This document shows positions 1-64,000 of a DNA stretch of 64,000 nucleotides, piece after piece (position 1 is the stretch's first letter; every line of letters starts with the position of its first letter). Source of the DNA: Mobula hypostoma (Eukaryota); contig NC_086107.1 in NCBI RefSeq assembly GCF_963921235.1, positions 106,146,001-106,210,000 of the forward strand. The letters are read 5' to 3'. The notes below the pieces were generated by a model. The model ran no database searches. It was not told the DNA's origin and was given only the letters and a program-made list of their open reading frames with translations. Both the position numbers and the translations under genes were made by a program.

Positions 1-317
1 CTTCATTTCTTGACACTCTCACTCAGCAGACTGAAATAATCGAAACAAGTGTGGAAGACGATCGGGTGTTCAGTGCCATCTACCCTGCACATGGGGTGGG
101 GGGGGGGATGTTTTTCTTTGAATGGGTTCTATGGTTTTCTTTGTTTTGAGGCTGTCTGCGAAAAGAAGAATCTCAGGGTTGTATACTGCATGCATACTTT
201 GATAATAAATGTATTTTGCATCTTTGTATCTTTTACGATTTCAACAGTTACTTCTTATCAATGGAATAGGCTTTTATCTCTGGCTTGAGTATGAGATAAC
301 AGTGACTTCTTTTTCCT

Positions 318-1013
318 GCAACACACATCAAGGTTGCTGGTGAACGCAGCAGGCCAGGCAGCATCTCTAGGAAGAGGTACAGTCGACGTTTCAGGCTGAG
401 ACCCTTCGTCAGGGCTAACTGAAGGAAGAGCTAGTAAGAGATTTGAAAGTGGGAGGGGGGGAGATCCAAAATGATAGGAGAAGACAGGAGGGGGAGGGAT
501 GGAGCCAAGAGCTGGACAGGTGATTGGCAAAAGGGATACGAGAAGATCATGGGACAGGAGGCCCAGGGAGAAGGGGGGGGGAAGCCCAGAGGATGGGCAA
601 GGGGTACAGTCAGAGAGACAGAGGGAGAAAAAGGAGAGAGAGAGAAAGAATGTGTGTATATAAATAAATAACGGATGGGGTACGAGGGGGAGGTGGAGCA
701 TTAGCGGAAGTTAGAGAATTCTCCCTGGGCCTCCTGTCCCATGATCCTCTCGTGTCCCTTTTGCCAATCACCTGTCCAGCTCTTGGCTCCATCCCTCCCC
801 CTCCTGTCTTCTCCTATCATTTTGGATCTCCCCCTCCCCCTCCCACTTTCAAATCTCTTACTCACTCTTCCTTCAGTTAGCCCTGACGAAGAGTCTCAGC
901 CCGAAGCATCGACTGTACCTCTTCCTAGAGATGCTGCCTGGCCTGCTGCGTTCACCAGCAACTTTGATGAGTGTTGCTTGAATTTCCAGCATCTGCAGAT
1001 TTCCTCGTGTTTG
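318..1013. mobile_element. Penelope-like element remnant: two terminal repeats fused head-to-head, with hammerhead motifs and a 12-bp TSD
   Basis: 318-718 is a minus copy and 719-1013 a plus copy of the sequence following the GIY-YIG ORF at 17094-17426. CTTCTTTTTCCT flanks both sides (306-317 and 1014-1025). Confidence 0.85.
381..416 (-). ncRNA. Minimal hammerhead ribozyme motif
   Basis: Reverse complement reads AGCC-CTGACGA-AGGgtctcagCCT-GAAA-CGTC-GACT; one mismatch in stem I. Confidence 0.7.
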
Positions 1014-2634
1014 CTTCTTTTTCCTCTTCTTTTCTTTGTTCTTTGTTCTTATAACACCTAATAAAATGGCCGTAACCACTAAGTTTTATGTTTCATTCCA
1101 AACTTCCAAAGAACCTCTGGATCAATATCACCAGATCCAACAGCCTAGAGAAGTTCCAGTGACTACAGTAATGGAACTAAGTTGACCAGAACCTGTAATC
1201 CTAATTTAATTACAAAGTTCAAGGTAAATTTATTATCAAGGTGCATACATGTCCTCACATACAACCACGAGATTAATTTTCATAACCATTATATAATCAG
1301 TGAAAGATCACACCAACTTGGGTTTTGCCAATGTGCAAAAGGCAAAAGATTTTGGTGAGGCCAAATTTAGTTCTGGTCTCCGACCAACAAGAAATTTGAC
1401 CGAAGCTGGAAAGCCAAAGCAACGTACACAAAGTGCAGGAGGACCTCAGCAGGTCAGGCAGCATCTGTGGAAGCGAACAAACAGTCAACGTTTCGGGTCG
1501 AGACCCCTCTTCAGGGCTGGAGAGGAAAGGAGAGAAGATACCAGAAAAAAAAGGAGGAGAGCTAGAATGTGATAGGTGAACCCAGGTGGGTGAGAAAGGT
1601 AAGAGGCTGGAGAGGATGGAATCTGAGAGGAGAGGAGAGTGGACCATAGGAGAACGGGAAGGAGGACGGGCATCGGGGGAGATGATAAGCAGATGAGAAA
1701 AAGTAAGAGGCCAGAGTGGGAAATTGAAGAAGAGAGGAGGGGGAGGGAAATGTTTTATCAATAAGCCTGAAAGAGTGCAGAGAATATTGACAGGGATGTC
1801 GCTGGTATGAGTCCTGAGTTACAGGAAGAGGTTGAATAGGTTTGGACTTGATTCCCTGGAGCGCATGAGAATGAGGGGAGTTCGTAAAGAGGAACACAAA
1901 CTTATGAGGGGTACAAACAGGGTGAATGCATACAGGCTCCTCCCCCTGAGGTTGGGAGAAACTAGAGCTAGGAGTATTTAAGAGGAATCTGAGGGCGAGC
2001 TGCATCACTCACTGCATGGTGCTAGTGTGGAACAAGCTGCCCGCAGAACTGGCAGGTGCAGGTTTGACTGGAACAGTTAAGAGAAGTGTCGGAGATATAT
2101 TGATCAGAAAGGGACGGAGGGCTATTGTCCAGGTGCAGGTGTATGGGAACGGGCAGAGAACCAGGCCGGCATGAGCGGAAGGGCCTGTTTTGTTTCTGTA
2201 ATGCTCCGCCACTGCATGAGTCTAGGGCACCACTGTAACCATTAGCTACTCAGATAAAAGTGGATATACCACTTCAAGCTGAAAATTAAAACTAAATTTT
2301 CTTTGTGGTTGAGCAGAGAGAGAGGCTCTAAGTACAGTAATGGCCTGAAAAGTGATTTCTTTGTAGCCTTTTATTTCAATCTCCATGGTTAAATGGGTGT
2401 TTTTCAAAACAAGACAAAGATTAATACCACAGTCAGCTCTAGTTTCTATTTTACAAAGAGCCCTAGAAGCAAATTAGAAAGTGAAAATTGGGTTTACAGG
2501 AATTACTTCAGTTTATAATCAGAATCAGGTTTAATATCACTGGCATATCAAATTTGTTAACTTAGTGGCAGCCGTACAATGCAATACACGATAAATACAA
2601 AGCGAAAGCAGTAGAATGGACTAGCTTGGCTGAA

Positions 2635-3400
2635 TAGAACATAGAACATAGAAATCTACAGCACATTGAAGGCCCTTCAGCCCACAATGTCGTGCTGACC
2701 ATGTAACCTAATCTAGAATCTGCCTAAAATTTCCCCACTGTATAGCCCACTATTTTTTTAAGCTCCATGTACCTAACTAAGACTCTCGTTAAAGACTCTA
2801 CTGTATCTGCTTCCACCACTGTCACTGGCAGTGCATTCCACGCACCCACCACTCTCTGCGTAAAACACCTATCTCTGCAATCTCCTCTGTACCTGCTTCC
2901 AAGCACCCTAAACCTATGCCCCCTGGTATTAACCATTTCAGCCCTGGGAAAAAGCCTCTGACTATCCACAAATCAATGCCTCTCATCATCTTATACACCT
3001 CTATCAGGTCACCTCTCATCCCTCCATGACTCCAAGGAGAAAAGGCCAAGTTAACTCAATCTATTCTCATAAGGCATGCTCCCCAATCCCGGCAATATCC
3101 TTGTAAATCTCCTCTGCGCTCTCTCTATAGTATCCACATCCTTCCTGTAGTGAGGTGACCAGAACTGAACACAGTACTCCAAGTGGGGTCTGACCAAGGT
3201 CTTATATAGCTGTAACATTACTTCACGTCTCTCGAACTCAATCCCACAGTTGATGAAGGCCGTCACACCAAATGACTTCTTAACAACACTGTCAACCTGC
3301 GCAGCAGCTTTGAGTGTCCTTTGGGCGTGAACCCCAGCATCTCGCTGATCCTCCACACTGCCAGGAGTCTCACCATTAATATTATATTCTGTCTTCAAAT
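2635..3400 (-). mobile_element. Degenerate CR1 LINE 3' fragment
   Basis: LYKTLVRPHLEYCVQFWSPHYRKD motif and CR1 tail. Confidence 0.88.
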
Positions 3401-4812
3401 TTGAACAGTTTTATTCTATCTGTACACTCAGTGGCCATTTCATTAAGGACCTCCTGCCTCTGGGTGAGTGTTCATGGTCGTCTGCTGCTGTAGCCCGTCC
3501 ACTTCAAGGGTCAATGTGTTGTGGGTTCAGAGACGCTCTTCTGCTCACCACTGTTGTAACGTGTGGTTATGTGAGTTGCTGTCGCCGTCCAGTCAGCTTG
3601 AACCGGTCTGGCCGTTCTCCTCCGACCTCTCTCATAAACAGGGTGTTTTCACCCTCAGAAATCCCGCTCACTGTTTTTTTTTGTTTTTCACACCACTCCC
3701 TGTAAACTCTAGTGTTTCAGCAGTTTCTGAGATACTCAAACCATCCCGTCCGGTTAAAGTCACTTCGATCACATTTGTTCCTCATTCTGAGCAACAACTG
3801 AACCTCTTGACCGTGTCCGCATGCTTTTATGCATTGAGTTGCTGCCACGTGATTGGCTGATTAGATATTTGCATTACTAAGCATGTGCGCGGAGCTGTGG
3901 ATCACACAAATATTGCCTGCGTTCAGCGGATGCAGCAAAGAGAGATTGGAAAAATATTTCAAAAGGACAGTTGAAAGTAATGAAGGCTTTTCTCTCTGGA
4001 GTTATTGAATCTGTTTCTGCAGCAAAGAAGATCGGTACCCAGATGGAGCAAATCTCTGGTCATCAGCAATGCAGAAACAAAAGCAAATGTTTCTCTTAAC
4101 AAGTTGAAAAAAAAATAAAAACCTGCAGTAATCAGAAACCTGAAATAAAAGCAGGGAATACCGGAGAGAGCTGTCAAAGTAGGCAGGTTTGTAACTGCAA
4201 GGACTGACGATCAGTACTGACCTTCAGCACTGCCTGAATGGAGCGTGTACACTCTCCCATAACCGTGGGGGTCACCTCAAGTTGTCCGAGTTAACGTCGC
4301 AGAGGTTAATTGGCTACTGTGTATTCCCCTTTGATATGGGTAAATAGCAAAGCATTCAGAAAGGAATTGACGTGGAATTAAAATCTTCTTTCAGTTAGTC
4401 CTGACAAAGGGTCTCGGCCTGAAACATCGACTGTACCTCTTCCTAGAGATGCTGCTTGGCCTACTGCGTTCACCAGCAACTTTGATGTGTGTTGCTTGAG
4501 ATAGGACTGATGAGTTTCTTCTAATTGAAGCCAGCATTTGAAGTGAGGGAGAGAAACAGTATTAATACTTCAGATCTAATAACAGGTCATCAACTACAAC
4601 CATTACATAGCTCTCCCTCTCCCTCCCCCTCTCTCTCCCCCCTCCCTCTCCCTCACCCTCAACTTCTCCCTCTCCCTCTCCCTCCTAGGTTCAGACGGAA
4701 TTCGATGAACTCGATGGGAGACCCTGGGGCAAGTATACTGAGGCATGGGACGTTAAGAGAGTTTATGTGGGATTGGGCACAATGAGCTGAATTCTAAACA
4801 AGAACTTAAACG

Positions 4813-6003
4813 GACAGTACTAAGGGAGTGTCTCACTGTCGGAGGGACAGTACTGAGGGAGTGTCTCACTGTCAGAGGGACGGTACTGAGGGAGTGTCTC
4901 ACTGTCAGAGGGACGGTACTGAGGGAGTGTCTCACTGTCGGAGGGACAGTACTGAGGGAGTGTCTCACTGTCAGAGGGACGGTACTGAGGTAGTGTCTCA
5001 CTGTCGGAGGGACGGTACTGAGGGAGTGTCTCACTGTCAGAGGGACAGTACCAAGGGAGTGCCTCACTGTCAGAGGGACAGTACTGAGGGAGTGTCACAC
5101 TGTCAGAGGGACAGTACTGAGGTAGTGTCTCACTGTCAGAGGGACGGTACTGAGGGAGTGTCACACTGTCAGAGGGACGGTACTGAGGTAGTGTCTCACT
5201 GTCAGAGGGACGGTACTGAGGGAGTGTCACACTGTCGGAGGGACGGTACCGAGGGAGCATCACACTGTCGGAGGGACGGTACTGAGGGAGTGTCTCACTG
5301 TCGGAGGGACGGTACTGAGGGAGTGTCTCACTGTCAGAGGGACGGTACTGAGGGAGTGTCACACTGTCAGAGGGACGGTACTGAGGGAGTGTCTCACTGT
5401 CAGAGGGACGGTACTGAGGGAGTGTCACACTCAGAGGGACAGTACTGAGGGAGTGTCTCACTGTCGGAGGGACAGTACCAAGGGAGTGCCTCACTGTCAG
5501 AGGGACAGTACTGAGGGAGTGTCACACTGTCGGAGGGATGGTACTGAGGGAGTGTCACACTGTCGGAGAGACGGTACTGAGGGAGTGTCTCACTGTCGGA
5601 GGGACGGTACCGAGGGAGTGTCTCACTGTCGGAGGGACAGTACTGAGGGAGTGTCACACTGTCAGAGGGACGGTACTGAGGGAGTGTCACACTGTCGGAG
5701 GGATGGTACTGAGGGAGTGTCTCACTGTCGGAGGGACGGTACTGAGGGAGTGTCACACTGTCAGAGGGACGGTACTGAGGGAGTGTCACACTGTGGGAGA
5801 GACGGTACTGAGGGAGTGTCGCACTGTCGGAGAGACGGTACCGAGGGAGTGTCTCACTGTCGGAGGGACGGTACCGAGGGAGTGTCACACTGTCAGAGGG
5901 ACAGTACCGAGGGAGTGCCTCACTGTCGGAGGGACAGTACCGAGGGAGTGCCTCACTGTGGGAGGGACGGTACTGAGGGAGCGTCGCACTGTCAGAGGGA
6001 CAG
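4813..6003. repeat. 33-bp minisatellite, about 36 units
   Basis: Unit GTACTGAGGGAGTGTCTCACTGTCGGAGGGACG/A read directly; 11-residue periodicity in the ORF track. Confidence 0.97.
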
Positions 6004-6294
6004 AGAAATTGCTTTTAAGAAGTTGAACACCAAATTGATAGATTTCTTTTCTGAACAAGTTTGTTATGTTCAGAAACATAATGGCCCAGCAAGAGAGATA
6101 AAAAAGATTTAGAAGATCTTGAGAAATGGTAACATTAAAAAAAATCCGGCAAATCCAGATAAAGGACACAGATGTACAGTAGTACCAACACTGAAGAGAG
6201 AGGCAAGAGAAGAACAGTTTATTTGGATACAATCTACCTTCCTAGTAAAACGACACCGGGGAAATTCTTGCTCCAATAGTCTATAGATGAATAA

Positions 6295-6830
6295 GCGCAA
6301 CACACACAAAATGCTGGAGGAACTCTGTAGGCCAGGCAGCATCTATGGAAAAGAGTAAACAGTCGACATTTCGGGCTGAGATCCTTCGTCAGGACTGGAA
6401 AGGAAGGAAGGAGATGCCCAGTTTGCGGGGCAGGGGGGTTAGAAATGAAAAAATCCAGAGAGCCAGGGTGGAGTGTCTAAAGAGAGGAGGAGGGGTGAAC
6501 ATGGGAGAAGGGGTCATCAGCGCGGGACGTGGACTCCTTGTCAAAGAAGTGGGCTCGGAGACAGCGGCAACTGAAGAAAACCTCGACATTGTGGCGGGCG
6601 CGGAACTCACTGAGGTGCGGGCACAGGAGGACAAAGGTGAAGCCCTCGCTGAGGACAGATCTTTCTGCCTCAGAGAGGAAAGGTTCGAGGAAGTAGTGAA
6701 GACCTGGCATGGAAGGGAGCTGGGATCAGAAGGGGGAAAATTGCTGGTGGTGTCAGAGGGGAGAGGAGGGTTGAGGTGTTCAGGGAAGGTGGGGTGGGAG
6801 GGAAATGGATGCTCTGAGGACCCAAGATGA
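6295..6830 (-). mobile_element. Penelope-like fragment (N-terminal ORF piece plus terminal repeat)
   Basis: Peptide LSEAERSVLSEGFTFV..PHLSEFRARHNVEVFF..LRAHFF..DDPF resembles the Penelope ORF region upstream of RT (from recall); adjacent to the hammerhead-bearing repeat. Confidence 0.65.
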
Positions 6831-9285
6831 GTAAAATTCCAAATAATATTCAGATATTTGAACAGCTTGTAATCCATCACCATTTGGAAATATTTTTTTC
6901 TATGGTTGTTACAAACAAAGATAAAGTCATAATTGATGCAAGACCTACATTCAATTCAATTCAACTCAAGTTTAATTGTCATTCAACCATTACTCATGAA
7001 CACAGTCAAACGAGACAGCTTTACTCCAGGGCCAATGTACAAAATGCAGTACCAACAGTCACACACAGCACAAAGCACACGTAACACATATCAGGTAGAA
7101 AGACACAGCCACTCAATAAAAGAGACCAAACACAAACTATCCAACGCCCCAGAAATCTGAAAAAATTGCGTGAAATGTGATTCTTAAAGCTCCTTCTCAG
7201 ACCGACAGGCAAAGATAGAACCTTCTGCATAAACATACTTGAAGTTGTTCGTGAGCATTTTTAAAGAGATTCCATTGAGTTTCTGCTGACAGATTGGAAG
7301 TTTTGACATTTCAGGATTCTTCACCTTGATTCAGTGTCTTGGATTCTCCGCTGCATTGGAGAGTTGAAGTGTCGTCTCATCTTAATCTCTAGTCTAATGA
7401 GGCTCAGCAACAGGAATGTGCCAATAAAACTTCATTTCTATAGCAACGGCCTTCCACTTTGCTTCACAGAAGTGCGACCAGGCAAAAAGAATTGACCCTG
7501 AGCCATGTGCAAAGATGTGAAGGCAGGTGACTAATCGTCCATTGAACTGTGAAGAGGAATTTTGAAGAGGTGGATTGTTTAAATCTGGGAGATGGTAAGA
7601 GGGCAGAGTCAGACAGGCAAACTGATGGAGTGGGTTACAAGGGGTGGAGGAGTTTAGGGAGATGGGGAGAGGTGCATCCACAGAGGGACCTTAAAACTAG
7701 CTTGAGTTTTCAAAGTTCAAAATACATTTATTCTCAAAGTATCTATGCACTACACAACCCTGAGATTTGTCGTCCCACAGACAGCCACGAAACAAAGAAA
7801 ACCATGGAAACCTGTTCAAAGAAAAACGTCAACCCCTCCCCCACCCCCAGCATGCAGAAAAAGAACAAATCGCGCAAATGGCAAAAAAAAATGAGGGAGA
7901 AACACAGAATATAAAACATTAAGCCACAAACAGCCCAGGAATGTTCAGTTTCAGCTCAGTTCAGTTCGATCCAGCGCTGTGTTGTTCATCCACTGCAGGC
8001 CGCAGAGCCTGTCCACCCCAATCAAAATAGCAACAAAAAAGAAGCAACCAAAAACTGGAAACACATCATAACGTGAACTACAGAGTCCAATCCGCAAACC
8101 TCATCCATTAAACCTTGCCCAAGATACAGGACTCCAGCACCGTCCTCTGGTAACAATGAGTGAGAGGGAGAGAGAGAGACACTGGTCGAATGCAGGCACC
8201 TTCCTCCAGGAGAATGAGAGAGAGAGAGAGAGAGAGAGCAGGCAAGCGATACTGAACACCCACTCGCCCTCTGCTCTCGTCCTCGCTGAGTTCAATCTTC
8301 CCTGAAGCTTTCGTCAGCGAGAGCGGTGAGAAGTGAAGTCGATCACGGACTTGCGCCCAGTCTCCAGGCCGCACATTTTGCTCGAAGCCTCACCAGACCT
8401 CCCTCGGAGACAGCAAAGCACCAAATTGCTCAACTGGCCTGAAAACACACCGTCAAACTGTAGAGCACAGGCTCCAATCGTAGCAGAATCGTATCTGAAT
8501 GAAGAAGAAACAAAGTAAAAGAAACAACCTTGTGAACCCTCTGAAGAATGCCGCCTTTCCCGCTGGTGTCACCTTCTCCGGGAGCAGGAGGTATCTTTGA
8601 ATCAGAAGATTAGCTTTATTTGTCACATGTACATCGAAACATACAGTGAAATGAGTTGTTTGCATCAATGACAAACATATTTCGATAATGGCCAGGGACA
8701 GCCCACAAGTGCAGCCGCACTTCCAGCAGTGACATTACATGCCCGCATCTTACTAACCCATCCCGTGTACCTTGGGAATGTGGGAGAAACCCGTCTCCTT
8801 ACAGACACCGGTGGGAATTGAACCCCTGTCACCTGCAGTGTAAAACCTCACGCTAACCGTTGCAGGACTGTTCCACCCCAAGGCTTTGCTTAAACCAACA
8901 GGCAAAAGGGTAATGATTGAACAGGAACAGTGCAGCAGTGCTGGAGTTAAAAAAAGTGTCTTCTGAGACTGAAAATAGCTTGGAGGAATTAGGAAATGAG
9001 GAAGGAAGTTGTGTGCCAGCCTGCTCTCCTTCCTAGACCCAAAGATGCACAGAGCAGTCATTCCTATCATCATGGAGAATAGGATGAAAGAATCTGATGG
9101 TTAAGAATCAATTGAACCATTTATTAAAGGAGAGAATGACTGAACTTGCATTAGTCTGAGGGCTCCGTCGGTTGGAGTCGACCATGAATATTGTGTCCTA
9201 GCTGTGTAGATACACAAGCCTGGGCAGTATGATATGGAGAGCAAGCTGTTGCCCTTGTAGCAAGCTCCCCCTGTCCGCACATCTG

Positions 9286-9801
9286 CAGACATCCCACCCT
9301 GCAAAAACTCATTTCAGGGAGGTAGCACCATCAATTTGCGGGAGACTCCCGGAACTTCCGGGAGAGGCGGGATGTCTGCAATAGAGTAGCTCCTTAGCAG
9401 CCAGCCAGCTAGTTTAAATAACGTTAGCTATGCTAATAAACAAATGACACCTGTTAAACTCACCTCAACATGTCTTTTACAGTCTTAACCCACCATGGGC
9501 AATAGAAGAGTCACTGTTGCAAACAGTGCAGCGAGCAACACTGTCATTATTTTTGACCCCTATTAGGCAGGGGTACACTTTAGTGTAGTCTGGGGTGACG
9601 TACGTTTTATATTTTCTTTTTGGAACACTCTGCCATGGCGCACTCTCGCTCGCGCGCTCTCTCTCTCTCGTGGTCGTTCTCTCGCTCGCTCACTCTCAAA
9701 AAAATTGATTTCGGTGATATTGTATATAATTTGCGGGCATCAGGGAGCCACAATTAATATGCAGGAGACTCCCGGAACTTCCAGGAGAGGTGGGATGTCT
9801 G
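9286..9801. mobile_element. Non-autonomous DNA transposon (MITE) with 13-bp TIR and 6-bp TSD
   Basis: CAGACATCCCACC...GGTGGGATGTCTG; CATCTG at 9280-9285 and 9802-9807; interrupts an older interspersed repeat (9150-10170). Confidence 0.85.
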
Positions 9802-12800
9802 CATCTGATGAACTCAAAGGGACGGCAGAGATCGAAACAGTTTAGCACCAGTTTTGATAGTCAGTGTTGAACTCAACGAAGGACTGCCAAAGAGACTCCA
9901 GCCCCAGATTTTTCCCTCGGGGTTTACTCCCGAAGCCTTCCCCATGAATGGGTATAGCAACTAGACAATGGAGGTTTGAAGTCAGGGTTTTCCTTCTCCT
10001 AGATGAGCTGCCAACCACAGCTGATGAGTCCCATCTGCCCAAAACAGCCGGTTTTAAAGCACCAGTAACCTGCCTTTGCCCATTCTCCTGTCAGTAGAAA
10101 TGGTTCTGCCAGGCCTAGTAACAAAGCCACACGTGAAGGCCAGGAGCTGGCCCTGCCTGTCAGAGATTATCTGAGGCTACTTGCATTAGAAGCACCCTTC
10201 TTACTAGGCTGAAATGCTTTGCTGGACCTAATTGTCTCTCACACAGTTGCTGTGTTTGTGCACAGTAAGATCCCACAGATCAACATATTTCTGATGGGGA
10301 ACAGGGACTGGGCAGGAGTTTCTGCTTCGTTCAGCCTTGGAAGGCAGGCCTGATTCATATTTGCTGCCCTCTCCCAATTGCCTCAGCTAAAAACGGTTCA
10401 TTGGCTCAAAAAGGCCGTTCTCGAGTGAGTCGTGTGCCCCGTGAGTGTTTACAAGGATTCAGCCTCGCAGTTACTCCCACAGGCACTGGTCAAAGTCAAA
10501 GTAAGCTTATTATCAAAGTGCGTATATGTAACACTCCGGTTCCGTGAACTGTGTAAGTCTAGGGAAGGCACCCTCCGGCCCCGCCAAACGAGGGCAATTG
10601 AAGTGCACACCCCTCCGAATCCCCCGTTTGTGTGGATGCTACATACAATTAAAAGATTTAGCTTTATACGGAGGAATTTAAGGTGGGGGGTTATATGGGA
10701 GGCAGGTTTTAAGGGTCGGCACAACATTGTGGGCCGAAGGGCCTGTACTGTGCTGTACTATTCTATGTTCTATGTTCTACGTTCTATGTTTATGATTCTT
10801 AATTTGGCTAAAGGGTCTGTAAAGAAAAGGGCCCATTTTAAATGGAACAGTCTAACGTGCACCCCAAGTTGGAGCTCACAGTTTCCTGGCCCCACTCCAG
10901 GTTGACCCTCTGACCTCTCTCTCTTCTCCCCTCTCAAAAGTCCCAAGCCCAACCTTAGTGTCCCTTACCAAAGAATCCTCCCCTGAATCCGTTCATCCCA
11001 ACTGTATGGCACACATTTCTCCTATCTCTTATCTTCAACAGTAACCCAAGCAAGCAGCTTACACAGAGAACAGAAAAGCATAACAGAGAGAACAAATGAA
11101 CCATGTGAACCAGGGCATTACAGATATAAGCCTGGAATACATTTCCTTCCAGGCACTTACTGGAAAATACAACAGTGCCGGCTGATGGTGTAGGGGCATC
11201 CACATCGGTCTTCAAAGCAAATGATCCTGGGTTCGAATCCGGCCGGCTCCTTGCTCACTTTCTGTCCGTGCCTGATCTGAGCGCCAGGCTAGCAACCCGG
11301 CCTCATAAAAAAAAGTCAAAAATGCTAAAGATGCGACAAGGTTGCCACCCGACGCTCCACAAGGCGCAGAGAGGAATAGACACAACAAAGAAATACAATA
11401 GGTATTATGTAAAGCAAGAAATTACAGAGATCGACAAACAACCAATGTGTAAAAGAACACCAGTCGTACAGATAACAAAAAAGTAAATAAGTAAAACCTG
11501 AGTTGTCGACTCTTTGAAAGTAAGTGTAGAGCTCGGGGGGTTCTCAGCCTGCGGTCTGCAGACACTTCTGTTAATGGGGCCCATGGCATTAAAAAAAAGC
11601 TTTGGAACTCTTGGGGAGTTAGTCCTGATGAAGTGTTCTTGGCCCAAAACATCGACTGTTTATTCATTTCCATAGATGCTGCCTGACCCGCTGAGTTCCT
11701 CCAGCATTTTGTGTGTTCTGCTCTGGGTTTCATTGTGTTTGGGTGTCAGTTGTGTTGAGATGGGCCAAGTTATCTGTGCTGGTTCAGGAGCCTGATGGCT
11801 GACAGATAATAACTGTTCCTGAATATGGTGGTGTGGGACCCAAGGCTCCTGGACCTCCTGCCCGATGGTGGTAGTGTCATTGTGTGCACTCACAGCACCG
11901 GATCCAATCCTCGGCTTTGCCTATTGCCCATTGCCGGGGCTGGGGTCAAAGCGCTCGGCAGAGATGGCGCTCGGTGCTCGGTGTCGGAGAGCTGGTGGGA
12001 GGCTCGGAGTTTTTCGGACGGACTCGGAGTCGGACCGTGGTCGGAAGCTTCCAGGACGCTGCATCGGCAAGTTGGCGGCGCTGGAGGTTCACCGTCTGCG
12101 TGAGATGATGGGACTTTCGAGAGACTCTGAGACTTTTACCGTGCCCATGGTCTGTTCTTATCAAATTACGATATTGTTTTGCACTGTTGTAACTATATGT
12201 TATAATTATGTGGTTTTTGTTAGTTTTTAAGTCGGTTTGTCATGTGTCTCTGTGATATCATTCTGGAAAAACATTGTATCATTTCTTAATGCATGCATTA
12301 CTAAGTGACGATAAAAGAGGACTGCGTGTCCTCATAATCTAAAAAAATACAGAGGAACAGCAGGCTTTCTCAGTCACAGTGGTCATAGGCAGCGTCTCAA
12401 CTCAACTCACGATCCAACCCAGGAGCAGAGGAACGGCAGAAGGGACGAAACAAGAGGGTAGGCTTAGGAACGCCGACAGAGCCTCAGGAGGGACAACTGA
12501 GAGACCCCTTTAAATAATCACAGAATGCGGAAAACACGTGCCAGGCACAATTCGCTTGACAAGATTAAACCGAAAGGGCGAGTTAGGACAGCGGTTAGCA
12601 AATACGAGCGCTCGAGAAGCCTGGATCAATGTTCTACAGCAAGCCACAGAGGCCCGCAGGGCTCAGGACAGTAGTGAGAAGAGAGCACGGCCTGATTGAT
12701 GGAAGACCTCGAAGACGGATAGTGCTTCCTTGCGGCAGCGCTCCTTGCAAGTGTGCTCCATGAGAGCGAGCGGCTCTGCCTGTGATGATCCAGGCTCTAT

Positions 12801-13371
12801 TCATCAGTTTCTAGACTTTTCCTGCATTTATTTCTCAACCTTATGAACTGAATCTGTATTCTCTCACTGCCCTTGGTAGGATTGATCTCAATCTTCTGGC
12901 ACCGAAGCCTGTATCATAGCTACTGTTCCCGATGTATTGATAGAATCCTTGCACAGGCAGAACAGACACGAACAGCTATTTGAGGAAACGAACCCATACT
13001 GCAGTGTTGGACTCCCTCAACTGGGAGGGAAATTGCTCACTCAAACCCCGCAAGCCAGCCAAAATCCGGTTGTTGAAGGAATCATTCACGGGGCTTTGAG
13101 CTCTAAAACTTTCTGCTTCACTTTGATGGCCCAAGATCTTTGATGCAATCTGGCGGTGACTCACGTTTGCGAATTGGGGGTGAGATCCAAGCGGCGGAGA
13201 CCATCAGCCACAAATGTGCAGAACAGGAACTCAGTCACACTGCGACAAGCTGGATGCTGTTGTGCCATTCTATTTAAAGGGCTGTTCTTTCAGGTTCCCT
13301 TTGTGGTCAAATTTGTGACACAGATTGAAACAGGCTGAATCTGACCCAGCGTCAAAGTCCCAGGACAGGTC

Positions 13372-13746
13372 TGTTAAGGGCTAGGCTCCTCACATAGCAA
13401 ATAAGAACTGCAGCAACCAATCTTTGGACCCGAATGTGGATTGTAGGTTAAATTTAAAATGAAGCCCTAGAGCTGTGGACATCGGTTAATTAAAAATCAG
13501 ACAATGCTGATTAACGTTCATTTTGGGTGTCTGGAGTGTGGGTGCGAAGAAGGAGATGTGAGAATTATATGTAATTCAAAGCATTGTAGATACATTATAA
13601 CTATAGAATTGTCCTTTGATCTGTAGCATATAAAATGTCATGTAATATTGGGTCAAACAGGCCTCTTCTACCAAGAATGTTTCATTTTGTTGAATAAAAC
13701 ACTTCTGTATCCATTAGCTTCAGTGTCTCCCTGAAACTTTACAACA
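13372..13746 (+). mobile_element. Possible solo LTR
   Basis: TGTT...AACA termini, TATAAAA near 13629 and AATAAA near 13693; no TSD seen. Confidence 0.4.
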
Positions 13747-13964
13747 CACTCAATGCGAAACCTTATGTTTCTAATCAGGTGTGGAGCTTCATAAATCTGG
13801 CTAAGAGTTGCTTGTTTAAAAAACACAGGAGAGGACTCTAGATTCCGCTAAATAGAGTTGTGGGGCCTATCTGCTGGGGGCAAAAGTAGTACAAAGAACA
13901 GGGAGAAGAAGCTACTCTTCTGGTGTGGGACAGGAGAAAGAATCATAGTTGAAAACCAAGAGCA

Positions 13965-14486
13965 AAGCATCTGCTCAGTTCTGGTCACCTCACTACAGGA
14001 AGGATGTGGATACTATAGAGAGTGCAGAGGAGACTTACAAGGACGTTGCCTGGATTGGAGAGCATGCCCTATGAGAATCGGTTGAGTGAACTTGGCCTTT
14101 TCTCCTTGGCGCCACGGAGGATGAGAGGTGACCTGACAGAGGTGTATAAGATGAGGAGAGGCATTGATTGTGTGGATAGCCAGAGGTTTTTTCCCAGGGC
14201 TGAAATGGCTAACATGAGGGGGCATAGTTTTAAGGTGCTTGGAAGTAGGGTACAAGGGGGAAGTCAGAGTTAAGGTTTTCACACAGAGTGGTGGGTGCAT
14301 GGAATGCACTGCCAGTGATGGTAGTAGAGGTGGATACAATAGGCTCTTAGATGGGTACGTGGAGCTTAGAAAAAGAGAGGGCTATGCAGTAGGGAAATTC
14401 TAGGCAGTTTCTAGAGTAGGTTACATGGTCGGCACAACATTGTGGGCCGAAGGGCCTGTAACGTGCTGTAAATTTCTATGTTCTAT
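13965..14486 (+). mobile_element. CR1 LINE 3' fragment
   Basis: Peptide QRRLTRTLPGLESMPYENRLSELGLFSL..RMRGDL; TTCTATGTTCTA tail. Confidence 0.85.
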
Positions 14487-15659
14487 CTTTTTTTAACTGA
14501 GCTGAGTGTCTGAGCATCAACGGACATTTTGTATCAAGCAGAGTGTATAAAGAAAACGCAAGATCTACAGATGGAACTGTCTCTTATTTATAGAGTGGCT
14601 GCCTCTCACACAGACAAAATCCCTTCCAACCCCAACTGCCTGGCACTAGAGAGCTGGAGCTGCTCGACTGAAGAATGGTTAGTGTTGCTCTGGACTGTGC
14701 TCCTCAAGCAACTGAAATTCCCTGGGTAGATACAACTGCCTCGGGTAAAGACATCTCCTTCTCGGCCGAAGGTGAATAAGCAGTGTTGGGATGCTCATTA
14801 AAATCTCAAACCACTGTTCTTATCAACAGCTAGAGGCAACTCTCTTTCTTCTTCTTCCTTTCGTTAAGCCTTCTTTCACCGACCTAATTGATTATTTTTA
14901 CGATGATACAAAAGTTGGTGGTGTTGTGGAATAGCGTGGAAGCTGTTGTAGGTTACAGCGGGCAGTGACAGGCTGCAGAGCTGAGCTGAGAAGCAGCAGG
15001 TACAGATCAGTCTGGAAAAATTTCAAGTGATACATTCTGGAAGGTCGAACTGGAGGCAATGATTCAAAGACTCAAGGTACATATATTATCAAACTGCGTA
15101 TGCAGTGTGCGACCCTGAAATTCGTCTTCCTCACAGATAGTCACAAAACCAAGGAACAACATGAACCAACTTGCCCAAAGAAAAATATCAAACATCAAAT
15201 CGCAAAAAATATCACGCAAACAGCAAAAAACACCACAATCGAAAATATAGACTATAAAACACAAAGGGCAGGTTTCAGTACAAGGTTAGTGGCAAGGTTC
15301 TCAGGAGTGTGGTGGAACAGAGGGATCTTGGGGTCCAGGTCCGTAGATCTCTCAAAGTCGCTGCACAAGCTGATAGGGTGGTTAAGAAGGCATATGGTGC
15401 GTTGGCCTTCATTATTTAGGGGATTGAGTTAAAGAGCCACGAGGTAATGTTGCAGCTTTATAAAACGTTAATTAGACCATGCTGGTGTGCAGTTCTGGTC
15501 ACCTCATTATAGGAAGATGTGGAAGTTTTAGAGAGGGTGCCGAGGAGATTTATCGGGATGCTGCCTGGATTAGAGAGCATATCCTATAAGGAGAGCTTGA
15601 GCAACCTTGGGCTTTTCTCTTTGGAGCGAAGTTGGATGAGAGGTGACTTGTAGAGTAGA

Positions 15660-16607
15660 CCTCCTATACCTAATAAAGTGGCCACTAAGTGTACTGAATG
15701 TTCGTGGTCTTTTGCTGCTGTAACCCAACAACTTCAAGGACTGATGTGTTGTGCGTTCAAAGATGCTCTTCCGCACACCACTGTTGTAACGTGTGGTTAC
15801 TTGAGTTGCTGTCACCTTCCTGTCAGCTTCAACCGGTCTGTCCATTTTCCTCCGACCTCTCTCATTAACGAGGCATTTTCGCCCACAGAACTGCTGCTCA
15901 CTGGATTTTTTTTTTCACACCATCCTCTGTAAACTCTAGAGACTGTTATGCATGAAAATCCCAGGAGATCAGCAGTTTCTGCAATACTCAATCCACACAG
16001 CATGGCACCATCGATCATTTCATGGTCAAAGCCACTTAGATCACATTTCTTCCCCATTCTGATGTTTGGTTTGCACTACAACTGAACCTCTTACCCATGT
16101 CTGTATGCTCTTAAGCAATGAGCTCTTCGGGCTTGTGTGGGCATTTGGGCTCTGAGGTTTTTAGAGGACCTGAATTGGTTAATTGTTGTTTAATGAGAGA
16201 CATTAAACACTTAAGAGTTCCTTCTCTTTTTCTCTAGTGACTTGTGGCTTTGTAATGTGGTCTTCTGGTGCTTTCTGTTTAAACTTGTTAAGTTTATCTT
16301 GATAGGCTCAAGGATTTTCGTGTTAAGCGGACGCCCAATTAGTGCTACTTACGGGGTCCTAGTTTTGAGACTGTTACTTCTCATGGTGTCACTCGTCCGA
16401 GCCACAGATATTCTGTTGGAATCCTTAAGAATAAACTTAGTCGCCGTCTCTACGTTGGAGTCTGCCTTTCCTCCGCGCGTGGGCTCCAACATTGCCAGCG
16501 CACATCGTGGCTCTTTTACGCATTGAGCTGCTGCTACGTGCTTGGCTGATGATACCTTTTTATTAATGAGCAGGTGTACTGGTGTGCCTAATAAAGTGGC
16601 CACTGAA
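15660..16607 (-). mobile_element. Tc1/mariner remnant interrupted by an LTR-like insert (about 16113-16510)
   Basis: Peptide MGKKCDLSGFDHEMIDGA..GLSIAETADLLGFS..VSRVYR; TIR at 16585-16607. Confidence 0.75.
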
Positions 16608-16699
16608 TCTATATTGTCATGAACCAGTTTGTGGGACAAAACCGATCCAGCTCCACTGGCCCCTGAACCTTGTTGAATCAATCAATCTTCCTTTTTTAA

Positions 16700-17823
16700 A
16701 GAAAGGGGCTTCCCTTCCTCCACTATCAACTCTGCTCTTAAACGCATCTCCCCCATTTCATGTACATCTGCTCTCACTCCATCCTCCCGCCACCCCACTA
16801 GGAATAGGGTTCCCCTGGTCCTCACCTACCACCCCACCAGCCTCTGGATCCAACATATTATTCTCCGTAACTTCCGCCACCTCCAACGGGATCCCACCAC
16901 TAAGCACATCTTTCCCTCCCCCCGTCTCTCTGCATTCCACAGGGATCGCTCCCTACACAACTCCCTTGTCCATTCGTCCCCCCCATCCCTCCCCACTGAT
17001 CTCCCTCCTGGCACTTATCCGTGTAAGCGGAACAAGTGCTACACATGCCCTTACACTTCCTCCCTTACCACCATTCAGGGCCCCAAACAGTCCTTGCAGG
17101 TGAGGCAACACTTCACCTGTGCGTCGACTGGGGTAATATACTGCGTCCGGTGCTCCCGATGTGGCCTTTTATATATTGGCGAGACCCGACGCAGACTGGG
17201 AGACCGCTTTGCTGAACATCTACGCTCTGTCCGCCAGAGAAAGCAGGATCTCCCAGAGGCCACACATTTTAATTCCACATCCCATTCCCATTCTGACATG
17301 TCTATCCACGGCCTCCTCTACTGTAAAGATGAAGCCACACTCAGGTTGGAGGAACAACACCTTATATTCCGTCTGGGTAGCCTCCAACCTGATGGCATGA
17401 ACATCGACTTCTCTAACTTCCGCTAGGCCCCACCTCCCCCTCGTACCCCATCTGTTACTTATTTTTATACACACATTCTTTCTCTCACTCTCCTTTTTCT
17501 CCCTCTGTCCCTCTGAATATACCTCTTGCCCCTCCTCTGGGTTCCCCCCCCCCACTTGTCTTTCTTCCCGGACCTCCTGTCCCATGATCCTCTCGTATCC
17601 CCTTCTGCCTATCACCTGTCCAGCTCTCGGCTCCATCCCTCCCCCTCCTGTCTTCTCCTATCATTTTGCATTTCCCCCTCCCCCTCCAACTTTCAAATCT
17701 CTTACTCACTCATTCAGTTAGTCCTGACGAAGGGTCTCGGCCTGAAACGTCGACTGCACCTCTTCCTACAGATGCTGCCTGGCCTGCTGCGTTCACCAGC
17801 AACTTTGATGTGTGTTGCTTGAA
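16700..17823 (+). mobile_element. 5'-truncated Penelope-like retroelement (GIY-YIG endonuclease plus terminal repeat)
   Basis: Peptide VIYCVRCSRCGLLYIGETRRRLGDRFAEH...EEQHLIFRLGSLQPDGMN preceded by a CKRNKCYTC Cys linker. The 3' repeat carries a hammerhead core. Confidence 0.9.
17720..17755 (+). ncRNA. Minimal type I hammerhead ribozyme motif (Penelope-associated)
   Basis: AGTC-CTGACGA-AGGgtctcggCCT-GAAA-CGTC-GACT: stem I AGTC/GACT, both conserved core boxes, GUC cleavage triplet, loopless palindromic ACGT stem III. Activity not testable here. Confidence 0.8.
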
Positions 17824-18576
17824 TCAATCAAGTGTTTGTCTTCCTGGACTACGTTAATTTCAATGACTGTGCAACAGTTTCACAGCGTATGTTCGCTCTT
17901 TACGGTGATTATTTCCATTTTAAGAACACAGTGCATTTCCCTTTTAAGAAAATTTGCAACAGTACGGCAATGAAGAAGCAGATTTATCTTCATCTCGCCT
18001 GGGCAATGGTATATGTGCTTCATTATTAATGCAGGGCCTAACCTCTCAAAGTTTATAGCCAGTACTGTTGACATTGTAGAGTTCATTCATTTGAGTTTAA
18101 ATTTCCCAACTGCATTCTTAGGATTCGAACTCGCATTTCAGATCAATATTTAGGCCTTTAGGTACGAGCCTAGTAACATAACCACCACACTACCGTGTCT
18201 TTAACAACCTAAGTCCACTATCTCCAGTTGTAAAGTGCAGCACTTACTATATAAACAGAGTTGTTTTCCAGGGACTCTCTCTCAGCTTTTCCTTTCAGTC
18301 AAATAACTAACTGCTGGAGGAACTCCAGCACCTGTGGGGGAAAGTGTACAGTCGATGTTTCGGGTCGAGACCCATCGTCAGGTCTCGGCCCAAAATGTCA
18401 ATTGCTTATTCTCCCCTGTGTAGATTCTGCCTGAGCTGCCGGGTTCCTCCAGCATTTGGCATGTGCTGCTCAAACTGCTGTGTCTGGCTGATGTTTCATG
18501 TCGAGACCCTCATCTATTATCTGGACTGGCTTCATCTCAGTCCTGATGAGGGCTCGTGACCCGAAGCGTCAAGTGC

Positions 18577-18862
18577 CCATTTCACCACACGGATGCTGCC
18601 TGGCCTGCTGAGTTCCTCCAGCATTTTGTGTGCGTTGCTCAGGATTTCCGGAATGTTGTGTTTTTTCACATTTCAGGATGACTTCAAAGCACCGAGTTTC
18701 CATTTCCCCACACGGATGCTGCCTGGCCTGCTGAGTTCCTCCAGCATTTTGTGTGCGTTGCTCAGGATTTCCGGAATGTTGTGTTTTTCACATTTCAGGA
18801 TGACTTCAAAGCACCGAGTTTCCATTTCCCCACACTGATGCTGCCTGGCCTTCTGAGTTCCT
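18577..18862. repeat. Tandem duplication of a ~123-bp Penelope-tail unit (2 full copies plus a partial third)
   Basis: CCACAC(G/T)GATGCTGCCTGGCCT recurs at 18585, 18708 and 18830. Confidence 0.85.
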
Positions 18863-19519
18863 TTCGTGTTCTTTTTCTCGCTCCAGATTCCACCGTCTGC
18901 AGTCTCTTGTGTCTCCATGAATCCTTTTCTAACTGAATGCAGTGCAACAAGTGAAGGATGGTATCAGTTGTCACCGAGGCATTAGACTGACCACCACAGG
19001 CTGCAGGTAATATTGGGCCCACTAAAGCCATTTGGAAATTCTGACAGTATTGTATGGAGATCACATGGTCATAGCAAGATACAACATGGAAACTTTGGCC
19101 CACCAGGTCCACACTGATTTACACTAATCCTACACTAGCATCATTTTAAGATAAATAGATAGATACTTTATTGATCCCAAAGGAAATTATGGTGACAAGT
19201 GCACATGGTTTTTTACCGTGCCCATGGTCCGCTCTTTATCAAATTACGGTATTACTTTGCACTGTTGTAACTATATGTTATAATTATGTGGTTTTGTCAG
19301 TTTTAGTCTTGGTTTGTCCTGTGTTTCTTGTGATATCATTCTGGAGGAACATTGTATCATTTTTTAATGCATGCGTTTCTAAATGACAATAAACGAGGAC
19401 TGAGTGTCCTCATAATCTAATCTAATCTAATATACAAATATTAGAAGAGAAGTAAGAAAGAATAAAAGCAAGTTACCTTAAAAATAAGATGTACAAGATT
19501 TACAAGTCAAAGATTTCAA

Positions 19520-20015
19520 GATCACTTCCCTGGCTGCAGGTTGACTAATTATACAGCCTGATGACTGCGGGCAAGAATGACCTCATATAACGCTCTTTGG
19601 ACCAGCGCAGTTGTCTTTGTCTATCACTAAAAGTGCTCCTCTGTTCGGCCAAGGTGGCATGCAGAGGGTGAGAAACATTGTCCAGAATTGCCAGGTTTTT
19701 CCGTAGGGTCCTTTGTTCTACCACAGCCTCCAGTGGGTCCAGTTTGACCCCTATAACAGAGCCAGCCTTTCTAATCAGTTTATTGAGCCTGTTGGCATCA
19801 CCCGTGTTGATGCCATTGCCCCAGCACACCGCCGCAAAGGAGATTGTACTGGCGACAACAGACTGGTAGAACATGTGAGGGAGAGGCCTGCATACTCCAA
19901 AGGACCTCAGTCTCCTCGGGAAGCAGAGGTGACTCTGGCCCTTCTTGTACACAGTCTCCGTGTTGGTGCTCCGCTCAAGTCTGTTATCCAGGTGCACCCC
20001 CAGGAACTTGTTATT
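19520..20015 (-). mobile_element. Rex1/Babar-type LINE fragment
   Basis: Peptide KFLGVHLDNRL...NRLNKLIRKAGSVIG...AILDNVSHPLH, homologous to the ORF at 35088-36233. Confidence 0.8.
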
Positions 20016-20809
20016 CGCCCTGCACTCCCCCCAGAGTCCATCACCCACCTCGACACTAGGGACAATTTACCATGGCCAGTCATCCTACCCAAGAGCATGT
20101 GGCTGGAAACTGGAGCACCCAGAGGAAACCCAGGCAGGGAGAAAAACTCAAACTGCACACCCAGACAGCGCCCGAGGGCAGGATTGAACCTGCGTCTCTG
20201 TCGCTGTGAAACGCCAGCTCTAACAGTTGTGCTGGTGTGCTGCCCTTCACTTGCCCCACTCCCGGTTATTTGTCAACTTTAGTGTGTCCCAGCTGCTCCT
20301 TGGGCTGTCCCATTGTCAGACCATAAAGGCATAGGAACAGAATTAAGCCATTCTGTGGCTGTGGCTACTCTGGATACTACAGAACTTACAACTGCAGCTC
20401 TGCCAATCACTGAGTGTGACTACAAAGAATCTCCCCCACCCAGGCAGTGGTCAGAGTGATAAGCTTACTGGAAATAGTAAATACGACTCACCAGGGAAAT
20501 TGAGGTACAATCACTGGGCTGTTCATCATAAGAGAGTCGGACACAGGAGCAGAATTGGGCCATTTGGCCCATCTAGATTGCTCCACCATTCCATTATGGC
20601 TGAATTTTTTAATATAACTCTCACAAGCCCATTCTCCTGCCTTCTCCCTGTAACATTTGACATCCTTGCTAGTCAAGAGCCAATCAACCTCTACTTAAAA
20701 TATACCCGACGATTTGGCCTCCACAGCTGCCTTTGGCTGTGAATTCCATAAATTCACCACCCCTGGCTAAGAAAATGCCTCCTCATCTCTGTCCTTTACT
20801 ATATGTTCC

Positions 20810-21190
20810 TGAGTGAAACATATAAGATTATTAAGGGATTGGACACACTAGAGGCAGGAAACATGTTCCCGATGTTGGGGGAGTCCAGAACCAGAGGCCA
20901 CAGTTTAAGAATAAGGGGTAGACCATTTAGAACGGAGTTGAGGAAAAACTTTTTCACACAGAGGGTTGTGGTTCTGTGGAATGCTCTGCCTCAGAAGGCA
21001 GTGGGGGCCAATTCTCTGGATTCTTTCAAGAAAGAGTTAGATAGAGCTCTTAAAGATAGCGGAGTGAAGGGATATGGGGAGAAGGCAGGAAAAGGGTACT
21101 GATTGTGGATGATCAGCCATGATCACAGTGAATGGTGGTGCTGGCTCGAAGGGCTGAACGGCCTACTTCTGCACCTGTTGTCTATTGTCC
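20810..21190 (+). mobile_element. CR1 LINE 3' fragment nested in an opposite-strand CR1
   Basis: Peptide ETYKIIKGLD...NFFTQRVV.LWNALP; minus-strand CR1 sequence on both sides (20530-20790 and 21195-21262). Confidence 0.82.
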
Positions 21191-21536
21191 TTGTACTCTG
21201 AGGCTGTGCCCTTTGGTCCCAGGCTCCCCCCACTAATGGAACCACCCTCTCCGTGTCCACTCTGCTGAGGGCTGCTTGCAGGTAGGGCAACCGTCTGAGT
21301 TCTGCAGCCACCCTGGCTCAATTCCAACCTCCACTGCGGTCCGCGCTGCATCTGCACGTTGTCCCTGTGACCACCTGGCTTCCCTTAGGGTGCTCCAGTT
21401 TAATCCCGAAGGTGTGCAGGTTGAAACGTCAACGGACTGCAGAGAAAATCTGTTGGAAAGCATGGCTCACTGACAATATCAGTAAGAAATTGTCTGCTTT
21501 GCCTATTACTGAGAATAGAATTCAGTACTTGGGAAC

Positions 21537-22140
21537 TATAAGACCATAAGATGTAGGAGCAGAATTAGGCCATTCGGCCCATCGAGTCTGCCCTGTCATT
21601 TCATCATGGCTGATCCGTTCTCCCTCTCAGCCCCAATCTCCTGCCTTCTCCCCATATCCCTTCTTGCCCTGACCAACCCAGGATCTGTATACCTCTGCCT
21701 TAAATATACCCAATGACTCGGCCTCCACATCTGCCTGTGGCAACAAATTCCACAGAGTCACCACTCTCTGGCTAAAGAAATTCCTCCTGATCTCTGTTCT
21801 AAAAGGATGCCCCTGTATTCTGAGGCTGTGTCCTCTAGTCTTAGACTCTCCACCACAGGAAACATCCTCTCCACATCCACTTTACCAAAGCCTTTCAACA
21901 TCCGATAGGTTTCAATGAGGTCGCCCCTCATTCTTCTGAATTAGAAAACCTAGAGCCATCAAATGCTCCTCATAGGACAAGCCGTTCAATACCAGAATCA
22001 TTTTTGTGAATCTTCTTTGAACCCTCTCCAGTTTCAGCACACCCTTTCTAAGTTAAGGGGCCCTAAACTACTCACAATACCTCAAGTGCTTCAGCAGTGC
22101 TTTATAAAGTCTCAACATTACATCCTTGCTTTTATATTGA
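21537..22140 (-). mobile_element. CR1 LINE 3' fragment
   Basis: Homologous to 57965-58600. Confidence 0.8.
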
Positions 22141-22553
22141 ATTGATTCAACATCCAGAAAAGACAGAGCCTGGAATTAGCAGATCTCTGTAATAACGTTG
22201 AGAAAAATGGACCAGATCGTCAGAGACCATTACCCACACTTGATGTTTAAAAGAGCAGGTTATGTAAAGGAAATTGCCTGTAATTATCAAAAAATGTGCG
22301 GGGTTAAAATATAGCCAAAAATTCTTTGGAGGAGAAATTATTAATTACAATCCATTTGTTACTCGAGATGCATGTCGGATTGCCATCGCAAATTGATGTG
22401 GTTTGTGCAACAGCATATGTTAAAGGTCCCAAAGGGATCCAGATGGAGTCTGTGGTCTGAAAGCTGTATAAACTAGTTATACCTCCAGTTAAATGGCCCT
22501 TTGATTGTTGAAATCAGAGATGGAAACTGAGCATTCTCCGGCCTGAAGCAATC

Positions 22554-23125
22554 GTGAGGAGCTTGAGATTTGGTATGCCACCAAAAACGCTCACGGATTT
22601 CTACGGATGTACCACGCAGGGCATTCGAACTGGCTGCATCCCTGTCTGGTATGTGAGGGTGGTTACTACTGCACAGGATCGGAGTAAGCTGCAGAAAGTT
22701 GTAAAATTAGCCAGCTCCGTCATGAGCCCGAGCCACCGTAGTATCCAGGACATCTCCAAGGAGCAGTGCCTCAGAAAGGCGGCGTCCAACATTAAGGACC
22801 CCCATCACCCAGGACATGCCCTCTCCTCATTGCTACCATCAGGGAGGAGGTACAGGAGCCTGAAGACACACACTCAACGATTCAGGAACAGTTTCTTCCC
22901 TCTGCCATCTGATTTCTAAATGGACATCGAACCCATCAACGCTACCTCACTCCTTTTGTTTATTTCCTATTTCGTTTGCACTACTTATTTAAATTAACTA
23001 TTTAATATATATACTTAATGTAACTCACAGTTTTCTTCTTCTCTTGTATTGTATTGTACTGCTGCTACAAAGTTAACAAGTTTCACGACATATGCCAGTG
23101 ATATTAAACCTGATTCCGGTTCTGA
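22554..23125 (+). mobile_element. Old L2/Rex-like LINE 3' end (related copies near 24690-25895, 32230-32758, 34620-35262 and 37750-38205 minus)
   Basis: Peptide IKDPHHPGHALSSLLPSGRRYRSLKTHTQRFRNSFFP; TAAACCTGATTC tail. Confidence 0.8.
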
Positions 23126-24563
23126 TCATGTGTCTTCCTCTATCTAGTTAGCAGGGTTTGCTGGGTAAAGGTCCATAATTAATCAGATTGTACCTTTCCA
23201 GCTCTATACAGCTCCAGATGTTCAGCTGGAAAACAACACAGGATGCACAGGAAGCTGAGCTTTGAAGGGGTGCATTCAGTGTATTTTTCAAACTTGCCTC
23301 CTTTGCGTGAGTGTGTTTGTTCCCCCCCCCACCACAAAAATGAAAATCCTGCTTTCCACCAGCCTGCTGTGGAGGTTCCAATGCGCCGGGTTGAAGGAGC
23401 CTGCAGAGGCTTGTAGATTCAGCCAACTTGATCGCAGGCAGAACCCTCGCCACCGATGAGGACGTCTTCAAGCGGAGGTGCCTGAAGAAGGTGGCATCCA
23501 TCCGTGTGGACCCTCACCATCTGGGACATGCCCTCTTCCTGTTGCCACCACTGGGGCAGAGGCAGCGGAGTCTAAAGACCCACACTCAGCGATTCAGAAA
23601 CATCTCAGTGACGACTGGGGGGAATCTTCTGCTGTTGTAAGCAGTCGTCACAAGCCCTTCTATATCCTCCTGGAGATATAAAAACGAGGATTCTCTACCC
23701 TTCTAGCAATGCAGCTCTCCCCCAGTGCCCTCCCCCTCTCACAGTACACTGCTCCTTCAATATTTCCTCCCACCTTCAACACAGCCACACTCCCTGAACA
23801 ATTCCACTCTGAGGAAGCACTGTCAGTGATTCAGAAACAACTCATTCCCCTCTGCCGTCAGATTTCTGAGCAGTCAGTGAACCCTTTCTCACAAACCCCT
23901 TATTCTTCTCTTCTTGAACTAATTATTCAGAGTATAGAACATAGAACACTACAGCAGAGTAAAGGCCCTTCAGCCCACAATGCCGTGATGACCCACTAAC
24001 CTACTCTAAGATCATTCCTTCCCACATAGCCTTCAGTTTTCTCTCATCTATGCGCCTACCCAAGAGTTTCTGAAATGTCCCTAAGGCCTTCAACACCACC
24101 CTTGGCAGGGAGCTGCACGCACCCACTACTCTCTCTATAAAACACTTACCTCTGACATATCCTCTACACTTTCCTCCAATGACCTTAAAATTATGCCCCC
24201 TCGAATTACCCGTGTCCACCCCGGAAAGAAAACCTGGCTATCCACTCGATCTATGCCTTGTTCCCCTCGATCAGGTCACCTCTCATCCTCTCGTGCTCTA
24301 AAGCAAAAAAGCCCTGACTTGCTCAAGCTCTCTAATCCAGGCATCGTCCTGGCAAATTTATCTTTGTGATTTCCAATAATTTTGTGTCTTTATACCGTAC
24401 TACTCCTGCAAAACAGCAATTGTCATCTCACTTAAATCTGTGACGGTAATTCTGACTCCGGTTCTGATTTTGGTGGGTGTCGTAGCAGCAACCTTGCACT
24501 CAATATCAGAGGAAACGACCCAAGGACTGATGTGGGCTTCAGAAGGGGACACACACACCCTTC

Positions 24564-24599
24564 AGTCCTGACGAAGGGTCTCAGCCCGAAACATCGACT
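24564..24599 (+). ncRNA. Minimal hammerhead ribozyme motif
   Basis: AGTC-CTGACGA-AGGGtctcagCCC-GAAA-CATC-GACT (AUC triplet; stem III palindrome broken). Confidence 0.6.
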
Positions 24600-24825
24600 G
24601 CTCACTCTTTTCCATGGATGCGGCCTGGCCTGCCGAGTTCCTCCAGCATTTTGTGTGTGTTGCTTGGAAAACACATCAGTCCTCACGGAGGGATCAGGAG
24701 AGGAAAGAGTGAGCAATTTCAAACTCCTGAGTGTCAATATCTCTGAGGAGCTAAACTGGACCCAACATATTGATGCAGCTACAGAGAAGGCACAACGATG
24801 GCTATATTTCCTTAGGAGTTTAAGA

Positions 24826-25338
24826 AGCCGCTGCTACTGTGTGGTAACCGGAATCTCCGGAGCTGAAGGCCCCGAAATCCTCAGCCTTGCGTGTTTCAGC
24901 GGCCGGGGAGAGGTCAAAGGCGCTCGGGAGGCTGTATCGGAGAAGCTGGTCAGAAGCTCGAAGTTTTCGGACGGATGGACTCAGTGTCGGCTGGGGTCGG
25001 CTGCTTCCAAGGTATCGGCAAGTTGACGGTGCCTGGAGGTTTATGGCAGGGAGTTTCTCCCTTTTGCCGCCTGCTATCGGGGACTCGGGAGTCGATCAAC
25101 TCGGGACTTTGAGACTTTTTTTTTACCGTGCCCATGGTCTGTTCTTCATCAAATTATAGTATTGCTTTGCACTGCTGTAACTATATGTTATAATTATGTG
25201 GTTCTGTCAGTGTTAGTCTTTGGTTTGCCCTGTTTTCTGTGATATCACTCCAGAGAAACATTGTATCATTTCTTAATGCATGTATGCATTTCTAAATAAC
25301 AATAAAAGAGGACTGAGTGTTCTCATAATCTAAAAAAA
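24826..25338 (+). mobile_element. Non-LTR 3'-end family nested in an older LINE (copies at 11898-12345 and 19205-19430)
   Basis: Shared TTTACCGTGCCCATGG...AATAAA..GAGGACTG..CTCATAATCTAA tail; splits the host motif ttaggagtttaagaa|gatttggtatg. Confidence 0.7.
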
Positions 25339-28105
25339 AGATTTGGTATGTCACCAAAAACACCCAGAAGTTTCTACAGGTCTACCATGGAGAGCATTCT
25401 GGCTGGCTGCATCACCGTCTGGAATGGGTGGGGGTTGGGTGGTTACTGCGCAGGATCGAAGCCGCAGAGAGTTGTTAACTTAGCTCCATCATGGGCACGA
25501 GCCTCCGTAGTCTCCAGGACATCTTCAAGGAGCGACGCCTCAAAAAGGCGGCATCCATCATTAAGGACCCCCATTACCCAGGTCATGCCTTGTTCATGAT
25601 TGCTACCATCAAGAAGGAAGTATAGGGGTCTGAAGACACACACTCAACAATTCAGGAACAGCTTCTTCCCCTCTGCCATCCGATTTCTGAATGGACATTG
25701 AACCCATGAACACTACCTCACTACTTTTTTATTTCTATTTTTGTCCACTTAGTTAATGTAACTGTTTAGTACATACACTTACTGTAATTTTTGTTTTCTT
25801 CTCTCTATTATTATGTACTGCATTGTTCTGCTCACGCAAAGACAACAAACTTCATGACGTACGCTGGTGACGTTAAGCCCCATTCGGATTCTGATCCTAA
25901 CGTGCGTCTAAGTCAATGCTAGCATCTTCCAACCACTGATTTAGTCACTGCAGTGGACTGGAGTTGCATGTGGCAACGCCAAGCACTCCCTGGCCTTCGG
26001 GCTGGCACTGTTGCCCAGTGAGCTCGGTTAAACCTGGCGTCTGCAGGGTAGTTTCATTCAGTGAACGGTAGAAATCAGGTTCTGGAGAGTAGATAATTAG
26101 AGACATACAGCACAGGGAGTAGACCCTTTGGCCTACTGAGTCTGTGCCAACCATTAAGTGCCAATTTACACTAATCCTACACTGCTCCCGGTGCATTCTC
26201 CCTTTTTACAACCTACTCCCCTCCCTCACTAGATTCTGCCACTAACCCACACACTGAAGGCACTTACAGCATCCAAGGTAGCTGGATGTCTTTAAAATGC
26301 GGAAAGACACTGACATAATCAAACACCAACAAATAACACCCCATCTAAACCTTTAGCATTAAGGGTGGTGCCAATCAATATTAGGGAAGTTGAAGTCACC
26401 CCGACAACAACCCTATTTTTGCACCTTTCCAAAATCTACCTCGCAATCTGTTCTTCAGTGTCTCTGTTGCTACCGAAGGCGAGGGAGGTCCCTATAGAAT
26501 TCTTCCAATGGAGTAAATGCTCCCTTCCTGTTTCTGACTACCACCCCATGGACTCAGGGACACACATAATGCAATCCAGGTTCAATTCCCGCCGCTGCCT
26601 GTAAGGAGTTTGTACATTTTCCCTGTGGCCGTGTGGGTTTCCTCCCACAGTCCAAAGACGTACCGGTTGGTAGGTTAATTAGTCATTGTAAATTTTCCCA
26701 TAGTTAGGCTAGGATTCAAGCAGGAGGATTGCTGGGTGACACAGCTCAAAGGGCTGGAATAGCCTATTCCACACTGTATTGCAATAAATAAATAATACAA
26801 AATTAGACAGAGAGCAGGCAAACTCCACACAGACAGCACTGGAGGTCAGAGTTAAAACCAACTCCCTGGAGCTGCTCTGCTAGTTATAGGTTGTGCCACC
26901 CTTAATATTGTTTATTCTTAAACGTATTTTATTTAGCTTCATTTTTTTTTAACATGAAAATTGGTTAATGTGAAAAAAAAACAAGACTTTACTTTTCCTT
27001 TAAAAGCGTCTGCTAGGGTCTTCATGGGCGGCAGTCGGTGAACGGAGGGGTGGGGCCTCACCAAATGTCGGAGCTGTTCTGTGAGAGCCACGGGCTGCCT
27101 GGACCAAGGTTCTGGAATAGTTCCTCAGTTACACTGAAATGCTGAGGGTTGAGTTCCCAGCAGATGACAGTGCTAGAGGCGACAGTAAACGTAAAGGGCA
27201 ATGGAAGTGAAGGGTCCAGGAATGAGCTCGGTCGGCTGGTTAAGTGGTGTCACAGCAACAACGTTTCCCTCAAGTTCGGTAAGACCAAAGCATTAATTGT
27301 GGATTCCAACCCCCGTTGAGGGGTCAGCAGTGGAAAGAATAAGCAGTTTCAACATCATAATCAGGCTTAATATTACCAGTATATGTCATGTAATTTGTTA
27401 TCTTTGCAGCAGCAGTACAGTGCAATACATGACAAATGTAGAAAACAAAAGAATTACTATAAGTATATATACAGTAAATATAATGTTGGCATCCGTCAGT
27501 CTTGCGAGACCATGGAACTGCGCCTGGAAAGTCTTCACTCTCCAGGGCACAGGCCTGGGCAAGGTTGAATGGAAGACCGGCAGTTGCCCAGGCTGGAAGT
27601 CTCCCCTCTCCACGACACCAATGTTGTGTACAAGGGAGGGGCAAGGGCCGATCCAGCTTGGCGCCAGTGTCGTCGCAGGAGTTGCCTGAACGAGGTTGAA
27701 GGCAACGTCGGACTGCCTGAGGGACTCCAGCTCCGGATTTGTCCTCAGGGTTTACTCCCGAAGCCTTTCCCATCAGTGGGTATGGCCGCAAGGCAGCAGA
27801 GGTTTGAGATCAGAGTTTTCCCTCCCTTAGATGGACTGCCTTCCCAGGCTGACGAGCTCCATCTGCCCGACTGAGTATATACACCCTGCCTATAAAAAGT
27901 ATCGAGCTTTTCTTCAGCTGCCGCTGTCTCCGAGCCCACTTCTTTGACAAGGAGTCCACGTCCCGCGCTGATGACCCCTTCTCCCATGTTCACCCCTCCT
28001 CCTCTCTTTAGACACTCCACCCTGGCTCTCTGGCTGCTCTGGATTTTTTCATTTCTAACCCCCCCCCCCCCGCTACAAAACTGGGCATCTTCTTCCTTCT
28101 TTTCC

Positions 28106-28141
28106 AGTCCTGATGAAGGATCTCAGCCCGAAATGTCGACT
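28106..28141 (+). ncRNA. Minimal hammerhead ribozyme motif (duplicated counterpart at 6361-6396 minus)
   Basis: AGTC-CTGATGA-AGGAtctcagCCC-GAAA-TGTC-GACT. Confidence 0.55.
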
Positions 28142-28291
28142 GTTCACTCTTTTCCATAGATGCTGCCTGGCCTGCTGAGTTCCTCCAGCATTTTGTGTGT
28201 GTTGCGCTTACTCATCTATAGACAATTGGAGCAAGAATTTCCCCGGTGTCGTTTTAATAAGAAGGTAGATTGTATCCAAATAAACTGTTCT

Positions 28292-28850
28292 TGTCATAAC
28301 TGGGGGCACTGGTAGCGGACCCAAATGCAAGACACAGACACTGAAGTACTAGGAACTGGACTGGACTTAGGGACGGGACAGGACATAGACTAGCTGGGAC
28401 AGAAACACAGACTTGGGCTCGGACCTTGGCTAGGAAAGCGGGACCAGGACGAGGAACTGGGAACGAGGAGCCTGGGCTTGGAGTCTGAGCCAGCGACTGG
28501 ATAAGGACTAAACAAGGCTTGGGTTCTTCGAGGCTTGGCTACAGGACTAGGCGAGGCTTGGGTTCTTCGACGAGGGAATTCCAGCACAGGGTTGGGCAAG
28601 GCACATGGACAGGATGAGAACCCGAAGCCTTAACTTGATCTTGGGAGAACAGGAACACAGAACACGGAGCCCAGAGCCAGGACTCCTCCTTGGGAGCAGG
28701 ACGTAGGGCCAGGACTCGTACACAGCACACAGAGCCAGGATCCCCTCCTTGGGAACAGGACCAAGGGCTGGGGCTCTTTCTATACACAGAACACTGAACA
28801 CGAAGAGACAAATAAAGCAGAATGCAGACTTCACGGACCGGACCATGACA
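28292..28850 (-). mobile_element. Solo LTR (probably Gypsy-type), present only in the right arm
   Basis: Termini TGTCAT...ATGACA with flanks GTTCT/GTTCA (5-bp TSD, one mismatch). The empty site is in the left arm near 6213. Orientation is inferred from recalled fish Gypsy LTR ends. Confidence 0.8.
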
Positions 28851-29062
28851 GTTCACCTCTTGCCTCTGTCCTCAGTGTTGGTACTACTGTGTATCTGTGT
28901 CCTTTATCTGGATTTACCTCATTTTTTTTAATGTTACCGTTTCTCAAGATCTTCTAAATCTTATTTATCTCTCTTGCTGCGCCATTATGTTTCTAAACAT
29001 AGCAAACTTGTTCAGAAAGGAAATCTATCAATTCGGTGCTCAACTTCTTAAAAACAATCTCT

Positions 29063-29466
29063 CTGTCTCTCCAACAGTGAGGCACCCCCTCGGTACCATC
29101 CCTCTGACAGTGTGACACTCCCTCGGTACTGTCCCTCTGACAGTGTGACGCTCCCTCGGTACCGTCCCTCTGACAGTGAGGCACTCCCTCAGTACTGTCC
29201 CTCTGACAGTGAGACACTCCCTCGGTACTGTCCCTCCGACAGTGCGACACTCCCTCAGTACTGTCCCTCTGACAGTGAGACACTCCCTCAGTACCGTCCC
29301 TCTGACAATGTGACACTCCCTCGGTACTGTCCCTCCGACGGTGAGGCACTCCCTCAGTATCGTCCCTCTGACAGTGCGACACTCCCTCGGTACTGTCCCT
29401 CTGACAGTGAGACACTCCCTCAGTACTGTCCCTCCGACAGTGAGACACTCCCTCGGTACTGTCCCT
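29063..29466. repeat. 33-bp minisatellite, about 12 units, reverse orientation
   Basis: Reverse complement of the same unit at the paralogous position in the right arm. Confidence 0.95.
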
Positions 29467-30474
29467 TTAAGTTCTTGTTTTGAATTCAGCTTATTGTGCC
29501 CAATCCCGCATAAACTCTCTTAATGTCCCATGCCTCAGTATACTTGCCCCAGGGTCTCCCATCGAATTCCGTCTGAATCTGGGTGGGAAGGGAAAGGGAG
29601 AGGGGGAGGGAGAAAGAGAGGGAACGGAAGTGAGTGAGGGAGAGGGAGAGGGGGAGGGAGAGGGAGAGAATGTAATGGTTGTAGTTGATGACCTGTTATT
29701 AGATTTGAAGTATTAATACTGTTTCTCTCCCTCACTTCAAGTGCTGGCTTCAATTAGAACAAACTCATCAGTCCTATCTCATCTCCTCTTATCTCTCTGC
29801 ATGCACTCTGCAATTCCTTTCTGAATGCTTTGCTAATTACCCACATCAAAGGGGAATACACAGTAGCCAATTAACCTCTGCAACGTTAACTCGGACAACT
29901 TGAAGTGACCCCCACGGTTATGGGAGAGTGTACACGCTCCATTCAGGCAGTGCTGAAGGTCAGTACTGATCGTCAGTTCTTGCAGTTACAAACCTGCCTA
30001 CTTTGACAGCTCTCTCCGGTATTCCCTGCTTTTATTTCAGGTTTCTGATTACTGCAGGTTTTTGTTTTTTTTTTCAACTTGTTAAAAGAAACATTCGCTT
30101 TTGTTTCTGCATTGCTGATGACCAGAGATTTGCTCCATCTGGGTACCGATCTTCTTTGCCGCAGAAACAGATTCAATAACTCCAGAGAGAAAAGCCTTCA
30201 TTACTTTCAACTGTCCTTTTGGAATATTTTTCCAATCTCTCTTTGCTGCATCCGCTGAACACAGGCAATATTTGTGTGTTCCTCAGCTCCGCGCACATGC
30301 TTTCATTTGTCTTTATTCAGTTATATAATGAGGATTCATTCAGGGAAAGCGACCAGACGCAGAGAGGAAGTGAAAGTGGCCACAGCCAAATTCAAATGCT
30401 TAGTCACTGACACATCGTGGATTCAGTAACTACTTTCAGCTAATTTTCCTAATTATGCAATGACGGTGAACCTC

Positions 30475-30971
30475 CGCTCAGTGGCCACTTTATTAGGTAC
30501 ACCTGTACACCTGCTCGTTAATGCAAATATCTAATCAGCCAATCACGTGGCAGCAACTCAATGCATAAAAGCATGCGGACACAGTCAAGAGGTTCAGTTG
30601 TTGCTCAGAATGAGGAAGAAATGTGATCGAAGTGACTTTAACCGGACGGGATGGTTTGGGTATCTCAGAAACTGCTGAAACACTAGAGTTTACAGGGAGT
30701 GGTGTGAAAAACAAAAAAAAAACAGTGAGCGGGATTTCTGAGGGTGGAAACACCCTGTTTATGAGAGAGGTCAGAGGAGAACAGCCAAACCGGTTCAAGT
30801 TGACTGGAAAGCAACACTAACTCACATAACCACACGTTACAACAGTGGTGAGCAGAAGAGCATCTCTGAATGCACAACACATTGACCCTTGAAGTGGACG
30901 GGCTACAGCAGCAGACGACCATGAACACTCACCCAGAGGCAGGAGGTCCTTAATGAAATGGCCACTGAGTG
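30475..30971 (+). mobile_element. Internally deleted Tc1/mariner element (left-arm copy 3425-3876 lacks one TIR)
   Basis: Both TIRs present; GLGISETA remnant. Confidence 0.8.
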
Positions 30972-30994
30972 TACAGATAGAATAAAACTGTTCA

Positions 30995-31750
30995 AATTTG
31001 AAGACAGAATATAATATTAATGGTGAGACTCCTGGCAGTGTGGAGGATCAGCGAGATGCTGGGGTTCACGCCCAAAGGACACTCAAAGCTGCTGCGCAGG
31101 TTGACAGTGTTGTTAAGAAGTCATTTGGTGTGACGGCCTTCATCAACTGTGGGATTGAGTTCAAGAGACGTGAAATAATGTTAAAGCTATATAAGACCTT
31201 GGTCAGACCCTTCTTGGAGTGCTGTGTTCAGTTCTGGTCACCTCACTACAGGAAGGATGTGGATACTATAGAGAGAGCGCAGAGGAGATTTACAAGGATG
31301 TTGCCTGGATTGGGGAGCATGCCTTATGAGAATAGATTCAGTTAACTTGGCCTTTTCTCCTTGGAGTCATGGAGGATGAGAGGTGACCTAATAGAGGTGT
31401 ATAAGATGACGAGAAGCATTGATCATGTGGATAGCCAGAGGCTTTTCCCCAGGGCTGAAATGGCTAACACGAGGGGGCATAGTTTTAAGGTGCTTGAAAG
31501 TAGCTACAGAGGTGATGTAGAGATAGGTGTCGTACACAGAGAGTGGTGGGTGCGTGGAATGCACTGCCAGTGACAGTGGTGGAAGTGGATACAGTAGGGT
31601 CTTTAAAGAGAGTCTCAGATAGGTACATGGAGCTTAAAAAAATAGGGGGCTATGCAGTAGGGAAATTTTAGGCAGTTTCTAGAGTAGGTTACATGGTCAG
31701 CACAACATTGTGGGCCGAAGGGCTATAGATGTCTCTGTTCTATGTTCTAT
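30995..31750 (+). mobile_element. Degenerate CR1 LINE 3' fragment (duplicate of 2635-3400)
   Basis: Same 5' truncation point and flanks as the left-arm copy. Confidence 0.88.
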
Positions 31751-34700
31751 TCAGCCAAGCTAGTCCATTCTACTGCTCTTTGCTTCATAACAACGTCTTG
31801 CTAACATGCCTCATTTCACCCTATCACCCCATTTTCATGGAGACACAAGAACCTTCAGATGCTGGAAGCTGAAGAGAAAAAAAAATGAGTTGCTGGAGGA
31901 ACTAAGCATCTGTGTGGAGAGAATTGGGTAAACGAAGTTTCAGGTCAGGCATACAGATGGACGAAACTGAAGGGCCTTGATCCAAAATATTGACTGTCCA
32001 CGTCCTCCTACTGATGCTGCCTGGTTCTTCCAGCAGCTCATTTTTTCATCCCTGTTTCATATTCTTCTTCCCCACCCCAAGCTTCCTCTTCAATGTATCT
32101 CTGTCCTGCAGTGCAACCACACTCACGAGAAGCTCTCCCCAATCACTGTGACGATCTTAAAAAAGCACATCTCCAATCAGCTCTTTGACAGAAAGGAACT
32201 CTTGCCTGTTTGCCTAAACCACTCAAAAGCCTCTACAGATGTACTGTAGGGAGCATTCTGACAGGCTGCATCACTGCCTGGTATGGGGAGGGAGGGCTAA
32301 TGCACAGGATCGAAAGGAGCTGCAGAAAGTTGTAAAATGAATCAACTCCATCATGGGTACTTGTCTCCACAGTATCCAAGCTACCTTCAAGGAGCGGTGC
32401 CTCAGGAAGGCAGCGTCCATTATTAAGGACCCTCATCACCTCATGACCCTCCTCTCATTGTTAGTGTCAGGTAGGAGGTACAGGAGCCTGAAGGCACACG
32501 CTCAGCGATTCAGGAACAGCTTCTTCCCCTCTGCCACCCGATTCCTAAATGGACATTGAACCCATGGACACTACCTCACCTGTTTTAAAAGTTATTTCTG
32601 TTTTTGCACTACTATGTTTAATTCAGCTATTTAAAATACATACAGACATTTACCGTAATACTCTTTTTTCTATATTTATCATGTATTGCATTGTACGGCT
32701 GCCACTAAGTTAACAAATTTGACAACATATGCTGGTGATATTAAACCTGATTCTGATTATAAACTGAAGTAATTCCTGTAAACCCAATTTTCACTTTCTA
32801 ATTTGCTTCTAGGGCTCTTTGTAAAATAGAAACTAGAGCTGACTGTGGTATTAATCTTTGTCTTGTTTTGAAAAACACCCATTTAACCATGGAGATTGAA
32901 ATAAAAGGCTACAAAGAAATCACTTTTCAGGCCATTACTGTACTTAGAGCCTCTCTCTCTGCTCAACCACAAAGAAAATTTAGTTTTAATTTTCAGCTTG
33001 AAGTGGTATATCCACTTTTATCTGAGTAGCTAATGGTTACAGTGGTGCCCTAGACTCATGCAGTGGCGGAGCATTACAGAACCAAAACAGGCCCTTCCGC
33101 TCATGCCGGCCTGGTTCTCTGCCCGTTCCCATACACCTGCACCTGGACAATAGCCCTCCGTCCCTTTCTGATCAATATATCTCCGACACTTCTCTTAACT
33201 GTTCCAGTCAAACCTGCACCTGCCAGTTCTGCCGGCAGCTTGTTCCACACTAGCACCATGCAGTGAGTGATGCAGCTCGCCCTCAGATTCCTCTTAAATA
33301 CTCCTAGCTCTAGTTTCTCCCAACCTCAGGGGGAGGATCCTGTATGCATTCACCCTGTTTGTACCCTTCATAAGTTTGTGTTCCTCTTTACGAACTCCCC
33401 TCATTCTCATGCGCTCCAGGGAATCAAGTCCAAACCTATTCAACCTCTTCCTGTAACTCAGGACTCGTACCAGCGACATCCCTGTCAATATTCTCTGCAC
33501 TCTTTCAGGCTTATTGATAAAACATTTCCCTCCCCCTCCTCTCTTCTTCAATTTCCCACTCTGGCCTCTTACTTTTTCTCATCTGCTTATCATCTCCCCC
33601 GATGCCCGTCCTCCTTCCCGTTCTCCTATGGCCCACTCTCCTCTCCTCTCAGATTCTATCCTCTCCAGCCTCTTACCTTTCTCACCCACCTGGGTTCACC
33701 TATCACATTCTAGCTCTCCTCCTTCCCCTCTCTCACCTTTTTATTCTGGTATCTTCTCCCCTTCCTTTCCAGCCCTGAAGAGGGGTCTCAGCCCGAAACG
33801 TTGACTGTTTGTTCGTTTCCACAGATGCTGCCTGACCTGCTGAGTTCCTCCTGCATTTTGTGTACGTTGCTCTGGATTTCCAGCTTCGGTCGAATTTCTT
33901 GTGTTTTTGTTGTGTTGTAGGGAGGTGACCAGAACTAAATTTGGCCTTACCAACATCTTCTACGGCTACAATATAACATCCCGACTCTTGTACTCAATGG
34001 CCTGATTTATGAAGTTCAATCTGCCAAAAGCTCTCTTTCCAACCGTATCTACCTGTGATGCCGCTTTCAAGGAATTGTTCCCAGGTCCCTTTGTTCTCCC
34101 ATTCACCCTAATTGCCTTATCTCCTTGCCTGCCCATCACCTCCCTCTGGTGCTCCTCCCCCCGTTTTCTTTCTTCCATGGCCTTCTGTTCCCTTCATTCC
34201 TCCCCCACCAGGTTTCACCTGTCACCTGGTGTTTCCCTCTCCCCTCCCCCACCTTTTAAAGCTACTCCTCAGCTTTTTTTCTCCAGTTCTGACGAAAGGC
34301 TTCGGCCTGAAACGCCGACCGTACTTTTCTCCGTAGATGCTGCCTGGCCTGCTGAGTTCCTCCAGCATTTTTTGTGTGTGTTGCTTGGATTTCCAGCATC
34401 TGCAGAGTTTCTTGGTTTGTTTGTGACCTTATAGCCCTGTCCTTCACTTTGTGTGTCATACCTTGGCTTTTCTTCCCAAAGTGCAACACCTCACTCTTGC
34501 CTGCATTAAAGTCCTGTCCTGTACAATTTAAGCTTTCTTACTCATTCCTCGAGTGCAAGCACATTACACACTCACAGAGGCCACCTTGTTATTCAGCAAT
34601 AATGATCAATAATTTCCTCAGCAGGGTGAGCAGTTTCGCGTTCCTGGGTGTCAGCATCTCTGAAGATTTATCCTGGGACCGACCTATTGATGCAAGTTCA

Positions 34701-35273
34701 CAGAAGCCACAGCGGCGGCTGTATTCCATTAGGAGTTTGAAGAGATATGGTCGTCACCAAAGATTCCAGCAAGTCTCCACGTACGTTCGGTGAAAGGGCA
34801 TTCTAAGTGGTTGCACCACTGTCTGGTAATGGAGGGGCCACCGCACAGGATCGGAAAGGCTGCAGAAAGTTGCAAAAGCCGTCAGCTCCATCCTGGGCAC
34901 TAGCCACCCCAGCATCGGGATCTTCAAAAGGCAATGCCTCAGGAAGGGGACATCCGTAATTAAGGACCCCCATCACCCAGGAAATGCTCACTTCTCATTG
35001 CTGCCGTCAGGAAGGAGATACCAGGAACCTGAAGACACACAATCAATGTTTGGAACAGCTTCTTCCCCTCAGCCGTCAGATTGCTGAATGAACAATGAGA
35101 ACAGCCTTACTATTTTCTTTGCTCTCTTTCACACGACTTGTTTGTGTATATATATAGTATATTTCCGTTTGCAACTTATAGTTTTTTTATGTATTGCACT
35201 GTTTCTCTGCTGCAAAACAAGACATTTCATGACATATGCCAGTGATATGAAACCTTATTCCTATTCCTACCTA

Positions 35274-36386
35274 ATCAACAGCATCCGCCCTGCTCTGCTG
35301 GGGGAGAAGCTGACAGCGATGCAGGTGGATGCTTTCCTGGTATCATGGATTCTTGATTACCTGACTGGCAGACCACAGTACGTGTGCTTGCAACACTGTG
35401 TGTCTGACAGAGTGATCAGCAGCACTGGGGCTCCACAGGGGACAGTCTTGTCTCCCTTTCTCTTCACCATTTACACCTCGAACTTCAACTACTGCACAGA
35501 TTCTTGTCATCTTCAGAAGTTTTCGGATGACTCTGCCATAGTTGGATGCATCAGCAAGGGAGATGAGGCTGAGTACAGGGCTATGGTAGGAAACCTTGTC
35601 ACATGGTGTGAGCAGAATTATCTGCAGCTTAATGTGAAAAAGACTAGGGAGCTGGTGGTAGACCTGAGGAGGGCTAAGGCACCGGTGACCCCTGTTTCCA
35701 TCCAGGGGCTCAGTGTGGACATGGTGGAGGATTACAAATACCTGGGGATACAAATTGACAATAAACTGGACTGGTCAAAGAACACTGAGGCTGTCTACAA
35801 GAAGGGTCAGAGCCGTCTCTATTTCCTGAGGAGACGGAGGTCCTTTAACATCTGCCGGATGATGCTGAGGATGTTCTACGGGTCTGTGGTGGCCAGTGCG
35901 ATCATGTTTGCTGTTGTGTGCTGGGGCAGCAGGCTGAGGGTAGCAGACACCAACAGAATCAACAAACTCATTCGTAAGGCCAGTGATGTTGTGGGGATGG
36001 AACTGGACTCTCTGACGGTGGTGTCTGAAAAGAGGATGCTGTCCAAGTTGCATGCCATCTTGGACAATGTCTCCCATCCACTACATAACGTACTGGATGG
36101 GCACAGGAGTACATTCAGCCAGAGACTCATTCCACCGAGATGCAGCACAGAGCGTCATAGGAAGTCATTCCTGCCTGTGGCCATCAAACTTTACAACTCC
36201 TCCCTTGGAGGGTCAGACACCCTGAGCCAATAGGCTGGTCCTGGACTTATTTCATAATTTACTGGCATAATTTACATATTACTATTTAATTATTTATGGT
36301 TTATTACTATTTAATTATTTATGGTGCAACTGTAACAAAAACCAAATTCCCTCGGGATCAATAAAGTATGACTATGACCATGACTA
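35274..36386 (+). mobile_element. Rex1/Babar-type LINE, 5'-truncated, open RT frame
   Basis: Motifs WILDYLTGRPQYV, GAPQGTVLSPFLF, QKFSDDSAIVG, KGQSRLYFLR; AATAAA followed by an (ATGACT)n tail. Confidence 0.88.
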
Positions 36387-37326
36387 CGAAGAGACTTGCA
36401 CATAACTGTTTAAAATAAATCAGAACCACAAAGCTTGGTCTGTCACTGCACAAAACAGTCCAGGAACTGATGTAGAGGCAATAGGGTAAACACAATCCGT
36501 CAAATGGTGCCAGAATCTCACAAGAGAAAGGGCAGCTTCCTGACGGATCTGGAGTATAAACTACAGGACAGGGCGCAGGCAGCAAGAAAATAAAGTATGG
36601 AGGAGATTTAATGATCCCTTGCCTGTCCTTCTGTCCGATAGAAGGGGTATTAGTTTAAGGCGATTGGAGGAGATGATGTGTGCAGGAGATGTCAGAGGTA
36701 TTTTTTTTACACCGAGATTGGTGGGTGTGCAAACCGCTCTATATTGGGGGTGCTAGAGGCAGATACATTGGAGACCTTTAAGAACCTCTTGGATGGCACA
36801 TGGATGATAGGAAAAAATGGGCTGCAAGGGCTTCGAGGTCTTTGTCATTCATCCTATGGGATTTTGTTTTGCGGATGTCTGTGAAGAGTACAATGTTAGG
36901 CTGTGTGCTGTATACATTCTCTGACATTAAGATGAACCTCTGAGTGAGGGCTATGTGGAAGGGAAGCATTAGTTTGATCTTAAAGTAGGTCCGAAGGTTG
37001 GCACACCCTCCTGGGTTGAAGGCCGGTACTTCACTGCAATGTTCTATGCTGGACAAGCAATCCTTGCACACCAGGCTGCATTTCAATGATGAGGCAAGTG
37101 AAGTTGAGTGAAGAGCCTGATTCTTGAGGGGTAATACCTGTTATTAAGCTATTAGTTTCCTGAATCTGGTGATGTGAGAACAAGTTACGGTCTTGAACCA
37201 AAGCTGGTAACTTCACTCAACTTCACTTGCCCCGTCACTGAAGTGTTCCCACAGCCAATGGTCTCACTTTCAAGGACTCTTCATCTCATGTCCTCAATAT
37301 GTATTGCTTATCTATCTACCTGACCC

Positions 37327-37585
37327 GGCTGGTGGCGTAGTGGCATCAGCGTCGGACTACGGGACGAGAGGTCCGGAGTTCGAATCCAGCCGGCTCCCCT
37401 GCACGCTTTCCATCCGTGCTGGGTTACGAGCTGGTGATCTCTTTGGAAACTCACCCGGCAGAAGGAAATGGCAAACCACTGCTGTAACTTGCCTCGTACG
37501 CGGTTCCCCACTATGTCAGAGAGGCGTGGAGGGAAATCGTCCGCTAACCGGAGAAACTCCAGATGCAACGTACCTTTCCTTTCCA
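37327..37585 (+). mobile_element. tRNA-derived SINE, second family (copies near 11178-11375 and 38852-38990)
   Basis: A box TGGCGTAGTGG, B box GAGTTCGAATCC; TACCTTTCCTTTCC tail. Confidence 0.8.
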
Positions 37586-38999
37586 TCTAGCTATCTATTT
37601 ATTTATCTATCTATCTATCTATCCATTTATGTATTATGTATTTATTATTTTTTTCTTTTTGTACTTGCACAGTTTTTTTGCCTTTTGCACACTGGCAACA
37701 CCCAAGTTGGTGTGATCTTTCATTGATTATACGTAGTTAAGTTAAATTAAGTAGTGCAAAAATAGAAATAATTTTTTAAAAAGTGAGGTGGTGTTCAAGG
37801 GCTCAATGTCCATTCAGAAATTGGATGGCAGAAGGGAAGAAATTGTTGAGTGTGTGCCTTCAGGCCTCTGTACCCCCCCCCCCCGATGTTAACAATGGGA
37901 AGGGGGCATGTCCTGGGTGATGGCGGTCCTTAATGATGGATGTCCCCTTCCTGAAGCATCGCTCCTTGAAGATGTCTTGGATACTATGGAGGCCAGTACC
38001 CATGATGGAGCTGACTAATTTTACAACTTCCTGCAACTTACTTTGACCCTGTGCAGTAACCCCCCCCCCCCACATACCAGAGCGAATGCTCACCACAGTA
38101 CATCTGTAGAAGGTTTTGAATGTTTTAGATAACAAATCTAATTTTCTCAGACTTTTAATGAAATATAGCTGATGCCTTGCCTTTTTTATAGCTGCATCGA
38201 TATTTTGCATGTTTGAAGACTTGCCCTGGGCCTAACATATTGATACAATTACGAAAAGGGCATGCCAGCATTCATATTTCATTAGGAGTTTGAGGCAATT
38301 TCTGTTACAAATATACCCTGGAGAGAATTCTAACAGGCTGCATTACCGTCTGGTTTGGAGGGGCCACTGCACAGGATCGGAAAAGGTTGCAGAGGCTTGT
38401 AACCTCAGCCAGCTCCCATCATGGGCACGAACCTTCACTCCATCGCAGGCATCTTCAAAATTCAATGCTTCAGAAATGGACCCCAACCAACCAGGATGTG
38501 CCCTTTTCTCACTACTACCTTCAGAGAGGAGATACAGGAGCATCTCACCCTAACCATGGACTTTTTACTCTCCTCCCATCCGGTAGGCGCTACAGGAGCC
38601 TCCGCTCCCGCACCAGCAGGCACTGAAAGAGCTTCTTCCCTGAGGCTGTGACCCTGCTGAACCTCTCATCACAGCGCTAAGCAGTATTGCACCCATATTG
38701 TATTGTCTCAGTACTTTTATATTTGTGTGCTGTAGCACTTCCTTTTTATTCGCACTTATTTTGTAAATAATACTATTCTTTGCAACAGGGTTGTTGTCAA
38801 GGGTGACTTCAACCTCCCTAATATTGATTGGCACCCCCTTAGAGTTTAACCAGGCAGTGGTGTAGTGGCATCCACATGGACTCCGAAACAAATGGTTCCA
38901 GGTTCGAATCCAGCCAGCTCCTTGCATGCTTTCCATCCGTGCTGGGTTCAGCATTGAGCTAACAACTTGGCATTGTAAAAATTTGACAAAAATCCCAAG

Positions 39000-39395
39000 T
39001 TGCAGAGAAAGGTTGAACGGATTGGGTCTTTATTGTTTGGAGGGTTGAGGGGGGACTTGATAGAGGTATTTAAAATTATGAGGGGGATAGATAGAGTTGA
39101 CGTGGATAGGCTTTTTCCATTGAGAGTGGGAGAGATTCAAACAAGAGGACATGAGTTGAGAGTTAAAGGGCAGAGGTTTGGGGGTAACATGAGGGGGAAC
39201 TTCTTTACTCAGAGAGTGATAGCTGTGTGGAACAAGCTTCCAGCAGAAGTGGTTGAGGCAGGTTCGATGTTGTCGTTTAAAGTTAAATTGGATAGATATA
39301 TGGACCGGGGGGGGGAATGGAGGGTTATGGGCTGAGTGCAGGTCGGTGGGACTAGGATAGGGTAAAAGTTCGGCACGGACTAGAAGGTCTGTAAT
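39000..39395 (+). mobile_element. CR1 LINE 3' fragment inserted in a tRNA-SINE
   Basis: Peptide LRGDLIEVFKIMRGIDRVD...NFFTQRV.AVWN.LP. Confidence 0.82.
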
Positions 39396-39624
39396 TGTTA
39401 TATGGTTATATGCTAAGGAAAAGCCTGATGTGCCACAAGGAGCGGAAAGGAAAAGCACACTCTTAAAGTGTAATATGTTAGGTGTGTCCCCATGATCATG
39501 TAGGCGATAACTGTATTCAATTTCACTTGCCCCATCACTGCACTGTTCCCACAACCAATTGACTCACTTTCAACGACTCTTCACCTCATGTTCTTGATAT
39601 GTATTGCTTAGTTATCTATTGTGT

Positions 39625-39930
39625 GGGCACGTGGCCAAGTGGTTAAGGCATTGGACTAGCGACCTGAAGGTCGTGAGTTCGAGCCCCAGCCAAGGCAGCA
39701 TGATGTGTCCTTGAGCAAGGCACTTAACCACACATTGCTCTGCGACGACACTGGTGCCAAGCTGTATCGGCCCTAATGCCCTTCCCTTGGACAACATTGG
39801 TGACGTGGAGAAGGGAGACTTGCAGCATGGGCAACTGCTGGTCTTCCATACAACCTTGCCCAGGCCTGCACCCTGGAGAGTGAAGACTCCAGGTGCAGAT
39901 CCATGATCTTGCAAGACTAACAGATGCCTT
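39625..39930 (+). mobile_element. tRNA-derived SINE (partial minus copies at 27484-27690 and 46780-46897)
   Basis: A box TGGCCAAGTGG and B box GAGTTCGAGCC, followed by a shared body. Confidence 0.8.
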
Positions 39931-41492
39931 ACAAGTTATCTATTATTTCTTTCCTTTTGTATTTGCAAAGTTTCTCATCTTCTTGGTTGAACACCCAAGT
40001 CAGGCAGTCTTTCATTGATTTTGTTCTGGTTAGTATGCTATGAATTCATTGTGTGTGGCAACGAGAAAATGAATCTCAGGGTTGTTTATGGTGACATATA
40101 TGTACTTATTTATGTTGATCTTTGATGCTGCATCTTGGTTCTAGATCTCTCCCCCAAGCAGCACGCTCCACTTGAAGCAGTTCAATGTCAAGCTCACTGC
40201 CATCTCAAGGATAATTCGGAAGGGACGTTGCAGACCCACAGCGTTCACGTCCTATAAAAGAATATTAAAAAATGAAAGGAATCATCTCCCCAATTTGAAG
40301 CCATGTGGCGACGACATAGATGCCTTCTTGCAGTGAGACCCTGAGAGCTGGCCTCTCTGATGCTCAGCGTCAGAGAGGAACAAGATCTGGAGTGGGAACA
40401 CCAAGCAGCCCAGCAGCACCATCAGAGGAGAAAAAGAGCCAACATTCCAGGCTGCAGACTCAGACTCATCTGTATCCCATTTCCACTCCGACCCGTCTGT
40501 CCGGGGGCTCCTACACTGTTTCAATGCAATGTTGAGGAGCAGGCCCATCATTGTCTGTCCATGGCAGGGGTTCCCAACCGTTTGCATGCTGTGGGTCAAC
40601 ATCATTAAACAAGGGGCCCGTGGAGACCAGGTTAGGAACCCCTGGCCTATGGACATCACAGGCTTTGGGATGTAATATCGAATTCAATGAATTCAGGTGA
40701 TTTGTTTTCTCTGACTTCTTAGGACTGGCTGCAGGTTATTTTTCTGTAATATGTACTTATTTATTTGTTGCTTGATTGAGATACATCAAAGGGTAGGCTT
40801 TTCCAGCTCCCTGAGCCACACTGCCCAGTAATCCCCCAATTTCATCATAGCCTAATCACGGGATAATTTACAATGGCCAATTAACCTAAAAACCTGTACA
40901 TCTTTGATCTGTCCGTTGCCTGACCTGTCTTTCAGCATTCACTTTCATCTCTCTGCGACAGCTTTGACCTTTATTTCACAGCTTTTACCCTTTATGATCT
41001 CTCTCACTCTCTCTCTACCAACCTGTGAGCTTCATAATTAGCATATCACCATGGCAATACTGGTCTCATCCTATCAGAGATACTCCTTTTATCCTATCTG
41101 TTCCTTCCCCACCCTCTCCAAACCTGAAAACTAATCTGTTTTCTCATTTCTTTTCAGCTCTGATAAAAGCTCTCCTACCCAAAATATTACCTTTCTGTTT
41201 CTCCCTCCTCTTTCTCCAAGAGGACTGCAACCTTGTCGTAGGGTTTGGAGTCTTACGTGCCTCAATGACCCAGAGACCCAGTTGGCAGGAGTCACGGGCC
41301 TTGTGCTTTGGCTCTTGGTAGGGTCACACATACCCAACAGGTCAAAGGGTAGAGGCCAGGCTAAGAGTGGACTAGGTTCAGGGTCTAACAACCCTGACTG
41401 GTCAAAAAACAATGAAACAGCAATCAGAGATGAAGGACCTTCATTGATACCTTAAACGCCATGGTGGAATGGGCAGTGAATAAGTTCTCCCT

Positions 41493-41997
41493 TGTGGAGG
41501 AAAAAATTTTGATAGACAAAGGGTTAATATTGGCTTTTTGAGTGTGGAAAATAGCTTGCAGCTTAGTCTGTTATAGATATGGCTGAGTCTTTTAGCAGAG
41601 ACAGTTCGTAGAATAAATACATGCAGTAGCTTATCTTGAAAGAATTAGCCTCAAGGATATGGGACAAACTCTTTGTTAAACGTATATGGGACTGATTTTT
41701 TAAAACTTTGCCTCTTGCTATGAGTGTAGCTTATCACAAGAGAACTGCATATGAACCTAGCTTACCTTTAGTAATTCACAAGGCAATCAAGGTAATTCAC
41801 GAGGGAATAGAACAGACTTTGCTTTTGCAATCGATTTGTACGTGTATGAAAGGAGCTGTGCTCTCTGTATTATTTGGAGTTCGAAACCCACCGTTAGCGG
41901 TTCCACTCCCCATGATATCGTGAGTAAAGCTCTCTTCATTTCGAAGTCTGAAATGCCCAAATGGAGTACTTGAGTAATTTCTCTAACACCCTCCACA
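41493..41997 (+). mobile_element. Probable solo LTR
   Basis: 8-bp terminal inverted repeat TGTGGAGG...CCTCCACA, 505 bp, AGTAAA near the 3' end; no clear TSD. Confidence 0.55.
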
Positions 41998-42951
41998 GGT
42001 GTTTCCTGACCTGCTGAGAGTTTCCGGCATTTTTCTTTTGTTTTAATTTCAAATTTCCAGCACTTGTTGAGTCAATTCGAAATTTTAGATTCTCCCACTG
42101 TAGGGATTTTGCAGAATGCTTCACTCACTGAAGGATGCCACAATAAACATGCACAACTGCAGAAGGCTTGTGTAACAGTAGCCCATTTAATGGTTCCGAT
42201 GTAACAGAATCTGCATAAGTCACCACAAATACCACACAGTATCGAAAGATATTAACTAGTGATCGTTTCGAAAGAGATTGACAGACCATCGATATTCAGC
42301 GATTGAAAGACACGGACAACAGCAGCATTGCTCATACACGAGCAGAGAATGGGTTTAGCAGCCTTGTCGGAATCAGGTCACATTTAACAACCAACAGGTT
42401 AACACATGCTAAGGACACATGTCAAAATCCAGAGTTCACGTACATGAGGGAAGAAGCGAACATATCATTCAGTGAGCGTTTACCAGTAACGTTTGTAAAC
42501 TGACGGCTGCTTCACCATAATGAGGCAAATCTCCATTCTACAGCTCAAAGAGTGGCAACTCTTTGAGGTCTGTCCATCTCTTTAAATTGCCCCTGGAGTC
42601 TCAATGGTCACAGAACCACCAAGGAGAGTTATCAGAGGGAAGTTAATAAAAAAAGTGTTTCTTTGAAAACTACTGCTGGTGAATTATTAAAGATAGGAGA
42701 CGAGGGGTAGGTGGGGGTTATTTAAAAAATAGGGTGGGGTGGGGATTATGGCACAAAAAAAAGGATATTTGGCCCATTGTGTCCATACTAGTGAAAACAA
42801 TGGTAGAATAAGTACTCAGGAGGAGAAATAAACCCTTCCTGTGGATGTCTAGAGTTATAACCTTCCACTGTATGTATCTATAGATCTATTATGCAAGCAA
42901 TTAAATCTCAAGGTAGTATAAGATAACATATGTACTTCAGTAATACATTTT

Positions 42952-43145
42952 GGTTGGGTTGAGTTGTTCTTCGATCTTGGCAATCCATTTGCAAACGTTT
43001 CGCCACCATCCGAGGAGACATCGTCAGTGTGCAGTTCATTCAGAGGACACACCACCAATGAATAGTACACTGATGAGGTCTCCTCGCATGGTGATGAAAC
43101 GTTTGCAAATGGATTCCCAGGAATGGCGAACAACTCAACCCAACC
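42952..43145. mobile_element. Palindromic element with two opposed hammerhead-like cores (second Penelope-type family)
   Basis: Arms 42952-43040 and 43057-43145 are reverse complements (outer 18 bp exact). CTGATGA...GAAACGTT on plus at 43070-43103 and CTGACGA...GAAACGTT on minus at 43026-42994. Confidence 0.75.
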
Positions 43146-44939
43146 GTCAACCAGCCAAGCTGCATATCTAGAGTTATTTCCAGTAACGCATTGTATTTTG
43201 ACGGACGTACTGTCCTGGTAGCTGAATATTTATACATGGACAATACTTAATCCCTGGTGGAGGGACCATCTTCTTGCTGTTTATACCTCTTTATAATCCC
43301 GGGCCTAGGCTGGTCAGAGCTAGATGGACAATATCGTCCAACACTGGAGCCAGATTAACTGACTGCAAATGTCTCCGCTTTACCTACACCGGCCTTTAAC
43401 GTCAAATTCATCTGAAAAACATATGCAAACGATTAGCGTTGACAATACCGAGATTAACAAGTAAAGTTCAAAGTTCAAAGTACATTACAACATAAAGGTC
43501 AGATAGAAACGAGGCCGTTACATCCCTTTGGGTGACCACCCTCATTCCGTGTTTAGTACTAGGTTGTTGTTTGAGAGGTGGCCATGGTCCCTGGGATGCC
43601 CTTAGAGTCAACATTATGGGTTTAGGCTGCAATGTTGTTTTCTAATGTCCTAAACAACTTGCCTTTAACAAAGAATTCTGCTTTTAAAAAAAACTATAAC
43701 AGTTCCCCATTGAAAACACCAAAAGGTACTAACTGAAGAGATTTGGTGGATTTTACAGGTTTTTCTCCCTCTGGGCATCTAGCTGATTTGGCACAGGATG
43801 AACCCTTCAGTTTAAGCATTGAGTGAGGCAGGTTATGAAGAATCAATTGTCAACTGAAGTTTAAGGATCGATTGGGGGTGAGAAGATCGAGTCTCAAGTG
43901 AGGGATGGTTGGGAAATCGAGGAACCTTCAAGGCCGAGAGACTCGAGATTGATACAGGTTAATTGAGGCATCGTTCTGGGATTATCGGAGGACTAATTAA
44001 ACATAGAATATAGAAAATTACAGCACAGAACAGGTTATTGGGCCTACGATGTTGTGCTGACCTTTTAACCTACTCTAAGAGCAATCTAATCCCTCATACA
44101 TAACACTCTATGTTTTTATCATCTATGCGCCTATCTAAGAGTTTCATAAAAGCCCCTAATGTATCTGCCTCTACCATCACTCCTGCAAGGGCATTCAATG
44201 CACCCATCATCACTCCCTGTGTGAAAAACCTACCTCTGGCATCACCCCTCTACTTCCCTCCAATCACCTTAAAATTACGTCCTCTTGTGAGTTAATCAGA
44301 GAACTGAGGGCCAATCAGGGTCTCGGGTGTTAGTGTGATGCATGAGGACCACGTACACTCAGAACGACATAAAGCAGACAGCAAACCTCCTGGAGATTGC
44401 CAATAGTCTTCTGTTGAATTTGGGGCAGTGAGATTATTGACCTGGGCTCTGTGAGTTTGTGATGTCAGAAGCACAAACAGAAAGGGTTCATCCGAATATC
44501 ATAAATATCAAAACGAACAAATTTACACCCTCACTCGACACATTACCACACATTGGCCAGAGAAAGCCTGGTGACCCCCTGCCCCCAAGCGCGTAGGTCC
44601 ACACATGAACAGCTATGTACACTGGAATGGTACATGATTGTTGGCCAGTGCCTGCAGGGGTACTGGTTTTCCAATCCAACACTCCAAGCGTTTGCCTCAT
44701 CCGCTGGGAACAGACAGTTGGGAAGCACGGGCAGACGAGTGCAGGTCTGGACGGGTGAGCGAGGCTTCCAGTCAGAGTGTTGGCCTTGGAGAAGCCTGAG
44801 TCTCGTTCGTCTGCGCTCGCCGTCGGTCACGCACCCCTGGAGGCACCCCAGCCACTCTGGAGACATAGTGAAGAGTGCAGAAGCTGGCCTCGGCTGTAGC
44901 TGGCCCAGTGAAGGGCGGGCAACGCCAAGGGGCGAAGGA

Positions 44940-45173
44940 TTAGTCCTCCCTGGAGACGGTACCTTGGCTGCACCTCTGGAAAGGCCACTTGGTCGCCCCC
45001 CCGAACAGATCGATCCCGCTACCCTCCCAGGAGAGGACGTTGCCCACCGGATCGGACGAGCAGTTGGCGATGCTCTGGATCTCGGCCGCTGTTAGAATCC
45101 TGTCCCAGACGTTGAACTCCGCCAGCTCGCCGACAAAGGCTTGCGCCGCGTCGTATCTTCCCCCGGCCATATC
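44940..45173 (-). CDS. Neuronal pentraxin, last coding exon
   Basis: Acceptor tgtgcag|GAT. Encodes DMAGGRYDAAQAFVGELAEFNVWDRIL...ANCS...GNVLSW...FGGATKWPFQRCSQGTVSRED followed by TAA at 44942-44940. Confidence 0.96.
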   Translation of the reverse strand, partial: DMAGGRYDAAQAFVGELAEFNVWDRILTAAEIQSIANCSSDPVGNVLSWEGSGIDLFGGATKWPFQRCSQGTVSRED

Positions 45174-45715
45174 CTGCACAAGCAAAGAACAGAGGGACCC
45201 AAGTCACAAGCTTAGCTACCCGATATAGAGAGAAACACACAAAATCAGAGGGGGATGAGACAGAGGAAAAAGTCCTCACCAGACGTACCAGGAAGTGAAG
45301 CTTCTTCTAAATGGACTCACATTCCTGTTTCTATCCCAGCTGGAGGAACCAAGAGGCAGCTGTTACTGGAGGATCTCAGCAGGTCGAACAGCGTCTGTGA
45401 GAGGGTAGGAATTCTCGATGCTTCATGTCGAAAGCCTGCAGGGTTTGACCTGAAACGTTGACAAGTCCTTCCCCTTCCACAGATGCTGCCTGACCAGCTA
45501 AGATCTTCCAGCAGATTGGTGAACCACCCAAGTGTAGTTTTCACAGCAGTAGGAAGCTCCCCAACCAGTTCCCCATCCAGTAATGCTTGGCCAACAGAGG
45601 GGTCATCTATAGAATCACTTCTCCATGGAACAAGGAATGGAGAGGGGATGGAGAAGACAGAGTATGATGGAAATGGAGAGGGAAGGGATGGTTGGATCAC
45701 TTTCTTAGTACTGAC

Positions 45716-45895
45716 CTGCTCCTGCCCAAGGACCAGAGTGCCTCCCGGCTTGATTGGGTGCCAAGGTGCCAGGTTATCTCCTGATCCCTGCCGCGTGCCG
45801 TCCTGGTAAGCCTCCCACTGGCCGTCCCTGGTCGTCCAGGTGATGCACACATGGTGCCACCGTCCGTCGTTAATCTTCAATGGCAGCCGCGCCAC
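45716..45895 (-). CDS. Neuronal pentraxin, exon with pentraxin signature (exon 4 equivalent)
   Basis: Acceptor tctag|GTG and donor GAGCAG|gtcag; 180 nt. Encodes VARLPLKINDGRWHHVCITWTTRDGQWEAYQDG...LAPWHPIKPGGTLVLGQEQ, containing the HxCxTW signature. Confidence 0.97.
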
Positions 45896-47435
45896 CTAGA
45901 AGCACCAATTCATCTCGATGTGAACTTTGCTTCGCCTGTCGTCAGTGCAGAAACCATGGAAACAACAGGATGCCAACACACACACCATTCCAGGCAACTG
46001 GAGTGGATGACCAAAGGCACCAGGGGATCTTGCCCCACACAGGGTTTTTCATATTTCCTTATAATATTGAAGGTGACCATTCAGCCCATTGAATCTGTGC
46101 TTGCACTCAGGCCATGCTCATCGGTTACAGTAGCTGACCCATGACTTTCCTACAGCCTAGCCACTCTCATAGAACAATTCAGCACAGAACAGGCCCTTCG
46201 GCCCACAATGCCTGTACTGAGCATGATGCCAAATTAAACTAAATCTTCACTGCCTGTACATGACAGCTGTCCCACAATTCCCTGCATACTCATGGGCCCC
46301 TCTAAAAGCCTCTTCAGTGCCTCTATCATATCTGCGTCCACTGCTTCCCCTGGCAGACCACCTACAGCTCTCCGTGCAGAAAAGCTCGCCCCCATACATC
46401 TCCTTTCTCACTCTCACTACAAAGCATGGACTCCCACGGACCCCTCCCATGGACAATGGTAGGTGTCCATGGCATGAAGAAGGTTGGGATCCCCTGGTTT
46501 AAAGCCATGCCCACTAGACTGACATTTCGAACATACAACGTAGATCATTACAACACAGTACAGGCCCTTCAGCCCACAATATGTGTCAACCTTCTAACCT
46601 TCTCTAAGATCAATCTAACCCTTCCCTCCTACATAGCCACCCATATGCCAACCTAAGAGTTTCTTAGGGGAGGGAGGGAATGTTGACTCAGACCATGAGA
46701 GGCCTGCGTCGAGCATTTTCATGCCTTATAAGGCGCAGATTGGAAGTCTGTGTGGGGCACTACTCCTTGCACGGACACTAGAGCAATGTGTGATTAATTG
46801 CCTTGCTCAAGGACACAATCACGCTGCCACAGCTGAGGCTCGAACTGGCGACCTTGAGGTAACTAGACAAACGTCTCAACCACTTGGCCACGTGCCCAAC
46901 AGAATGACTCATTTTCTTAAATGACTCCAATGTATCTGCCTCTACCCAGGGCAGACAACTCTTAACTACCTACACTTATCAATGTTCGTTATTTACTTTT
47001 TTTACTTATTTATTGAGAGACAGCGCGGAATAGGCTCTTCCAGCCCTTTGAGTCACACCGCCCAACAATCCTCGATTTCACCCTAACCTAATCACGGGGC
47101 AATTTACATTGACCAATTAACCAACCGACCAGCAGGTCTTTGGACTGTGGGAGGAAACCGGAGCACCCCGGGGGTAAACCCATGCGGTCACGGGGAGAAC
47201 GTACAAATCCCATTAAGGCAGCACCCAGAGTCAGCACTGAACCCAAACTGATGCGCACCTCTGCCTTCTGCCCCAGTGCCCCACCCTGCTTTCCAACCAC
47301 CCAAAGAGTCCCTCTCAGAGGCGAGATGCAATGCCCTAGGCAGGGACATCCTGTCCAATTCTAGCCTCCCTGCTACAACTGGGAGGGCTTCTAGCATGAG
47401 TGATTCACTCAATCGCTCAAGAAATCAGAACTTAC

Positions 47436-47680
47436 TTTATCGTTGATCAGCAGTTCAGCTGGCTTCTTCCCCCACTCGAGTAAGACAATCTCATTCACCT
47501 GTCCGGGCACGGCGTAGGAGAAAGGGGTTCCCATCCCCACACTGGCCTTAGACTTGAGCCACACACAGACGGTCAGAGAGTACAGTTCCGGAAGGCTCCT
47601 CTTCATTTGGGCAAACATATAGTTTGTCCGCACAGGCAGTGATATTTTGTAACTTTCCTGCAATTTATAAGCAGTGGTTT
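47436..47680 (-). CDS. Neuronal pentraxin, start of pentraxin domain (exon 3 equivalent)
   Basis: Acceptor ttcttcccaacag|AA and donor GATAAA|gtaag; 245 nt, phase 1 to 0. Encodes (E)TTAYKLQESYKISLPVRTNYMF...LPELYSLTVCVWLKS...GTPFSYAVPGQVNEIVLLEWG...ELLINDK. Confidence 0.96.
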
Positions 47681-47769
47681 CTGTTGGGAAGAAGTAAAAA
47701 TACTGATTTTAGATTTTATGATCATTCATCTCTGGCAAAAGTCGCAATTCTATCTACTACCCCTGATAT

Positions 47770-49347
47770 AGTACTGAGGGAGTGTCACACTGTCAGAGGG
47801 ACGGTACCGAGGGAGTGTCTCACTGTCGCGGGGGGGCAGTACCAAGGGAGTGTCTCACTGTCGGGGTGCGGAACCGAGGGAGCGTCTCACTGTCGGGGGG
47901 ACAGTACCGAGGGAGCGTCTCACCGTCAGAGGGACGGTACCGAGGGAGCCCTGAGGGAGTGCCACACTGTCAGAGGGACGGTACTGGGGGAGTGCCACAC
48001 TGGCAGAGGGACAGTACTGAGGGAGCGTCTCACTGTCAGAGGGACAGTACTGAGGGAGTGTCTCACTGTCAGAGGGACGGTACCGAGGGAGTGTCTCACT
48101 GTCGGAGGGACAGTACTGAGGGATTGTCTCACTGTCAGAGGGACAGTACCGAGGGAGCGTCACACTGTCAGAGGGACAGTACTGAGGGTGTGTCTCACTG
48201 TCGGAGGGACAGTACTGAGGGAGTGTCTCACTGTCGGAGGGACAGTACTGAGGGAGTGTCTCACTGTCGGGGGGACAGTACCGAGGGAGCGTCTCACTGT
48301 CAGAGGGACGGAACCGAGGGAGTGTCTCACTGTCGGAGGGACGGTACCGAGGGAGTGTCACAGTGTCGGAGGGACGGTACCGAGGGAGTGTCACAGTGTC
48401 GGAGGGACGGTACCGAGGGAGTGTCACACTGTCGGAGGGACGGTACCGAGGGAGTATCACACTGTCAGAGGGACGGTACCGAGGGAGTGTCACACTGTCG
48501 GAGGGACGGTACCGAGGGAGTGTCTCACTGTCGGAGGGACGGTACCGAGGGAGTGTCTCACTGTCGGAGGGACGGTACCGAGGGAGTGTCACACTGTCGG
48601 AGGGACGGTACCGAGGGAGTGTCTCACTGTCGGAGGGACGGTACCGAGGGAGTGTCTCACTGTCGGAGGGACGGTACCGAGGGAGTGTCACACTGTCGGA
48701 GGGACGGTACCGAGGGAGTGTCACACTGTCGGAGGGACGGTACCGAGGGAGTGTCACACTGTCAGAGGGACAGTACTGAGGGAGTGTCTCACTGTCAGAG
48801 GGACAGTACCGAGGGAGTGTCACAGTGTCGGAGGGACAGTACCGAGGGAGTGTCACACTGTCAGAGGGACAGTACCGAGGGAGTGTCACACTGTCAGAGG
48901 GATGGTACGGAGGGAGTGTCTCACTGTCGGAGGGACAGTACTGAGGGAGTGTCTCACTGTCAGAGGGACGGTACCGAGGGAGTGTCTCACTGTCGGAGGG
49001 ACAGTACCGAGGGAGTGTCTCACTGTCGGAGGGACAGTACTGAGGGAGTGCCTCACTGTCAGAGGGACAGTACCGAGGGAGTGTCTCACTGTCGGAGGGA
49101 CAGTACTGAGGGAGTGTCTCAGTGTCAGAGGGACAGTACCGAGGGAGTGTCTCACTGTCGGAGGGACAGTACTGAGGGAGTGCCTCACTGTCAGAGGGAC
49201 AGTACCGAGGGAGTGTCTCACTGTCGGAGGGACAGTACTGAGGGAGTGTCTCAGTGTCAGAGGGACAGTACCGAGGGAGTGTCTCACTGTCAGAGGGACA
49301 GTACTGAGGGAGTGTCTCACTGTCAGAGGGACAGTACCGAGGGAGTG
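47770..49347. repeat. 33-bp minisatellite, about 48 units, intronic
   Basis: Same unit with unrelated flanks; degenerate units at the left end. Confidence 0.97.
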
Positions 49348-50790
49348 CTCAGCTGTCAGAAGTTTCACATCAATGAAACAACACACTGTAGAAGAAACAA
49401 CACTTTGAATGAAGAATTCTCTTTTCATCTCTGCTTTGTAAAAAACCGCGTTGTTTGGAGCCTATGCCCCTGTGTTTACACCCCCAAACCTGAATCTCCA
49501 ATGTCAAGCCCCATAGGTGGAGCGGAGTGATGACGCCGCTAAACAGCGACTCCTTTGCTCGCATCTTTGGAAACAGCTCAGTTTCCATCTTTAAAATCTC
49601 TATTTTTCCCTATCAGGGTTCTTTTGAAGACCCTGACCTGGAGTTACACGCTGACTCTGGTTCTTTGCGGGAATGGGACCCGTTCTCATGTTTTCATAAC
49701 TGGCCGTTGTTCGGCACGTCGGGGCTCAGCCTAAGAATTCAGCTGGCCTTTGGAGGCCTAGGATCTCGGGGCTCTGGAGCTGGGCAGATCGAAGGTCGAT
49801 GTCACAACAGGAATTCTGTGTGTCGTTGGGAGAGTCGGAAGATCTGCGGCTGTGTGTCCAGAGACTCGAGATCTTTGGGCACAGAGCTCGAAGACAGTGG
49901 CATAACAGACTTTTAACATCGTAAACCAGCAAGTTACGTCTCCCCTCTTCGCTGTGAAACGGAGACATCACTTTCTCCCTTATTAGGGAGAGAGAGAGAG
50001 AGCCTGTGGTATGTCAAATACCGGGTGAAATGCGAAGTCTTTGGGGTGTCTGCAAGTCTGTATCTTTGCTGTTGCTTTGCTCACACTTGAGTGCTCGGTG
50101 GTGGGAGCCGTGCTTTTTTTTTGCATTGGGGAGAGGGGGGATCATTGCTTGCTGCCGCTTAAGCGCAGGAGGGAGGGGTGCTGTGGGGGGACTTTGGGGT
50201 TCTAACATTTAACTGTCTTTCATTCCTTGGGGGCACTCCTCTGTTTTCGTAGATAGTTGCGAAGAAAAAGCATTTCAAGATGTATATTGCATACATTTCT
50301 CTGACATTAAATGTAGCTTTGAAGCCTTTGAAATATGTAATACGATTATCTCCCATTTTACTAAACTCATGAGGGTGCAGACCTAGTTCACTTAAACTGT
50401 CCTCATGGGACAGACTCTATATCCCAGGAATCAATGTGGGGAATTCTCACTGAAATATCACAGAGGTAAGGGTATTCTTCCTTAGAGAGGGAGACCAAAC
50501 CTATGCACAATATTTTAGATGTACTGTCCAAAGGTCTCCACATAATTAGACCAAGATGTCTCGGCTGTTGTCCTCAAATCCTCTTGCAATGAGGACAACA
50601 TATTGTCTGCCTTCCAAACTGGCTTCTAAACCTGCATGCTTAACTTCAAATCCCTCTGAACACAATGCTCCAGACACTCACCGTTAAAAAAAAATCTTCT
50701 TTTATTTTTTTTCCAGCCATCTGTTATGACCCCACTTTCCACATTATATTCCATCTGCCACCTCCCTGATCTTCACGTAGCTGGCAGTTA

Positions 50791-51326
50791 CACTCAGAGG
50801 CCACTTTATTAGGTACAGGAGTGGAACCCGTTGTGGTCCTCTGCTGGTATAGCTCGACCACTTCAAGGATTGACATGATGTGCATTCAGAGATACTTTTC
50901 TGCACACCGCTGTTGTAACACGTGGTTATATGAGTTACTGTCACCTTCCTGTCAGCTTGAACCAGTCTGGCCATTCTCCTCTGGCCTCTCTCATTAACAA
51001 GGCATTTTTGCCCACTGAACTGCCACTCACTGGATGTTTTTTGCACCATTCTCTGTAAACTAGAGACTGTTTTCGTGAAAATCCCAGGAGATCAGCAGTT
51101 TCTGAGATACTCAAACCACCCCATCTGGCACCAACAATCATTCTACAGTCAAAGTTATTTAAATCACATGTCATCCCCCATTCTGATGTTCGGTCTGAAC
51201 AACAACTGAACCTCCTGACCATGTCTGCATGCTTTTATGCATTGAGTTGCCGCCACCTGATTGGCTGATTAGATATTTGCATTAACAAGCAGGTGTGCAG
51301 AGGTACCTATTAAAGTGGCCACTATG
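50791..51326 (-). mobile_element. Internally deleted Tc1/mariner element
   Basis: TIR CACTCAG(A/T)GGCCACTTTATTAGGTAC with TA flanks; transposase N-terminal remnant CDLNNFDCRMIVGARWGGLSISETADLLGFS. Confidence 0.85.
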
Positions 51327-51548
51327 TATATTCCTGGTGTCTCACTGCATCTCTCTCAGAGACCACACTGCCTTTCAGCTTTTTATTGATTGTAAACTTT
51401 TATAGATCAAACTTGGCAATCATTGTGAATAGCTGGGGCCCCGACATCGATTCCTGAGGAAACCAACTGGCCATAGCCTTCCAACCCAAAAATCAGGATC
51501 CGAATCAGTTTAATATCACTGACATAGAGCACTATGCAAAAATCTTAG

Positions 51549-51609
51549 ACAGAGAGAGAGAGGGGGAGAGAGAGGGGGGGAGAGAGAGGGGGAGAGAGAG
51601 AGAGAGAGG
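51549..51609. repeat. GA-rich simple repeat
   Basis: (AG)n interrupted by G runs. Confidence 0.85.
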
Positions 51610-52513
51610 ATGTCTAAGACTCTTGCACAGTACTGTATTAATTTTATGTATTGCACTGTACTGCTGCCACAAAAAAAATCAAATTTTATGGCATATGTGA
51701 ATGATAATAAACCTGATTCTGATCTGGGTCTCTACTGTGGACTGAGAGTCGAAAGGGGCAGGGAGGGGGGAATCATGGTTGGGAAAGGGGAAGGGAGAGG
51801 GGAGGGAGCGGGAAGCACCAGAGAGACATTCTATAATGATCAATAAACCAGTTGTTTGGAATCAGACGACTTTGCCTGGTGTCTTGGGGCTGGGTGTGTC
51901 CGCTCTCGCACACCCCAACCCCTGTCACTCCTCCTGCTCCATCTGTCCCACACCCTTCCCTTGGCGCATCACCCTCACCATTCCCAACATCCTTTGCTCC
52001 CGCCAGATTTGCTCCACACTCCACCTTGGCAAATACAATACTGTGCAAAAGTCTTAGGCACCTTAGCTATACATATATAATACTAGGGGAAAAATACTGG
52101 GAGTTCATTGTCTGTTCAGAAATTGGATGGCAGAAGGGAAGAAGATGTTCCTGAATCATTGTATATCTTCAGGCTCCCTGAAGGTAGCAATGAGAAGAGG
52201 GTATGCCCTGGGTGATGGAGGTCCTTAATGATGGACGCTGCCTTTTTGAGGCATTGCCTTTGCACTTGAATTCCTTAACCATAATCTGTCATCTATGTCT
52301 CTGTGCTCCCTCATAACTGGGCACTTTAAGCAACACACATAACATGCTGGAGGAATTCAGTAAGTCAGGCAGCCTCTATAGAGAGGAATTCACAGTCGAT
52401 GCTTTGGGCTGAAACCCTTGATCAGGACTGCTGGAAGAAGGCACAGATTATGGGGTGGGTTGGAGATTATTGGGCTGGAAAAAGGTATGATGTAATCTGG
52501 AGCAAGACTATCA

Positions 52514-53302
52514 TGGTGGCAAAAACAGGAAAACAGATTATTATCTGAATGGTGGCCGATTAGGAAAAGGGGAGGTGCAACGAGACCTGGGTGTCATTAT
52601 ACACCAGTCATTGAAAGTGGGCATGCAGGTACAGCAGGCGGTGAAAAAGGCGAATGGTATGCTGGCATTCATAGCAAGAGGATACGAGTACAGGAGCAGG
52701 GAGGTACTACTGCAGTTGTACAAGGCCTTGGTGAGACCACACCTGGAGTATTGTGTGCAGTTTTGGTCCCCTAACCTGAGGAAAGACATTCTTGCCATAG
52801 AGGGAGTACAAAGAAGGTTCACCAGATTGATTCCTGGGATGGCAGGACTTTCATATGATGAAAGACTGGATCGACTAGGCTTATACTCGTTGGAATTTAG
52901 AAGATTGAGGGGGGATCTGATTGAAACGTATAAAATCCTAAAGGGATTGGACAGGCTAGATGCAGGAAGATTGTGCCCGAAGTTGGGGAAGTCCAGAACG
53001 AGGGGTCACAGTTTGAGGATAAAGGGGAAGCCTTTTAGGACCGAGATGAGGAAAAACTTCTTCACACAGAGAGTGGTGAATCTGTGGAATTCTCTGCCAC
53101 AGGAAACAGTTGAGGCCAGTTCATTGGCTATATTTAAGAGGGAGTTAGATATGGCCCTTGTGGCTAAAGGGATCAGGGGGTATGGAGGGAAGGCTGGGGC
53201 GGGGTTCTGAGTTGGGTGATCAGCCATGATCATACTGAATGGCAGAGCAGGCTCGAAGGGCCGAATGGCCTACTCCTGCACCTATTTTCTATGTTTCTAT
53301 GT
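52514..53302 (+). mobile_element. Young 5'-truncated CR1 LINE
   Basis: ORF 52575-53210 is nearly identical to the C-terminus of 58064-59197; TTCTATGTTTCTATG tail. Confidence 0.95.
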
Positions 53303-55227
53303 GTGGAGTTATCCGGTGCCCTGTGAATAATCCCTGTCTGGTACCAGAGTTTTCCACCCCAGCACAATCAGTGAGCATTGTTACGGCTTGGCTTTCATTC
53401 CCCAGGATTATGGCTCCATCCCCCTTCCTTTCCAGTCCTGAAGAAGGGTCTTGGCCTGAAACATCAGCTGTTTATTCCTCTCCATAGATGCTGCCTGACC
53501 TGCTGAGTTCCTCTAGCATTTCGAGTGCGTTTCTCTGGATTTCCAGCATCTGCAGAATCCCTTGTGTTTTTGTTATACTGTGCACTTTAAGTTTATTTAA
53601 TAATTTTTTGTTTGGCACCTTATCTAAGGTTCGGAAAGTCCAAACACATCACAGCAACGGCTTCACCCTTGTCTAAACAGTGAGCTAGAATCGTAAAGAA
53701 TTCCAACACATCTGCAAACAATTTCCTTTCCAGCATCTGCAGAATTCCTGTTGTTTTCCTATCCCTTAAATTACGTTGACTCCGCCCAGTCCTATTATTA
53801 TTTTCACTGCCTAACGACCACTTCCTGAGTCATAAACTCTAACATTCTCCCTGCCAATCTAATGGATTATCGTTGTGTTTTTATTCTCTCTCTCCCTCTC
53901 CTTTCCTAAACCATAGAAACCATTCCAAAGAATGTGAAAATCTGAAAGGTGATGCTCAATGCATTCACTATCTCCATGGTCACCTCTTTCATATCCCCAG
54001 GATACAGCTTATCATGTCCTGAGGATTTATTGCATTTCCATCTTTGCTCCAGTGTTAATATTTTAATAATTCTAATTCTTTTCAACTCCTCACTGCCCTC
54101 AGTCTATAGTCCTCCACAATTTCCTGAACGTATTCTGTGTATTCTTTGTTGAAAACAGAAACAAGTTAATCACTTAATATCTTTAAATCTCTCGCCCGAA
54201 ACGTCGACTGTACCTCTTCCTAGAGATGCTGCCTGGCCTGCTGCGTTCACCAGCAACTTTGATGTGTGTTGCTTGAATTTCCAGCATCTGTAGAATTCCT
54301 CATATTTGCGTCTTTAATTCTCCTGATTCTTTAAGGGACACACAGTAACTTTTACTATTTTCTATTTTACATACTTAAGGTTCCTTCAGGTTGTTACAGC
54401 CTGGGCTGGTAATGGGGACAAGCTCCCGCTACCTATTAAACACGCCCCCAATGGCGTGTGCCTCGAGTAGCCTCTGACAACCAGTCCAGCTCCTGGCCTT
54501 CACGTGTGGCTTAGCAACCAAGCCCAGCAGGACCATTGCTACTGACAGGAGAAGGGGCAAAGGTGGGTTACTGGCACCTTAGAAACCAGTCGCTTCGGGC
54601 AGTTGGGGCCTATCAGCCGTGGTTGGAAGCTCTTCTAGGAGGAGGAAAACTGCTCTCAAACTTCCTCTGCCTTGCAGTTGTACACACTCATGGAGAAGGC
54701 TTTGAGAGGGAAAGACCCGGAGATGGAGTCCCTAAGGCAGTCCTACGCTGAGCTCAACGCTGACTGGCAACTCCTGCGATGTCGCTGGGGCCAAACTGTA
54801 TCAGTCTCTGCTGTTCCTTTGGATTGATCAATGTGGAGAGGGGGAGCTTGCTACTTGTGCAACAGCTTGCCCTCCATATTGTCCTGCCCAGGCTTGTGTA
54901 TCTCGACAGCTGGGATGGTCGACCCCGGCCGACGGAGGCCTCAGGTACATTTCATTGATTAATTAATTTACTTAGTGATACAGTGCAGGGAACGCCCTTG
55001 TGGTCCCTTCAAGCCACGCTGGCCCAGTGATCCCCAACAAACACAATGAACACTACCCTAATCATGGGACAATTTACAATGATTAACCTTCCCGGCATGT
55101 GGGAGGAAATCGGAGCACTTGGGGAAAACACACGCACTTCGCGGGGTGGGGAGGGGAAAATACAGACTCTTTATGGGTGGCGCTGGAATTGAACTCTGTA
55201 ACGGCCCGAGGGGTAAATGTGTCGTAC

Positions 55228-56705
55228 TCACAACACGCTGGAGGAACTCAGCAGGTCGGGCAGCATTCATGGAAAAGATCGGTCAACGTATCGGGCCGGA
55301 ACCCTTCATCAGGACTGAAGAGGGAAGGGGCAGAGGCCCTTTAAAGAAGGTGGGGGAGGGTGGGAAGGAGAAGGCTGGTAGGTTCCAGGTGAGAAACCAG
55401 TAAGGAGAAAGATAAAGGGGTGGGGGAGGGGAAGCAGGGACGGGAGAGGCAGGAGAGGTGAAGAAGGAACAGGGGAAAACACAATGGGTAGTAGAAGGAG
55501 GCGGAACCGTGAGGGAGGTGATAGGCAGCTGGGGGAGGGGGCAGAGTGACATAGGGATAGGGGAAGGGAGGGGGAGGGAATTACCGGAAGTTGGCGAATT
55601 CTATGTTCATACCAAGGAGCTGGAGACTACCTGAACGGTATATGAGGTGTTGCTCCTCCAACCTGAGTTAATGTGTCGTACTAATTGTTATGCTACCGTG
55701 GCGCCCGTATCTTACGTATCTTTGGAAGGTCTTACAATCTTTATTCGTGTCTCTCATCACCCTGCTCTCTCTTGATCCCATTTCATCACACAGGAGCACA
55801 AGAGGCTGCAGTCCGGTCCATCATGGACACATCCCTCCCCAGCGCTGACAGCAGCTACAGCAGGGACTGCCTCAGGAACAACACACACACACACACACAC
55901 AAAATGCTGGGGGAACTCAGCAGGTCAGGCAGAGTCTGTGGAGATGAACCAACAGTCGACGTTTTGGGCCGGGGCTGTTCTTCAAGACTGGAAAGGAAGG
56001 GGGAAGATGCCAGAGTAAAAAAGGTGGGGGAGAGAGGAAGGAGGTCCAGCTGGAAGGAGACAGGTGAAGCCAGGTGGATGGGAAAGGGAAAGGGCTGGAG
56101 AGGAAGGAATCTGATAGGAGGGGAGAGTGGAGGAAGGGAAGAAGGAGGGGACCCAAGGGGAGGTGAGAAGAGGTAAGAGGCCAGAATGGGGAATAGAAGA
56201 ATAAGGGAGGGGTAGGGAATTTTTTTTTTACCAGAAGGAGAAATCAATGTTCATTCCATCAGGTTGGAAGCTGCACAGATGGAAAATAAGGTGTTGCTCC
56301 TCCACCCTAAGAGTGGCCTCATCTGGCGCAAGAGGAGGCCATGGACCGACTTGTGGTTGTCAATGTAGCAAAGGAAGAGTTGGGCAGCATTTACCAGGGA
56401 GGGCTTGGAACATGGACTGTTTTACTTAGCCAACAAAAAGGTGGGCATAGCTGGGGCCTATAAGGGTATCCATGGTTACCCCCTTCAATCTGGAGAAAGT
56501 GGGAGGAACCAAAGGAGAAACTGTTGAGGGTGAGGACCAATTCTGCCAAACAGAGGAGGGGAACTGGTTGGTTGTTTTTTTGCTGAGGAAGAAGCAGAGA
56601 GCTTTAAGTCCTTCTTGATGGGGGACAGAAGTGATTAGGGACTGGACATCCATGGTGAAAATTAAGCGGTCAGGGCCAGGGAATTGAAAGCTGTTGAGGA
56701 GATCT
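55228..56705 (-). mobile_element. Cluster of Penelope-like fragments (two 3' ends and an RT piece)
   Basis: RT-like peptide FQFPGPDRLIFTMDVQSL.TSVPHQEGLKAL; endonuclease C-terminus homology at 55580-55665 and 56225-56345; terminal repeats at 55228-55320 and 55878-55995. Confidence 0.7.
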
Positions 56706-57964
56706 GCAGAATTTCTTCTGTTTATGATTCGTTTCCTTGCAACAGTGGACTGAGGTAGTACAAAGGAAAACAATAACTGAATGCAGGTTAAAATGTTACA
56801 GTTCCAGAGGAAGTTGTAGTGCAGGCAGATAATAAGATGCAAGTCCATAACAGAATATATCAAAGTGGTGAAACCCCTTTTTACTGGGCGTCTCTGAAAA
56901 TGCAGCTCGTTAGCCCCTCGCTAACAGCCACTGGACTCTGCAGCGAAGAACCCACCTTTCTCAGGGTCCGTACGTCTAGGATGTACACGACCTTGGACCC
57001 GCCAAACCCGTGAGGTTGGGATGTCTCACCCACCCAAACCCCAGTTTGCGTGAGTGCTGTGAGATTTACTTCCCCCCACCCCCTGCAATCACCGTTGGCA
57101 AGAAATCACAGATCATACACTGCATACAATTATAAAGGAAGCATATTTAAGAATGTTAACCAAACAGTTATTAAAGAAAAAGAAAAAAAACAAACGGGCC
57201 CATCATAACTAAACAGGCAAATGTGCAGATAAGTTGGAGCTCATCTTGCATTTGTCTTTAAATCACCTGCTGGTTCCTCAGTCTGCGTGAAAGCACGCAC
57301 CACCTTCCCAAATGTCGCTCAAAACCCATCCCAAACAAATGGGCTTTCCCACGGGAGTATTGGCCCTTCCCCCTTGAAGCCACTCATCTGCACAAAGCAC
57401 CTTGTGCAACAGGGACGGCATCCTCAGCCATCTTCCCTCCTGTCTTCTCCCAGCTCCCGCCAAAAAAGACCTCGACCCACACCAGTTTCCCTTACAAAAA
57501 CCTCTCCACCCAGCATTCTCTAGAACCTTCTCCCAATTGCACCATCCTGACTGGCTGACACCACGTTCCTAAGTTGAACAGCAAAGCCCCTTATCTCAGC
57601 TCTTACAGAACTGCTAAAAATGAAATACCTACATAACATCAGCAAAAACCTTAAGCAGGGTTAGAAGCTGTTCCTTAAATCTGATGTCCATGCTTTTAAG
57701 TTTTTGTATTTTCTGCCTGATGGGAAGGAGGAAGCTGAGAATGTCCAAGGCAGATGAGGTCCTTGATTATGGTGGCTATCTGGCTGAGATAGCAAGAATT
57801 GTAGACAGAATTCACGGCTGGTTTCTGTAATGTGCTGAGAAGCGTCCACAACTCTCTGCAGTTTCTATCAAGGGAAATTTGGAGCTTAGGGCCCAGGTAT
57901 TAGAATCAGAGAAGATTAGGAGGCCAGAGTGCAGATATCACAGGAGTTTAAGAAGATTTACAGA

Positions 57965-59218
57965 GATAGAAACATAGAAACATAGAAAATAGGTGCAGGA
58001 GTAGGCCATTCGGCCCTTCGAGCCTGCACCGCCATTTATTATGATCATGGCTGATCCTCCAACTCAGAACCCCGCCCCAGCCTTCCCTCCATACCCCCTG
58101 ACCCCCGTAGCCACAAGGGCCATATCTAACTCCCTCTTAAATATAGCCAATGAACTGGCCTCAACTGTTTCCTGTGGCAGAGAATTCCACAGATTCACCA
58201 CTCTCTGTGTGAAGAAGTTTTTCCTAATCTCGGTCCTAAAAGGCTTCCCCTTTATCCTCAAACTGTGGCCCCTCGTTCTGGACTTCCCCAACTTTGGGCA
58301 CAGTCTTCCTGCATCTAGCCTGTCCAATCCCTTTAGGATCTTATACGTTTCAATCAGATCCTCCCTCAATCTTCTAAATTCCAACGAGTACAAGCCCAGT
58401 TCATCCAGTCTTTCTTCATATGAAAGTCCTGCCATCCCAGGAATCAATCTGGTGAACCTTCTTTGTACTCCCTCTATGGCAAGGATGTCTTTCCTCAGAT
58501 TAGGGGACCAAAACTGCACACAATATTCCAGGTGTGGTCTCACCAAGGCCTTGTACAACTGCAGTAGTACCTCCCTGCTCCTGTACTCGAATCCTCTCGC
58601 TATAAATGCCAGCATACCATTCGCCTTTTTCACCGCCTGCTGTACCTGCATGCCCACTTTCAATGACTGGTGTATAATGACACCCAGGTCTCGTTGCACC
58701 TCCCCTTTTCCTAATCGGCCACCATTCAGATAATAATCTGTTTTCCTATTTTTGCCACCAAAGTGGATAACTTCACATTTATCCACACTAAATTGCATCT
58801 GCCATGAATTTGCCCACTCACCCAACCTATCCAAGTCACCCTGCATCCTCTTAGCATCCTCCTCACCGCTAACACTGCCACCCAGCTTCGTGTCATCCGC
58901 AAACTTGGAGATGCTGCATTTAATTCCCTCATCCAAGTCATTAATATATATTGTAAACAACTGGGGTCCCAGCACTGAGCCTTGCGGTACCCCACTAGTC
59001 ACTGCCTGCCATTCTGAAAAGGTCCCGTTTATTCCCACTCTTTGCTTCCTGTCTGCTAACCAATTCTCCACCCACACCAATACCTTACCCCCAATACCGT
59101 GTGCTTTAAGTTTGCACACTAATCTCCTGTGTGGGACCTTGTCAAAAGCCTTTTGAAAATCCAAATATACCACATCCACTGGTTCTCCCCTATCCACTCT
59201 ACTAGTTACATCCTCAAA
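57965..59218 (-). mobile_element. Young 5'-truncated CR1 LINE (RT C-terminal half, open ORF 58064-59197)
   Basis: Motifs YLDFQKAFDKVPH, GVPQGSVLGP, FADDTK, LVRPHLEYCVQFWSP; (TTCTATGT)n tail. Confidence 0.96.
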
Positions 59219-59943
59219 AAAATGGAGGGGTTTGGGAGGGGGTAAGACTGTGAAGGAAACAGAAAACCAATGTGTATATTAAATCTGAAGCACAGACAGT
59301 CCGGACTTAGTATGGGTGCACAAACACAGGCAGGGATGATGGGTCATTGGGCATTGCAGGGGATAAGAATTTTTATGATTCGCCGTAAGGATGAAAACCT
59401 TTTAATTTAACTTAGCTTGTGTTACTAGTTGTATTAGTCACTGTTTTGTCTATATTTTGATGTTGTATCTTGCGGTATTAGAGAATGTAATTTATAATGC
59501 AGGTATTTTTTTAAGGATGATTGAATGAAACCTGGTATTGGTTCCAACGTGGGCAGTAGAGTTTGAGGTGACCTGGAGGAAGGAGAGGGTCAACTCTCAA
59601 AAAACCGGAGGACACGCAAGATTCTGCAGATGCTGGAAATCTTGAGCAACACACACAGAATACTGGAGGAACTCAGCAGGACAGGCAGCATCTATGGAGG
59701 GGAATAAACAGTCTACCTTTTGGGCTGAAAACTTCCATCAGCCTGAAATGCTCCTCCATAGATGCTGCTTGACCCGCTGAGTTCCTGCAGAACTTTGTAG
59801 GTGAGTCAACTCTAGAAGGCACGGAGAATTTTTCAGGAGGGCCACACCTGGCTGTCCCGTATTTACTGATTGGATAGCGAACTTCTGTGCTGGTGTCATG
59901 CAACGGGCATCACACTGTGCCCCAGGACTGTCCCCGTGCTTAC

Positions 59944-60166
59944 CTTTCTCCAGATTGTCGATGCGTTGGTGAAGAGCTTGCAGCTGTTCCTCCATCCGGT
60001 GCCTCTGCCGGTCGCTCTTGTTCTGTAGGAGGGAGCGCTCTCTCTCGAGCTCGGAGAGCTTTGCAAGCAGTTGGCCTTCCAGCTCCTGCATCTTCTGGTA
60101 GAAGTGGACCTGCTGCACGCCAGACAGCGTCGCTGAGGAACCATTGCCCCGAGACAACAACTCCCC
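59944..60166 (-). CDS. Neuronal pentraxin (NPTX1/NPTX2/NPTXR family), internal coiled-coil exon (exon 2 equivalent)
   Basis: Acceptor ctag|GGG at 60166 and donor AAAG|gtaag at 59944; 223 nt, phase 0 to 1. Encodes GELLSRGN...QKMQELEGQLLAKLSELERERSLLQN...LQALHQRIDNLEK, resembling the NPTX coiled-coil exon. Splices in frame to the next exon. Confidence 0.9.
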
Positions 60167-60432
60167 CTAGTCGGCAGGCAAGACAGAACAGAACAAGAAT
60201 GGTAGCACGTCATAAACACAGTCTGCACATCAGGTATTAGCGTCACAAACATGAGAAGATCTCCAGATGCCGGAAATCCAAAGCGACACGCACAAAATGC
60301 TGGTACAGCGGGTCAGGCAGCATCTATGGAAAAGAGCAGACAGTCGACGTTTCGGGCCGAGACCATTCTTCAGGACCAAGAAGAAAGGGGAAGATGCCAG
60401 AATGAAAAGGTGTGCATATGGCCAAGGAGGGA

Positions 60433-63400
60433 GTTGTGTATCTGACAGTGAGGTGTGTGTCTGACAGTGGATTGTGTGTCTGACAGTGGATTGTGTGTCT
60501 GACAGTGAGGTGTGTGTCTGACAGTGGATTGTGTGTCTGACAGTGAGGTGTGTGTCTGACAGTGGGGTGTGTGTCTGACATTGGATTATGTGTCTAACAG
60601 TGAGCTGTGTGTCTGACAGTGAGGTGTGTGTCTGACAGTGAGGTGTGTGTCTGACAGAGGATTGTGTGTCTGACAGTGAGGTGTGTGTCTGACAGTGGAT
60701 TGTGTGTCCGACAGTGGATTGTGTGTCTGACAGTGGATTGTGTGTTTGACAGTGGGGTGTGTGTCTGACAGTGAGGTGTGTGTCTGACAGTGGGGTGTGT
60801 GTCTGACAGTGAGGTGTGTGTCTGACAGTGGGGCGTGTGTCTGACATTGGATTATGTGTCTAACAGTGAGCTGTGTGTCTGACAGTGAGGTGTATGTCTG
60901 ACAGTGGATTGTGTGTCTGACAGTGAGGTGTGTGTCTGACACTGGATTGTGTGTCTGACAGTGAGGTGTGTGTCTGACAGAGGATTGTGTGTCTGACAGT
61001 GAGGTGTGTGTCTGACAGTGAGTTTTGTGTCTGACAGTGAGGTGTGTGTCTGACAGAGGATTGTGTGTCTGACAGTGAGGTGTGTGTCTGACATTGGGTT
61101 GTGTGTTTGACAGTGAGGTGTGTGTCTGACAGTGGATTGTGTGTCTGACAGTGGGGTGTGTGTCTGACAGTGAGGTGTGTGTCTGACAGTGGGGTGTGTG
61201 TCTGACAGTGAGGTGTGTGTCTGACAGTGGATTGTGTGTCTGACAGTAAGGTGTGTGTCTGACAGTGGATTGTGTGTCACAGTGAGATGTGTGTCTGACA
61301 GTGAGGTGTGTGTCTGACAGTGGATTGTGTGTCTGACAGTGAGTTGTGTGTCTGACAGTGGATTGTGTGTCTGACAGTGGGGTGTGTGTCTGACAGTGAG
61401 GTGTGTGTCTGACAGTGGATTGTGTGTCTGACAGTGAGTTGTGTGTCTGACACTGGATTGTGTGTCTGACAGTGAGGTGTGTGTCTGACAGTGAGGTGTG
61501 TGTCTGACAGTGGATTGTGTGTCTGACAGTGAGGTGTGTGTCTGACAGTGGATTGTGTGTCACAGTGAGGTGTGTGTCTGACAGTGGATTGTGTGTCTGA
61601 CAGTGGATTGTCTGTCTGACAGTGAGGTGTGTGTCTGACAGTGGATTGTGTGTCTGACAGTGAGTTGTGTGTCTGACAGTGGATTGTGTGTCTGACAGTG
61701 GGGTGTGTGTCTGACAGTGGATTGTGTGTCTGACAGTGAGGTGTGTGTCTGACAGTGGATTGTGTGTCTGACAGTGGGGTGTGTGCCTGACAGTGGATTG
61801 TGTGTCTGACATTGGATTGTGTGTCTGACAGTGAGGTGTGTGTCTGACAGTGGATTGTGTGTCTGACAGTGAGGTGTGTGTCTGACAGTGAGGTGTGTGT
61901 CTGACAGTGGGGTGTGTGTCTGACATTGGATTCTGTGTCTGACAGTGAGGTGTGGGTCTGACAGTGAGGTGTGTGTCTGACAGTGGATTGTGTGTCTGAC
62001 AGTGAGGTGTGGGTCTGACAGTGAGTTGTGTGTCTGACAGTGGATTGTGTGTCTGACAGTGAGGTGTGTGTCTGACAGAGGATTGTGTGTCTGACAGTGA
62101 GGTGTGTGTCTGACAGTGAGTTTTGTGTCTGACAGTGAGGTGTGTGTCTGACAGAGGATTGTGTGTCTGACAGTGAGGTGTGTGTCTGACATTGGGTTGT
62201 GTGTCTGACAGTGAGGTGTGTGTCTGACAGTGGATTGTGTGTCTGACAGTGGGGTGTGTGTCTGACAGTGGATTGTGTGTCTGACAGTGGGGTGTGTGCC
62301 TGACAGTGGATTGTGTGTCTGACATTGGATTGTGTGTCTGACAGTGAGGTGTGTGTCTGACAGTGGATTGTGTGTCTGACAGTGGGCTGTGTGTCTGACA
62401 GTGGGGTGTGTGTCTGACATTGGATTGTGTGTCTGACAGTGAGGTGTGTGTCTGACAGTGAGGTGTGTGTCTGACAGTGGATTGTGTGTCTGACAGTGAG
62501 GTGTGTGTCTGACAGTGGATTGTGTGTCTGACAGTGAGGTGTGTGTGTGACAGAGGATTGTGTGTCTGACAGTGAGGTGTGTGTCTGACAGTGAGTTGTG
62601 TGTCTGACAGTGAGGTGTGTGTCTGACAGTGAGTTGTGTGTCTGACAGTGAGGTGTGTGTCTGACAGAGGATTGTGTGTCTGACAGTGAGGTGTGTGTCT
62701 GACAGTGAGTTGTGTGTCTGACAGTGAGGTGTGTGTCTGACAGAGGATTGTGTGTCTGACAGTGGGGTGTGTGTCTGACAGTGAGGTGTGTGTCTGACAG
62801 TGGATTGTGTGTCTGACAGTGAGTTGTGTGTCTGACAGTGGATTGTGTGTCTGACAGTGAGGTGTGTGTCTGACAGTGGGGTGTGTGTCTGACAGTGGAT
62901 TGTGTGTCTGACAGTGAGGTGTGTGTCTGACAGTGGATTGTGTGTCTGACAGTGAGGTGTGTGTCTGACAGTGGATTGTGTGTCTGACAGTGGGGTGTGT
63001 GTCTGACAGTGGATTGTGTGTCTGACAGTGAGGTGTGTGTCTGACAGTGGATTGTGTGTCTGACAGTGAGGTGTGTGTCTGACAGTGGATTGTGTGTCTG
63101 ACAGTGGGGTGTGTGTCTGACAGTGAGTTGTGTGTCTGACAGTGGATTGTGTGTCTGACAGTGGGGTGTGTGTCTGACAGTGAGGTGTGTGTCTGACATT
63201 GGATTGTGTGTCTGACAGTGAGGTGTGTGTCTGACAGTGAGTTGTGTGTCTGACAGTGGATTGTGTGTCTGACAGTGGGGTGTGTGTCTGACAGTGAGGT
63301 GTGTGTCTGACAGTGGATTGTGTGTCTGACAGTGAGGTGTGTGTCTGACAGTGGATTGTGTGTCTGACAGTGAGTTGTGTGTCTGACAGTGGATTGTGTG

Positions 63401-64000
63401 TCTGACAGTGGGGTGTGTGTCTGACAGTGAGGTGTGTGTCTGACAGTGGGGTGTGTGTCTGACAGTGAGGTGTGTGTCTGACAGTGGATTGTGTGTCTGA
63501 CAGTGAGGTGTGTGTCTGACAGTGGATTGTGTGTCTGACAGTGAGGTGTGTGTCTGACAGTGAGGTGTGTGTCTGACAGTGGATTGTGTGTCTGACAGTG
63601 AGGTGTGTGTCTGACAGTGGATTGTGTGTCTGACAGTGAGGTGTGTGTCTGACAGTGGATTGTGTGTCTGACAGTGAGGTGTGTGTCTGACAGTGGATTG
63701 TGTGTCTGACAGTGGATTGTGTGTCTGACAGTGAGGTGTGTGTCTGACAGTGGATTGTGTGTCTGACAGTGGGGTGTGTGTCTGACAGTGGATTGTGTGT
63801 CTGACAGTGGATTGTGTGTCTGACAGTGAGGTGTGTGTCTGACAGTGGATTGTGTGTCTGACAGTGCGTTGTGTGTCTGACAGTGGATTGTGTGTCTGAC
63901 AGTGAGGTGTGTGTCTGACAGTGAGGTGTGTGTCTGACAGTGGATTGTGTGTCTGACAGTGAGGTGTGTGTCTGACAGTGAGGTGTGTGTCTGACAGTGG
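60433..64000. repeat. 19-bp minisatellite, more than 185 units, running off the window
   Basis: Unit GTGTGTCTGACAGTG plus a variable 4-mer (AGGT, GATT, GGGT, AGTT); two 17-bp deletion units near 61275 and 61560. Confidence 0.98.

What the first reader, a model, noticed from the sequence alone, without database searches (positions are those of the whole stretch)
17720..17755. A dispersed family of minimal, probably dimer-dependent hammerhead ribozymes in Penelope terminal repeats
Seen: the motif AGTC-CTGAnGA-(stem II)-GAAA-CGTC-GACT recurs about 20 times. Best copies: 17720+, 381-, 6361-, 24564+, 28106+, 33771+, 1483-, 53434+, 60342-. Decayed copies: 879, 4397, 11621, 18350, 18539, 34285, 52394, 55282, 55954, 59710. 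At 17720 it directly follows a GIY-YIG ORF. Established: CUGAnGA, GAAA and NUH form the hammerhead core, and Penelope-like elements carry minimal hammerheads in their terminal repeats. Inference: stem III has no loop (GAAA-CG-UC, palindromic ACGU), so a monomer cannot fold and cleavage would need two copies paired, as a tandem or in trans. Most copies here lack any ORF, suggesting a SINE-like ribozyme-bearing family.
Basis: partly seen in the sequence, partly recalled or inferred. Interest (0 to 1): 0.8.

Follow-up and report, generated by a model that had tools for sequence, protein, structure and literature searches.

The report
Penelope mini-hammerheads in a ray genome
The repeated motif matches an already described tiny self-cutting RNA (minimal hammerhead) at the end of a Penelope-type jumping gene, here scattered as cut-short, mostly mutated copies in what is likely a ray genome; it is predicted to cut only as a pair, so it is ordinary, though a second such family nearby closely resembles one from liver flukes.

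Summary
The motif is real: 18 of the 19 listed copies score above all shuffles. It is a known kind, the minimal type I hammerhead of Penelope-like elements (Cervera and De la Pena 2014), whose dimer dependence is published. The 17720 copy ends a 5'-truncated, Neptune-type insertion (16686-17818) with a 13-bp target-site duplication; the closest protein is from the ray Mobula (92%). The short copies are not a SINE. They have staggered left ends, two right ends about 35 bases apart, and head-to-head inverted pairs, all published Penelope signatures. Only 5 of 19 keep every catalytic feature. Covariation is not significant, and cleavage was not tested. The scan found this same family before in other shark or ray genomes. 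It matches Clonorchis motifs in the 2014 supplement, and its best hit among 1.84 billion proteins is from Opisthorchis. Horizontal transfer is possible but rests on about 100 bases.

The parts
17720..17755 (+). Minimal type I hammerhead motif: stem I 17720-23 with 17752-55; core box 17724-30; extra A 17731; stem II 17732-43 (4 bp, G-U closing, or a 3-bp A-U register without the extra base); GAAA 17744-47; palindromic ACGU 17747-50; predicted cut after C17751
16686..17818 (+). 5'-truncated Neptune-type Penelope-like insertion: end of the ORF, 3' UTR, hammerhead, 3' block; no tail
16686..17426 (+). [quoted passage not shown]
   Evidence: Pfam PF01541 E=1.2e-4; motifs; 92% to a Mobula hypostoma protein
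16673..16685 (.). Left copy of the 13-bp target-site duplication
   Evidence: the longest match in 300 random site pairs was 10 bp
17819..17831 (.). Right copy of the 13-bp target-site duplication
17771..17818 (+). Conserved block downstream of the ribozyme; its start is complementary to the tail in tailed copies; likely part of the site that the element's protein recognises (inferred)
318..1013 (.). One insertion made of two head-to-head truncated copies (motifs at 381-416 minus and 879-914 plus), tail on one arm only, 12-bp target-site duplication at 306-317 and 1014-1025
4384..4499 (+). Short copy of about 115 bp, absent from the paralogous duplicated segment near 29781-29811
1483..1518 (-). 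Motif copy that keeps all catalytic features; segmental duplicate of 33771
33771..33806 (+). Motif copy that keeps all catalytic features; about 260 bp of UTR upstream, tailed
6361..6396 (-). Motif copy with broken palindrome; segmental duplicate of 28106
28106..28141 (+). Motif copy with broken palindrome
11621..11657 (+). Decayed short copy that starts about at stem I
18307..18672 (.). Cluster of decayed copies in head-to-head arrangement (18350-18385 minus joined to 18381 plus; 18490-18527 minus beside 18539 plus)
24564..24599 (+). Short copy with broken palindrome that starts about at stem I
34285..34320 (+). Copy of another subfamily: stem II fully paired with A-U and C-G in place of G-C and U-G; U16.1 mutated
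52394..52429 (-). Decayed short copy
53434..53469 (+). Tailed short copy with broken palindrome
54190..54310 (+).
55244..56716 (-). Two older copies with coding remnants: reverse-transcriptase piece 56716-56393 and endonuclease end 56354-56238 before the motif at 55954-55989; endonuclease end 55700-55568 before the motif at 55281-55316
59607..59803 (.). Head-to-head inverted pair that includes the decayed motif at 59710-59745
60342..60377 (-). Tailed copy with intact core; first pair of stem II is a U-C mismatch
42952..43145 (.). Second, unrelated minimal-hammerhead family: head-to-head pair (motifs near 42990-43031 minus and 43066-43107 plus), 6-bp stem II, ACGU palindrome, arms 84% alike; resembles liver-fluke Penelope-like motifs

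Best explanation
The motif is the minimal type I hammerhead in the terminal repeat of a very abundant Neptune-type Penelope-like retrotransposon of what is likely a ray, the dispersed copies are 5'-truncated insertions of that element and most likely inert, and the ribozyme is predicted to cut only when two copies pair. Shown: the motif, the upstream GIY-YIG ORF remnant with the Neptune-type linker, target-site duplications, staggered left ends, two right ends, inverted pairs, and lesions in 14 of 19 copies. Inferred from published Penelope work: the element's endonuclease nicks the target and its reverse transcriptase starts at one of two internal sites about 67-73 and 100-108 bases downstream of the scissile bond. 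It copies an RNA that is uncut or rejoined at that bond and usually stops early, sometimes adding an inverted second copy. Predicted: in tandem parent elements two repeats on one transcript pair their ACGU palindromes to form stem III and cut after C17751, slowly and perhaps with help from the element's protein. Confidence is about 0.9 for the identity and origin of the copies and about 0.6 that this family's dimer really cuts.
For: Motif far above chance. It fits the published metazoan consensus: extra base between positions 9 and 10.1, palindromic 15.2-16.2, short stem I (PMC4209133). A one-pair stem III closing a 2-base loop is forbidden in the folding model. GIY-YIG domain plus CX2-5CxxC linker, a mark of Neptune and Nematis and absent from Penelope/Poseidon (PMC8557442). 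Relatives of about 900 aa carry the RT domain PF00078. Target-site duplications of 13 and 12 bp against at most 10 bp in 300 random pairs. Empty paralogous site for the 4397 copy. Left ends at -1034, -314, -158, -13 and +15 within one subfamily; right ends at +98..104 or +131..139, like the published 30-40 bp tail. Contigs of public runs cover 16688-17831 with summed depth rising about fivefold towards the 3' end (depth is not copy number). Within the ribozyme, the only differences reaching 6% in any of 4 runs are CpG transitions, 2-12%. None of 28 profile hits begins at the cut site (ends approximate).
Against: No cleavage data for this family. Rfam gives no hammerhead match. Covariation does not exceed shuffles (78 of 500 reach the score). 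The core is not better conserved than the block at 17771-17789 (p=0.39). Published in-vitro activity of such motifs is low even as dimers; 8 of 9 Xenopus retrozyme dimers did not cut; the anole ribozyme was not needed for insertion in vitro and no reads ended at its cut site. The folding program prefers a competing duplex on the 6-base palindrome that spans the scissile bond. No full-length tandem parent could be seen, since no genome is held. Clade placement rests on motifs, not on a tree.
Confidence: 0.85

Rival explanations
1. Many short copies are run-off copies of the RNA's first 100-140 bases: the transcript starts about at stem I, reverse transcription starts internally and runs off the 5' end. 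This refines the best explanation rather than replacing it.
For: 4 copies (11621, 18539, 24564, 52394) and 2 inversion arms have no UTR match beyond 4 bases upstream of stem I. Loose ends at 17720-17722 are among the best-supported in DNA runs, with low agreement of 0.32-0.40. Internal initiation is shown for the anole element. Earlier scan notes e1-8637149, e1-9927094 and e1-8026433 propose this (unchecked notes, a lead only).
Against: 17720 is also where similarity between subfamilies begins, and the loose-end consensus there reads like another subfamily's UTR, so the two cannot be told apart. Other short copies start at -13, -15, -22, -35 and +9..+21. Contigs cannot show RNA starts.
Confidence: 0.35
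2. The short copies are a separate non-autonomous family (SINE-like or retrozyme-like) that replicates on its own RNA.
For: 16 of 19 copies lack coding remnants. Non-autonomous hammerhead repeats derived from Penelope ends are described, including in one cartilaginous fish (bioRxiv 10.64898/2026.07.22.740005). A few contigs show a short jump back from 17824 to 17720 (tables 5 and 5c), so small tandems exist.
Against: Staggered left ends within one subfamily, continuous with an ORF-bearing copy at 88-96% identity. No tRNA gene. No tandem array of the motif among the arrays longer than 150 bp in the window. Retrozymes carry canonical hammerheads in tandem arrays (PMC7229834).
Confidence: 0.08
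3. The motif is a catalytically dead relic, kept only because it is part of a signal for the element's protein, a promoter or a splice site.
For: The downstream block is as conserved as the core. Pyrimidine tracts ending in AG lie just before stem I and just after the ribozyme; in D. virilis the intron ends at the start of helix I. Hammerheads are dispensable in Naiad elements.
Against: All catalytic positions are the majority letter in the window copies, while N7, the loop and the linker vary. Stem II stays paired in a divergent subfamily (34285). No spliced-junction peptide among the 173 proteins checked.
Confidence: 0.15
4. Dispersed copies are working ribozymes that cut host transcripts, in trans or as mixed pairs.
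For: 5 of 19 copies keep all catalytic features. Two of them (381 and 1483) lie on the same strand 1102 bases apart.
Against: 0 of 19 has a perfect stem I together with a G-C first pair of stem II and an intact core. The 381 copy would be locked in a 259-bp hairpin with its inverted partner (inferred). The other close same-strand neighbours each include a damaged copy. Decay is at CpG sites, as for neutral DNA.
Confidence: 0.05

Closest known systems
Minimal hammerheads (min-HHR) in the terminal repeats of metazoan Penelope-like elements, Cervera and De la Pena 2014, PMC4209133 (read: parts 1-2 of 4 of the text; parts 1-2 of 3 of supplementary file 2; file 1 could not be searched)
   Same: Type I topology, both core boxes, an extra base after A9, no stem III loop, palindromic ACGU, location in the 3' repeat after a GIY-YIG ORF, mostly single dispersed motifs, opposite-strand pairs 100-700 bp apart, dimer model.
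   Different: No cartilaginous fish among the rows I read or in a term search of that file. Stem II is short (4 bp), like the Acropora Neptune row and unlike fish Poseidon/Xena rows (7 bp). The youngest subfamily closes stem II with G-U, which also occurs in several published rows.
Neptune clade of endonuclease-bearing Penelope-like elements (Craig et al. 2021, PMC8557442; read: abstract, outline and passages)
   Same: C-terminal GIY-YIG endonuclease, CX2-5CxxC linker, 5' truncation, inverted truncated partner, 30-40 bp tail at one end, hammerhead in the repeat.
   Different: No full-length or tandem copy in the window, and no tree was built, so Neptune against Nematis rests on the full-length linker motif.
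Poseidon element of Anolis carolinensis (Frangieh et al. 2024, PMC11167929; read: parts 1-2 of 4)
   Same: Two right ends that bound a tail; copies span the scissile bond, as expected if uncut RNA is the template.
   Different: Other clade. Its ORF starts inside the ribozyme, whereas the ATG after this family's ribozyme is not in a conserved frame across subfamilies (my reading). The second family at 42952-43145 does have an ATG at that place.
Luense, Weinberg and Breaker 2016, small hammerhead variants of Penelope-like elements that cleave as dimers (not held; seen only as a title and citation in review PMC6765202)
   Same: By its title and the review: short palindromic stem III, cleavage as dimers.
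   Different: I could not check whether shark or ray motifs are among its examples.
Non-LTR retrozymes (PMC7229834, passages; bioRxiv 10.64898/2026.07.22.740005, parts 1-3 of 5; its supplements are closed)
   Same: Type I hammerhead, link to Penelope terminal repeats, reported in one cartilaginous fish.
   Different: They are tandem arrays of ORF-less units; the copies here are single or inverted truncations of an ORF-bearing element.

Membership tests
Minimal type I hammerhead of Penelope-like elements | Core boxes CUGANGA and GAAA, and NUH at the cut site | tested here: met
   Intact at 17720; majority letter at every core position in 15 copies
Minimal type I hammerhead of Penelope-like elements | Stems I and II can form, with an extra base between positions 9 and 10.1 | tested here: met
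   87.5% of cells paired against 4-46% when slid; -6.0 kcal/mol for the target fold
Minimal type I hammerhead of Penelope-like elements | No stem III loop; palindromic 15.2-16.2 | tested here: met
   ACGU in 9 of 19 copies including those with other lesions; most losses are CpG-type
Minimal type I hammerhead of Penelope-like elements | G10.1-C11.1 first pair of stem II (more than 80% in the published consensus) | tested here: inconclusive
   C in 10 of 15 window copies, but U at 17743 in this copy and in most of the depth laid on it (biased to near copies). G-U occurs in published rows
Minimal type I hammerhead of Penelope-like elements | Compensatory changes across families | tested here: inconclusive
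   1 pair with a change on both sides; not above shuffles
Minimal type I hammerhead of Penelope-like elements | Self-cleavage as a dimer, not as a monomer | not testable with these tools
   Needs in-vitro transcription; only contigs, no raw reads, were offered
Penelope-like element, Neptune type | C-terminal GIY-YIG endonuclease with CCHH residues | tested here: met
Penelope-like element, Neptune type | CX2-5CxxC linker before the endonuclease | tested here: met
   At residue 116 of P0001
Penelope-like element, Neptune type | Reverse transcriptase in the same ORF | tested here: inconclusive
   Truncated away at 17720; an RT piece precedes the 55954 copy; long relatives carry PF00078
Penelope-like element, Neptune type | 5' truncation, inverted partner, optional 30-40 bp tail, target-site duplication | tested here: met
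Penelope-like element, Neptune type | Head-to-tail tandem that forms two terminal repeats around an ORF | not testable with these tools
   None in the window; no genome held; pattern scans of contig collections found nothing
Penelope-like element, Neptune type | Placement in the Neptune group by an RT tree | not tested
   No named reference sequences were at hand
SINE | Fixed 5' end with a tRNA-, 5S- or 7SL-derived head (definition recalled) | tested here: not met
   Staggered left ends; no tRNA gene; no Rfam match
Non-LTR retrozyme | Tandem array of ORF-less units, each with a hammerhead | tested here: not met
   None among the arrays longer than 150 bp in the window; not testable genome-wide

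The most novel reading that the evidence does not exclude
The second hammerhead-bearing Penelope family in this window (42952-43145) was horizontally transferred between liver flukes (Clonorchis/Opisthorchis lineage) and rays, a parasite-host exchange of a ribozyme-carrying retroelement across phyla. Its minus arm matches a published Clonorchis motif at 50 of 58 positions by hand count, loop and flanks included, and its read-through peptide has an Opisthorchis viverrini protein as best hit among 1.84 billion.
Probability: 0.3. Interest if true: 0.55.

Novelty: new member of a known kind. Interest (0 to 1): 0.2.

Why it matters
As flagged, it matters little: minimal, dimer-type hammerheads in Penelope repeats were described in 2014, and truncated Penelope ends are expected debris in fish genomes. 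It extends the list to rays, which I did not find in the 2014 tables that I read or in searches (Luense 2016 could not be read). The family is useful material for an open question, what these ribozymes do for the element: it is abundant and young, and its copies were made from RNA intact at the scissile bond. The fluke-like second family would matter more if a transfer were shown. Searches returned no paper whose title or abstract reports one; most subscription journals are not in the library.

Tried and rejected
No genome was held, so no genome-wide search. Exact-pattern scans of viral and metagenome contigs found 0 loci for either family. The Rfam scan found no hammerhead; its two best hits are an inverted pair at 59666-59787 that mimics a hairpin family. 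Covariation was not significant for the ribozyme, and 0 of 15 predicted pairs in the downstream block had a change on both sides. Splicing idea (AG at stem I or before the ATG at 17772; GT at the ORF stop in older subfamilies): no junction peptide in 173 proteins, and the youngest subfamily lacks that GT. A joint 17401 to 17720 appears only in two runs guessed to be RNA, with unknown letters between and incomplete counts in the DNA runs. Left open, not claimed. The ATG at 17772 as ORF start was rejected because the frame differs between subfamilies. Target-site duplications were clear for 2 of 13 elements tested, plausible for 1 (9 bp, pair at 59607-59803) and within the random range or absent for 10. 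Pfam hits on the tandem-repeat ORFs (Toxin_16, RDM3_C, Mucin-like) were treated as artefacts of translated minisatellites. Look-ups of earlier scan notes by sequence, and by words on the fluke lead, were empty. The anole supplement gave no sequence to compare.

Full report
Observation. The 36-base motif stands at 17720-17755 as described, and all 19 listed places hold a copy. In local alignment 18 of 19 score 32-72, while three block shuffles of the window reach at most 24-28; the copy at 59710 scores 24. A core pattern gives 7 matches against 0.02 expected, and a structural descriptor gives 9 against a mean of 0.06 in 50 shuffles. A profile of the motif with its 3' region finds 28 pieces, 16 of which were training sequences. 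Rfam, searched down to E=1, finds no hammerhead.

Anatomy. The copy at 17720 reads as a type I hammerhead: a 4-pair stem I, the first core box, one extra A, a 4-pair stem II, GAAA, the palindrome ACGU, and C17751 as the cut position. Stem II has two possible registers: G-U closing with the extra base (-6.0 kcal/mol for the whole target fold), or A-U closing without it (-4.6). For two strands the program prefers another duplex, on the 6-base palindrome that spans the scissile bond. It cannot represent the double hammerhead, so this is a caution, not a test.

State of the copies. Only 5 of 19 keep both boxes, UH, the palindrome and at least 3 of 4 pairs in each stem (381, 1483, 17720, 33771, 60342). 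None of the 19 also has a perfect stem I and a G-C first pair of stem II. The copies 1483/33771 and 6361/28106 lie in an inverted segmental duplication of about 1346-6586 with 27902-33959, and 381/879 are one insertion, so there are at most 16 independent events among the 19.

The element. The ORF upstream ends at 17426, 293 bases before the motif. [quoted passage not shown] Craig et al. 2021 give this linker as the mark of Neptune and Nematis, absent from Penelope/Poseidon (PMC8557442, passages). The closest proteins are from the rays Mobula hypostoma (92%) and Hypanus sabinus (82%), then sharks, so the host is likely a ray. Relatives of about 900 aa with an RT domain exist (95 hits). A 13-bp direct repeat at 16673-16685 and 17819-17831 bounds the insertion at 16686-17818; the longest match in 300 random site pairs was 10 bp. 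Two more copies have coding remnants upstream: 55954 (an RT piece and the endonuclease end) and 55282.

Why not a SINE. Within the youngest subfamily (88-96% alike) left ends lie at -1034, -314, -158, -13 and +15 relative to 17720. Right ends fall in two groups, +98..104 and +131..139. The pair at 318-1013 is head-to-head, has the tail on one arm only and a 12-bp target-site duplication. Further head-to-head pairs lie near 18381, 45440 and 59740. The copy at 4397 is missing from the paralogous segment, where about 30 bases of target are replaced. Heavy 5' truncation, an inverted truncated partner and a 30-40 bp tail at one end are the published signatures of these elements, and the anole work ties the tail to two internal start sites of reverse transcription (PMC11167929). 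No tRNA gene is in the window.

Public runs. 18 of 24 listed runs, from four coded organisms, hold over half of the sampled words. One DNA run laid 241,633 contigs on 16600-17900. Cover starts near 16688 and ends near 17831, and summed depth rises from 1.8 to 9.3 million towards the 3' end. This is no copy number, but it shows that ORF-bearing copies are abundant. On 17714-17830 the only differences inside the ribozyme that reach 6% in any of 4 runs are transitions at two CpG sites (17748-49, 17751-52; 2-12%), while the linker varies by 32-68% at 17757 and 17769. U at 17743 is therefore not private to this copy, although laying favours near copies and 10 of 15 window copies have C there. All runs are contigs and the RNA label is a guess, so nothing is shown about expression or cut ends. 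No loose end at 17752 is among the 24 rows shown (485 not shown).

In 15 window copies (1518 dropped as a duplicate; 16 of the 28 profile hits were aligned), non-CpG mismatches are 6 of 135 in the core, 51 of 195 in the linker and 103 of 705 downstream (copies are related, so p-values are optimistic, and a local misalignment inflates the last figure). The block at 17771-17789 is as conserved as the core (20 of 285, p=0.39). On 16 aligned copies 87.5% of stem cells pair, against 4-46% when slid, but covariation does not exceed shuffles. The test is half met.

Mechanism. Shown: a decaying set of truncated insertions of one retrotransposon family, nearly all spanning the scissile bond; 0 of 28 profile hits begins at it (ends approximate). 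Inferred: the template RNA was uncut or rejoined there. Predicted from PMC4209133: in tandem parents two repeats pair their palindromes and cut slowly; that paper found no monomer activity and low dimer activity for a schistosome motif. The anole ribozyme cuts only with protein and is not needed for insertion in vitro. Lone copies lack a partner, and inverted pairs would fold into long hairpins, so the copies here are most likely inert.

What is known. The class, its location and the dimer model are published (PMC4209133; review PMC6765202, passages). Luense et al. 2016 could not be read. Sharks and rays are not in the parts of the 2014 supplement that I read or term-searched (file 1 not searchable), but a 2026 preprint reports hammerhead repeats in one cartilaginous fish (supplements closed). 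Eight earlier notes of this scan describe the same kind of element in other shark or ray genomes. They are unchecked and serve only as leads; three of them prompted the left-end check, which is compatible with a cluster at stem I but cannot separate it from a subfamily boundary.

A second family. They form a head-to-head pair, arms 84% alike over 89 bases, with a 6-pair stem II and the same palindrome, and no other copy in the window. The minus arm matches the row Clonorchis sinensis (2) of supplementary Fig. S3 of PMC4209133 at 50 of 58 positions by my hand count, 37 of 45 outside the fixed core. Its 37-residue read-through found 2 hits at E<=0.001 among 1.84 billion proteins. The better (E=1.1e-5) is an Opisthorchis viverrini hypothetical protein and the other is unnamed; identity is 18 of 25 residues, and both arms match. 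The arms differ at 14 of 89 places, 3 of them CpG-type, which points to an old insertion rather than parasite contamination, though the nearest repeat shared with the rest of the window is about 850 bases away. Against over-reading: the match is about 100 bases of structurally constrained sequence, the protein is probably a spurious translation of repeats, the same supplement shows one motif family nearly unchanged from pufferfish to frog and viper, and I recall (from no call) similar repeats in reptiles. I put a real fluke-ray transfer at about 0.3.

Verdict. This is a new member of a known kind, interest 0.2; the only part with higher potential is the fluke-like second family.

Noticed in passing
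window 42952-43145: Second minimal-hammerhead family as a head-to-head pair; close to Clonorchis motifs in PMC4209133 Fig. S3 and to Opisthorchis viverrini protein P0174; an ATG begins at core position A9, as in the anole Poseidon element.
   Followed up: partly
window 1346-6586 and 27902-33959: Inverted segmental duplication at 89-97% identity, with a polymorphic Penelope insertion (4384-4499) in one arm only.
   Followed up: partly
window 17710-17721 and 17757-17774: Pyrimidine tracts ending in AG lie just before stem I and just after the ribozyme, like splice acceptors; older subfamilies have a GT at the ORF stop. A joint 17401 to 17720 shows only in two runs guessed to be RNA. Unresolved.
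   Followed up: partly
window 927-1015 and other tailed copies: The first 8 bases of the downstream block are complementary to the tail in 7 of 8 aligned copies, closing a large stem; no compensatory changes.
   Followed up: partly
window 4812-6001, 29074-29466, 47770-49357: 33-bp minisatellite arrays that give long open frames with spurious Pfam hits.
   Followed up: no
window 60430-64000: Array of a 19-bp unit (about 188 copies) running to the end of the window.
   Followed up: no
window 35088-36233 (+) and 58064-59278 (-): Reverse-transcriptase remnants of other retroelements (PF00078); 52514-53302 and 57972-58760 are a 97% identical inverted pair.
   Followed up: no
window 18539-18862: The 3' part of the 18539 copy is repeated twice more in tandem at about 122-base spacing.
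   Followed up: no
protein P0004 (Stegostoma tigrinum), residues about 505-520: The C-terminal read-through looks like a translated copy of the same hammerhead, suggesting the motif is shared with sharks.
   Followed up: no
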